Shown in pieces: positions 1 to 64,000 of a stretch of DNA of 64,000 nt. Under the pieces are notes generated by a model that worked only from the letters and a program-made list of their open reading frames with translations, was not told the origin of the DNA and did no database searches. Source of the stretch: Raja brachyura (Eukaryota); assembly GCA_963514005.1 (NCBI GenBank), contig OY740798.1, forward strand, positions 51,584,001-51,648,000, read 5' to 3'. Both the position numbers and the translations under genes were made by a program. The first letter of the stretch is position 1; each line of letters begins with the position of its first letter.

Positions 1-8
1 AAAAATAT

Positions 9-883
9 TTTTAAGGTTTGTTCTGTTTAGTTTTTATTAACTCCTTAAGGTGCGGAGTTATCTAATATTATCTATCTTACGGAAGCTTTCATTAACAACC
101 ACCGTTGGGTGGTATTCACTAGCAGCATCCTTATATGCTGTAATTTTTGTGATAATATCCTAGTTAATAATGAAATATTTTATAATTAGAATGGATTAAG
201 TAAAATATTAGCTTGAGTATAGCCTGAGTATAACCCAGCTTTTTCTGGGTGCTGAAATAAGCTGAGGTTTGCAGAAATGTGGGAATCAGGAAATTGGAGG
301 CCAGCTTTCAAACTGCGTCCAAGCTGCTTCCTGCTGTGCCCAAGCAAAATATATTGACAATGGTGAAAGGGGATGTACTTCCTGAGAAGGTTCTGGCCTC
401 TGTAAACAGAAGCCTTAAGAGAGGATAAGCTTTCTGAAACGTTGGAAGTTTCTGCATTCTGAAACTTCTGTGGGCAATTGATAAGGGTCCTTACATTATT
501 TAAGAAGGTACTGCAGTTGGTAGACCTTTGACTAACTTCCCGTTATTTGGGGGTTTCGTAACTAAAGTTTGTGATCAATATAACCATAGCATGAGAAGGA
601 TTGTATCAGTGACAAGCATGCTTTGAATGGGTAGAGCTGTGATTGATATGTTAGACGTCATTGCTGCAAATCTGTATAAACATGTGACTATTTTTCCGAA
701 ATACTATAAAGGATGCTGTATGTCTTCATTCATTAGAGTGGTGCCCTAGGAGGAGTTAAGTGTCTGCTGAATGCTTGACTTTGTATCTCCTAACACTCTC
801 TCTGGCTAAGTGATCATTAAAGCTTGTATTGGTTTTACCTAGCTTATTGTAAGTTGTTTGTTTTAAGAAAATGAACCTTAACA
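9..883 (+). mobile_element. Possible solo LTR (LTR-retroelement/ERV-like)
   Basis: Ends in AACCTTAACA (874-883), the reverse complement of T(T)TTAAGGTT at 9-18 with 1 mismatch. TATAAA at 705-710 is followed by ATTAAA at 816-821 and a terminal CA. No TSD found, and the left end is at the window edge. Confidence 0.35.
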
Positions 884-1420
884 TTTGTTGTTTCTCTTTT
901 TCACTTTCTAATTTCTTTACTAAATATCTCATCTATCTTTACTAATGCACATTTTTCTTGGGGATATCTCTGGGGGATGGGGAAATGGGGATAGGGCTCA
1001 CCCACCCAGCATTTAAAGGAAATATTTCAAATAATATGTAGGACCATTTAAATCAAAAGAGACCATGTAAGCTTTAAAATGCAAGATGATGTAGCCAGGG
1101 CCGGCCTTAGGAGGTGCAGGGCCCAATTGGGAATTTTTTTGTAGAAATATAAATAAATAATTATAAATGAGTCACGTGTCATGAGTAACATGGACTGACT
1201 ACCCACACGCTGTGAAAGGAACTCCCCCCCCCCCCCCCCTTATCCAGCAGTGCTGTCCTTTTTCAGCCGCTTCCCATCAGCTGCTAGCAATGGGGGATAG
1301 ACTTGGCTATATCTCAGTACAGCAACATTGTTCTTGATGTTGCTGTACTGAGGGATAACGAAGTCTATCTTTCTTGGCTAACAACCTAACCGTCAGCCTC
1401 CAAGATGCAGCTACATTTTC

Positions 1421-2898
1421 TAGCAATGTTACAAAATTTTGAGATTTTAAAAATCAAGCCTGCAATTTATCCCATCAGATAAAGCATAAAAAGTTTTAAT
1501 TTGACACCTAATTCACTTTCATATCGTCAGTATTAAAAAAAGTTATGGCCATTTTCATACTCGGAAATTAGCATCTTGTCCCTATTGCTTTTCCATTGAC
1601 TTAACACAAAAGCTGTGATCGAGGACAGTCAAAAGCCCATAACTTTCTTAAAAATTAAGAGAACTGAATGAAATTTTCAGTTATTATAGATTGAAGCATT
1701 CTGAAACAAATATAAAACATCTTACTTGGGTAACATGAAATTAAAGCATATAATTAGTTAATTACCTAATTGTAGCTAAATACAAAATTGACCGTTGTGA
1801 AAATTCAAATATGTGATATTTTCAAGATCAGAACTTTAATATTATTGTATTATACGCTGTAAGTCCGTAACAGATAGGTAAATAAATTACAATTTCTAGC
1901 AATAGACCAAGTCTTTATAGAGAAGATCAGTTGCTAGCTGGTACGTTGGCAGATCATAACCAGTAGCATCATCACACTCCTCAGATTGTAACCAATAAGC
2001 AACTCTGTACACCTTGTTTTTCCTCAACTTTTCAATTTTGGCATTGTACACTACAAGTTTTTGCTCTTCAAACCACACATGACATGCCTTTCTGCCCATT
2101 ACTTTCCCATTAAGAATGTCCTGTAGATCCAATTTCTTAAGAAAAAGATAATTTAAAAAAATAGTTTGTTATTTGGAAACTTAGGCTAATCCGATTTACA
2201 CAAGAAATCACAATATAACATGATTTTTAAATCTCAGTCATGAATTTATATGCCAGAAGTAATTAATGTTTAATTCCCTTAAATTAATCTAGAAACGTCC
2301 ACTCAAGATGAACAAAATTATTTTTTGCACAATACATGTGTATATTTAGTATAAAAATATTGACTATGGATAGACAATAACACAAAATATAGACGATTTA
2401 GATGCTCTTACGACATGATTGTCCAACAAAATTGAGCATTTAAATCATCTTGAGAGTGGGTGTTTCTGGAATGCGATTGATTATAACGTTGCCGATGCAG
2501 TGAGTTTTAACCCCATATCGGCAGGAAAGACACTGCCGGTTCGTATGGGGCCCAAATAACATTTTCGCAACGTAAAATTAGATTAAAGCCATCCCAAGAA
2601 GCAAGATTATATGTAAAATAAACGACTTACCCTCTGTTTTGTCCTGTTATTACGATCCGTTACGTTGTAGGCGTTGAGGGCGTTCAAAGTCCCATTTTAT
2701 TTTAATCCAATTATTAAATTGTCTGGTGTTTAAAAAAAAAAGCCAGGAACGGAAGTGTGATCGATTTTCTTCATCAGCTAGCAGATACAAGCGATACAAA
2801 CCTGAATTTTAATCCCCCCCCTCAATGGCACTAAAGTTGCACACACGGCCATTGGCAGAACTGCAGCGCTGCTGAAGGTAGGTTTTGTAACATCGCTA
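1421..2898 (-). mobile_element. Non-autonomous TIR DNA transposon (hAT-like, TAG...CTA termini, 7-bp TSD)
   Basis: 16-bp TIRs TAGCAATGTTACAAAA (1421-1436) and TTTTGTAACATCGCTA (2883-2898), 1 mismatch. Flanking direct repeat CATTTTC at 1414-1420 and 2899-2905. Confidence 0.8.
1896..2135 (-). pseudogene. Residual coding segment inside the DNA transposon (putative terminal transposase exon, Tudor/Spin-like)
   Basis: 78-aa protein-like ORF (GRKACHVWFEE...YRVAYW...YQLATDLLYKDL) in AT-rich DNA. It is preceded on the minus strand by a pyrimidine tract and AG (TATCTTTTTCTTAAG). Confidence 0.45.
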
Positions 2899-3503
2899 CA
2901 TTTTCGTGTCTTTTGGGTAAAAAATAGCATCTTCATTGCTGGGAAATACAGTATTAAAAACATTTAGTTCAAAGAAATGTACTTACCACATTATTTGTAC
3001 ACAACTCCATTCTTCTCTCTTTGATACTCATAAGATAATGACAATCCATGTTTGAAAAACCCGCCAAGAAACTTGCGCTGCGCATGTGCAGTAGCCTGCT
3101 GCGCATGCACAATACACGGTCCACTCTGCAAAGGCAGAATTTCAGCTGCCTTCAGCTCCCCTTGTCATTGGCGGATTGGAGCAGCGCCGAAGTCAGCTGC
3201 ACACACTTTCCCGTATTACATGTACTGAGCAGTGAAAGGCACAGAGAATTATGCCTACCTAAGAAATCGATCTCTTAGGTGGGCATAATTCTCCCGTGCC
3301 TTTATTATTTATATTTAATAATTATTATATAATTTTAGTCAGGGTAGGCAGTGCCTTCCTTGCCTACCTTGACGGCACGTGACGGGTCATTATTATGGCC
3401 TTTTATGGGAAAGTTATCTTTCTTGCTTTTTTCTCTGCAAAGTCTTTTAGAATTTTGTCAAAGTTTAAACTCCTGCTAATTTCAGATTCAATGGACATTC
3501 AAT

Positions 3504-4062
3504 GCACCACCATTCAATGTGATCATGGCTGATCATCCACAATCAGTACCCCGTTCCTGCCTTCTCCCCATATCCCCTGACTCAGCTATTTTCAAGAGCC
3601 CTATCAAGCTCGCTCTTGAAAGCATCCAGAGAACCTGCCTCCACCGCCCACTGAGGCAGAGAATTCCACAGACGCACCACTCTGTGAGAAAAAGTGTTTC
3701 CTCATCTCCGTTCTAAATGGCTTACCCCTTATTCTTAAACTGTGGCCCCTGGTTTTGGACACCCCCAACATCGGGAACATGTTTCCTGCCTCTGGTGTGT
3801 CCAAGCCCTTAACAATCTTATATGTTTCAATGAGATTGCCTCTCATCCTTCTAAATTCCAGAGTGTACAAGCCCAGCTGCTCCATTCTCTCAGCATATGA
3901 CAGTCCCACCATCCCGGGAATTAACCTTGTAAACCTACGCTGCACTCCCTCAATAGCAGGAATGTCCTTCCTCAAATTAGGGGACCAAAACTACACACAA
4001 TACTCCAGGTGCGGTCTCACTAGAACTCTGGACAACTGCAGAAGGAGCTCTTTGCTCCTATA
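3504..4062 (-). mobile_element. CR1 LINE 3' fragment (continues at ~8081-8116 after nested insertions)
   Basis: ORF 3604-3975 RKDIPAIEGVQRRFTRLIPG...FRTEMRKHFFSQ is the CR1 ORF2 C-terminus. The sequence resumes at 8081 (TCGATTCCTCTTGTTATAA), as in the uninterrupted copy near 35240. Confidence 0.9.
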
Positions 4063-4493
4063 GGAGGTCCAGAACAAGGGGTCACAGTCTAAGGATAAGG
4101 GGGAATTCCTTTAGGACCGAGATGAGGAAAACATTTTTCACACAGAGAGTGGTGAGTCTCTGGAATTTCATTTCGGAGTCACGTGAGTGACTTCGTGAAG
4201 AGCCCGCCGGCGCGCATGCTCTCGAAGAGAGTCAAAGAGCTTGACGAACAAGCCAAGACGGTGGGGATCATGCGCTCTCAGAGTGCCCCACACCGTCAGG
4301 CTCAAAAGCTCCATACATTCGCTCATGAGGGTTTGCCAGTACCTCGAGGAGGACCCACCCTCTAGTTCCACAACGACAACAACACCAGACCAGCACCAAG
4401 GGTCTTTTTTAGGACAGGGTCGGCAGAGACCTTGGTGGGAAACGAAGACGCCGCGCCCTCAAGCCAACCCAGCACCTCCACGGCCACCCACAC

Positions 4494-6423
4494 ATGTCAA
4501 GGACCGCCGGTAACCACGGAGGTGAGGGGGTCTGGTTTTCTCTTTTCTCTTTGTTTAACTTCACATGTTGGTGGTCGCCTTCGGTTGTTTTTGGGTGCAT
4601 GGGTAAATTTACTGGTGACGAGTGTGTGTTGCAGAATATTCAGGGGCATAAAATTGAGTTTATTAATGGCGACATTCCTCCATCCCAGCACATGCCCGGT
4701 CGAATGTTTAAATTATATGCTGCAGAACAGGTAGCAGGTTACAAGGAAATTTTAAGGATTGAGAAAATGGTGCATGAGCCAGTTGAATTTGTTTCGAAGA
4801 TATTCACTAGACCTAAGGAGGATGGAGGCTGTCGTGTTATTATTGATCTAACCCGTTTGAATACGTTTGTAACATATACTCATTTTAAAATGGATACGTT
4901 TGAAACAGCCAAATCATTGGTTTCTCATGGTTGCTTTATGGCATGCATCGATTTGAGGGATGCATATTATTCAGTATCCATCCAGAAATATGATAGAAGG
5001 TTTTTGAAATTTATCTGGATGGGGCAACTTTGGCAGTATAAGGCTTTGCCTAATGGGCTCACTACAGCCCCTAGATTGTTCACTAAATTGGTGAAGCCAA
5101 TCATGGCTTATTTGAGACAACGACATCATATAGTAATGGCCTATTTAGATGATATCTTTATTGTGGGCCACACCCTGGAATTGGCTGAACAGGGTGTTGC
5201 AGCTGCTGTCAATATATTTCAACAATTGGGATTCATTGTCCATCCAGAGAAATCGAAGTTCTGCCCTGCCCAGGTAATTAATTACCTAGGGTTCACGGTG
5301 AACTCAATGAGCATGAGGGAAACCATACCAATTAACAAAATTGAGGAGGTCACTCAGGTGTGCAGAGATTTAATTGGCACCAATATACCATCGATTCGGC
5401 ATACAGCCACAGTAATTGGCAAGCTAGTGGCTTTGTTTCCGGCAGCACGATATGGACCTTTGCATTATCAGAATTTGCAAAGAGCTAAAATTACTGCGTT
5501 AAAATGGAACGCTGGTCATTATGATCGATCAATGCAGCTGCCGTCCGAAGCAATAAATGAGTTGCAATGGTGGGTGTGTCACATTAGCAGCTCATTCAAG
5601 CCCATCAGGGAGGCTAATCCGGTGGTATATTTGCAGACTGATGCAAGCTCCAATGGCTGGGGAGCTACAGATAATTGCTCTCGTTGTGGGGGCAGATGGG
5701 ACACCCTTGAGTCAACGATGTTCTTGACTCAAGGGTTTAACTATTTGGAGTTGCTGGCAGCATTCCACGGACTTCGTGTGTATTGTTCCAAGCTTGTTGG
5801 AGCACACGTCCGTTTCCAAATAGACAACATCACAGCTGTGGCATATTTAAACCATATGGGTGGTACCAGGTCAGTTTCATGTGACAAATTGGCTAACTCA
5901 ATTTGGCTCTGGTGTATTCAAAGAGATTTTGGATTTCAGCTACCTATTTGCCAGGTGAGCTTAATACTGTGGCGGACACCAGGTCACGCAAATTCAATGA
6001 CAATATTGAATGGATGTTGCATCCCGAAATTTTTGCTAAAGTCACAGCCAAATTTGGTAAACCGGACATTGACCTTTTGCGTCACGGTTGAACCATCAGG
6101 TATCAACATACGTTTCATGGGAACCAGATCCTGGGGCAATAGCGCTAGATGCATTCTCGCTGGACTGGGGGAATTGGTTTTTCTATGCATTCCCCTCGTT
6201 TTGCCTCATCAGTCGGGTACTGCGAAAGATTCAGGCAGATGCTGCCAAGGGCATCCTTATTATACCCGACTGGCCTACACGGCCTTGGTGTCCGGTGGTC
6301 TTTGACATGCTCAATCGAACCTTGGGTCCTTTTGAAGGGTTGCCCAGAATTGGTTACTCACCCTGTCTCAGGGGAGCCACATCCCTGCCATGGCTATTTA
6401 ATTTGTTGGCTTGCAGGTTCTGA
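4494..6423 (+). pseudogene. DIRS pol: reverse transcriptase, RNase H and DNA N6-adenine methyltransferase-like domain (frameshifted)
   Basis: RT motifs IDLRDAYYSV, LPNGLTTAPRLFTK and YLDD. RNaseH motifs QTDASSNGWG, NYLEL and IDNITAVAYLN. MT-like motifs PDIDL, DAFSLDW and YAFPSF lie in shifted frames 5903-6423. Confidence 0.9.
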
Positions 6424-6429
6424 ACAGGC

Positions 6430-7384
6430 CGTTAGTCCAATACGGCCTCTCAACTCGGACCATTGGATACCATCAGGGCGTCATGTCGAGAGTCAACAAG
6501 GCGAAGATACCGCTCGCAGATTAAGAAGTGGGAGCCTACTGCAGCCGCTCTCGCATCACGTACGATGACGTGACAATAACTGACGTCCTGGAATTCCTCG
6601 TGGGGTTGTACCATGATCAACACTTAAGTTACAGTGCCATCAACAGCGCCAGGAGCGCGCTGTCATTCTATCTCAAGATTGAGGTAGGATCCAACAGGCT
6701 AGTGTCCAGACTCATGCGGGGTATATTCAATATGAATCCGCCTACACCACGCTATGATATCACCTGGGATGTCAGGGACGTATTAAACCTGCTCAGGACG
6801 TGGTCTCCCATGGAAGGGATCCAACTGGACAAACTCATCATGAAACTGGTGATGTTACTAGCGCTGACTTCAGCAGAGGGTACAAACACTACACAAACGA
6901 TGTGTTGACAGGATGATATCTACCCCTATGGAAGTAGTCTTCGTCGTTGATGAGCTACTAAAGCAGCATAGACCTGGGTGCACAGGGCTGCAGCTGAAGT
7001 TCCCGGAATACCCCGCAGATGCTAGGCTGTGTTCAGCCTCACGTATTCGTCACTATGTCAAGGTGACGGCACGCATCAGAGGAATGGAGAGATACCGGCT
7101 TGTCTCATCATCAAGTGACAGTCCAGACGATATCCAGGTGGCTTCGAGTCGTCTTGGGTAAGTCAGGTATCGACACTAATGTGTTCAAGTTTTACTCCAC
7201 CAGGGCTGCATTGACATCAAAGGCAAGGATTATGAAGGTGCCTATGGGCCAGATCCTCGCCATAGCAGGATGGGCTAATGAAGCTGTGTGTCAGCGATTT
7301 TATAACAAGCCTGTTGCTGCTCCTCTACAGTTCGCAGAAGCCGTGCTGAATGCAGGTCAAGAACGCGGAGATGTCCCCGCATGA
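6430..7384 (+). pseudogene. DIRS tyrosine recombinase (frameshifted)
   Basis: SYSAINSARSALS, RLMRGIFNMNPPTPRY, KLVMLLALTS, TISRWLR, (H)STRAA, AGW...FYNKP. Confidence 0.9.
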
Positions 7385-8162
7385 GGGGATTTGATTTGTT
7401 ATTAACAAATATGCTCTTGTTTTGCAGTATGATCTATTTGAGCAAGTTTGTTCCTCCCATCCATCCCTGGTAGTGGTGTGTCTGCATGGACGTGGTCCAG
7501 GGCGTGTAATCACAGAAGCTTTGAAGTCTTCACGAAGTCACTCACGTGACTCCGAAATGAAATAGTAAGATTGAACGAGAACTTACCAGTTCGAAGGTTG
7601 ATCATTATTTCATGAGGAGTCGAAGTGAGGGATTTCGTGCCCTCCTCGCCCACCCTCAATCACCTTCATCTGGTAATCTTAGTCACTTCAATCTTACTAT
7701 CCAAAGTCATTTCTTTTGTTGGTTTCTGTGATTCCACGCCGCTACTTTGAAGTATGTCGAGCATGCGCGCCGGCGGGCTCTTCACGAAATCCCTCACTTC
7801 GACTCCTCATGAAATAATGATCAACCTTCGAACTGGTAAGTTCTCGTTCAATCTTACTATTCTCTGCCATGGAAGGTAGTTGAAGCCAGTTCATTGGTGA
7901 TATTTAAGAGGGAGTTAGATGTGGCCCTTGTGGCTAAAGGGATCAGGGGGTATGGAGAGAAGGCAGGTACAGGATACTGAGTTGGATGATCAGCCATGAT
8001 CATATTGAATGGCAGTGCAGGCTCGAAGGGCCGAATGGCCTACTCCTGCACCTATTTTCTATGTTTCTATGTTTCTATATTCGATTCCTCTTGTTATAAA
8101 TGCCAACATGCCATTTCTTAGCGCTAACGGTAGGTATTCGGGAAACGTGGTAACTCGTGAAG

Positions 8163-8184
8163 ATTTTTCAACATGTTGAAAAAT
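8163..8184. repeat. Perfect 22-bp palindrome ATTTTTCAACATGTTGAAAAAT (likely part of a MITE remnant ~8130-8280)
   Basis: Self-reverse-complementary 22-mer. Confidence 0.6.
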
Positions 8185-8344
8185 GTCCACATGTAAAATA
8201 TACTCGGGATGTAAAAATTTGATACTTTTTAACACGTAGTCATACCGTAGTAGCTCGTGAGTTTACCATAGTAGGACCTGGTGTCCTATATCACTATTGT
8301 ATGTTCATGATGGAAATAAGAATGTATATACATTATACAATAAT

Positions 8345-8942
8345 TGTAGGAGGCATGGTGTAAATGAGGTGCTAGATGAGTATAAAGAATGTAAAAAGAA
8401 TCTTAAGAAATAAATAAGAAAAGCTAAAAGAAGATATGAGGTTGCTTTGGCAAGAAAGGTGAAAGTAAATCCAAAGAGTTTCTACAGTTATATTAATAGC
8501 AAAAGGATAACGAGGAATAAAATTGGACCATTAGAGAGCCAGAATGGACAGCTATCTGCAGAGCCAAAAGAGATGGGGGAGATATTGAACAATTTCTTTT
8601 CTTCGGTATTCACCAAGGAGAAGGATATTGAACTCTGTGAGGTAAGGGAAAAAAGTAGAGTAGCTATGGAAACTATGAGATTCAAAGAGGAGGAAGTACT
8701 GACACTTTTGAAAAATATAAAAGTGGATAAGTCTCCAGGTCCTGACAAGATATTCCCTAGGACATTGAAGGACGTTAGTGTAGAAATAGCAGAAATATTT
8801 CAAATGTCATTAGAAACGGGAATAGTGCCGGAGGATTGGCGTACTGCGCATGTTTTTCCTTTGTTTAAAAAGGGTTCAAAGAATAAACCTAGCAATTATA
8901 AACCTGTTAGTTTGACGTCAGTGATGGGCAAATTAATGGAAA
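8345..8942 (+). mobile_element. CR1 ORF2 internal fragment
   Basis: NPKSFYSYI, LNNFFSSVFTKE, KSPGPDKIFPRTLK, VPEDWRTAHVFPLFKKG. Confidence 0.9.
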
Positions 8943-8955
8943 GCCGTTGGAGACA

Positions 8956-9309
8956 GTTGGAGACAGAGGGTGGAGCTACCTGCTGTGAGTATAAACCTAG
9001 CGCGGGGCTTGCTTTTCACAGAGGCCCGGGGAGCCGTTGGAGACAGAGGGTGGAGCTACCTGCTGTGAGTATAAACCTAGCGCGGGGCTTGCTTTTCACA
9101 GAGGCCCAGGGAGCCGTTGGAGACACAGGGTGGAGCTACCTGCTGTGAGTATAAAGCTAGTGCGGGGCTTGCTTTTCACAGAGGCCCGGGGAGCCGTTGG
9201 AGACAGAGGGTGGAGCTACCTGCTGTGAGTATAAATCTAGCGCGGGGCTTACTTTTCACAGAGGCCCGGGGAGCCGTGGGTCAGTGAGGGTGGAGCTACC
9301 TGCTGTGAG
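8956..9309 (+). repeat. ~4.4 x 80-bp tandem repeat; each full unit contains TATAAA
   Basis: Units start at 8956, 9036, 9116, 9196 and 9276 (GTTGGAGACAGAGGGTGGAGCTACCTGCTGTGAGTATAAA...). Followed by a 16-bp repeat TAAGGATTCTGGGTGC x~3.5 at ~9454-9510. Confidence 0.95.
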
Positions 9310-9699
9310 ACCGAAATCTGCAACGTTCCATCTTCCAGTGAGGGAATCTGGTGGGGAATCTGGTGTAGCCTCTGATTGGTTGAAGAGGACCAGAGGAAGC
9401 AGCTGATTGGCTGCAACGCGGGGTTTACATTTCTCCATTTCTGCCTTCAGGTTTAAGGATTCTGGGTGCTAAGGATTCTGGGTGCTAAGGATTCTGGGTG
9501 TTAGGGATTCGTTATTTATTAGTAAAGTTTAAAGAATNNNNNNNNNNNNNNNNNNNNNNNNNNNNNNNNNNNNNNNNNNNNNNNNNNNNNNNNNNNNNNN
9601 NNNNNNNNNNNNNNNNNNNNNNNNNNNNNNNNNNNNNNNNNNNNNNNNNNNNNNNNNNNNNNNNNNNNNNNNNNNNNNNNNNNNNNNNNNNNNNNTAAG

Positions 9700-10647
9700 A
9701 TGTCAGTGGAGATTGGCCCCATGGTTTGCTCAGCCTGCAACATGTGGGAGATCAGGGATATGGTCGGTGTCCCTGATGACTACATTTGCAGGAAGTGTGT
9801 CCAGCTGCAGCTCCTGGCAGACCGCATTGAACGATTGGAGCTGCGGCTGGATTCATACTGGAGCATCCACGATGCAGAGAAAGTCGTGGACAGCACATAC
9901 AGCGAGTTGGTCACGCCACAGGTAAAAGGTAAGAGGACAGAAAGGGAGCGGGTGGCCAATAGCCAGCAAAGCAGTAGGCAGATAGTGCAGGAGTCTCCTG
10001 CGGTCATCTCCCTACTCAACAGGTTTACCATTTTGGATACTGTTGAGGGAGATGGCTCATCAGGGGAATGCAGCAGCAGCCAAGTTCATGGCACCATGGG
10101 TGGCTCTGCAGCACATGATGGGGGAAAAAAGAGGGGAAGGGCTATTGTAATAGGGGATTCAATTGTCAGGGGAATAGATAGGCGTTTCTGCGGCCGCAAA
10201 AGAGACTCCAGGATGGTATGTTGCCTCCCTGGTGCAAAGGTCAGGGATGTTACTGAACGGCTGCAGAACATTCAGGAGGGGGAGGGTGAACAGCCAGTTG
10301 TCGTGGTGCATATTGGCACCAACGATATAGGGAAAAAAAGGGATGAGGTCCTACAAGGTGAATTTAGGGAGCTAGGAGATAAACTCAAAAGTAGGACCTC
10401 AAAGGTAATAATCTCTGGATTATTACCAGTACCACGGGCCAGTCAGAGTAGAAATAGGAGGATATTGCAGATGAATACGTGGCTTGAAAAATGGTGCAAG
10501 GGGGAGGGATTCAAATTTTTAGGGCACTGGAACCAATTCTGGGGGAGGTGGGACCAGTACAAACAGGACGGTCTGCACCTGGGCTGGAATGGAACCAATG
10601 TCCTTGGGGGAGTGTTTGCTAGTGCTGTCGGGGAGGATTTAAACTAA
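9700..10647 (+). CDS. CR1 ORF1p: zinc finger/coiled coil + SGNH esterase domain (intact, 315 aa)
   Basis: CSAC...CRKC zinc finger and leucine heptads LQLLADRIERLELRL. SGNH blocks VIGDSIVR, CLPGA, HIGTND and DGLHL. Confidence 0.9.
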   Translation: MSVEIGPMVCSACNMWEIRDMVGVPDDYICRKCVQLQLLADRIERLELRLDSYWSIHDAEKVVDSTYSELVTPQVKGKRTERERVANSQQSSRQIVQESPAVISLLNRFTILDTVEGDGSSGECSSSQVHGTMGGSAAHDGGKKRGRAIVIGDSIVRGIDRRFCGRKRDSRMVCCLPGAKVRDVTERLQNIQEGEGEQPVVVVHIGTNDIGKKRDEVLQGEFRELGDKLKSRTSKVIISGLLPVPRASQSRNRRILQMNTWLEKWCKGEGFKFLGHWNQFWGRWDQYKQDGLHLGWNGTNVLGGVFASAVGEDLN

Positions 10648-13558
10648 TGTGGCAGGGGGATGGGTACAAGAGCAGAGAGGCAGGTGGGTGTAAAACGAGG
10701 GTGGAAGCAATAGGGAGCAAGGTGAAAAGTAAAAGGGGTAAGAGCGTTGTAAAAACAAGCCTGAAGGCCTTGTGTCTCAATGCAAGGAGTATTCGTAATA
10801 AGGTGGATGAGTTGAACGTGCAGATAGCTATTAATGAGTATGATATAGTTGGGATCACGGAGACATGGCTCCAGGGTGACCAAGGCTGGGAGCTGAACAT
10901 CCAGGGGTATTCAATATTCAGGAGGGATAGAGAGAAAGGAAAAGGAGGTGGGGTAGCGTTGCTGGTTAGAGAGGAGATTAACGCAATGGAAAGGAAGGAC
11001 ATTAGCTTGGAGCATGTGGAATCGGTATGGGTAGAGCTGCGAAACACTAAGGGGCAGAAACGCTAGTGGGAGTTGTGTACAGGCCACCTAACAGTAGTAG
11101 TGAAGTTGGGGATGGTATAAAACAGGAAATTAGAAATGCGTGCGACAAAGGCAAAACAGTTATAATGGGTGACTTCAATCTACATATAGATTGGGTGAAT
11201 CAAATTGGCAGGGGCGCTGAGGAAGAGGATTTTTTGGAAAGTATGAGGGATAGTTATCTAAATCAACATGTAGAGGAACCAACGAGAGAGCAGGCTATTT
11301 TAGACTGGGTATTGAATAATGAGGAAGGGTTAGTTAGCAGTCTTATTGTGCGTGCCCCCTTGGGCAAGAGTGACCATAATATGGTCGAGTTCTTCATTAG
11401 GATGGAGAGTGACATTGTTAATTCAGAAACAATGGTTCTGAACTTAAGGAAAGGTAACTTTGAGGGTATGAGACGTGAATTGGCCAAGATTGACTGGCAA
11501 TCAATTCTAAAAGGGTTGACGGTGGATATGCAATGGAAGGCATTTAAAGACTGCATGGATGAACTACAAAAATTGTTCATCCCAATTTGGCAAAAGAATA
11601 GATCAGGGAAGGTAGTGCATCCGTGGATAACAAGGGAAATCAGGGATAGTATCAAAGCAAAGGATGATGCGTACAAAGTAGCCAGAAAAAGCAGCATACC
11701 AGAGGACTGGGAGAAATTCAGAGACCAGCAGAGAAGGACAAAGGGCTTGATTAGGAAAGGAAAAATAGATTATGAAAGAAAACTGGCAGAGAACATAAAA
11801 ACTGACTGCAAAAGTTTTTATAGATATGTGAAGAGAAAGAGATTAGTTAAAACAAATGTAGGTCCCTTGCAGTCAGAAACAGGTGAGTTGATCATGGGGA
11901 ACAAGGATATGGCGGACCAATTGAATAACTACTTTGGTTCCGTCTTCACAAAGGAACACATAAATAATCTGCCGGAAATAGCTGGGGACCGCAGGTCAAA
12001 GGAGTACTTGAGTGAAATCCAGGTCAGTCGGGAAGTGGTGTTGGGTAAATTGAATGGATTAAAGGCCGATAAATCCCCAGGGCCAGATAGGCTGCATCCC
12101 AGAGTACTTAAGGAAGTAGCTCCGGAAATAGTGGATGCATTAGTGATAATCTTTCAAAACTCTTTAGATTCTGGAGTAGTTCCTGAGGATTGGCGGGTAG
12201 CAAACGTAACCCCTCTTTTTAAGAAGGGGGGGTGAGAGAACGGGGAATTACAGACCAGTTAGTCTAACATCGGTAGTGGGGAAACTGCTAGAGTCAGTTA
12301 TTAAAGATGGGATAGCAGCACATTTGGAAAGTGGTGAAATCATTGGACAAAGTCAGCATGGATTTACGAAAGGTAAATCATGTCTGACGAATCTTGTGGA
12401 GTTTTTCGAGGATGTAACTAGTAGCGTGGATGGGGGAGAACCAGTGGATGTGCTGTATCTGGACTTCCAGAAGGCTTTCGACAAGGTCCCACATAAGCGA
12501 TTAGTATATAAACTTAAAGCATATGGCATTGGGGGTTCAATATTGATGTGGATAGAGAACTGGCTGGCAAACAGGAAGCAAAGAGTAGGAGTTAACGGGT
12601 CGTTTTCACAATGGCAGGCAGTGACTAGTGGGGTACCGCAAGGCTCAGTGCTGGGACCCCAGCTATTTACAATATACATTAATGATCTGGATGAGGGAAT
12701 TGAAGGCAATACTCCAAGTTTGCGGATGACACTAAGCTGGGTGGCAGTGTTAGCTGTGAGGAGGATGCTAGGAGAATGCAAGGTGACTTGGATAGGCTGG
12801 GTGAGTGGGCAAATGTTTGGCAGATGCAGTATAATGTGGATAAATGTGAGGTTATCCACTTTGGTGGCAAAAATAGGAAAACCGACTACTATCTAAATGG
12901 TGGCCGATTATGAAAAGGGGAGATGCAGCGCGACCTGGGTGTCATGGTACACCAGTCATTGAAAGTAGGCATGCAGGTACAGCAGGCAGTGAAGAAAGCC
13001 AATGGTATGTTAGCTTTCATAGCAAAAGGATTTGAGTACAGGAGCAGGGAGGTTCTACTTCAGTTGTATAGGGTCTTGGTGAGGCCACACCTGGAGTATT
13101 GCGTACAGTTCTGGTCTCCAAATCTGAGGAAGGACATTATTGCCATAGAGGGAGTGCAGCGAAGGTTCACCAGACTGATTCCTGGGATGTCAGGACTGTC
13201 TTATGAACAAAGACTGCATAGACTCGGTTTATACTCTCTAGAATTTAGGAGATTGAGAGGGGATCTTATAGAAACTTACAAGATTCTTAAGGGGTTGGAC
13301 AGGCTAGATGCAGGAAGATTGTTCCCAATGTTGGGGAGGTCCAGGACAAGGGGTCACAGCTTAAGGATAAGGGGGAAATCCTTTAGGACCGAGATGAGAA
13401 GGAATTTTTTCACACAGAGAGTGGTGGGTCTCTGGAACTCTCTGCCACAGAGGGTAGTTGAGGCCAGTTCATTGGATATATTTAAGAGGGAGTTAGATGT
13501 GGCCCTTGTGGCTAAGGGGATTAGAGGGTATGGAGAGAAGGCAGGTACGAGATACTGA
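10647..13558 (+). pseudogene. CR1 ORF2: APE endonuclease + reverse transcriptase (several frameshifts/stop)
   Basis: LNARSIRNK, GITETWL, MGDFN and SDH (EN). [21 protein letters not shown] and FADD (RT). Breaks at ~11063, ~12230, ~12710 and ~12911. Confidence 0.95.
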
Positions 13559-13751
13559 GTTGGATGATCAGCCATGATCATATTGAATGGTGGTGCAGGC
13601 TCGAAGGGCCGAATGGCCTATTCCTGCACCTAATTTCTATGTTTCTATGTTTCTATGAATAGGTATATGGATGGGAAGGGAATGGAGGGGTATGGTCTGA
13701 GTGCAGGTAGATGGGACTAGGGGAAAATGAATGGTTGGCACGGACTGGAAG

Positions 13752-15158
13752 ACGGGGAATTACAGACCAGTTAGTCTAACATCGGTAGTGGGGAAACTGC
13801 TAGTCAGTTATTAAAGATGGGATAGCAGCACATTTGGAAAGTGGTGAAATCATTGGACAAAGTCAGCATGGATTTACGAAAGATAAACCATGTCTGACGA
13901 ATCTTGTGGAATTTTTCGAGGATGTAACTAGTAGCGTGGATAGGGGAGAACCAGTGGATGTGGTGTATCTGGACTTCCAGAAGGCTTTCGACAAGGTCCC
14001 ACATAAGAGATTAGTATATAATCTTAAAGCATATGGCATTGGGGTTCAGTATTGATGTGGATAGAGAACTGGCTGGCAAACAGGAAGCAAAGAGTAGGAG
14101 TAAACGGGTCCTTTTCACAATGGCAGGCAGTGACTAGTGGGATACCGCAAGGCTCAGTGCTGGGACCCCAGCTATTTACAATATACATTAATGATCTGGA
14201 TGAGGGAATTGAAGGCAATATCTCCAAGTCTGTGGATGACACTAAGCTGGGGGGCAGTGTTAGCTGTGAGGAGGATGCTAGGAGACTGCAAGGTGACTTG
14301 GATAGGCTGGGTGAGTGGGCAAATGTTTGGCAGATGCAGTATAATGTGGATAAATGTGAGGTTTTCCACTTTGGTGGCAAAAATAGGAAAGCAGACTATT
14401 ATCTAAATGGTGGCCGATTAGGAAAAGGGGAGATGCAGTGTGAGCTGGGTGTCATGGTACACCAGTCATTGAAAGTAGGCATGCAGGTGCAGCAGGCAGT
14501 GAAGAAAGCGAATGGTATGTTAGCTTTCATAGCAAAAGGATTTGAGTATAGGAGAAGGGAGGTTCTACTTCAGTTGTATAGGGTCTTGGTGAGACCACAC
14601 CTGGAGTATTGTGTGCAGTTCTGGTCTCCAAATCTGAGGAAGGACATTATTGCCATACAGGGAGTGCAGAGAAGGTTCACCAGACTGATTCCTGGGATGT
14701 CAGGACTGTCTTATGAACAAAGACTGCATAGACTTGGTTTATACTCTCTAGAATTTAGGAGATTGAGAGGGGATCTTATAGAAACTTACAAAATTCTTAA
14801 GGGGTTGGAGAGGCTGGATGCAGGAAGATTGTTCCCGATGTTGGGGAGGTCCAGGACAAGGGGTCACAGCTTAAGGATAAGGGGGAAATCCTTTAGGACC
14901 GAGATGAGAAGGACTTTTTTCCTCACAGAGTGTGGTGGGTCTCTGGAACTCTCTGCCACAGAGGGTAGTTGAGGCCAGTTCATTGGCTATATTTAAGAGG
15001 GAGTTAGATGTGCCCTTGTGGCTAAGGGGATCAGAGGGTATGGAGAGAAGGCAGGTACAGGATACTGAGTTGGATGATCAGCCATGATCATATTGAATGG
15101 TGGTGCAGGCTCGAAGGGCCGAATGGCCTACTCCTGCACCTAATTTCTATGTTTCTAT
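13752..15158 (+). mobile_element. 5'-truncated CR1 of the same family, inserted in the 3' end of another CR1 family (13658-15215)
   Basis: Near-identical to 12240-13657. Flanked by (T)GGAAG duplication. The host fragment ends in (ATATGGTT)n. Confidence 0.9.
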
Positions 15159-15504
15159 GGAAGGGCCGAGAAGGCCTGTTTCCGTGCTGTAATTGTTATA
15201 TGGTTATATGGTTATTATCTTTGAATTCTAGTTTTATGTAATCCACCCATAATTTCTGAGTTCCATTTCAAAATATCTATCAGACATACAGAATGTTGCA
15301 AGGTAATATCTTGCCCAAACTCAGTTGTATCTTTCTATCTCAATAAATATCACAAAATAAGCCATTGTTTCAGCCACATTATGAAAAAATATAGAATGTA
15401 CGTTATTTGTTATCAGAAATCCCATCCCAGAAACAACAGTACTTAAAGAACATTTGTTTGACTAATTTACGAGCATGTACCATAGGTTGATCCATATCCA
15501 ACAA

Positions 15505-18500
15505 AATAGTAAGATTAAACAAGCTTACCAGTTTGGAGTTTGATCATTATTTTATGAGGAGTTACGATGAGCGATTTCATGAAGAACCCCACCAGTCCGC
15601 ATGCACGTCAATCCTCAAAGCAGCGGTGTGAAATCACAGAAGACCAACAATTGAAGTATTATAGTAAGGTTATAAGTCTAGAACTACCAGATGAGTTTCG
15701 TGATATGAGGGTTGGGAGCGGTGGGCACGTAATCGCTCATCGAAACTCCTCATAAAATAAAGATCAAACTTCACACTGGTAAGTTCTCGTTAAATCTTAC
15801 TATTTTACTTCCACATCTCTTTTTCACTTTTCTACTTTCTTTGCTGGTATTTCTCGCTCTTTTCTCTCTTTTCTAAAGCCTTAAAAAAATTAAGGGGTAC
15901 AATGACTGTAATACAATATAAGGGATGTACACTGATGTAAATTACGTTACCTCTAATAAATAAAGATATTTTTAAAACATATTTTTAAAATCTTACTATT
16001 TTACTTCGGAGTCACGTGAGTGATTCCGTGAAGGCTTTAAAGGTCTGTGATTTCACACTGATCCAAATCCAGGCGTTTCACACTGCAAGCAGTTGACTCA
16101 GGAGGAGTGAATTAGTAACAACATTGGTTCATGATACTGATTAACATGTCAATGTTTCAATTCACAAATAACAAAATATATACAATAGCGACTCCTCTCT
16201 CCCAGGGAGAAACATAGAAAATAGAAACATAGAAATAGGTGTAGGAGGAGGCCATTCGGCCCTTCGAGCCAGCACCGCATAAATAATATGAACCAAAGGT
16301 TCAGAAGCTATGAACCAAAGTTTAACACAGAGTGGGCGAACACCCCGGATTCAACAAGCGGCTTGTTGTAGAACCTCTGAAATGTCGATTCATTTGACCA
16401 TCCTGCGGCCGCGAGAATATGGTCTAGAGGGACGTCCATTGCCCTCGCCGCTGACGTTGATGCTGCCCTGGTGGAGAGGGATTTAAAGTTTTGAGTATAA
16501 ACTCCTGCACATCCCAGGACTTGCTTCAGCCATCGTGAAATGGGCTGAGATGAAACTTGCTTATGTGGCTTTTTGCGGCTGATAAATTGTGCTACCTCTG
16601 AGCCTCTTCGTGACGTCAATATAGCGTTTTAAGTGCGCCACTACACACAGCCATGAATCTGTGGGATGAGCTGACAATTCAAGCTTGTATCCAGACACCC
16701 CTGGTCTGCTCTGTTTGGGTAAGTCATAGATGTGAAATGAAACGTCATTCTGTGATGACACCATCCTGTCCAGACGCAGTTTTGTGGAGAGTCTGAACCC
16801 TTTGCGCTGAAGTAAGCACCGTGAGCATAACCAATTTGAGGGTGATCCGTGGTAAGGATAATGATGTGGCTGTTCCCCATTGACGGAGCACCGTGAGTAC
16901 CTTGCTCACATCCCAGATTTGAGAGTACCTAGGCCTAGGAGGATTTGAATTAAACACTCCCTTCATGAATCGTGATATTAACGGGTGGGACCCTAATGGT
17001 TGGAGTCCTGACCCTGGCACAGGTACGCTGACAGGGCACTCCTGGCACTGTTGGTGGCACTATAGCACAACCCTTCATTGCTGTGTAAGTGGGATAGGAA
17101 TTCTAGCACATCTGGGATGGAGGCTGTGTGGTAAGTGATGTTCCCCTGTAAGCAAAATTCTTCCCATTTCCTGATATGGGAGATGTACTGCCTTTTTGTG
17201 CTATCCCACCAGGATGACGTGATGATAGCCACAGTCTGATCGGATAGTCCCAGACCCAGGTACGGCCTTCTTAAAATCTGCAAATCAACAAATTTACACG
17301 ATCATTCAATGGGTGTGGATCCCCAGTCACAGGGTGCACCAATAAATTTTTTTGTTTTGGAACCACCATGATAGGGTGGTTCCTATAAGCGGGAACCATG
17401 GCTGTGTAGGCCAGTCGGGTGCCACCAAGACCCCTGTAGCGGTGTCCTGCTTGATCTTAGTCAGGCACCGGCTGATGAGGCAGAGGGGGGGAAAGGCATA
17501 TAAAAACATTCCGCCCCAGTGCAGTGAGAACACATTCACCGCCACTGCCCCTGGGTCTGGTTCGCATGAAACATACTTCGGTACATGGTGATTAAGTCTG
17601 GATGCAAACAAATCGATATCTGGCATCCCATACCAACGGATAATTTTGTCAAATACATCTTGATTCAACATCCACTCAGTGTTGTCGTTGTATTTGCATG
17701 ACCTGGTTTCTGCCACCATATTGAGTCTGCCTGGCAAGTAGACAGCTGAAATCCAAATATTCTTTTGAATGCACCAGTACCAAATACTGCTAGCCAATCC
17801 GTCACATGATTTCGACTTGATTCCACCCATATGATTGACATACGCCACTGCGGTGGTGTTGTCAATCTGCAGCTGAACATGTAAGTAATAACCCAAGGTA
17901 CTGGTTTCATCAACTTTGTAAATAAGCAAGGGGCTGAGGTCAATCCATTAGGTAGAGCTCGAAATTGCCACAATTGTCCCATCCAGTTACATTTCAAATA
18001 TCTGCGATAGTCTTTATGAACAGGCACTAAATAATACGCATCTTGGAGATTTATACATGCCATATAACACCCCCTGGAAAGTTGCTTGGCAGTAGCAAAT
18101 GTTTCCATTTTTAAATGCTGATACTGCACAAACGGGTTAAGTCCTGTTAGGTCCAAGATAATCCTACATCCACCATCCTTCTTTGGTTTAGGGAACACAT
18201 TAAACACGAATTGATGAGCCTGATAAATTGTTTTCTCAATTACTCCCTTGAAGCATAATTTTGCTATTTCAGCTTGTCCGTTTGTGAGAAGATGAGTGCC
18301 CATTTTGGTTTGTGCTGGGTGGGTGGACACAGGTTGGGAATAAATTCAATTTTAAACCCTTGAATACTCTGCAGTATAAACACATTCTATGTTATTTTAT
18401 ACCATTTTCCCCGAGACCCCGTGTAACCTCCATCCAACTGGGAGGCAATTCTCTCTCAATATGTTTCGACAAGAGCCAGACCCACCTACCTCCATGGTTA

Positions 18501-19804
18501 CCGGTAGAGCTCTTTGCCTGGTTCTGGGTGGTAAAGGCACGTTTCACCTTGCTCCCGCTGGGGAGCGCCAGCTGCGGACATTAAACGGTCGGCTTGGTCC
18601 GTGCCCAGCCTCGGCCTCAGCAAACCGCTTGTAGGGATACCGCCGTCGGAGGGTTCTGCTGGTCACTGGCACCTTGATGAGCCTGACGGTTTTGGCCTCG
18701 TCGTCCAGCTCCTTTACCCTTTTGGCCAGGTCTTCCCCAAATAATAGGTTCGGCGGCTGGACGTTGCCAGGCTTGCAAATGGCAGCAAACCTGGGATTAA
18801 TGGTGGGGCGGATGGCGCTCTTTCTGAGACAATTAATCTCAAAGTGCACATTGCACATGAGAGCCAGGGCATCCTGCTGAACTTCAGTCAGGAGCCCACC
18901 ATCCACCGACTTACCGAAAGTCGTTATTTCAGATACCAGTAGCTTGAGCACCCGCTGCAATTTAATCTCCTGTGCCCGCATGCCTACCCCCATGTGGCCC
19001 CAAATGGCATGGTTTACTGTCGGCACCTTCAGCAGAATACAGTTCTCTGGGGTCTCGTATTTTTTGGCAGTAGTGTCCATGGCCAGCTCCTGGAGCTGGT
19101 GGGAGGCCAGGTAATTTATGCTGGCAGCCAGCTCCTCCCCAAGCGGCTCGCCAGAGTCTGTGGGATTCCGTGGGGCAGCCTCCATCGCTGAACCCTCTGA
19201 ATCGGCGTCAGATTCAACCTGACCCGGTATGCTCTCCTCATCCTGGAGGGAGATACTTGGCAGCGCTGTCGGTGCTGCTGGCGCGGGCTCTTGGAGAGGC
19301 CGGCGCTATTGATGGAGCATCCTCTCCAACGGGAAGTCCATCCTGGATACCCGTTCCGCGGTATCCATGCTGAGGGTCGAAACCTCTCGGCCGGACTCGT
19401 CCAAGTCTAGCGGCCGGACGAGTTTCGGGTGGCCTTGCGCCTTACACTGTAGGTACAGTGTTTTCAGACACCAAGTCTGTGGTCGTTGGTTTGACAACCA
19501 GCGACTCCGTGGATGAGCTAGGCGGCCGCCTGCTACCCGCACTCCCGCGGGCTTCAGATATTTTCGCCACGGCTCACCTCGCTGTTCCAGATTTATTCAT
19601 GTTTGTACTTGCCCTCCTGCAACAAGAATTACCAAACGCAGAGACCTCGCACAAGTTTATCACTTACCTGAGGCTTTTTAAACTCACCGCTGGAGAAGCG
19701 CTGCTCCTCCCAGCCGGTTGCTGCGCCATGCGTCAGATGTAATGACGCGCACGCCGACTGGCTGGGTTCTTCACGGAATCACTCAAGTGACTCCGAAGTA
19801 AAAT
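15505..19804 (-). mobile_element. DIRS1-type retrotransposon (degenerate, RT partly deleted)
   Basis: Termini match DIRS ends (CTCCGAAGTAAAAT at ~19791-19804; AATAGTAAGATT at 15505). gag 18544-19600, RT/RH 17665-18330, MT 17327-17929 (PDIDLFASRLN, YAFPP), YR 16308-17283. ICR ~15726-16032. Confidence 0.92.
15812..15987 (+). mobile_element. Short retroposed insert (L1-type 3' end) with 20-bp TSD inside the DIRS ICR
   Basis: AAATCTTACTATTTTACTTC duplicated at 15792-15811 and 15988-16007. AATAAA near the 3' end; target TT/AAA. Confidence 0.7.
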
Positions 19805-20025
19805 GGTATGATAATTGCTTAAAATGTATTATTGTTTAAGAAATTTGGTGTGGAATGATAATCCATCTCAGTACTCATTTAGGCATTAGATACTTTTCCC
19901 CACCCCCAATCCCCCTCGCCCGATCTTCATTGAACCTACTCAGCTGCTGTAACGTTTCCTTCCTATCAAAATCTCTGTGTGGGATCTCTGTCGCTATCTT
20001 CCAATTCCAACTTTGAAAAAAAAAC

Positions 20026-20573
20026 TTTCGACAAATATTTTGCAGCAGGATCGCTATATAATTACAAATATATGGTCTTTTATCCTAGCATCACCCCCCC
20101 CCCCCCCCCCCCTTACCGCCACACAAGAAGCATAACTTGAAGCGTTTACACTTGGAGAAGTTCGATACGGACCAGGAATGAAAATTAATAGCTATGAATC
20201 GATTAACAGCAAGCTACGAGGTGAGATTGAAACACCTGTCAGTGGGCTAAGAAACAATCCCGAGTTGACGGCGTATTGTTTTACGTGAGCATTTTGGAGC
20301 GACCTCACGTTATATTCTGGTTAAATATTCTTTCCACGGAAATTTCCTATTTTACTTTGAAATTGTATTCATTTATAACCGTTTGTAACATCAGTAACCC
20401 CCTTAATGTCCGTGCGTTTAGTACGGGGTATGCTTGAAACTATTTATTGTAATGTACTGTATCTTTAACAAAAACTACATCACCCAGGTGTGAAAATTAC
20501 ACTGAATCGAACGATGATTGAAAATGCGTGGGAATCGACTAATCACGATCCTGCTGCAAAATGTTTGTCGAAA
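20026..20573. mobile_element. MITE-like element with 28-bp inverted repeats
   Basis: TTTCGACAAATATTTTGCAGCAGGATCG (20026-20053) vs CGATCCTGCTGCAAAATGTTTGTCGAAA (20546-20573), 1 mismatch. No TSD resolved. Confidence 0.65.
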
Positions 20574-20578
20574 ACTGT

Positions 20579-22220
20579 ATTTTACTTCGGAGTCACGTGA
20601 GTGACTACGTGAAGAAGGCCGTCCGCACGCATGCGCATCATTATGTCTGACGCATTGAGCAACGACTGGCTGGCGGGCGCGTCGCTCCTTCCAGCGGGTA
20701 AGTTTAAAGGCTCGGGCAAGTGTTTAAAACGTAGCTGAAGTCGTTGCTCCCGGTCCGGAGTGTGTTTGCTTACCGTTTTTTCAGCTTTGAATTGCGGGAG
20801 ACATGTCTAAAGTGAAGAGGCGAGCCGCGACCAAACCAGCTGCGGAAGACCGCGGGACTGCGGGCAGCGTGCGGCTGCCAAATTCGCCTACAGGGCCGCT
20901 GGCAGAACTTGGTGCTGCCAGAAAGCACCTTGGCTACTCCACTATGGGCAGGCTGGCCCACATGGAGAACCTAGTGGAGAGGTTACTCCAGCACGATATG
21001 CTCCACACGACGGAGCTATCGGAGCCCGGGGAGTATATAGAACCCGAGGCAGCAGCACCTGTGTCAGGGCTGCATTATATCTCCCTATCAGATGAAGGGA
21101 GCGTACGAGGTCAGTGCTATACTGACCCAGAGTAGGGAGGCACAGTTGGGCAAGAGGAAACATTGGGTGTACCATCTATGGCATCCAGATTTGCGGTCCC
21201 TGCCCTCACAGGTGAGCCATTGGACGAAGAGCTTGCAATGACCATTAATTATCTGCCTTCCCATCAACTTCAAGCACAAACGATGGAGGAGACAACTGCC
21301 AGGGATCACACTCCACTAAACTGTGCCTCAATAAGTATCCCGGTTGTTAACCAATCCATTTGGGGACACATTGGAGGGGGCGCCAGAGCCCAAGAGGTTA
21401 AAATCCAAAGAGTACTCGGGCTACTCGCCTCAGGCATCACGGCCTTTGCTAGGTCAGTAGAGGGGGCGCCCCTCTCGGATACACAGCAGGACGCGATGGC
21501 ATTAATGTGCAATGTACATTTTGAAATCAATTGCATTAGAACGAATGCCATCCGTCCTGCTATAAATTCTAAATTTGCTGGGCTATGCAAGCCGGGGAAT
21601 GTACAACCCCCAAACCTCCTGTTCGGAGAGGACCTGTCTAAACAGGTAAAAGAGCTCGATGAGGATGCAAAGACTGTTAGCCTCATGAAGGCACCTCTGA
21701 AGGTATTGTCTTTCCAGAGACTGTACCCCTACCCTCCTCTTCATACCAAACGGTTAGCTGGATATGGCGGACGTGGTGCTGAGCAACAAGCACAGAGGCC
21801 TTTTTTAGGGCAGGGTCCAAGCCAGGCCATGTTCAAGATGCGCCGCCCTCCAACAGCCCTACCCGCTGGACCTCGGGGGCAGAAGTAGAGACCTTACCGC
21901 CTGTAACCTCTAAGGTAAGTGAGCCTGCGATGAATACATTACAAGTTGGGATGCGATTGCAATTTTTCGTACATGAATGGCTTTGGATAACATCTAACCC
22001 GTTTATACTGCATAGCATTCAAGGTTTCCAAATTGAGTTCATTTCTTACTTGCTTCCACCCACTCACCATACACCTGGCTGTACTTTTGTGTTTTCACAA
22101 CAGGAGTGTATGAGTGCACAATGAGAACTGGACTCTTTGTTCAAAAAAGGGGTAATTGTGTCTGGGGTCAGTCAACCACATGGTAGGGTCTCACCCTTTA
22201 ATAACCAAGTTTATAAAGGA
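20579..22220 (+). mobile_element. DIRS1-type retrotransposon, 5' part (left ITR, gag, start of pol); truncated at assembly gap
   Basis: Starts ATTTTACTTCGGAGTCACGTGAGTGA. gag 20803-21888 is homologous to the gag at 18544-19185 (CKPGNVQPPNLLFGEDL). pol start (QGFQIEF). Confidence 0.9.
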
Positions 22221-22564
22221 GGGGGGGGAGGNNNNNNNNNNNNNNNNNNNNNNNNNNNNNNNNNNNNNNNNNNNNNNNNNNNNNNNNNNNNNNNNNNNNN
22301 NNNNNNNNNNNNNNNNNNNNNNNNNNNNNNNNNNNNNNNNNNNNNNNNNNNNNNNNNNNNNNNNNNNNNNNNNNNNNNNNNNNNNNNNNNNNNNNNNNNN
22401 NNNNNNNNNNNNNNNNNNNNNNNNNNNNNNNNNNNNNNNNNNNNNNNNNNNNNNNNNNNNNNNNNNNNNNNNNNNNNNNNNNNNNNNNNNNNNNNNNNNN
22501 NNNNNNNNNNNNNNNNNNNNNNNNNNNNNNNNNNNNNNNNNNNNNNNNNNNNNNNNNNNNNNNN

Positions 22565-23026
22565 GAGGGGGGAGGAGGAGAGGGGGGAGGAGGAGAGGGG
22601 GGAGGAGGAGAGGGGGAGGAGGAGAGGGGGGGGGAGGAGAGGGGGGAGGAGGAGAGGGGGGGGGGAGAGGGGGGGGAGAGGAGGGGGGGGGGGGAGGGGG
22701 GGGGGGGAGGGGGGGGGGGGGGGGGGGAGGGGGGGGGGAGGGGGGGGGGGGAGAGGGGGGGGGAGAGGGGGGGGAGAGGGGGGGGGGGAGGAGGAGGGGG
22801 GGGGGGGGGGGAGGGGGGGGGGGGAGAGGGGGGGGGAGAGGGGGGGGAGAGGGGGGGGGGAGGAGGAGGGGGGGGGGGAGGAGGAGGGGGGGGGGAGGAG
22901 GGGGGGGGGGAGGAGGGGGGGGGGGAGGAGGGGGGGGGGGGGAGGAGGGGGGGGGGGAGGAGGGGGGGGGGAGGAGGGGGAGGGGGGAGGGGGGAGGGGG
23001 GAGGGGGGGGGGGAGAGAGAGAGAGA
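22565..23026 (+). repeat. G/A-only low-complexity tract (GGAGAGG/GGGGA-type) ending in (GA)7
   Basis: Purine-only sequence next to an assembly gap. Confidence 0.9.
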
Positions 23027-23550
23027 TCGTGTTTTCTTCTCAGCTCTGCAGTTGAGAAGGATTGAAGCAGCCTTTCAAGGATTTTGCCGTTGGAGAGGGC
23101 ACAGACCCAAGGGGGCTTCATAGTTCAACTTATTGTTGGGCTGTTGAAGCTTTTCTCTGGTCTGGGAAGCCTCCATCTGTGTGAAGATTCCTGAGTTTCT
23201 CCACATTGTCGAGGGTGCGGTTGTCGCTGGCGGATTGCCAATAGTGCCTGTGATCGTGGGTTTGGAATATTGGCGGTGTCTTTGTTGTTTTTAGAGCCGT
23301 TTCTCTGCCCTAAAGTCATTTTGCTCAGTGCGGCTGCCTGGCTTAATGTGAAGAAGGTACTTGTGCTTCCGGCGTGACTGCGATAGAGCTTTCCAAAAGC
23401 TGCTCTTGGCTGTGGACGATCCTGGGGACTTTCCTGCTTCTGCTGGAGGTTTCTGTTTTCTGCTGCCTGTCTTTGACTGTGACTGTCTCTGGGACTTAAC
23501 TTGGAGCTGTGCTGCTGAGGTGCCTGGAGCTGGTTTGTGCCTCTGTGAGG

Positions 23551-25899
23551 ATGGCGATGGAGGGGGCGCGGCCGAAGGTCCGGACCTACGCAGCGATGGC
23601 ATCAGTGGCGGGTGCGAGGCCATCTGAGGTTGAGCCTCATGTTGACTTGGATGGGGACAGTTTTGGTATTTCTGTTCAAACTGGGCCTATGATGTCGAGG
23701 GGGGAAATTACGAAGGCCATGAATGAACTTCTTGGGAGGGGGGCTATTGTCTCTTCTGAGCTCGAAAGAGGAAAGGTGGAGATGATACTTAAGACCCGGG
23801 AGTGTGTGGCCCGAGCGTTGGAGGAGGGGATCTCAGTGGGGGGGGGTCCACATACAGGTGGATCCGTGGGTATCAAGGGTGAGACCGGTTCTCCTGCGGA
23901 GCTGCCCCACTTATTTTTCAGATGCAGTACTTTTTCCATACCTGTCCAAGTTCGGGGAGGTGCGGTCTAAATGTTTTCGTCTCTTGCATCCTGGGGGGGA
24001 CCCGGAGGAAAAAGGGGTCTTCAGTTTCAAGAGGAGGGTGTTCATGAAGGTGGGTGAGGGGGATGGTGCCGAGGGGAGTTTTGAGGTGGTGCATAAGGGT
24101 GTCCCCAGAACCGTGCGTTGGAGTTGGGGAAAGGCACGGTGTCATGCGTGCGGCGAATTTGGACATCTCCGTAGGGAGTGTCTTTTTCGCGGGGGCACTG
24201 CTAGAGGTTCTAGTGCAGTGGCCCAGGAAAGCGCTGCTGGCCCATCTGGGGTGGCTTGTCAAACCCCAGCGGCGCGGGGTGGTACTGCTGACCCGGCTAA
24301 GGTTGCCAGTTCTGCCTTGGTGACCCGGAGCGGCAGTGCGAAGCCTTCTGGGTCCGTAGGTTCCGCTTTGGGGACCCTGGGCGGTGAGAGCCCACGCCCC
24401 CACGTCCCCCACGTCTTGCGCCTGTGGCGGCGGATGGAGGTGGGGCGCAGGAGGAGGGGAGTGTTGAGGGGGGGTTTTGGGAGAAGCAGGGGAAGCACAA
24501 TAAGAAGAAGGAGAGGGATAGGGCCGCCCGAGCGAAGAAAGTGCAATCGGGTGAGTTTAGCTCCAGTGTGGTGCAGACTGCACCTGCTGGGGCCCAGGGG
24601 GGAGTTGTGGTGGTTCGGAAGGGGGTAAAGAAGCCTAAACGTGTGGGTGGCAAAGTGGATGGGGGTAATGTGGAGGCGGATGACCCTTCCCTTATGGAGG
24701 TTACCGCACCTCCGCATGCGAGTGGGACTAAAAGGAGGCATCTGCCTGGTGAAGAGGAGGAAGGGCGTGGGTCCAGAGCGAAGGGGATGTCTTTCTCCGG
24801 GCTTTCCACCACTGAGGTGGCTGAAAGTGGTCTTGACCCGGTGTCTTCTGGGTCGGTGGTTGGGCCTTCTCTTCATGGATCTACAGCGGGTGTCACAGGA
24901 CTGGGTGCTGAAGTTGATTCCGGTGGAGTTGTGTCCAATGGGCGGGAGTCTGTCCCTTCATCTCCGGGGCCCTCTGAGGGAGTTATCTCGGCGGGTGTTG
25001 GGGTTAGCTCTTTTGGGTGTGTACCCTCTGGGTCGGACGAGGTCCCCTCGTTTCAGAGGCCTACTGAGGGTGCTGGCACGCTAGGTGACGTGGTTGGCTC
25101 CACTGGTAGTGTGCCCTCTGTGACGGGGGATGTGCAGAGTCAGGCCGAGGGGGGAGTTTCGGGGGTGTTGTCGTTCAAGTCTGTGCTCCATATCAGTGCC
25201 AGTGGAGGTGCTGGGGGGCGGGATGCCTCACCGGATGAGCTGTCTGGGGTGAGGTTAATAGCAGGTGGTGATTCTCTGGGTGATGCCTGTGGAGAGGGCA
25301 CTCTGGATGATGTGGAGGTCAGGGCTGTTATGGGTCGTGATCCTCTTTCAGACTCCGAGGGTGTCAGTGTTCCACAGGCCCTGGGGATGCCTCTTGTTGT
25401 TGCTTCCCCAGGCCCAGAAGAGGAGGGTGATGGTAGCGTGCAGGAGCCCAGCCTTTCAGAGGGCTGCGAGTGTCAGGCAGGGGTGTCGGGACCCACCCTC
25501 AGCATTGATCCGGGGGGTCATGTCATGGCTGAGGAGGGGGACAGCGATGCGGCCAGTGGGTGTGGCACAGAGAGTGATTTGTCAGAGAGTTCTGGTCTTT
25601 CTGGGGTTGTTGATTCAGGTGCGAGCGGGTTGGCTGTGAGCCCAGACTCCAAGGCCGTGTCTGAGGCGAAGCTTATTGTTGAGGTGCGAGAGTTCCTAAA
25701 AACGAGCCGCACTTCCAAAACATTATGGTTTGCTGCTGAAAGGCGGTGGGGGGACTGTCTAGATTTGCAGGCGAGTCTCGAGGTTATCCTTAGTAACAAG
25801 GATAGTGGTCTTTCTGACTCGGATTTGGGGCAGTTTTGGGGTTTGTTGAAGGTCCTCAGAAAAGGAGCTCCTGTGACTACAGGGAGTGCGAGGGTCTGA
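23551..25899 (+). pseudogene. Tx1 ORF1 (gag-like, CCHC zinc knuckle, long low-complexity tail; 2 frameshifts)
   Basis: MAMEGARPKVRTYAAMAS start and CHACGEFGHLRREC knuckle. Spread over ORFs 23509-23970, 23804-24628 and 24424-25899. Confidence 0.8.
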
Positions 25900-25904
25900 A
25901 TCTA

Positions 25905-28900
25905 ATGTGCCTACACATTCACAGTAGCTACATTAAATTTAAATGGGAGTAGAGCGAGTTTTCGAAGATTTCAGCTCTTATCAGCCCTAAGGGAGGGGAG
26001 ATTTGCAGTTTGTTACATGCAAGAGACACATACCGTTGCTAGTGATGAACCTACCTGGCAACTGGAGTGGGAAGGGAGGGTTTATATGAGCCATCTCGGC
26101 TCAAATTCGAGTGGGGTGGCTTTTCTGTTGGCCCCAAATTTTCTGCCAAGCATTTTAAAAGTGCAGGAAGTGGTGCCAGGACGTTTGCTCCATCTGGCCG
26201 TGAGCCTGGATGGCATGCCGTTGCATTTCATTAACGTGTATGCCCCTAGCTCCGGCACGATGCAGGCTGGCCTACTTCGGGAGGTGAATGCTCTGTTGGG
26301 CACTATTGATAGGGGAGAGTGTGTCTTCCTTGGTGGGGACTTTAATTGCACACTTGAGGTGCGGGACCGTTCTGGTACTCAGAGTGCGCCTGCTGTAGCG
26401 AAGAAGCTGAGAGGCTTGATTGACTCCTTTGAGTTGGTTGATGTTTGGAGGGACCTTCACCCTGATTCCACTGCTTTTTCGCGGAGGTCTGAGGGCGGTG
26501 GTTCCCGCATTGATCGGTTTTATATTTCCCGAGCGTTTGTTTCCCGTGTCTCAGCGGCCTCAATGCGGCTGGTGCCGTGCTCGGACCATTGTCTGGTGCA
26601 TGTGGATTTTAATCCAGCGTGCGCTCGGGCTGGGTCCGCGTACTGGCACTTTAACAACAGGCTGCTGGAGGATCGGTGTTTCCGGGAGTCATTCACTCGG
26701 TTTTGGGTGAAGTGGAGAGAGAGGCAAAGGTGCTTCTCTTCCATTAGGCAGTGGTGGGATGTGGGTAAAGCTCACATCCGTCTCTTTTGTAAGGAATATA
26801 CATGGGGGTCGACTGGGAGGCGGGACTCAGCGGTCGAGAAGCTGGAGAGGGAGATACAGGACGCCGAGTCTCGCCTTGGTCAGTTTGGTGAAGACTCCAG
26901 TGAATGGGGAGAGTTTCAGAGGAAGAAGGAGGCTTTGAGGAAGCTGCTGCTTGAGCGGTCCCGAGGCGCATACGTGAGGTCTCGGGTCCAGATGCTGCAC
27001 GAGCTGGACCGAGCGTCGCCTTTCTTTTTCTCTTTGGAGAAGGGGCGGGGAGCTCGAAAACAGCTTGTGGAGTTGCTTGCAGATGACGGCTCCTCTGTCA
27101 CTGATCCAGAGAGGATTAATGCCTTGGTTAGGTCCTTTTATGGGTCCCTGTTCTCTGCGGAAGGATTCAGTGTGGAGGCTCAGCAAGATCTGTGGGAGGG
27201 TCTACCGACCGTAGATAGGGGGGAGGCTGATCTTCTTGATGGCCCCTTATCTTTGGAGGAGTTGACTCGCGCCTTGCATCAGCTCAGGAGGGGTAAGTCC
27301 CCCGGGCTGGATGGGTTGACGGTGGAGTTTGTTAGAGCATTCTGGGACGTCCTAGGGGGTGACTATATGTTGGTTCTGGGGGAGAGCCTGGCGACTGGAG
27401 TGATGCCTCTCTCGTGGCGTAGGACGGTTGTTGTCTTGCTGCCTAAGAAGGGCGAACTCCGTTTGTTGAAGAACTGGCGTCCAGTCTCTCTCCTTTGCAC
27501 AGAATATAAAATTTTTGCATGGGCAATGGCAAATCGCCTGGGCTCCGTGCTGCATCAATTGATTCATCCTGATCAATCTTATACAGTCCCTGGCCGGTCC
27601 ATCCAGGATAACATCCACCTGGTTAGGGACCTGATTCATTTAGTCCAGTGTACTGGTGAGTCAGCTGCTTTTCTGTCTCTTGATCAGGAGAAGGCTTTTG
27701 ATAGGGTGGAGCATGAATACCTATTTGGGTCGTTGCAAGCGTTTGGGTTTGGACCGTATTTCGTGGCCCGGGTCCGGCTTTTGTACGCTGCTGCGGAGTG
27801 CCTTGTAAAGGTTAATGGCGCGGTGCTAGCTCCTTTTCATTTTGGGAGGGGGGTCCGCCAGGGGTGCCCTATGTCGGGCCAGTTGTACTCGGTCTGTGTG
27901 GAGCCGTTCTGTGTCTTCGGGGGAGGTTGACAGGCCTGGCCCTACCTGGCCTGCGGGTTGAGGTGATTCTATCGGCGTATGCCGATGACGTACTTCTTAT
28001 GTTCACTGATCCTGGTGACCTGCGGAGGATGCGTGACTGCCAGGAGATTTTCTCGGCTGCATCTTCTGCTAGGATTAACTGGAGTAAGTGCTCTGGACTT
28101 TTGGTGGGTCAGTGGCGGGTAGACTCCCTGCCGGAGGAGATGGCATTGTATGCGTGGAGTACCACGCACCTCCTCTATCTGGGGGTGTACCTGCGTCCCA
28201 CTGAGGATGTTTGGCCGGCAAACTGGCAAGAGTTGGAGACGAAGATGGTTGCTCGGCTGGGGCGCTGGTCAGGCCTGCTTGGAGTTCTCTCCTTTCGGGG
28301 GAGGGTGCTGGTCATAAACCAGCTGGTGGCCTCTATGTTATGGTACCGGCTGGCTACTCTTGTCCCGCCCTCTATATTTGTAACTGCTATACAGAAGAAG
28401 CTGGTGGATTTCTTTTGGGGAAATAGGAAGCATTGGATTTCCGCGGCGGTCCTGAGTCTTCCGTTAGAGGAGGGCGGCCAGTCCTTGGTGTGCGTGCGCA
28501 CCCAGGTGGCGGCTCTCCGTCTCAGGACTCTGCGGAGATACATGTATGTAGAGAACCCTCCCAGATGGCACGCTCTGGCCACGTATTTTTTTCGTCAGGG
28601 TCGTTGCCTAAGGGGGGTCTCGCGGCTCCCGGTGGCGGGTGTCAGTCGACCCGCTCTAAGGGGCTTGCCTGTTTTCTATAGGGATGTGTTAAGAGTGAGG
28701 AATTTGGTGGTGTTCAGCCAGAGTGTTGTTCCACGAGGAGAGGGGGATGTTGTGGCTGCGGGTGTGGCTGGTCCTCATCCTGTCATGGTGGTTGTCGAGG
28801 AGAGGCGCGAGCCTAGAGTGGTTCAGATAGAGCTTACCCCCGCTCCGTCAGATCTGCTCATCGGGCCTAGGCTTCGGGATATTTCTCGGCCTCCGGCTCC

Positions 28901-29609
28901 GCATAATCTGAGCTGCCTTTCTGAGATGACCAGCATGCCATTTTGTGATGCAAGGAGACGCGCACTGTACAGGATGCTCCTGCACATTCTGAACCACCGT
29001 GCCTTCGTCTCCCGTCCTGACTCACCATGGAGGACGGTGTTACCATCCGAAGGCGGCGGGGGGCCCCAGTGGGGGTCCTTCTATAAGGGAGTTGTACCCC
29101 TTTATATTGGGGACCTGGGGTGGAGAGTGTTGCATGGAGCGGTGGTTTGTAATAAACTTTTGAGTCGGTTCACGGGCTCGTCTGCCGCATGTAGTTTCTG
29201 CGGAGAGGAGGAGACCGTATTCCATGTGTATATGGAGTGTGAGAGGTTACTGCCCCTGTATCAATATCTGAAGGGGTTGTTCCTCAAGTTCTGGCTGCAT
29301 TTTAGCCCCACAATCCTGGTGTTTGGACACAAGGCAGGGAGTGGGGAGAGCCGAGTGTGGGGGGGGGACTTACCTGTCGGTTTGCTCCTCGGCCTGGCCA
29401 AGATGGCCATTCGTGGGTTCAGGCAGCGGGCGGTCGACGGTCAGGCGAGAGTCGGCTGCCTGCCCCTCTTTCGGGCCTACGTCCGTGCACGTGTGTCCCT
29501 GGAGAGGGAACACGCGGTGTTCACGGGGACTGTGGGGGCCTTTCGTCAGCGCTGGTCGCCGCGTGGGGTTGAGGCGATTATAAATGATTGTACTGTTGTA
29601 CTACAATGA
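25905..29609 (+). pseudogene. Tx1 ORF2: APE endonuclease, RT, C-terminal zinc finger (frameshift ~27915)
   Basis: TLNLNG, QETH, GGDFN, SRIDRFY, SDH; KNWRPVSLL, LDQEKAFDRV, GVRQGCP, YADD; CSFCGEEETVFHVYMEC. Confidence 0.93.
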
Positions 29610-29761
29610 TCTGTTCATTATAGTGTGATTTTTGATTGTGTTTTGATGTGTTGTATTTTATGATTTGTGTTGAATAAAGTTTTTGAAATGGAAAAAAAAA
29701 AAAAAAAAAAAAGAGAGAGAGAGAAAGTTCTCAATCATGATGGTGAGTTGTAAGAAATTCT

Positions 29762-29938
29762 CAATGTCTCATTAATGCATCAATGTACATTCCTCAGTAA
29801 AATGTTATTATGTTTTGAAGAAGTGTTAATGTTGCCGCGTGAATTGTATTCAAAGGAACGCAGCGTCATTAAAACTTCTTCTAAAACACAATTACACATT
29901 TACTGAGGAATGTGGATGGATGCATTGATGACGCATTG
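29762..29938. repeat. Degenerate ~80-bp-arm inverted repeat (foldback/MITE remnant)
   Basis: CAATGTCTCATTAATGCATC...ACATTCCTCAGTAAA...GAAGAAGT...GCGT pairs with ACGC...ACTTCTTC...TTTACTGAGGAATGT...GATGCATTGATGACGCATTG. Loop ~17 nt. Confidence 0.8.
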
Positions 29939-30089
29939 GATAACTACTGGCTCTTAACACAAGTGCTATAGTGGTTAACACATCGTTTATATCTGATGAC
30001 CGTACAGTGCTTGTATTCCATGTACAAAACAATGTATGTTTTGTAACAAAAATCCGTATGGCGAATATGTTTTTTAAAAATCTTTATTT

Positions 30090-31550
30090 AACAAAGCGAA
30101 TTTGTATTTCCATATGAAATACGAAAAATTAATGCGGGCCCCCCTTGGGGCCCGATTTCATTTAAATTGTGTATTAGATCAATACTTGGATAAATCTTCA
30201 CTTGAAAGGAAAAGTACATCAAAATCGAGTCACCTTTTAAACACTTATATAAGAGACGTATGGAGGATTGCCAATCCTTCTGGAAGAGAATACTCTTTTT
30301 ATTCAGGTGTTCATAAAGTTTACACACGAATTGACTATTTCTTGGTTGACGCCAAACTTATCCCTTTTACCTAAAACCCAAAATATCACAACGTTATTAT
30401 TTCGGATCGCTGTCTTACTTTTCCAGTAAAATCGGAAGAAACAACCGTTTTGGAGATTTAATCCACAAATACTAGCTGAGGCAAGTTGTTGTGACTATCT
30501 GAAGCTACAGATTAAAACATTTTTTGAGACAAACGACACCCCCAGTATTTCTCCATCTTTGCTGTGGGAAACTTTTAAAGCCTATGACAGAGGCTGTATT
30601 ATCGTATACCAAGCTTTTCAAAACAAGAAAAATAAGACTGAACAATTGGAATTAGAAAAACAGATAAAACTGGTAGACCTAGAAAATGCGGCGAACCCAA
30701 CCATTGCAAAACATAATAAGATAGCTGCACTAAAAAGTACATTAAACCAGATTCTCTTAGCAAAAATTATTAGGGGATTTCAATATACTAAACAGAAAAC
30801 TTTGGAATTTGGTGATAAACCTCACAAGCTACTAGCACGCCAAGTTCACAAATTAGAGAATGACCGTACTGTACACAAAATTAGATCAGATAAAGGAGAT
30901 TTGCTTACATTGCCGAAAGATATCAATGAAAGATTCTTACAATTCTACCAAACACTCTATTCATCAAAAACAACAGTCGATTCTGCAAAGATGAAAAGCT
31001 TTCTTGAGAATTGCAATCTCCCATCTCTTAATGAGGGGGAACGGGATGAATTAGGCGCAGAGATAACAACAAAATACATTGCAGAGACTATGAAATCATT
31101 GAAAAGTGAAAAAACACCTGGCCCGGATGGGCTTAATAACGAATTTTATTAAAAATATAATGATTTAATTTCTCCACGCTTACAAGCCCTTTACATTCAA
31201 GCATTTAAAGGACAGACTTTACCACAAACTCTTGCTGAATCAACTATTACATTAATTCCAAAAAAAGATAAAAATCTTGAGGAGCCTGGATCCTATAGGG
31301 CAATAGCCCTTTTATCTTAGCTAGAATATACTAGCTAAGACTTAGCATCGTAGATTAAGCCTAGTTATCAGTAAATTAATACATCCAGATCAAACTGGGT
31401 TTATACCTAAACGATACTCATTTTATAATTTGAGACGTTTGTTTAACATAATATATTCGCAGAGAATGCTAAACAAAGATCTAACAATTATTTCTCTAGA
31501 TGCAGAAAAGGCTTTCGACAAGTCGAATGGTTTTATCTTTTCAGTGTTGG
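30090..31550 (+). mobile_element. L1-clade LINE ORF2 fragment (end of EN to start of RT), degenerate
   Basis: DVWRIANPSGREYSFYS...TRIDYFLV, LWETFKAY.RG.II, KTPGPDG, ISLDAEKAFD. Confidence 0.85.
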
Positions 31551-31551
31551 A

Positions 31552-32050
31552 AAACTGTGTTGCCCCCCCCCCCCCCTCCCAAGCGGAGAGCACAGGAGAT
31601 CCATACCAGGCACCCCCTGCACGGACACACAGCACCTCCACCCCGACTGAAATCCAGAGCCAGTTTCTTGCAGACAGTCCCACCTCTCCAGACAACCAAA
31701 GAACCAGCAAGGACCAACATCTGGAAAGATTAATGGAACCAGCTCAACACACGAGCCCACAACTGGATGGAGAGAGGAATCACTCCGACTGAATGCCTCG
31801 CCAGCGGGCACGACCTCCCGTGGTCAACTTGAAAGACCCTCAACAGATTACAAGTGGAGCAGGGGAGGTGCAAAGCACTTGTGAAAGCATGGAACTACCA
31901 GGCAGAAGACCCATGCAGCTGTGGAGCAGTACAGACAATGTCCCACCTACTGGAGTGTGACGATGCCCCCCCAGTGCAGCCCCCAGGACCTGGCTGAACC
32001 GACCCGACCAGCTGTGACCTGCGCCAGATTGCAATGGCTCAAATAATACA
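31552..32050 (+). mobile_element. Vingi/Ingi-like LINE 3' fragment
   Basis: Read across frames: GHDLPWST.KTLNRLQVEQGRCK...CSCGAVQTMSHLLEC, a C-terminal zinc-finger region typical of I-group/Vingi elements. Confidence 0.55.
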
Positions 32051-32754
32051 TGTGTTCAAATATATCTCACAATTAATCCCAAAACAATTTAACCCAGTGA
32101 ACTGAGATCAGTGATATTTTCTGCTTCAGCTATTTATAGTTTTGTTCTGAATTGTATGACTAATTTGTCGGGGTCCACCACCTATGTTCCAGCACCCTTG
32201 GTGCCACAGACTTGCCGTATTGTCTGGTTTGCCAAAATAACAGAGGTCAGGGCCTCAGGAAGGAGGGAGGGGGCTGAGATACTTGTCTGCAGAGTCGGCC
32301 TCAGATGTCGGCTATGGGAACAGACCTGCCGGCTCCGGCCAGGCTGGAGTTCCAGAGCCCAGGCCACAGGGGGCAAAATCGAACCACTGATCGGCATGGA
32401 AGTCCCGATGAGGTCGAGATCAGCTGCCTGACCCGGCCTAGGTGCCACATTTTCCAGGGAACTTCCGAGGGGGATTTCAAATGCATTCTTGTAATTTTGT
32501 CCGGATTAAAGGAGGTGCCGGACCACCAGTTGCTGGAAAATCAGTGGTGGAATTGGATATAGGTTTACTATTATGTTTATTGTTGTCACCTGTACCACAG
32601 TACAGTGAATAGCTTAGTTTTACATGCTCTCCAAACATATCAGCTATACCATACATAAATATAATCAAGTCAAACTCAAGTAGAATGGGAAGATACAGAG
32701 TGCAGAGTTAGTTCCAGAGACACAGTCCAATGTCCGCAATGGGGTAGAGGTGAA

Positions 32755-32865
32755 TCCTCTGGTACCCTAGCTTATGGAAGGATCATTCAGAACCCTGATA
32801 ACAGAGGGGAAGAAGGTGTTCCTGAGTCTGGTGGTGCACACTTTCAATCTTCTGTACCTTCTGTA
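32755..32865 (-). mobile_element. Rex1/Babar-like LINE 3' fragment
   Basis: RRYRRLKVCTTRLRNTFFPSVIRVLN. Confidence 0.6.
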
Positions 32866-34039
32866 AGCGGGCTCACATATAAAGAGTGTGAACGGGTAAG
32901 CGTTGGTCGGCGTGGACTTTGAGGACCGAAGGGCCTGTTTCCATGCTGTATCCACTCACGCACACTTGTTTCCATTCCAGACATTCAAGTCCCACCACGA
33001 ACAGTAGCTCAGAACTGCTGCAGCTCAATATCCTGGACCCTGCCCCCACTTCCATCCCCACCTCCCCCCCAAACTACAGCCTCAGTATCAAACTGCAGAT
33101 ACTGTAATCCTGAACAATGCACAAAGTGCATCTGCAACTTAGGTCAGAAGACGTTTCGGGTCGAGAACGTCACTTGTCCATTCCATCCACAGATGCTGCC
33201 TGACCCGCTGAGTTCCTCCAGCACATTTGATTTGTGTACAATATTCTACAGAATGTAACTCATTCTAAATTACTAGTGTATTCTACTGATCAGATTGGTT
33301 CATTCCCTCTGGAATTAGCACAAGGTTTCAGGTCGGAACCTTTCTTCAGACTAATTGCAGTAGTTGGGTGAAAGCTTGAAAAGAAAGTTGGGGTGCGACA
33401 AAGTCTGGCAAGTGATAGGTGGATACAAGTGTGGGAGGGGAGTGAGTGGCAGATGGGTGGAGTGGGTGACATAGGTCCAAGCCACCCCCTCCCCAGCTAC
33501 TCACCCCTGCAACCGCAGGAGATGCAACACCTGGCACCTCCCATTCTCACACTGACCTTTCTGTCCTGGGCCTGCTCCATTGTCAGAGTGTCGACCAACA
33601 CAAATTGGAGATACAACGCGTCATATTTTGCTTGAGCAGCTTACACTCCAGTGGTATGAATATTGATTTCTTCAAATAACCCTTGCTTTCCCTCTCACCC
33701 CGTCCCTCCCCCACCCTGGTTCTTTGATTAGTTTCACTGTCCTGATTAAATTTACTGATTGTATTCCTCGTTGTCACCTTCCCCTCAGTGAACAATGAAC
33801 AATGAACCATTCTACATTTCCTTATCATCTGCTTTCATCTGTCATTTCCTCACCTTACCCTTCCATATCTCTCCCCTGACTCTCAGACTGAAGAAGGGTC
33901 GACACCCAACACGTCACCAACATGTTCTCTCCAGAGATGCTGCCTTTCCCGCTGAATTACTCCAGCATTTTTTTTGTGTCTATCTTCAGTGTATACCAGC
34001 ATCTGCAGTTCCTTCCTACAAATATAAGTGGAGAGGTCA

Positions 34040-34390
34040 TAGACACATAGAACATAGAAACATAGAAAAATAGGTGCAGGAGTAGGCCATTCGGCCCTTC
34101 GAGCCAGCACTGCCATTCAATATAATCATAGCTGATCATCTAAAATTAGTGCCCCGTTCCTGCTTTATCCCCATCATCCTCGATTCCTTTAGCCCTTAGA
34201 GCTAAATCTAACTGTTTATTGAAAACATCCAGTGAATTGGCCTCCACTGGCTCCTGTGGCAGAGAATTCCACAGATTCACAACTCTCTGGGTGAAAAGGT
34301 TTTTCCTCATCTCAGTCCTACATGGCCTACCCCTTACTCTTAAACTGTGAGCCCTAGTTCTGGAATTCCCCATCTTAGGGAACATGTGCA
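34040..34390 (-). mobile_element. CR1 3' fragment (followed by a + strand CR1 fragment ~34387-34660)
   Basis: (ACATAGAA)n reverse tail; MFPKMGNSRTRAHSLRV...FTQRVVNLWNSLP. Confidence 0.85.
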
Positions 34391-35319
34391 GTTACATAAG
34401 ATAACGGTGAGGCAGCATTTACAACATTGTGTTCAGTTCTCGGCACCATTTTATAGGAAAGATGGTGTCAAGCTGGAATGGGCATGGAGAAGATTTACAA
34501 GGACATTGCCGGGACTCGACGGTGTGAGCTATAGGGACAGGTTAAACATGCTGAAACTCTATTCCTTGGAGCGCTGGAGGATGAGGGGAGAATTTATAGA
34601 GGTGTATATATCCATGAGGCATAGGTCGGGTAGATGCACGGAGCAGGGTATCGAGGACAATAGACAATAGGTGCAGGAGTAGGCCATTCGGCCCTTCGAG
34701 CCAGCCATTCAATGTGATCATGGTTGATCATCCACAATCAGTACCCCGTTCCTGCCTTCTCCCCATATCACCTGACTCCCCTATTTTTAAGAGCCCTATC
34801 TAGCTCTCTCTTGAAAGCATCCAGAGAACCTGCCTCCACCGCCCTATGAGACTCACCACTCTCTGTGAGAAAAAATGTTTCCTTGTCTCTGTTCTGAATG
34901 GCTTACTCCTTATTCTTAAACTGTGGCATCTGGTTCTGGACTCCACCAACATCGGGAGCATGTTTCCTGCCTCTAGCGTGTTGAAGCCCTTAATAATCTT
35001 ATATATTTCAATGAGATCTCCTCTCATCCTCCTAAACTCCAGTGTATAAGTCAGCTGTTCCATTCTCTCAGCATATGACAGTCCCGCCATCCCAGGAATT
35101 AACCTTGTAAACCTCCGCTGCACTCCCTCAATAGCAAGAATGTCCTTCCCCAAATTAGGGGACCAAAACTGCACACAATACTCCAGGTGTGGTCTCACTA
35201 TGGCTCTGTACAACTGCAGAAGGACCTCTTTGCTCCTATAGTCGATTCCTCTTGTTATAATGGCCAACATGCCATTCGCTTTATTCACTGCCTGCTGTAC
35301 CTGCATGCTTACTTTCATA

Positions 35320-36257
35320 ACAACAGATAGTCCTCCGCCAGTTTCGTCACCTCCAACGTGACCCCTCCACTCGCCACATCTTCCCATCTCCCCCCCTGTC
35401 TGCCTTCCGCAAAGACCGCTCCCTCCGCAACTCCCTCGTCAATTCTTCCCTTCCCTCCCGCTCCACTCCTTCCCCGGGCACTTTCCCTTGCAACCGCAAG
35501 AGATGCCACACTTGTCCCTTCACCTCCCCCATCCAATCCTTTTAGGGACCCAAGCAGTCATTCCAAGTCCGACAGAGGTTCACCTGCACCTCCTCCAACC
35601 TCATCTACTGCATCCGTTGCTCCAGATGCCAGCTGATCTACATCGGTGAGACCAAGCGTAGGCTGGGCGATCGTTTCGCCGAACACCTCCGCTCGGTCCG
35701 CAATAACCAACCCGACCTCCCGGTGGCTCAGCACTTCAACTCCCCCTCCCACTCCGTATCCGACCTCTCGGTCCTGGGCCTCCTCCACGGCCAGAGTGAT
35801 CAACACCGCAAGTTGGAGGAACAGCACCTCATATTCCGCTTGGGGAGTCTGCATCCTCTGGGCTTAAACATTGAATTTTCTCAATTCTGTTAACCCAGAC
35901 TGCCTCCCCCCCACCTCTCCCTCAGCCCTCTGGCCCTGACATTCCTTCTCCATCTCCCCCCCCCCCCCCCCCAGTCGCACTAGCTTCTCATTTTCACACC
36001 ACTAACAGCTTACAATGGCCTGCTTCCTTTATCACCAATACTTTTTTGCATATCTTTCACTCATTGTTCCTTATCTCTCCACATCACTGTTTATATCTCT
36101 TGTTTCCCTGATCCCTGACCAGTCTGAAGAAGGGTCTCGACCCGAAACGTCGCCTATCTCCTTCGCTCCTTAGATGCTGCTGCACCCGCTGAGTTTCTCC
36201 AGCTTTTTGTGTAACCCTCGATTCTCCAGCATCTGCAGTTCCTTCTTTAACACTAAC
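35320..36257 (+). mobile_element. Penelope-like element 3' part (Cys linker, GIY-YIG endonuclease, pLTR) with 14-bp TSD
   Basis: CNRKRCHTC and NLIYCIRCSRCQLIYIGETKRRLGDRFAEH. TGCTTACTTTCATA duplicated at 35306-35319 and 36258-36271. Confidence 0.88.
36124..36151 (+). ncRNA. Minimal hammerhead-ribozyme-like core in Penelope pLTR
   Basis: CTGAAGA-A-GGG(TCTCGA)CCC-GAAAC-GTC. Helix I is weak. Confidence 0.55.
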
Positions 36258-37031
36258 TGCTTACTTTCATAGACTGATGTACAAGGACCCCCAGATCCCG
36301 TTGTACTTCCCCTTTTCCCAACTTGATACCATTTAGATAGTAATCTGCCTTCCTGTTTTTGCTACCAAAGTGGATTATCTCACATTTATCCGCATAAAAC
36401 TTCATCTGCCATGCATCTGCCCACTCCCCCAACCTGTCCAAGTCACCCTGCATTCTCATAGCATCCTCCTCACAGTTCACTGCCACCCAGCTTTGTGTCA
36501 TCTGCAAATTTGCTAATGTTACTTTGAATCCCTTCATCCAAATCACTGATATATTGTAAATAGCTGCGGACCCAACAACGAGCCTTGCGGTACGCCACTA
36601 GTCACTGCCTGCAATTCTGAACCAGAGGACATAGGTTTAAGGTGAAGGGGAAAAAAAATAATAGGAATCAGAGCTGTCGGAGGAGGTCGTTGAGGCAGGG
36701 ACTATCGTTACGTGTAAGAAACAATTAGACAGGTACATGGATCGGACAAGTTTGGAGGGATTTGGGCCAAATACAGGCAGGTGGGATTAGTGAAGCTGGG
36801 ACATGTTAGCCGGTGTGGACAAGTTGGGCCGAAATGTCTGTTTTCACACTGACTCTATGCTGAGTTCCTCCAGCACTGTGTGTCAGTGTGCATCTGTGTT
36901 ATTGAACAGGGCCACCTCGATAGATGTCTAGTCCCACCGCTGTAATAAATAAATACATATTCAAAGCCAGCGGATGTACAGCCGGGAAACGACGCGAGGA
37001 CACGAAAACGAAAGTAATTCATTTCTGCAAG

Positions 37032-37173
37032 ATGGTGGCGGGGCAGGGCGCTGGCTGCGGCCGGACGGGGACAGTCTTGGGGCCGCGGGGCTGCTGCTCG
37101 TCTCCGGGAACCCGGCTGCCCACCCTGGTACTGGCGCTGGTGCTGGCGCTGGTGTGGCTGCTACCCGCGGCAG
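37032..37173 (+). CDS. NCR3LG1: B7-H6-like exon 1 (signal peptide), copy 1
   Basis: AAGATGG Kozak; MVAGQGAG...LPTLVLALVLALVWLLPAA; phase-1 donor G|GTAAC; CpG-rich. Confidence 0.75.
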
Positions 37174-39804
37174 GTAACGGCCAATGCCCACCCCCTCTCT
37201 CTATCCCTCTCTCTCCAATGCCCTCTCCACCTCTCTCTCTATCTCCACCTCTCTCTCTATCTCTCCCTCAAACACTCTTTCCCCTGCAAGTTGCACTTTC
37301 CAATCAACCGTAAAAAGTCTATGGCATCTCATTATTCTTTGCAATGCTGACAATGGGCGCGCTCTTTGCAGAGTGCAGTCCTTGCAGTTTCAAAAGTGAC
37401 CATTGAAGCTCAGAGAGCCGCGCCCAAAAACTTTGTCCGCAAACGTTTTGCGGGTTTTATAATGTAATGTCATTATCGTTTGATTTGTTTTTGCTAAGTA
37501 GATATATTTTGTGAAGGAGTGGAGATATTTTAGACGTGTGAAAGAATACTAAAATAACTAAGTACGACTAAAACAGGGCGATTTGTCACGAGTTACTCCA
37601 GCATTTTGCGTCAGTTTTCGACCCTGTTGACACCAAAGATTATGTTTGGTTGACACTGGCCTAAACTGGTCCTCCTGGAGAAACACTGAATTGCAGATGT
37701 TGCTTTACCGAGGAAAGACACAGAGTGTTTGAGTACATAGATCCACAGATACATAGACAAGAGGTGCAGGAGTAGGCCATTCGTCCCTTCAAGCCAGCAC
37801 CGCCATTCAATGTGATCATGGCTGATCATCCACAATCAGTACCCCGTTCCTGCCTTCACCCATATCCCCTGATTCCGCTAGCCCTAAAAGCTCTGTCTAA
37901 CTCTCTTTTGAATGCATCCAGTGAATCAGCCTCTACTGCCATCTGAGGCAGAGAATTACACAAATTCACAACTCTCTGGGTGAAAGGTTTTTCCGCATAT
38001 CAGTTCTAAATGGCCTACCCCATATTCTTAAACTGTGGCCCCTGGTTCTGGATTCCCCCAACATCGAGAACATGTTTCCTGCATCTAGTGAGTCCAATCC
38101 CATAATAATTTTATATGTTTCTAATAACATCCCCTCTCATCCTTCTAAATTCCAGTGAGTACAAGCCCAGTCGCTCCATTCTTTCATCATAAATCAGTCA
38201 CGCCATCCCGGGAATTAACCTTGTGAACCTACACTGCACTCCCTCAAGAGCAAGAATGTCATTCCTCAAATTAGGAGATCAAAACTGCACTCATTACTCC
38301 AGGTGTCTCCAGGACCCTGACTGAGAGTCAGGTAACAGCAAACTAGAGATATGGAAGGGTAAGGTGTGAAAACGACAGATCAAAGCAGATGTTGATAAGG
38401 GAATGTAGAATGTCTACCTTTCCCCTTACTCTCAGACTGAAGAAGGGTCTATACCTTTCCTTTAGCCCTTATAGCTAAATCTAACTCTTTCTTGAAAATA
38501 TCCAGTGAATTGGCCTCCACTGGCTTCTGTGGCAGATAATTCCACAGATTCACAACTCTCTGGGTGAAAACGTTTTCCTCATCTCAGTCCTAAATGGCCT
38601 ACCCCTTACTCTTAAACCGTGAGCCCAGGTTCTGGACTTCCCCAACATAGGGAACATGTGCAGTTGTATAAGATAACAGTGAGGCAGCATTTACAACATT
38701 GTGTTCAGTTCTGGGCACCATGTTATAGGAAAGATGGTGTCAAGCTGGAATGGGCATGGAGAAGATTTACGAGGACGAGGTTAATTCCCGAGATGGCGGG
38801 ACTGTCATGTGCTGAGAGAATGGAGTACAATGGGCTTGTACACTCTGGAGTTTAGAAGGATGAGAGGGGATCTCATTGGAACATATAAGATTGCTAAGGG
38901 CTTGGACATGCTAGAGGCTGGAAACATGCTCCCGATGTTGGGGGAGTCCAGAACCAGGGGCCAGTTTAAGAATAAGGAGTAAGCCATTTAGAACAGAGTT
39001 GAGGAAACACTTTTTCTCACAGAGTGGTGAGTCTGTGGAATTCTCTGCCTCAGAGGGCGGTGGAGGCAGGTTCTCTGGATACTTTCAAGAGAGAGCTAGA
39101 TAGGGCTCTTAAAAATAGAGGAGTCAGGTGTATGGGGAGAAGGCAGGAACGGGGTACTGATTGAGGATGATCAGCCATGATCACATTGAATGGCGGTGCT
39201 GGCTCGAAGGGCCGGATGGCCTCCTCCTGCACCTATTGTCTATTGATGTTGCCAGGACTCAACGGTGTGAGCTATAGGGACAGGTTGAAACAGGCTGGAA
39301 CTCTATTCCTTGGAGCGCAGGAGGATGAGGGGTGAACTTATAGCGGTGTATATAACCATGAGGCATAGGTCGGGTAGGTGTTCAGAGCAGGGGTTTAGAG
39401 GACATATGTTTAAGGTGAAGGGGAAAAAAAATAATAGGAATCAGAGCTGTCGGAGGAGGTCGTTGAGGCAGGGACTATCGTTACGTGTAAGAAACAATTA
39501 GACAGGTACATGGATCGGACAAGTTTGGAGGGATTTGGGCCAAATACAGGCAGGTGGGATTAGTGAAGCTGGGACATGTTAGCCGGTGTGGACAAGTTGG
39601 GCCGAAATGTCTGTTTTCACACTGACTCTATGCTGAGTTCCTCCAGCACTGTGTGTCAGTGTGCATCTGTGTTATTGAACAGGGCCACCTCGATAGATGT
39701 CTAGTCCCACCGCTGTAATAAATAAATACATATTCAAAGCCAGCGGATGTACAGCCGGGAAACGACGCGAGGACACGAAAACGAAAGTAATTCATTTCTG
39801 CAAG

Positions 39805-39946
39805 ATGGTGGCGGGGCAGGGCGCTGGCTGCGGCCGGACGGGGACAGTCTTGGGGCCGCGGGGCTGCTGCTCGTCTCCGGGAACCCGGCTGCCCACCCTG
39901 GTACTGGCGCTGGTGCTGGCGCTGGTGTGGCTGCTACCCGCGGCAG
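39805..39946 (+). CDS. NCR3LG1: B7-H6-like exon 1, copy 2
   Basis: Identical to copy 1 (+2773). Confidence 0.7.
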
Positions 39947-42577
39947 GTAACGGCCAATGCCCACCCCCTCTCTCTATCCCTCTCTCTCCAATGCCCTCTC
40001 CACCTCTCTCTCTATCTCCACCTCTCTCTCTATCTCTCCCTCAAACACTCTTTCCCCTGCAAGTTGCACTTTCCAATCAACCGTAAAAAGTCTATGGCAT
40101 CTCATTATTCTTTGCAATGCTGACAATGGGCGCGCTCTTTGCAGAGTGCAGTCCTTGCAGTTTCAAAAGTGACCATTGAAGCTCAGAGAGCCGCGCCCAA
40201 AAACTTTGTCCGCAAACGTTTTGCGGGTTTTATAATGTAATGTCATTATCGTTTGATTTGTTTTTGCTAAGTAGATATATTTTGTGAAGGAGTGGAGATA
40301 TTTTAGACGTGTGAAAGAATACTAAAATAACTAAGTACGACTAAAACAGGGCGATTTGTCACGAGTTACTCCAGCATTTTGCGTCAGTTTTCGACCCTGT
40401 TGACACCAAAGATTATGTTTGGTTGACACTGGCCTAAACTGGTCCTCCTGGAGAAACACTGAATTGCAGATGTTGCTTTACCGAGGAAAGACACAGAGTG
40501 TTTGAGTACATAGATCCACAGATACATAGACAAGAGGTGCAGGAGTAGGCCATTCGTCCCTTCAAGCCAGCACCGCCATTCAATGTGATCATGGCTGATC
40601 ATCCACAATCAGTACCCCGTTCCTGCCTTCACCCATATCCCCTGATTCCGCTAGCCCTAAAAGCTCTGTCTAACTCTCTTTTGAATGCATCCAGTGAATC
40701 AGCCTCTACTGCCATCTGAGGCAGAGAATTACACAAATTCACAACTCTCTGGGTGAAAGGTTTTTCCGCATATCAGTTCTAAATGGCCTACCCCATATTC
40801 TTAAACTGTGGCCCCTGGTTCTGGATTCCCCCAACATCGAGAACATGTTTCCTGCATCTAGTGAGTCCAATCCCATAATAATTTTATATGTTTCTAATAA
40901 CATCCCCTCTCATCCTTCTAAATTCCAGTGAGTACAAGCCCAGTCGCTCCATTCTTTCATCATAAATCAGTCACGCCATCCCGGGAATTAACCTTGTGAA
41001 CCTACACTGCACTCCCTCAAGAGCAAGAATGTCATTCCTCAAATTAGGAGATCAAAACTGCACTCATTACTCCAGGTGTCTCCAGGACCCTGACTGAGAG
41101 TCAGGTAACAGCAAACTAGAGATATGGAAGGGTAAGGTGTGAAAACGACAGATCAAAGCAGATGTTGATAAGGGAATGTAGAATGTCTACCTTTCCCCTT
41201 ACTCTCAGACTGAAGAAGGGTCTATACCTTTCCTTTAGCCCTTATAGCTAAATCTAACTCTTTCTTGAAAATATCCAGTGAATTGGCCTCCACTGGCTTC
41301 TGTGGCAGATAATTCCACAGATTCACAACTCTCTGGGTGAAAACGTTTTCCTCATCTCAGTCCTAAATGGCCTACCCCTTACTCTTAAACCGTGAGCCCA
41401 GGTTCTGGACTTCCCCAACATAGGGAACATGTGCAGTTGTATAAGATAACAGTGAGGCAGCATTTACAACATTGTGTTCAGTTCTGGGCACCATGTTATA
41501 GGAAAGATGGTGTCAAGCTGGAATGGGCATGGAGAAGATTTACGAGGACGAGGTTAATTCCCGAGATGGCGGGACTGTCATGTGCTGAGAGAATGGAGTA
41601 CAATGGGCTTGTACACTCTGGAGTTTAGAAGGATGAGAGGGGATCTCATTGGAACATATAAGATTGCTAAGGGCTTGGACATGCTAGAGGCTGGAAACAT
41701 GCTCCCGATGTTGGGGGAGTCCAGAACCAGGGGCCAGTTTAAGAATAAGGAGTAAGCCATTTAGAACAGAGTTGAGGAAACACTTTTTCTCACAGAGTGG
41801 TGAGTCTGTGGAATTCTCTGCCTCAGAGGGCGGTGGAGGCAGGTTCTCTGGATACTTTCAAGAGAGAGCTAGATAGGGCTCTTAAAAATAGAGGAGTCAG
41901 GTGTATGGGGAGAAGGCAGGAACGGGGTACTGATTGAGGATGATCAGCCATGATCACATTGAATGGCGGTGCTGGCTCGAAGGGCCGGATGGCCTCCTCC
42001 TGCACCTATTGTCTATTGATGTTGCCAGGACTCAACGGTGTGAGCTATAGGGACAGGTTGAAACAGGCTGGAACTCTATTCCTTGGAGCGCAGGAGGATG
42101 AGGGGTGAACTTATAGCGGTGTATATAACCATGAGGCATAGGTCGGGTAGGTGTTCAGAGCAGGGGTTTAGAGGACATATGTTTAAGGTGAAGGGGAAAA
42201 AAAATAATAGGAATCAGAGCTGTCGGAGGAGGTCGTTGAGGCAGGGACTATCGTTACGTGTAAGAAACAATTAGACAGGTACATGGATCGGACAAGTTTG
42301 GAGGGATTTGGGCCAAATACAGGCAGGTGGGATTAGTGAAGCTGGGACATGTTAGCCGGTGTGGACAAGTTGGGCCGAAATGTCTGTTTTCACACTGACT
42401 CTATGCTGAGTTCCTCCAGCACTGTGTGTCAGTGTGCATCTGTGTTATTGAACAGGGCCACCTCGATAGATGTCTAGTCCCACCGCTGTAATAAATAAAT
42501 ACATATTCAAAGCCAGCGGATGTACAGCCGGGAAACGACGCGAGGACACGAAAACGAAAGTAATTCATTTCTGCAAG

Positions 42578-42719
42578 ATGGTGGCGGGGCAGGGCGCTGG
42601 CTGCGGCCGGACGGGGACAGTCTTGGGGCCGCGGGGCTGCTGCTCGTCTCCGGGAACCCGGCTGCCCACCCTGGTACTGGCGCTGGTGCTGGCGCTGGTG
42701 TGGCTGCTACCCGCGGCAG
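42578..42719 (+). CDS. NCR3LG1: B7-H6-like exon 1, copy 3
   Basis: Identical to copy 1 (+5546). Confidence 0.7.
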
Positions 42720-45350
42720 GTAACGGCCAATGCCCACCCCCTCTCTCTATCCCTCTCTCTCCAATGCCCTCTCCACCTCTCTCTCTATCTCCACCTCTCT
42801 CTCTATCTCTCCCTCAAACACTCTTTCCCCTGCAAGTTGCACTTTCCAATCAACCGTAAAAAGTCTATGGCATCTCATTATTCTTTGCAATGCTGACAAT
42901 GGGCGCGCTCTTTGCAGAGTGCAGTCCTTGCAGTTTCAAAAGTGACCATTGAAGCTCAGAGAGCCGCGCCCAAAAACTTTGTCCGCAAACGTTTTGCGGG
43001 TTTTATAATGTAATGTCATTATCGTTTGATTTGTTTTTGCTAAGTAGATATATTTTGTGAAGGAGTGGAGATATTTTAGACGTGTGAAAGAATACTAAAA
43101 TAACTAAGTACGACTAAAACAGGGCGATTTGTCACGAGTTACTCCAGCATTTTGCGTCAGTTTTCGACCCTGTTGACACCAAAGATTATGTTTGGTTGAC
43201 ACTGGCCTAAACTGGTCCTCCTGGAGAAACACTGAATTGCAGATGTTGCTTTACCGAGGAAAGACACAGAGTGTTTGAGTACATAGATCCACAGATACAT
43301 AGACAAGAGGTGCAGGAGTAGGCCATTCGTCCCTTCAAGCCAGCACCGCCATTCAATGTGATCATGGCTGATCATCCACAATCAGTACCCCGTTCCTGCC
43401 TTCACCCATATCCCCTGATTCCGCTAGCCCTAAAAGCTCTGTCTAACTCTCTTTTGAATGCATCCAGTGAATCAGCCTCTACTGCCATCTGAGGCAGAGA
43501 ATTACACAAATTCACAACTCTCTGGGTGAAAGGTTTTTCCGCATATCAGTTCTAAATGGCCTACCCCATATTCTTAAACTGTGGCCCCTGGTTCTGGATT
43601 CCCCCAACATCGAGAACATGTTTCCTGCATCTAGTGAGTCCAATCCCATAATAATTTTATATGTTTCTAATAACATCCCCTCTCATCCTTCTAAATTCCA
43701 GTGAGTACAAGCCCAGTCGCTCCATTCTTTCATCATAAATCAGTCACGCCATCCCGGGAATTAACCTTGTGAACCTACACTGCACTCCCTCAAGAGCAAG
43801 AATGTCATTCCTCAAATTAGGAGATCAAAACTGCACTCATTACTCCAGGTGTCTCCAGGACCCTGACTGAGAGTCAGGTAACAGCAAACTAGAGATATGG
43901 AAGGGTAAGGTGTGAAAACGACAGATCAAAGCAGATGTTGATAAGGGAATGTAGAATGTCTACCTTTCCCCTTACTCTCAGACTGAAGAAGGGTCTATAC
44001 CTTTCCTTTAGCCCTTATAGCTAAATCTAACTCTTTCTTGAAAATATCCAGTGAATTGGCCTCCACTGGCTTCTGTGGCAGATAATTCCACAGATTCACA
44101 ACTCTCTGGGTGAAAACGTTTTCCTCATCTCAGTCCTAAATGGCCTACCCCTTACTCTTAAACCGTGAGCCCAGGTTCTGGACTTCCCCAACATAGGGAA
44201 CATGTGCAGTTGTATAAGATAACAGTGAGGCAGCATTTACAACATTGTGTTCAGTTCTGGGCACCATGTTATAGGAAAGATGGTGTCAAGCTGGAATGGG
44301 CATGGAGAAGATTTACGAGGACGAGGTTAATTCCCGAGATGGCGGGACTGTCATGTGCTGAGAGAATGGAGTACAATGGGCTTGTACACTCTGGAGTTTA
44401 GAAGGATGAGAGGGGATCTCATTGGAACATATAAGATTGCTAAGGGCTTGGACATGCTAGAGGCTGGAAACATGCTCCCGATGTTGGGGGAGTCCAGAAC
44501 CAGGGGCCAGTTTAAGAATAAGGAGTAAGCCATTTAGAACAGAGTTGAGGAAACACTTTTTCTCACAGAGTGGTGAGTCTGTGGAATTCTCTGCCTCAGA
44601 GGGCGGTGGAGGCAGGTTCTCTGGATACTTTCAAGAGAGAGCTAGATAGGGCTCTTAAAAATAGAGGAGTCAGGTGTATGGGGAGAAGGCAGGAACGGGG
44701 TACTGATTGAGGATGATCAGCCATGATCACATTGAATGGCGGTGCTGGCTCGAAGGGCCGGATGGCCTCCTCCTGCACCTATTGTCTATTGATGTTGCCA
44801 GGACTCAACGGTGTGAGCTATAGGGACAGGTTGAAACAGGCTGGAACTCTATTCCTTGGAGCGCAGGAGGATGAGGGGTGAACTTATAGCGGTGTATATA
44901 ACCATGAGGCATAGGTCGGGTAGGTGTTCAGAGCAGGGGTTTAGAGGACATATGTTTAAGGTGAAGGGGAAAAAAAATAATAGGAATCAGAGCTGTCGGA
45001 GGAGGTCGTTGAGGCAGGGACTATCGTTACGTGTAAGAAACAATTAGACAGGTACATGGATCGGACAAGTTTGGAGGGATTTGGGCCAAATACAGGCAGG
45101 TGGGATTAGTGAAGCTGGGACATGTTAGCCGGTGTGGACAAGTTGGGCCGAAATGTCTGTTTTCACACTGACTCTATGCTGAGTTCCTCCAGCACTGTGT
45201 GTCAGTGTGCATCTGTGTTATTGAACAGGGCCACCTCGATAGATGTCTAGTCCCACCGCTGTAATAAATAAATACATATTCAAAGCCAGCGGATGTACAG
45301 CCGGGAAACGACGCGAGGACACGAAAACGAAAGTAATTCATTTCTGCAAG

Positions 45351-45492
45351 ATGGTGGCGGGGCAGGGCGCTGGCTGCGGCCGGACGGGGACAGTCTTGGG
45401 GCCGCGGGGCTGCTGCTCGTCTCCGGGAACCCGGCTGCCCACCCTGGTACTGGCGCTGGTGCTGGCGCTGGTGTGGCTGCTACCCGCGGCAG
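45351..45492 (+). CDS. NCR3LG1: B7-H6-like exon 1, copy 4
   Basis: Identical to copy 1 (+8319). Confidence 0.7.
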
Positions 45493-48123
45493 GTAACGGC
45501 CAATGCCCACCCCCTCTCTCTATCCCTCTCTCTCCAATGCCCTCTCCACCTCTCTCTCTATCTCCACCTCTCTCTCTATCTCTCCCTCAAACACTCTTTC
45601 CCCTGCAAGTTGCACTTTCCAATCAACCGTAAAAAGTCTATGGCATCTCATTATTCTTTGCAATGCTGACAATGGGCGCGCTCTTTGCAGAGTGCAGTCC
45701 TTGCAGTTTCAAAAGTGACCATTGAAGCTCAGAGAGCCGCGCCCAAAAACTTTGTCCGCAAACGTTTTGCGGGTTTTATAATGTAATGTCATTATCGTTT
45801 GATTTGTTTTTGCTAAGTAGATATATTTTGTGAAGGAGTGGAGATATTTTAGACGTGTGAAAGAATACTAAAATAACTAAGTACGACTAAAACAGGGCGA
45901 TTTGTCACGAGTTACTCCAGCATTTTGCGTCAGTTTTCGACCCTGTTGACACCAAAGATTATGTTTGGTTGACACTGGCCTAAACTGGTCCTCCTGGAGA
46001 AACACTGAATTGCAGATGTTGCTTTACCGAGGAAAGACACAGAGTGTTTGAGTACATAGATCCACAGATACATAGACAAGAGGTGCAGGAGTAGGCCATT
46101 CGTCCCTTCAAGCCAGCACCGCCATTCAATGTGATCATGGCTGATCATCCACAATCAGTACCCCGTTCCTGCCTTCACCCATATCCCCTGATTCCGCTAG
46201 CCCTAAAAGCTCTGTCTAACTCTCTTTTGAATGCATCCAGTGAATCAGCCTCTACTGCCATCTGAGGCAGAGAATTACACAAATTCACAACTCTCTGGGT
46301 GAAAGGTTTTTCCGCATATCAGTTCTAAATGGCCTACCCCATATTCTTAAACTGTGGCCCCTGGTTCTGGATTCCCCCAACATCGAGAACATGTTTCCTG
46401 CATCTAGTGAGTCCAATCCCATAATAATTTTATATGTTTCTAATAACATCCCCTCTCATCCTTCTAAATTCCAGTGAGTACAAGCCCAGTCACTCCATTC
46501 TTTCATCATAAATCAGTCACGCCATCCCGGGAATTAACCTTGTGAACCTACACTGCACTCCCTCAAGAGCAAGAATGTCATTCCTCAAATTAGGAGATCA
46601 AAACTGCACTCATTACTCCAGGTGTCTCCAGGACCCTGACTGAGAGTCAGGTAACAGCAAACTAGAGATATGGAAGGGTAAGGTGTGAAAACGACAGATC
46701 AAAGCAGATGTTGATAAGGGAATGTAGAATGTCTACCTTTCCCCTTACTCTCAGACTGAAGAAGGGTCTATACCTTTCCTTTAGCCCTTATAGCTAAATC
46801 TAACTCTTTCTTGAAAATATCCAGTGAATTGGCCTCCACTGGCTTCTGTGGCAGATAATTCCACAGATTCACAACTCTCTGGGTGAAAACGTTTTCCTCA
46901 TCTCAGTCCTAAATGGCCTACCCCTTACTCTTAAACCGTGAGCCCAGGTTCTGGACTTCCCCAACATAGGGAACATGTGCAGTTGTATAAGATAACAGTG
47001 AGGCAGCATTTACAACATTGTGTTCAGTTCTGGGCACCATGTTATAGGAAAGATGGTGTCAAGCTGGAATGGGCATGGAGAAGATTTACGAGGACGAGGT
47101 TAATTCCCGAGATGGCGGGACTGTCATGTGCTGAGAGAATGGAGTACAATGGGCTTGTACACTCTGGAGTTTAGAAGGATGAGAGGGGATCTCATTGGAA
47201 CATATAAGATTGCTAAGGGCTTGGACATGCTAGAGGCTGGAAACATGCTCCCGATGTTGGGGGAGTCCAGAACCAGGGGCCAGTTTAAGAATAAGGAGTA
47301 AGCCATTTAGAACAGAGTTGAGGAAACACTTTTTCTCACAGAGTGGTGAGTCTGTGGAATTCTCTGCCTCAGAGGGCGGTGGAGGCAGGTTCTCTGGATA
47401 CTTTCAAGAGAGAGCTAGATAGGGCTCTTAAAAATAGAGGAGTCAGGTGTATGGGGAGAAGGCAGGAACGGGGTACTGATTGAGGATGATCAGCCATGAT
47501 CACATTGAATGGCGGTGCTGGCTCGAAGGGCCGGATGGCCTCCTCCTGCACCTATTGTCTATTGATGTTGCCAGGACTCAACGGTGTGAGCTATAGGGAC
47601 AGGTTGAAACAGGCTGGAACTCTATTCCTTGGAGCGCAGGAGGATGAGGGGTGAACTTATAGCGGTGTATATAACCATGAGGCATAGGTCGGGTAGGTGT
47701 TCAGAGCAGGGGTTTAGAGGACATATGTTTAAGGTGAAGGGGAAAAAAAATAATAGGAATCAGAGCTGTCGGAGGAGGTCGTTGAGGCAGGGACTATCGT
47801 TACGTGTAAGAAACAATTAGACAGGTACATGGATCGGACAAGTTTGGAGGGATTTGGGCCAAATACAGGCAGGTGGGATTAGTGAAGCTGGGACATGTTA
47901 GCCGGTGTGGACAAGTTGGGCCGAAATGTCTGTTTTCACACTGACTCTATGCTGAGTTCCTCCAGCACTGTGTGTCAGTGTGCATCTGTGTTATTGAACA
48001 GGGCCACCTCGATAGATGTCTAGTCCCACCGCTGTAATAAATAAATACATATTCAAAGCCAGCGGATGTACAGCCGGGAAACGACGCGAGGACACGAAAA
48101 CGAAAGTAATTCATTTCTGCAAG

Positions 48124-48265
48124 ATGGTGGCGGGGCAGGGCGCTGGCTGCGGCCGGACGGGGACAGTCTTGGGGCCGCGGGGCTGCTGCTCGTCTCCGGG
48201 AACCCGGCTGCCCACCCTGGTACTGGCGCTGGTGCTGGCGCTGGTGTGGCTGCTACCCGCGGCAG
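48124..48265 (+). CDS. NCR3LG1: B7-H6-like exon 1 (signal peptide), copy 5 (proximal)
   Basis: 142 nt (47 codons + 1). Joins in frame to the IgV exon as ...LLPAA-D-SLDMN. Confidence 0.82.
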
Positions 48266-49514
48266 GTAACGGCCAATGCCCACCCCCTCTCTCTATCCCT
48301 CTCTCTCCAATGCCCTCTCCACCTCTCTCTCTATCTCCACCTCTCTCTCTATCTCTCCCTCAAACACTCTTTCCCCTGCAAGTTGCACTTTCCAATCAAC
48401 CGTAAAAAGTCTATGGCATCTCATTATTCTTTGCAATGCTGACAATGGGCGCGCTCTTTGCAGAGTGCAGTCCTTGCAGTTTCAAAAGTGACCATTGAAG
48501 CTCAGAGAGCCGCGCCCAAAAACTTTGTCCGCAAACGTTTTGCGGGTTTTATAATGTAATGTCATTATCGTTTGATTTGTTTTTGCTAAGTAGATATATT
48601 TTGTGAAGGAGTGGAGATATTTTAGACGTGTGAAAGAATACTAAAATAACTAAGTACGACTAAAACAGGGCGATTTGTCACGAGTTACTCCAGCATTTTG
48701 CGTCAGTTTTCGACCCTGTTGACACCAAAGGAGACACAACCCAAAACGTCACCCAAAACTTCTCTCCAGAGATGCTGCCTGTCTCGCTGAGTTGCTCCAG
48801 CTTTTTGTATCTATAGTGTAAACCAGCATCTGCACTTCCTTCCTACAAATCTCTGGAGACCAAGGATGGGTAATGTTTTGGGTTGGGACCCTTCTTCAGA
48901 CGTGGGGGGTTGAGAAAATGCTGAAAGAGAGGAGGTGCAAGCCAAATCAGATGGTTAGTCAAAGGCCAGAGATGAAAAGACAAAAGGTGTGAGACAAGTG
49001 GAGGTGGGGAAGAGTGGAGGGGTGGGGGAGAAGAGAGGGGGGTATGGGGGATTGGTTACTTACAATTGAAGAATTCGATGTTCCTATGATGTGCTGTTTC
49101 TCCAGCTAGCATTTGGACCAACTCGTCCATGCCGATCATGATGCCCCATCTACGCTGGACCCAATTGCCTGCCTTTGGACCATATCGTTCCAAACCTTAC
49201 TTATCCACATACCTGTCCATGGATATGGTATGTCAGTATAACTGATATACTCAGCTACTCCAGCAATCTGATTCTATCTTCATTGAAAGTGGCAGTAGTG
49301 GTTTGTTACATTACCACAGAGAAGCATCGTGGCGTAGGTCTAGAGTTGGGCACAGAGAAGCAAGACTGAGTAAGGTATCTCTTCCTGAAGAGCATTAGTC
49401 AACCATTTGTGCTTTCCTGACATCATTGTAGCTTTTGCAGTCAGTATATCCTTTTCCAACTTTCTGGTCATTAACCCTGTTTCAGTTCCTCATTTGCAAT
49501 GACGGCTTAGTTAT

Positions 49515-49775
49515 TTTGTTTAGTTTAGAGATACAGCGGGAAGCAGGCTCTTTAGCCCACCGAGTCCGCACTGTCCAGTGATCACCGCACACTAACACTA
49601 CCCAATTACACAATTAATCTGTACGTCTTTGGAGTGTGGGAGGAAACCGGAGCTCCTGGAGAAAACCCACGCAGGTCACGGGGAGAACGTACAGACAAGC
49701 ACTCATAGTCAGGATCGAACCCAGGTCTCTGACACTGTAAAGCAGTAGCTTTGCTGCTACGCCACCATGCTGCCC
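49515..49775 (-). mobile_element. tRNA-derived V-domain SINE (HE1-like)
   Basis: Minus strand A box TGGTGGCGTAGC, B box GGTTCGATCC and V-domain TTCTCCCCGTGACCTGCGTGGGTTTTCTCC. Confidence 0.8.
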
Positions 49776-50214
49776 AGATTTGAAGGGTAGGAGCGGTCTT
49801 TCGGCCCATCAGGTCTCCCCCACCATTCAATCATGGCTGATCTAACTCGCCCCCTCAACCCCATTCTCCTGCCTTCTCCCCATAACCTTGACACATGTAC
49901 TAATCAATCTATTCTTCTGTAAAATATCCCTAATTTCCTTGAATTGTTAGTATTTTTGAAGCATGATCACAGTTGCAATATTAGAAACACAGTGGTCTAG
50001 TTTGCACATGGAAAATCTCACAAAGACTTTGAGATCATGGAGAAGAAATTTGTTGTCACTAATGTTGATTGCGGCTTCACTAGTGGGTAGATGATAGGGA
50101 CCCTCTTTAATAGTGATGAGTGATTTTATATGTTCATTTTGGAATGTTGAGGGGTTAGTGTTGGTATTTGTGATCAGGCACTTCAGTAATCTACCAGGTG
50201 ATGCTTAAACTCAA

Positions 50215-50485
50215 GAAAACAGGCCCACTGAGTCTGCACCGACCAGCGATCCCCGCACATTAACACTATTCTGCACACACTAGGGACAATTTACATTTAC
50301 ACCAAACCAATTAACCTACAAACCTGTACGTCTTTGAAGTGTGGGAGGAAACCAAAGTTCTCGGAGAAAACCTGAGCAGGTCACGGGGAGATCGTACAAA
50401 TGATGTACAGGCAGCACCCGTAGGGATTTAACCTGGGACCCTGGCGCTAGAGGCAGTAACTCTACCATTGCACCATTGGCCGCCC
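50215..50485 (-). mobile_element. tRNA-derived V-domain SINE
   Basis: Same architecture as 49515-49775. Confidence 0.75.
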
Positions 50486-51019
50486 TAAAGGTGGGGGGGG
50501 GGGGGGGGGTGGTGGATTGGCAGATATGTGGACGAAGGCTGGAGGTAAAAGCAAGACAAAAGCCAGGCCATTGGTGGACAGGGAAATTGGAGATTTCAAT
50601 TTCCATTGAACAACGGTCTCGACCCAAAACGTTGTCTATCCATGTTCTCCAGAGATGCTGTCTGACAGGCTGAGTAACCATATAACCATATAACAATTAC
50701 AGCACGGAAACAGGCCATCTCGGCCCATCAAGTCCGTGCCGAACAACTTTTTTCCCTTAGTCCCACCTGCCTGCACTCATGCCAAAAAATATGGAACGCT
50801 TCATGAATTTGCTTGTCATCCTTGTACTCCAGCACTTTGTGGGAGTTTTTTTTAATAAACCAGCATCTGCAGTTCCTTGAGTCTCAATGTTCATACCGCT
50901 GGGTTGCAAGTTATCCAAGTGCTCGTCCTCCAGTTTGCCAGCGGCTGCTGCTGGCTTTGTTCCCAGATAAACCTTATCCTGCACCACCTGTGGAGTCTGT
51001 TGCATGTCCACTTATGATC

Positions 51020-51445
51020 ATAGAGTCATACAGCATGGAAACAGGCCCTTCGGCCCAATCTATCGTGCCTACCAACATGCCCATCTACACTAGTCCCACC
51101 TGCGTACGTTTGGCCCATATCTCTCTAAACCTGTCTTATCCATGTACCTGTCAAATGTTTCATAAATGTCGTGATAGCACCTGCCTCAACTACCTCCTCC
51201 AACTGCTCGTTCCATACACCCACCACCCTTTGTGTAAAATAAAAAGATACCCCTCCGATTCCTATTAAATCTTTCCCCCTCACCTTAAACCCATGTTCTC
51301 TGGTTCTTGATTCCCTTACTCTGGGCAAAAGAGTCATTTTACTCAAATTTACTTGATCTAGTCATCTTATGATTTTGTACATCTCTATAATATCACCGCT
51401 CATCCTCCGCACCAAGGAATAAAGTCCTAGCCTGCTCAACCTCTT
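51020..51445 (-). mobile_element. CR1 3' fragment
   Basis: ESRTREHGFKVRG...FTQRVVGVWNEQLEEVVEAG. Confidence 0.8.
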
Positions 51446-51469
51446 GCATTTCTTGAACAGAGGTAGAAC

Positions 51470-51640
51470 CATCTGAACTAGATCTTCTACTTCCTGACCG
51501 ACAGACCACAATCAGTGAGGATCGGTGACAACTCACCCACTGCGATAACCCTCAACACTGGTGCCTGCCCTGAATGGATGTGTTCTCAGCCCCCTTCTAT
51601 AATCCTTAAACACTTACGACTGTGCAGTCAAATACCAATT
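51470..51640 (+). mobile_element. Rex1-like RT fragment
   Basis: FLTDRPQSVRIG...TLNTGA...GCVLSPLL remnant. Confidence 0.55.
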
Positions 51641-51641
51641 A

Positions 51642-51838
51642 GGGGCGGCATGGTGGCGCAGCGGTAGAGTTGCATTGCTTTACAACACTTACAGCCGAGA
51701 CCCAGGTTCAATCCTGACTACATGTGCTGTCTGTACAGAGTTTGTACGTTCTCCCCGTGAACGTGTGGGTTTTCTCCGAGATCATGGATTTCTTCCCACA
51801 CTCCAAACACATACAATTTTGTAGTTTAATTTGCTTGG
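51642..51838 (+). mobile_element. tRNA-derived V-domain SINE
   Basis: GGGGCGGCATGGTGGCGCAGCGGTAGAG (A box), GGTTCAATCC (B box) and V-domain core. Confidence 0.8.
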
Positions 51839-52024
51839 CAGGACTCAAAATTAACGGTTGCCCGGGTGCCAATGGCCACCTAAAGTCCCGCCGTGCAACC
51901 TAAAAGCCGAGTCATTTTGCCTGGCTTGGCAACCGAAGGAAAGCTTGGCCGATGTGGACAGCGGATGGCCGGCGTTTCTTAGAGAGCTCCTGCCTTATCT
52001 TTGATCCCTGCCGTGCCATGTGGA

Positions 52025-52740
52025 ATTGTGGGTCCTTGTACATCAGTCTATGAAAGTAAGCATGCGGGTACAGCAGGCGGTGAATAAAGCGAATGGCATG
52101 TTGTCCTTTATAACAAGAGGAGTCGAGTATAGGAGCAAAGAGGTCCTTCTACAGTTGTATAGGGCCCTAGTGAGACCACACCTGGAATATTGTATGCAGT
52201 GTTGGTCCCCTAATTTGAGGAAGGACATTCTTGCTATTGAGGGAGTGCAGCGTAGGTTTACAAGGTTAATTCCCGGGATGGCAGGACTGTCATATGCTGA
52301 GCGAATGGAGCGGCAGGGCCTGTACACTCTGGAGTTTGGAAGAATGAGAGGATATCTTATTGAAACATATAAGATTGTTAAGGGTTTCGACACGCCAGAG
52401 GCAGGAAACATGTTCCCGATGTTGGGGGAGTCCAGAACCAGGGGCCTCAGTTTAAGAATAAGGGATAAGCCATTTAGAACGGAGACAAGGAACACTTTTT
52501 CTCACAGAGTGTTGTGAGTCTGTAGAATTCTCTGCCTCAGAGGGCGGTGGAGGACGGTCCTCTGGATGTTTTCAAGAGAGAGCTAGATAGGGCTCTCTTA
52601 AAGAGGGCGGAGTCTGAAGATATGGGGGGAAGGCAGGATCGGGGTACTGATTGGGGATGATCAGCCATGATCACATTGAATGGCGATGCTGGCTTGAAGG
52701 GCCGAATGGCCTCCTCCTGCACCTATTGTCTAATGTCTAA
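52025..52740 (+). mobile_element. CR1 3' fragment
   Basis: ORF 52020-52517 is the CR1 RT C-terminus, followed by the 3' UTR stem-loop and tail. Confidence 0.9.
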
Positions 52741-54805
52741 TTTGCAGCGCTGTCGAGCGCCTGAGCCGCTTCTTCCCTTCTTCCCTTCCCCCCTCTTCCT
52801 CCCATCTCCCCACTCCACTCTTCATCCTCTTCTCCACTCACTCCCCCACTCCCCTCACATCACCTTCTCCCCCTCTCCCTCCCTTCTCCAACCCCCCTCC
52901 CCCCCCCACGTTCCCCGACGGCTCCCATTTGTGGACCCAGCCTGTGACCAGCGTTCCCCCGCACACTATCCCACACACGCTAGGGACAATTTATACAAAC
53001 CTTTGGAGTGCGGGAGGAAACCCAAACCCTAACTCTAGGTTGATAGGTTTGGTATTTATAAATTGTCCCTAGCGTGTGTGGGATAGTGTGCGGGGAGTCG
53101 TTGGTCGGTGCGGCCATGGTGGGCCGAAGGGCATTGTCTCTCTGAACTAAATGGAGCCCCAGGGGTTGGACTCGAACCCCTAATATTCTGCATGGGAACT
53201 AAACTGTTGGTCACGAGTATCCCAGATGCAGATCTCTCTTCCAATGGTCTCTCCAAACCCCTAGACGCAGCGGTCTTCTCAACTGGGCACAGGCAATGTT
53301 GTCAATGTGCCACCCACCTGCTCCGGCCATTCAGCCTAAAACCCATCACCCATTTTGAACCAATGCGAGGGGTGGGGGGGGGGGCAGGGGATGTTGGGGG
53401 TGTTTTTCCCAAAGTCTGCATTGATCCCATAGTCAATGTTACTAAAACAGATGATGTGGAGTAGACCTTTGCAGTACAATTAGTGGGATCTAGCTGGGTC
53501 CACAAATGGGGGGCATCGGGGAAAGTGTGGGGGTGGGGGGGTTGGAAAATGAGGGTAGGAGATGGGGAGAAGGGGATGTGAGTGGAGGGGGGGAGTGAGG
53601 AACAGTGGAGCGGGGAGGAGGAAGAGGGGGGAAGGGAAGAAGGGGGGAGAGAAGGGAGAAGGGTTGGGGGGGGAGTGGAGAAGGATGGGCGGGAGGGGGT
53701 GGAGGGGAGAGGGGAGTTCAGTCTACACTCACTGAATCTATCCCTGTGAAAAGTTAGAGACGGTGATCTGGATCTGGAAGCGGACCAATATAAAATAAAA
53801 CTGAATGATTCAGACATCTTTTCATTTACACAATTGATTTTATTGTATTAATTTAATTATATTAATGTTTAAAATCCATGCATTGAAGGAAGAATATTTC
53901 ACAGCCCATCTGTGGACCCTAACCCCAACCCTAGCCTGAACCCTAACCGGTTGTGACCCGCTGGACAGCAAACGTCATCGTGTGACACTGCGCATGACAT
54001 GATGAGACACACAAATGTCGCCCCTGGATTTTGAACATTCCAAACACCTGGGGCGACAGGGAGACACCGCGCGGCACGACCCGACCCGACCACGACGCGA
54101 CAAACTCTTTTCAGAAAATGTCGCCCAAGTGGGACAGGATCTTAAATCCCTCGCCCCACGAGAGGGGGAGAGAAACTGCAAAGCCACCTGCCCACGTTTG
54201 GTCCATATCACTCCAAACCTGATCTATCCATGTGCCTGTCTCTATCCCTGTCTTTCTACCTCAGGGCTCGACATTAACGGTTGCCCGGGTGCCAATGGCT
54301 GGTGACACAGGAGATACTGGTTTACACCGAAGGTTGACACCAAAAACTGGTGTAACTCAGCGGGTCAGGCAGCATCTCTGGAGAAAAGGAATAAGTGACG
54401 TTTCTGGTGGCCGGCGATGGCTGTGGTGGGGGGTGACGGAGGGTCGCAGTGAATGACGGACCCCGCACTGCAGCGGCGGTGACGGCGGCTCCACCTCCTG
54501 CACCCCGCCCGCCCTGGTAGCGGCCGCTGCGTGCCACTCCGCCAATGGCGATAATCGCTTTTGAAACAAATCCTCCCGCACGCCGAGGCCGGGAGGAGGG
54601 AGGGAGGAAGGAAGGAGGAGACTTCCGCCGTCTGAAGCATCTGCACCTCTCGGCCCCACACCTTCCTCTTGGCTAACGGAGAAGGGGAGGCGGTGACGAG
54701 GAAATCCCTAACTGCCTCCCCCTTTGGCGGTGGCACTGGTACAGGGACGGCCAAGGCAGCGAGGAGCGTTGACCTTCCTTCCTCCCCAACTCCTCCCTCT
54801 CTCTG

Positions 54806-54854
<49 letters not shown>

Positions 54855-55189
54855 CTCTCTCTCCCCCCTCCATCCCCCCCCTTATCCTGGGACCCCTCCT
54901 CTCCATCACACACTGATCCCAATTCCCGGAGAGAAGGAATGGGCGACTTTTCAGGTCGAGACCTTTCTTCAGACGTCTGAAGACCTGAAACGTCAACATT
55001 CTTCTCACCAGAGATGCTGCCTGTCCCGCTGTGTTACTCCAGCATTTTGTGTCTACAATGGAAACCAACAAATACCATACCTGTTAATTTCTATGTGCGC
55101 ACTGTTGATGGCTTGATTATAATCATGCCTTGGTGGGCAGAAGGGCCCGTTTCCGTGCTTGATCTCTAAACTAAAGCAATTAGACTCAA

Positions 55190-55572
55190 TCTATAAATTC
55201 ACAGACGACACCAACGTAGTGGGCTGGATATCAAATGATGAGATGGAGTATAGATAGGAGATTGAGAACCTTGTAACCTGGTGCCAAGGCAACAACCTTT
55301 CTCTCAATGTCAGCAAGAAAAATGAGACAGTGATGGACTCCAGGTACACACCTTGGTATACATTGACAGTGCCGATGTAGATTGGTCGAAAGCTTCAAGT
55401 TCCTAGGAATAAGTCTCACCAGCAATTTTTCGTGGACCAGTCACATTGTCGGTTTGGCCAAGAAAGCAAACCACGCCTTCACTTCCTAAGAAGGAATTGG
55501 AAGTCGGGATGCATCACAGCCAGGTTTAGGAACAGATTTATCCAAGACCACCAGAAATTGCAGAGAACCGTG
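55190..55572 (+). mobile_element. Rex1-like RT fragment
   Basis: KFTDDTNVVGWISNDEMEYR.EIENLVTWCQGNNLSLNVSK; ESFKFLGI; RLHFLRR. Confidence 0.65.
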
Positions 55573-55852
55573 TGTAGGTGTAGGAAGAAACTGCAGATGC
55601 TGGTTTACACCGAAGATAGACACAAAATGCTGGAGTAACTCAGTGGGACAGGTGGCATCTCTGGAGAGAAGAAACGTTTTGGGTCGAGACCCATTTTCAG
55701 ACTCTTGTAATCATGTAATCTTGTAATCGATTGTATACATGTATAGTCTTTTTTTGACTGGATAGCACGCGACCAAAAAGCTTTTCACTGTACCTCGGTA
55801 CACGTGATAATAATAAACTAAACTGAACTTCTTGTTTTTGATTTCCATTTAG

Positions 55853-56188
55853 ATTCGTTGGATATGAACATTTTTGCCAGTCCGAAGAAAGTATTTTTGA
55901 ACGATTCGGTTTGGTTGGAATGTAAATTTACTGGGTTTAAAGCACCGCTTGACTTGACAAATGTAGGTGTGCGGTGGTTGTTCGGACCACGGAATGAAGA
56001 AATCTATGTTTTTGAAATGGGAGAACATAGGACCAAGGAACATGGCATACAAATATCCGGTGAACTATCCATAGGAGATGCTTCACTTCTGCTTAAGAAT
56101 GTCCAAGTGGGCAACGAAGGGAATTATACTTGCATTGTGTTTGTCACTCCTGAAAAGGCAGAAAAGAGTTCGGATCTGCGAGTTTTAG
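55853..56188 (+). CDS. NCR3LG1: B7-H6-like exon 2, IgV domain
   Basis: Acceptor TTTCCATTTAG, donor G|GTAAAA, 336 nt, phase 1-1. LNDSVWLEC...GVRW...IYVFEMGEH...GDASLLL...EGNYTCIVFVTPEKA parallels human B7-H6 as recalled (LNDNVTIFC, GITW, GDASLRL, YRCEVVVTPLKA). Confidence 0.9.
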
Positions 56189-56238
56189 GTAAAAGACCGT
56201 CAACATTACCCGGGGTGATTTGCACTGTTATTACTGGA

Positions 56239-57474
56239 GGTAGACAAAAGTGCTGGAGAAACTCAGCGGGTGCAGCCGCATCTATGGAGCGAACGAAATA
56301 GGCAATGTTTCTGGCCAAAACCCTTCTTCAGACTGATGTAGGGGGGGGGGGGGGGAGACGGGAGAAAGGAACAGGAGGAGCCAGAGGGCTGAGGGAGAGC
56401 TGAGAAGGGGAGGAGACAGCAAGGGCTACCGGAAATTGAAGAATGGGGTGCAAACTGCCCAAGCGGAATACGAGGTGCTGCTCCTCCAATTTCCGGTGGT
56501 GCTCACTCTGGCCATGGAGGAGGCCCAGGACAGAAATGTCGGATTCGGAATGGGAGAAGTACTGAGCCACCGGGAGATCAGGTTGGTTAATGTGGACCGA
56601 GCTGAGGTGTTCGGCGAAACGATCGCCAGGCCAAGCTTGGTCTCACAGATGTAGATCAGCTGACATCTGGAGCAGCGGATGCAATAGATGAGGTTGGAGG
56701 AGGTGCAGGTGAACCTGTGTCGCACCTGGAACGACTGCTTGGCTCCTTGAATAGAGTCGAGGGGGGAGGTAAAGCGACAAGTGTAGCATCTCTTGCGGTT
56801 GCAAGGGAAAGTGCCCGGGGAGGGGTGGTGCGGGAGGGAAGGAAAGAATTGACCATGGAGTTGCGGAGGGAGCGGTCTTTGCGGAAAGCAGACAGGGGGG
56901 GAGATGGGAAGATGTGGTGAGTGGTGGGGTCACGTTGGAGGTGGCGAAAATGACAGGAGGACTATTTGTTGTATGTGACGGCTAGTGGGGTGAAAGGTGA
57001 GGACTAGGAGGACTCTGGCCTTGTTGCGAGTGCGGGTATGGGGAGGGGGAGCAGTGTTGCGGGGTATTGAAGAGACCCTAGTGAGAGCCTCATCTATAGT
57101 AGGGGAGGGGAACCCCCGTACCCTGATGAATGAGGACATTTCCAATGCCCTGGTGTGGAACACCTCACCCTGGGAGCAGATGCGGCGTTGACAGAGAAAT
57201 TGGGAGTAGGGGATGGAGTCCTTACAGGAAGCAGGGTGGGAAGAAGAGTAGTCTAGATAGCCATGGGAGTCAGTAGTTTGTGGAGGAGCCCTCTGGGTCC
57301 TCCTCTTCCTTTATCCTTTCTTCTCCCCCCCCACCTTACATCAGTCTGAAGAAGGGCTTCGGCCCGAAACGTTGCCTATTTCCTTCGCTCCATAGATGCT
57401 GCTGCACCCGCTGAGTTTCTCCAGCATTTTTGTCTACCTTCGATTTTCCAGCATCTGCGGTTCCTTCTTAAAAC
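56239..57474 (-). mobile_element. Penelope-like element with inverted pLTR ends and 14-bp TSD, in intron 2
   Basis: GIY-YIG NLIYCIRCSRCQLIYICET on the minus strand. pLTR at 56239-~56420 (-) and ~57290-57474 (+). CTGTTATTACTGGA duplicated at 56225-56238 and 57475-57488. Confidence 0.88.
57346..57373 (+). ncRNA. Minimal hammerhead-ribozyme-like core in Penelope pLTR
   Basis: CTGAAGA-A-GGGC(TTCG)GCCC-GAAAC-GTT; perfect helix II with a UUCG loop. Confidence 0.55.
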
Positions 57475-57514
57475 CTGTTATTACTGGATCTTGGTGGTAA
57501 AAATGGCTTACACC

Positions 57515-57880
57515 AACTGGCCTTTATCGGCCAGCGTATTGAATATAGAAGTTTGGAGGTCATGTTGCAGTTATATAAGGCGTTGGTGAGGCTGTATTTA
57601 GAGTATTGTGTTCAGTTCTGGGCACCATGTTGTAGGAAAGATGGTGTAAAGCTGGAAAGGGTACAGAGAAGATTTACGAGGATGCTGCCAGGATTCGAGG
57701 GTCTGGGCTACAGGGAGAGGTTGAGCAGCCTGGGACTTTATTCTTGCAGCGCAGGAGGATGAGGGGTGATCTTATGGAGGTGTATAAAATTATGAGAGGG
57801 ATAGATCGGGTAGACACACAGAGTCTCTTGCCCAGAGTAGGGGGATCGAGGACCAGAGGGCATAGGTTTTAAGGTGAATT
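57515..57880 (+). mobile_element. CR1 fragment
   Basis: EVMLQLYKALVRLYLEYCVQFWAP...VQRRFTRMLPG. Confidence 0.85.
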
Positions 57881-58483
57881 GTTCCTCTATAAATCACCTC
57901 TAGTGTGTCGAGAGTGGATGCGATAGAAAGGATAACAGAACTAGTGTGAACGGGTGATCGATGGTTGACGTGGACTTAATGGACGTAGGGCCAATTTCAA
58001 TGCTGATTCTCAAATAAAATTGCAAATGTGAAACTGTATAAAGAGTGACACCATCAAAAGCATCTAAATCTGCATGTCGTCAAGGGCACTAAATTATAAG
58101 AAAGGAATGGTCGGCATGGACTCAATGGGCTGAAGGGCCTGTTTCCAAGCAATATCGATCAGTCAATCAAAAATCAACGTTAATTGACTTTTGAGGGTAA
58201 GGGCAATCTATTTTTATTAGGACAAGAGTTGAAGGAAGGAAAGTGGTCCATTTTGTATTAGCCCATCAATAGGTTAATATAGGACATAGGTTTAAGGGGA
58301 GAGGGGAAATATTTAATAGGAACCAGAGGAGCAACCTTTTCACAGAGAAGGTGGTGAGTGTATGGAACAAGTTGCCTAACGAGGTAGTTGAGGCAGGTAC
58401 TATAACAACATTTAAAATACATTTGGACATGGATAGGAAAGGTTTAGAGTGTTCTGGTCCAACACGGGCAGGTGGGATTAAGA

Positions 58484-58783
58484 CGGCACAGTGACACGTC
58501 TGGTAGAGTTGCTGCTTCATAATGCAGGAGACCCGGGTTCAATCCTGACCATGGGTGCAGTCTGTATGGGGGTTGTACGTTTTCCCAGTGACCACGTGGG
58601 TTTTCTCCAGGTTTCCTCCCACACTCCAAAGACGTGGAAGTTTATGTTAATTGACTTCTGCAAAATAAAGTTGTAAATTGTCCGTAGAGTAGGATCGTGC
58701 TAGTGCACAGGGCGATCGCTGTTTGGTGCGGACGCGTTGGGCTGAAGGGCCAGTTTCCACGCTGCATGTCTAAAGTCTAAACT
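58484..58783 (+). mobile_element. tRNA-derived V-domain SINE
   Basis: B box GGTTCAATCC, V-domain core and CR1-like 3' end with (TCTAAA) tail. Confidence 0.7.
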
Positions 58784-58948
58784 AGTGTAGATGGGGCACT
58801 TTGGTCATTGTGGGCAAATTGGGCTGAAGGGTCTGCTTCTGTGCTGAATGCTGTGACCCTTAGACTTAAGAGTCTTATAATGTGACAGTTATTTCTGGCA
58901 ATACACTGCATGGCAACTAACCCGAGGTTGCACTTGTCTTTAATACAG

Positions 58949-59269
58949 CTCAGCCGAAGCTGCATTTATCCACACAACATGTTACCATTGAGACTGGCGA
59001 GGAGAGGCTGGTGACGTGTGATGCTACGGGATTTTACCCTCAGGCACTTAACATCTACTGGGAAAAAGTATCCAAGGATAAGACTGAGAAACTAAGCCAC
59101 GATGTCTTCATCACACCTCCAGTTCATAATCCAGATAAAACCTTTAATGTCTCCAGTAGAATGAGAATTGAACCAACTCTAGTTGATAATGGCAATGTGT
59201 ACAAGTGTGTCGTGGAGCATCCAGCAGATGATAACCGTCGCTCGCTCGAGTTGAGACTCACAGTCAAAG
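58949..59269 (+). CDS. NCR3LG1: B7-H6-like exon 3, IgC1 domain
   Basis: Acceptor TCTTTAATACAG, donor G|GTATG, 321 nt, phase 1-1. CDATGFYPQALNIYWEK...DKTFNVSS...YKCVVEH is the C1-set YxCxVxH pattern (human B7-H6 recalled as CESSGFYPEAINITWEK, DGTFNVTS). Confidence 0.92.
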
Positions 59270-59924
59270 GTATGTTACATCCTTTGGAAAAGTTTGGTTT
59301 AGTTTGTTATTGCCAAATCTACCGAGGTACAGTTACAAGCTTTTGTTTTGTGTGCTCTCGAGTCCAGAAAAGATTAGTTTAGTTTAGTTTATTGTCACGT
59401 GTACCAAGGTAAAGTGAAAAGCTTTTGTTTGCATGCTATCGAGTCACAGAAACATCGAGAAGTAGGTGCAGGAGTAGGCCATTCGGCCCTTCGAGCCAGC
59501 ATGATCATGGCTGATCATCTAAAATCAGTACCCTGTTCCTGCTTTTTCCCCATATCCCTCGATTCCATTAGCCCTAAGAGCTAAATCTAACTCTTGATTC
59601 ATTCATAGTGTTCAGATCCATGCAAAGGAAATAACATTTAGTGCAAGATTAAATCCCGTAAAGTCCGATTAAAGATAGTCCAAGGGTTTCCAGTGAGGTT
59701 ACTAGTTGCTCAGGACCGTTGTCTAATTTTTGAGAGGATGATTCAGTTGCCTGATAACAGACTGCACTTGAATACAACCAAGCTGTCCACAGTGCTTGGA
59801 TAAAGGGCACAACATTTTGTACAAACTTTGAAGTCCAATAAAGTCCGACTAAAGATCGTTTAAAGGTCTCCAATGAGGTAGATGGGAGGTCAGGACCACA
59901 ATCTAGCTGACCAAACGGCCATTC

Positions 59925-60335
59925 AGTTGCCTGATAACAGCTGGGAAGAAACTGTCCCTGAACCTGGAGGTTTTTGCTTTTTAATGTCTGTATCTCTTGC
60001 CTGATGGGAGAGGGGAGAAGAGGGAGTGACCATGGTGAGACCCTTGATTATGCTGTTGGCCTTGCCAAGGCAGCGTGAAGTGCAGATGGAGTCAGTGGGA
60101 GGGAGGTTGGTTTGCACGATGGTCTGCGCTGCGTACTCAACTCTGCAATTTCTCGCTGTCTTCGATGGAGCTGTTCCCGAACCATGTTATGTCTCCCAAT
60201 AAGATGCTTTCTATGTCACAACTGTAGAAGCTTGTGAGGGTTGTTTGGGACATACCGATCTTCTAAGCCTTATAAGGAAGTAGAGGCATTGGTGTGCTTT
60301 CTTGGCCTTAGCTTCAATGTGGCTGGTACAGGACA
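59925..60335 (-). mobile_element. Rex1-like LINE 3' fragment
   Basis: TNLPPTDSICTSRCLGKANSIIK...; 3' RDSFFPAVIRQLN-type end. Confidence 0.6.
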
Positions 60336-61115
60336 AATTTATTTTCTTATTTATTCATAGGAGCTTGGAGATATTTTACAGCGTACTTTATTAAAATGTT
60401 TCCAATAATACATATGAAAATATTTGTGTGTGCTTAATACATATCCTTCACTGAGATGTGCAGTGCTTTAATTGGGGTTTATCCTTTGACCAAGATGAGA
60501 AGGAGAAGATTTAAGACGAGAGGGGAAAGAGTTATTGGAAACTTGAGAATAACTTTTTCAGAAAGAGGTGGTGGGTATATGGAAGGAGCTGCCAGGGGAG
60601 GTGGTTGAAGCAACATTTAAAATACATTTGGAGGGGTTAGAAGGATATGGGGTAAATAAGGACAGGTGTCAAGAGCCAAAAGTCAGTCATGTCAACAGAG
60701 TTTATTGTCATGTGTCCCAGATAGGACAATGACATTCTTGCAAGTGTTTAATAGACATATGTACCGAAAACGGAACAATTCAATTCTTACTTAGAAAAAT
60801 CCCTCGTCACCTATCACTTTGCCCAACCCCCATTTTCTTTCCATCTTTCCCCCACTGCAATCAGACTGAAGGAAGGTCCCGACCTGAAACGTCACCTATC
60901 CATGTTCTCCAGAGAAGCTGCTGAGTTACTCCAGCACTCTGTGTTCTACACTACATTTTGGCTTCTGTAGTTCCTTGTGTCGCCTCTTTAAAATCCTGTC
61001 CACTTGTATTGTTATTTACTATTGGCAAAAATGAATGAGTCTGCAAATAAAGAAGGGTATTTCATGTGGTGTGGTTTTTGTGGGTATGCCTGATTCTTAA
61101 TGTTTTACATTCCAG

Positions 61116-61229
61116 AACCTGTGGAATATTCGTCAACAGGGGCTATTGTTGCAGTTGTAGTTATTGCATTACTTCTATTCACAATACTTGCCTGTGGACT
61201 CTGGGTTTACTTCGTGAAATTGAGATCAG
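61116..61229 (+). CDS. NCR3LG1: B7-H6-like exon 4, transmembrane segment
   Basis: Acceptor TTTTACATTCCAG, donor G|GTAAT, 114 nt, phase 1-1. EPVEYSSTGAIVAVVVIALLLFTILACGLWVYFVKLRS. Confidence 0.85.
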
Positions 61230-61881
61230 GTAATATGACAAATGGAGAAAGTTCCTCAATGCGTTGTAATTGCCTGCCTCGAGTTATATAACCATATAAC
61301 CATATAACAATTACAGCACGGAAACAGGCCATCTCGGCCCTTCAAGTCCGTGCCGAACAACTTTTTTCCCTTAGTCCCACCTGCCTGCACTCATACCATA
61401 ACCCTCCATGGTATATAGCAGCTACAGCACGGAAACAGGCCATTCAGCCCACCACATCCACGCCGACCATCGAGCACTCTTATACATAAATATCATTTCA
61501 TTCAGCCCACTTCCCCATGAGCTCGTACCTGATCCGACCACATTCCTCACACACAAGCGGAAAGTTACAGGGCACAATTTACCTAACTTTTTGGAGTGCA
61601 GGAGGAACCCAAAACACCCAACATGGGGAACATGCAAACTCCACATAGACAACATCGGAGGTTAGCATTGAACCCCGCCTGTGTGCTGTGTACTGGAGTT
61701 GTGTGTCTTTTGTGATTCTTTGATTCCTTCTTGTTACATTTTCCCAACATGGAGGGCTGGTGAACTTTTAGATTCAACCACAGTTGACCCTGTGGTGATT
61801 GTATACCCATATAGACAAGCAACCAGGCTTGGAGCTTCTCTTTGAATGGCATTCTGGGCATAACTTGTTTCAGTTATAATT

Positions 61882-62112
61882 TTAGAGATACAGTGTGGAA
61901 ACAGGCCCTTCCACGCTGACCAGTGATCGCCCCTTATACTAGTTCTATCCTTCTCACTTGGGACAATGAACAGAAGCCAATTAACCCACAAGCCTATACG
62001 TCTGTGTAAATTGGGAGAAAACCCACGCGGTCACAGGGAGAACGTATAAACTCCGTACAGACAGCACCCAAGGTCAGGATTGAACCCGGTGTCTGGTGGT
62101 GTGAAGTAGCAG
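61882..62112 (-). mobile_element. tRNA-derived V-domain SINE
   Basis: Reverse B box GGATTGAACCC and V-domain core. Confidence 0.7.
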
Positions 62113-62149
62113 TTTTGGCGCCAACTCTCGGACACCTCCTCCTATTTCC

Positions 62150-63982
62150 CCTGGACCATGGCCCCAGCTATGAGCACCAGGCCACTATCTCTAGCACCAT
62201 CACTGACTTCATCAACTCCCACTCCCTGCCCCCCCCCCAGAGCCTCCAACCTCATCGTTCCCCAGCCCCGTACGGCCCGATTTTACCTTCTCCCCAAAAT
62301 CCACAAACCTGATTGTCCTGGTAGACCCATTGTCTCTGCCTGTTCGTGCCCCAGCGAACACATTTCCACATACCTTGACTCCATCCTATCCACCGTGGTT
62401 AAAACCCTCCAGACACCTCAGCCACTCTCCGTCGGCTCTACGCATTCTATTCTCTAGGCCCCCATCCCCTCATCTTCACCATGGATGTACAGTCACTCTA
62501 CACCTCCATCCCCCACCAGGAGGGTCTCAAAGCCCTCCGGTTCTTCCTCGACCGGAGAACAAACCAATCCCCGTCCACTGATATTCTCCTCCGCTGGTCC
62601 TTACCCTTGATAACTTTTCGTTTGACTCCTCCCATTTCCTCCAAACACAAGGCGTAGCTATGGGCACTGCATGGGCCCCAGCTACGCTTGCCTCTTTGTC
62701 GAGTACGTCGAACAATCCTTGTTCGAGATGTACCAGGGGCCCATCCCTGACCTCTACCTCCGCTACATCGACGACTGCTTTGGTGCTACCTCCAGCACCC
62801 ACACACAACTCACTAACTTCATCAACTTCACCACTAACTTCCATCCGGCACTCAAATACACCTGGACTATTTCCGACACTTCCCTACAATTTCTTGACCT
62901 CACTATCTCCATCGCAGGTGATAGACTTTTGACCGACATCCACTATAAACCCATTGACTCCCACGGCTATCTAGACTACATTTCCTCCCACCCTGCTTCC
63001 TGTAAGGACTCCATCCCCTACTCCCAATTCCTCTGTCAACGCCGCATCTGCTCCCAGGATGAGGTGTTCCACACCAGGGCATCGGAAATATCCTCATTCT
63101 TCAGAGAACGGGTGTTCCCCATCCCTACTATAGATGATGCTCTCACCAGGGTCTCTTCCATACCCCGTAACACTGCTCTCTCTCCCCATACCCCCACTCG
63201 GAACAAGGGCAGAGTCCCCCTAGTCCTCATCTTCCACCCCACTAGCCGTCACATACAACAAAAAGTCATTTTTGCCACATCCAACGTGACCACTCGCCAC
63301 ATCTTCCCATCTCCCCCTCTGTCTTCTTTCCGCAAAGACCGCTCCCTCCGTAACTCCCTGGTCAATTCTTCCCTTCCCTCCCGCACCACCCCCTCCCCGG
63401 GCACTTGCCCTTGCAACCGCAAGAGATGTTACAACTGTCGCTTTACCACCCCCCTCGACTCCATTCAAGGACCCAAGCAGTCGTTCCAGGTCCGATAGAG
63501 GTTCACCTGCACCTCCTCCAACCTCATCTATTGCATCCGCTGCTCTAGATGCCAGCTGATCTACATCAGTGAGAACAGCGCAGGCTTGGTGATCGTTCTG
63601 CCAAACATCTCCGCATCAACCAACCTGATCTCCCTGTGGCTCGGCACTTCAACTCCCCCTCCCATTCCAAATCTGACCTTTCTGTCCTGGGCCTCCTCCA
63701 TGGCCAGAGTGAGCACCACCGCAATTTGGAGAAGCAGCACCTCATATTCCGCTTGCACCAATGGCATGAACATTGAATTCTCCAATTTCCGGTCGCCCTT
63801 GCTGTCTCCTCCCCTTCTTAGTTCTCCCTCAGCCCTCAGGCTCCTCCTCTTCCTTTCTTCTTCCCGCCCCCCCCCCCCCCCCCATCAGTTTGAAGAAGGG
63901 TTTGGGCCCGAAACTTTGCCTTTTCCCTTCGCTCCATAGATGCTGCCGCACCCGCTGAGTTTTTCCAGCACTTTTGTCTACC
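62150..63982 (+). mobile_element. Penelope-like element (RT + Cys linker + GIY-YIG + pLTR), degenerate
   Basis: FYLLPKIHK...GRPIVS, MDVQSLYTSIP, MGPSYACLF, RYIDDCF, CNRKRCYNC, NLIYCIRCSRCQLIYI; pLTR ~63800-63982. Confidence 0.9.
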
Positions 63983-64000
63983 AATGAACTGCAGATGCTG

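Follow-up and report, generated by a model that had tools for sequence, protein, structure and literature searches.

A near-identical tandem array of the first coding exon in front of a single B7H6-like gene body in the assembled genome of the skate Raja brachyura

Why should the first exon of a putative immune-ligand gene stand five times in front of a gene body that is present only once? This question is raised by a window of 64,000 nucleotides of Raja brachyura DNA, the whole stretch analysed here and the source of all coordinates below. A first-pass annotation had proposed that a unit of 2773 bp recurs about 4.37 times at this locus, with some two substitutions over 12 kb. Self-comparison of the window at an offset of 2773 agrees on both counts: positions 36624-48730 form a gap-free tandem array of 12,107 bp, or 4.366 units with a period of 2773 bp, in which the register is unbroken, indels are absent and exactly two internal mismatches occur. 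Both array edges are abrupt: outside them, similarity at this offset ceases altogether. TRF, whose periods go no higher than 500, left the array unreported, and the short TRF repeats inside the array return at the exact spacing of 2773 bp. Runs of N in the window were kept as they stand.

The layout can be written as X(YX)4, that is, five X and four Y modules:

36624..48730, + strand: whole array X(YX)4, from the offset self-comparison
36624-37638, 39397-40411, 42170-43184, 44943-45957 and 47716-48730, + strand: X copies 1-5
37639-39396, 40412-42169, 43185-44942 and 45958-47715, + strand: Y copies 1-4
37638/37639, again at 40411/2, 43184/5 and 45957/8, + strand: X-Y joint
about 36624-36870: 3' part of a LINE-derived element, in X copy 1
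about 37753-38224 and 38775-39243: arms of an inverted repeat within Y, ~83% complementary and ~550 nt apart
36634: substitution, G in copy 1 and T in copies 2-5, 10 bp from the left array edge
46492, + strand: substitution within Y, A in copy 4 only and G in copies 1-3

Each X module (about 1,014 bp) comprises a LINE tail, a unique CpG-rich stretch, exon 1 and 465 bp of intron 1. The Y module (1,758 bp) is transposon-derived apart from about its first 115 bp, as judged by local blastn against the window, and the same comparison shows that its end runs on, in element register, into the LINE tail that opens X. The two arms of its inverted repeat are copies of one transposon family. Past 37638 the units go into Y, and past 48730 the last X goes into unrelated flank; the X-Y joint is the sole non-homologous novel adjacency of the array. 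An Rfam search of 33000-40500 returned zero families, and a protein search with the open reading frame that crosses the X-Y joint gave zero matches, a result that is not evidence of absence. The excess of 0.37 unit is not accounted for by one simple duplication. Copies as alike as these would also be expected from over-expansion or polishing of a repeat during assembly.

The exon carried by X begins with the ATG at 37032 and ends at 37173; it is 142 nt long, ends in phase 1 and is followed by a GT donor at 37174. Its five copies, predicted earlier to be identical in ATG, signal peptide and phase-1 donor, are 100% identical:

37032-37173, 39805-39946, 42578-42719, 45351-45492 and 48124-48265, + strand: exon 1 copies

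Exon 1 encodes 47 codons plus 1 nt, all of it signal peptide, and corresponds to residues 1-48 of the skate orthologues P0001 and P0171. The orthologues of Amblyraja radiata (LOC116984368), Leucoraja erinacea (LOC129705966) and Rhinoraja longicauda (LOC144602191) carry the same leader at their N-terminus, and all three read ...LLPAAD/SLDMNIF..., which is exactly the predicted junction of exons 1 and 2. The end of exon 1 lies at the border between leader and mature protein, as the orthologues show. Judged by its sequence, the array exon genuinely opens the coding region of the gene, with orthologue N-termini and junction in agreement; the same N-termini reject the view of exon 1 as a chance open reading frame.

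Downstream of the array lies the remainder of the gene that falls within the window:

55853..56188, + strand: exon 2, IgV, 336 nt, phase 1 to 1; Pfam V-set; orthologue residues 48-160
58949..59269, + strand: exon 3, IgC1, 321 nt, phase 1 to 1; Pfam C1-set, splice sites and orthologues
61116..61229, + strand: exon 4, stalk and transmembrane segment, 114 nt, phase 1 to 1; splice donor, open reading frame and orthologue match

Exon 2 is entered in phase 1 through a strong polypyrimidine/AG acceptor at 55853, so that the split codon G/AT reads Asp. All five identical donors are in the phase that fits this shared exon, and the in-frame splice to 55853 suggested for every copy is borne out by matching phases and by the identical junction in the orthologues. 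The acceptor of exon 4 was placed by eye, from the open reading frame at 61100 and the EPVEYSS of the orthologues. As the first-pass annotation had it, all copies precede a single exon set: the window holds one IgV, one IgC1 and one transmembrane exon, and local BLAST found no further exon-1-like, IgV or IgC1 sequence elsewhere in it. Exons were searched one by one and not as a joined spliced model, and the local window database used for tblastn with the orthologues left out 50701-50900.

The B7-H6-like identity proposed for the gene also held. Pfam assigns a V-set domain to exon 2 (E 6e-8) and a C1-set domain to exon 3 (E 4e-12), giving the order signal peptide, V-set, C1-set and transmembrane segment, with phase-1 introns, that characterises B7-H6/NCR3LG1. 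Among PDB entries the IgV exon matches human NCR3LG1 (B7-H6) best (E 2.3e-10), by a narrow margin over CD276 (6.9e-9). In the full-library search, skate, ray and chimaera proteins of the B7H6 group, some of them named NCR3LG1-like by NCBI, rank highest; in both match rankings B7-H6 comes ahead of the other B7 and Ig-superfamily proteins. A nurse-shark protein deposited as B7H6, a name that is the depositor's, shares 57% identity with the IgV exon (E 2e-37), and in tblastn the IgV and IgC1 domains of that protein are colinear with the window. On these comparisons the skate gene and the nurse-shark one are orthologous. Against the skate orthologues, the leader, IgV, IgC1 and transmembrane exons are colinear, with ectodomain exons (leader, IgV, IgC1) 63-90% identical. 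Two IgV-IgC1 pairs are present in Amblyraja and Leucoraja, against one in the R. brachyura gene and in Rhinoraja; the orthologues have a long Ig-rich tail, whereas in the R. brachyura gene the remainder falls beyond the window.

What else is multiplied with exon 1? Each X contains about 160 bp of unique CpG-rich DNA upstream of the exon, in which a TATA-like run and an ISRE-like motif occur:

37004..37015, + strand: ISRE/IRF-like motif GAAAACGAAAGT, 17-28 nt upstream of the ATG
39777, 42550, 45323 and 48096, + strand: further copies of GAAAACGAAAGT, one per unit

In a motif scan, matches to GAAAACGAAAGT were confined to the units within the 64 kb, against a chance expectation of 0.48 for the window as a whole. 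The CpG-rich flanks described earlier are present, if only modestly so: CpG o/e is 0.75-0.89 and GC 0.54-0.68 over about 36800-37200. The promoter is probably located within the repeat unit. The transcription start site may lie outside the unit, and the AAG directly 5' of the ATG could serve as a weak acceptor, in which case aberrant mRNAs carrying two or more leader exons would be formed. Since the exon 1 copies are identical, CAGE or 5'RACE would be unable to tell them apart.

The flank upstream of the array bears on how the units were assembled. Two features stand there:

34184..34658, + strand: 5' half of a LINE-derived element, upstream of the array
34659..36621: composite transposon insertion of about 1.96 kb that splits the LINE-derived element, from sequence comparison

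X copy 1 carries on the element of 34184..34658 in register, and the right end of the insertion lies 2-13 bp from the left array edge. The upstream half resembles Y at two places (93.5% over 321 bp with Y positions 819-1138; 90.3% over 144 bp with 1611-1754). Because Y is unlike the upstream flank and the Y-X junction is continuous within one LINE-derived element, the X-Y and Y-X adjacencies are not a plain copy-and-paste of flanking sequence. Downstream of the array, local BLAST against the window found nothing that resembles the unique start of Y in diverged form, so a symmetrical model with an insertion at both edges is unsupported. Non-allelic homologous recombination between two flanking transposon copies was rejected, there being no same-offset homology outside either edge.

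We lean towards reading the locus as a macrosatellite-type amplification that is real and either young or recently homogenised, situated at the 5' end of skate B7H6. A first event would have joined the end of X to Y (37638/9), and unequal exchange between X copies would then have produced X(YX)4; the near-identity of the copies dates the last round of expansion or homogenisation to the very recent past. In all five copies the start codon, the leader and a consensus donor of the correct phase are preserved, so splicing to exon 2 is expected from any of them that initiates. Such a copy would use its own cap-proximal donor, and the copies downstream of it would be skipped as intron, giving the same mRNA and mature protein whichever copy initiates. 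The array would thus raise the number of start modules and lengthen intron 1, which could reach 18.7 kb where a single copy would give 7.6 kb, with the protein unchanged. Our guess is that the effect on expression is small or neutral, and silencing of the repeat is as possible as tuning of dose.

The most serious challenge to this reading is an error of copy number in the assembly: the animal may carry fewer X modules, perhaps one or two, or more, the assembler or polisher having made five near-identical units. We think this unlikely. In its favour are the lack of indels and the two substitutions in 12 kb, the fractional count of 4.37 units and the odd-length runs of N in the window (158 and 333). 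It is countered by the observation that Y is a copy of neither flank, so that at least X-Y-X needs real X-Y and Y-X adjacencies, by the base at 46492 that is specific to copy 4, and by the ability of current long reads to span an array of 12 kb. A doubtful but tenable alternative concerns age: the duplication could be older, held uniform by gene conversion (concerted evolution), and not a brand-new amplification. The 90-93% similar counterpart of the Y end that lies 5' of copy 1, in the register of X and severed by the 1.96-kb insertion, is consistent with this, as is array identity that starts 2-13 bp from the right end of the insertion, where conversion tracts stopping at heterology would be expected to end. 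However, unrelated copies of the same transposon families in the window are also 91-94% similar, and the upstream half could therefore be no more than an unrelated copy of the element that has recombined; moreover, the uniformity of the four Y units equals that of the X units, as one recent burst would predict.

Two further readings concern function, and both are improbable. In one, the array is a selected, copy-number-variable promoter array, its copies firing additively, that tunes the inducible dose of a putative NK ligand. No unit has lost the CpG-rich stretch, the ISRE-like motif, the start codon, the leader or the donor; among skates, both leader and junction are conserved, and human B7-H6 is an inducible ligand. 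Yet selection is needless for explaining a very young array, read-through from upstream can occlude downstream promoters, and silencing is common among CpG-rich promoters in tandem; D4Z4 arrays, when long, are heterochromatic and carry heavy methylation (PMC5687341). It would be a long shot for the whole chain to hold in which the array is real, its copy number varies among skates and several ISRE-bearing modules fire on interferon or stress signalling, making a heritable rheostat for a putative NK-cell activating ligand that leaves the protein untouched. The other reading, that a variable-first-exon cluster of the protocadherin or UGT1A type is being born here, was also raised by the first-pass annotation and has fared poorly. 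Several first exons with their own donors do lie upstream of shared exons, but they are identical, they encode only the signal peptide, and the mature protein begins near the border of exons 1 and 2. As exon 1 is nothing but cleaved leader, divergence of the copies could alter regulation and not the mature ligand, and we regard this reading as very improbable indeed.

If the amplification is real, it offers a clean experiment of nature in which an immune-ligand gene has had its start module alone multiplied (the ATG, leader and donor together with the probable promoter), and in which the effect of promoter copy number could be measured by comparing individuals that make the same protein. A further gain would be a dated snapshot, marked by one or two substitutions, of the birth and homogenisation of a kilobase-scale array at transposon boundaries in an elasmobranch. 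Should the array instead be an assembly error, it calls for caution in annotating 5' ends in the R. brachyura genome.

Among known systems, the closest likeness is to the macrosatellites (D4Z4/DUX4, DXZ4, RS447/USP17, RNU2 and TAF11-like), which consist of kilobase-scale, near-identical units with transposon fragments and a promoter per unit (PMC5687341). The skate array shares with them a head-to-tail unit of several kilobases (2773 bp) whose copies are almost uniform (2 differences in 12,107 bp), as well as transposon fragments and a CpG-rich, promoter-like part within the unit, and variable copy number would be expected of it as of them. Macrosatellites differ in carrying a whole open reading frame or RNA gene per unit, usually in 10-150 copies (PMC5687341), whereas the skate array has the first coding exon only, in 4.4 copies, with one common gene body downstream. 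With the clustered protocadherins and UGT1A it has in common tandem first exons that have their own 5' splice donors and could be joined in frame to common exons. In those clusters the first exons have diverged and encode a functional, variable part of the protein; the skate copies, in contrast, are 100% identical exons for a cleaved leader, so that only initiation can vary. In the kringle IV-2 repeat of LPA, internal in-frame exons are multiplied and all of them are included in the protein. The skate array resembles it as a uniform tandem repeat of kilobase scale that multiplies an exon module within one gene, but here the multiplied exon is the first, and one copy is usable per transcript.

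A self-comparison of the window, shifted by 2773 bp, recovered an array at 36624-48730 spanning 12,107 bp, or 4.366 units, in continuous register and with no indels, in which neighbouring units differ at two positions only (36634 and 46492). At this offset, similarity falls to chance immediately outside both array edges. The unbroken register, the two differing sites and the sharp edges show that the first-pass annotation, which had given the repeat period, its extent and about two substitutions, was correct in all its numbers. TRF reports no period above 500, and within the array it lists short repeats that recur with a 2773-bp spacing. The layout is X(YX)4, built from two modules, X and Y, with exon 1 of the B7-H6-like gene in each of the five X copies.

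Features of the array, its left flank and the downstream exons (window coordinates)
34184-34658: 5′ half of a LINE-derived element of the kind found in the unit, 93.5% and 90.3% like the corresponding parts of Y
34659-36621: 1.96-kb composite insertion separating this element half from copy-1 X
36624-37638: X module, copy 1 (1,014 bp)
X start to about 36870: 3′ part of a LINE-derived element
36634: substitution, G in copy 1 and T in copies 2-5, 10 bp from the left edge of the array
About 160 bp in X, between the LINE-derived part and exon 1: stretch unique within the window
Near 36945: TATA-like A/T-rich run, seen by eye
17-28 nt upstream of the exon 1 ATG: ISRE/IRF-like motif GAAAACGAAAGT
37032-37173: exon 1, in X (ATG at 37032, last base 37173, donor GT at 37174)
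465 bp after exon 1: intron segment closing X
37639-39396: Y module, copy 1 (1,758 bp), transposon debris except for its first ~115 bp
46492: substitution, A in copy 4 and G in copies 1-3
55853-56188: IgV exon (exon 2), Pfam V-set
58949-59269: IgC1 exon, Pfam C1-set
61116-61229: stalk/TM exon, after the IgC1 exon

Exons were searched singly rather than as a joined spliced model, and the species, a skate other than the three compared below, has no annotated protein in the protein database searched. The best solved-structure match of the IgV exon was human NCR3LG1 (B7-H6; E 2.3e-10), with CD276 second (6.9e-9), and the top match among 1.8 billion representative proteins was a 1,256-aa protein of Amblyraja radiata, with relatives in Leucoraja erinacea, Rhinoraja longicauda, sawfish, rays, sharks and Callorhinchus. 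The IgV exon is 57% identical to a nurse-shark protein deposited as B7H6 and 71% identical to the Rhinoraja protein. The structure match and the nurse-shark identity bear out the B7-H6-like assignment made at first pass. Decisive for the exon is that the leader encoded by the array's exon 1 is the N-terminus of all three skate proteins (Amblyraja, Leucoraja and Rhinoraja), which read ...LLPAAD/SLDMNIF... over the exon 1/exon 2 border, exactly as predicted from exon 1, the split codon G/AT and exon 2. In tblastn, orthologue residues 1-48 align to each of the five exon 1 copies and residues 48-160 to exon 2, with no residues missing between. The shared leader and matching junction in three skates thus identify the repeated exon as the genuine first coding exon of the B7H6 orthologue in this skate, encoding the signal peptide alone, and uphold the proposed in-frame splice to exon 2.

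The cartilaginous-fish orthologues (database proteins P0001 from Amblyraja, P0170 from Leucoraja, P0171 from Rhinoraja, P0175 and P0015) are 920-1,270 aa long. Past IgV-IgC1-TM runs a tail of ~800 aa in which C1-like Ig domains are numerous. Its conservation extends from skates to Callorhinchus, and its topology, with Ig domains beyond the TM segment, is odd. By eye, the tails contain repeated 15-16-aa acidic units, of which Rhinoraja has some eight or nine and Amblyraja three. Two tandem IgV-IgC1 pairs are present in Amblyraja (P0001) and Leucoraja (P0170), whereas the window (55853-59269) and Rhinoraja (P0171) have one, so the ectodomain module has likewise been duplicated within skates.

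The first-pass annotation had described an amplified promoter, and exon 1 copies with CpG-rich flanks. CpG enrichment around exon 1 was confirmed, but it is only moderate (o/e 0.75-0.89, GC up to 0.68), and we infer a putative promoter inside the unit from sequence motifs only. The GAAAACGAAAGT-type motif has five matches in the 64-kb window, all in units, against 0.48 expected by chance; the five count as one independent occurrence and the motif was picked after the sequence was seen. We treat it as a lead, not a result. Y holds an inverted pair of one transposon family, with arms of ~470 nt that are 83% complementary and lie ~550 nt apart. An Rfam search found no family in the unit or the left flank of the array.

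Because Y ends and X begins within a single continuous LINE-derived element, the Y-X joint is not a novel one. The X-Y joint at 37638/9 is the sole non-homologous one, as first proposed. Once X-Y-X exists, unequal exchange between X copies would yield X(YX)n. Upstream, copy-1 X resumes the element half at 34184-34658 in register, past the 1.96-kb insertion, and array identity sets in 2-13 bp beyond the right end of this insertion. Two histories fit: an older duplication whose X copies were kept uniform by conversion tracts halting at heterology, or a template switch or recombination event that joined two unrelated members of a young transposon subfamily. The similarity of about 93% does not prove the older duplication, since unrelated transposon copies in the window reach 91-94% identity. 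No diverged Y was found downstream of the array in the window. Neither history explains the abrupt right edge, which adjoins a SINE-like fragment, or the excess 0.37 unit. The array's 12.1 kb contain one or two singleton substitutions; if the rate is assumed to be near 10^-9 per site per year, the latest round of expansion or homogenisation took place on the order of 10^5 years ago.

The lack of any indels, the near-perfect identity among units and the fractional unit count are compatible with a misassembly, and an incorrect copy number is an unlikely but appreciable prospect; a single true copy, included in it, is considerably less probable. Two indirect points speak against a total artefact: Y is a copy of neither flank, so the assembly required reads with the X-Y and Y-X adjacencies, and one unit has a private base at 46492.

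Upstream, the gene borders on a transposon desert. No recognisable host gene was seen in the 36 kb upstream of the array (1-36600), which contains many LINE tails and long ORFs that look transposon-derived (4494-6305 with the RT motif YLDD, 27864-29609 with YADD). The 3′ part of a LINE is tandemly duplicated there, with a period of about 1,512 (12240-13649 and 13752-15159; 1.4 kb at 96.4% identity). Two N runs, one of 333 bases within 22137-23123 and one of 158 bases at 9538-9695, lie in or beside repeats, the former inside a G/A-rich low-complexity tract and the latter ~230 bp downstream of a tandem repeat of ~81-bp period (8949-9309).

The ATG, the leader and the consensus phase-1 donor G/GTAACG are retained in every copy. 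Because first exons lack an acceptor, a transcript from an upstream copy should use the cap-proximal donor, with the later copies spliced out; the length of intron 1 would be 7.6 kb for copy 5 and 18.7 kb for copy 1. Whichever copy is used, the mRNA and the mature protein would then be the same, and the array would alter the number of start modules. Initiation from several copies could add up; tandem CpG-rich promoters can instead undergo silencing, of which long D4Z4 arrays are an example (PMC5687341), and upstream read-through can occlude promoters downstream. The effect is most likely neutral or mild, and any effect could go in either direction; a selected ‘rheostat’ role seems improbable. 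Intron 1 also contains a second CpG-rich stretch (53900-54700; GC up to 0.67, o/e about 0.85) and a (CT)35 microsatellite (54793-54863). Both lie some 1-2 kb before exon 2, with flanks that look transposon-derived, and no leader-like ORF was seen.

The observation of the array is solid, and the gene itself is of interest. The array has the layout of a first-exon cluster, but fails its defining feature, diverged, protein-coding variable exons. The suggestion that it marks the birth of a Pcdh/UGT1A-type cluster is unlikely to hold, as the ligand itself would gain no diversity from divergent leaders. In sequence organisation the array resembles a short macrosatellite: like the RNU2 and TAF11-like macrosatellites (PMC5687341), it has kb-scale units that combine transposon pieces with a promoter-like part, and its copies are near-identical; it differs in that its unit holds only a first exon, with all copies predicted to feed one shared gene body.
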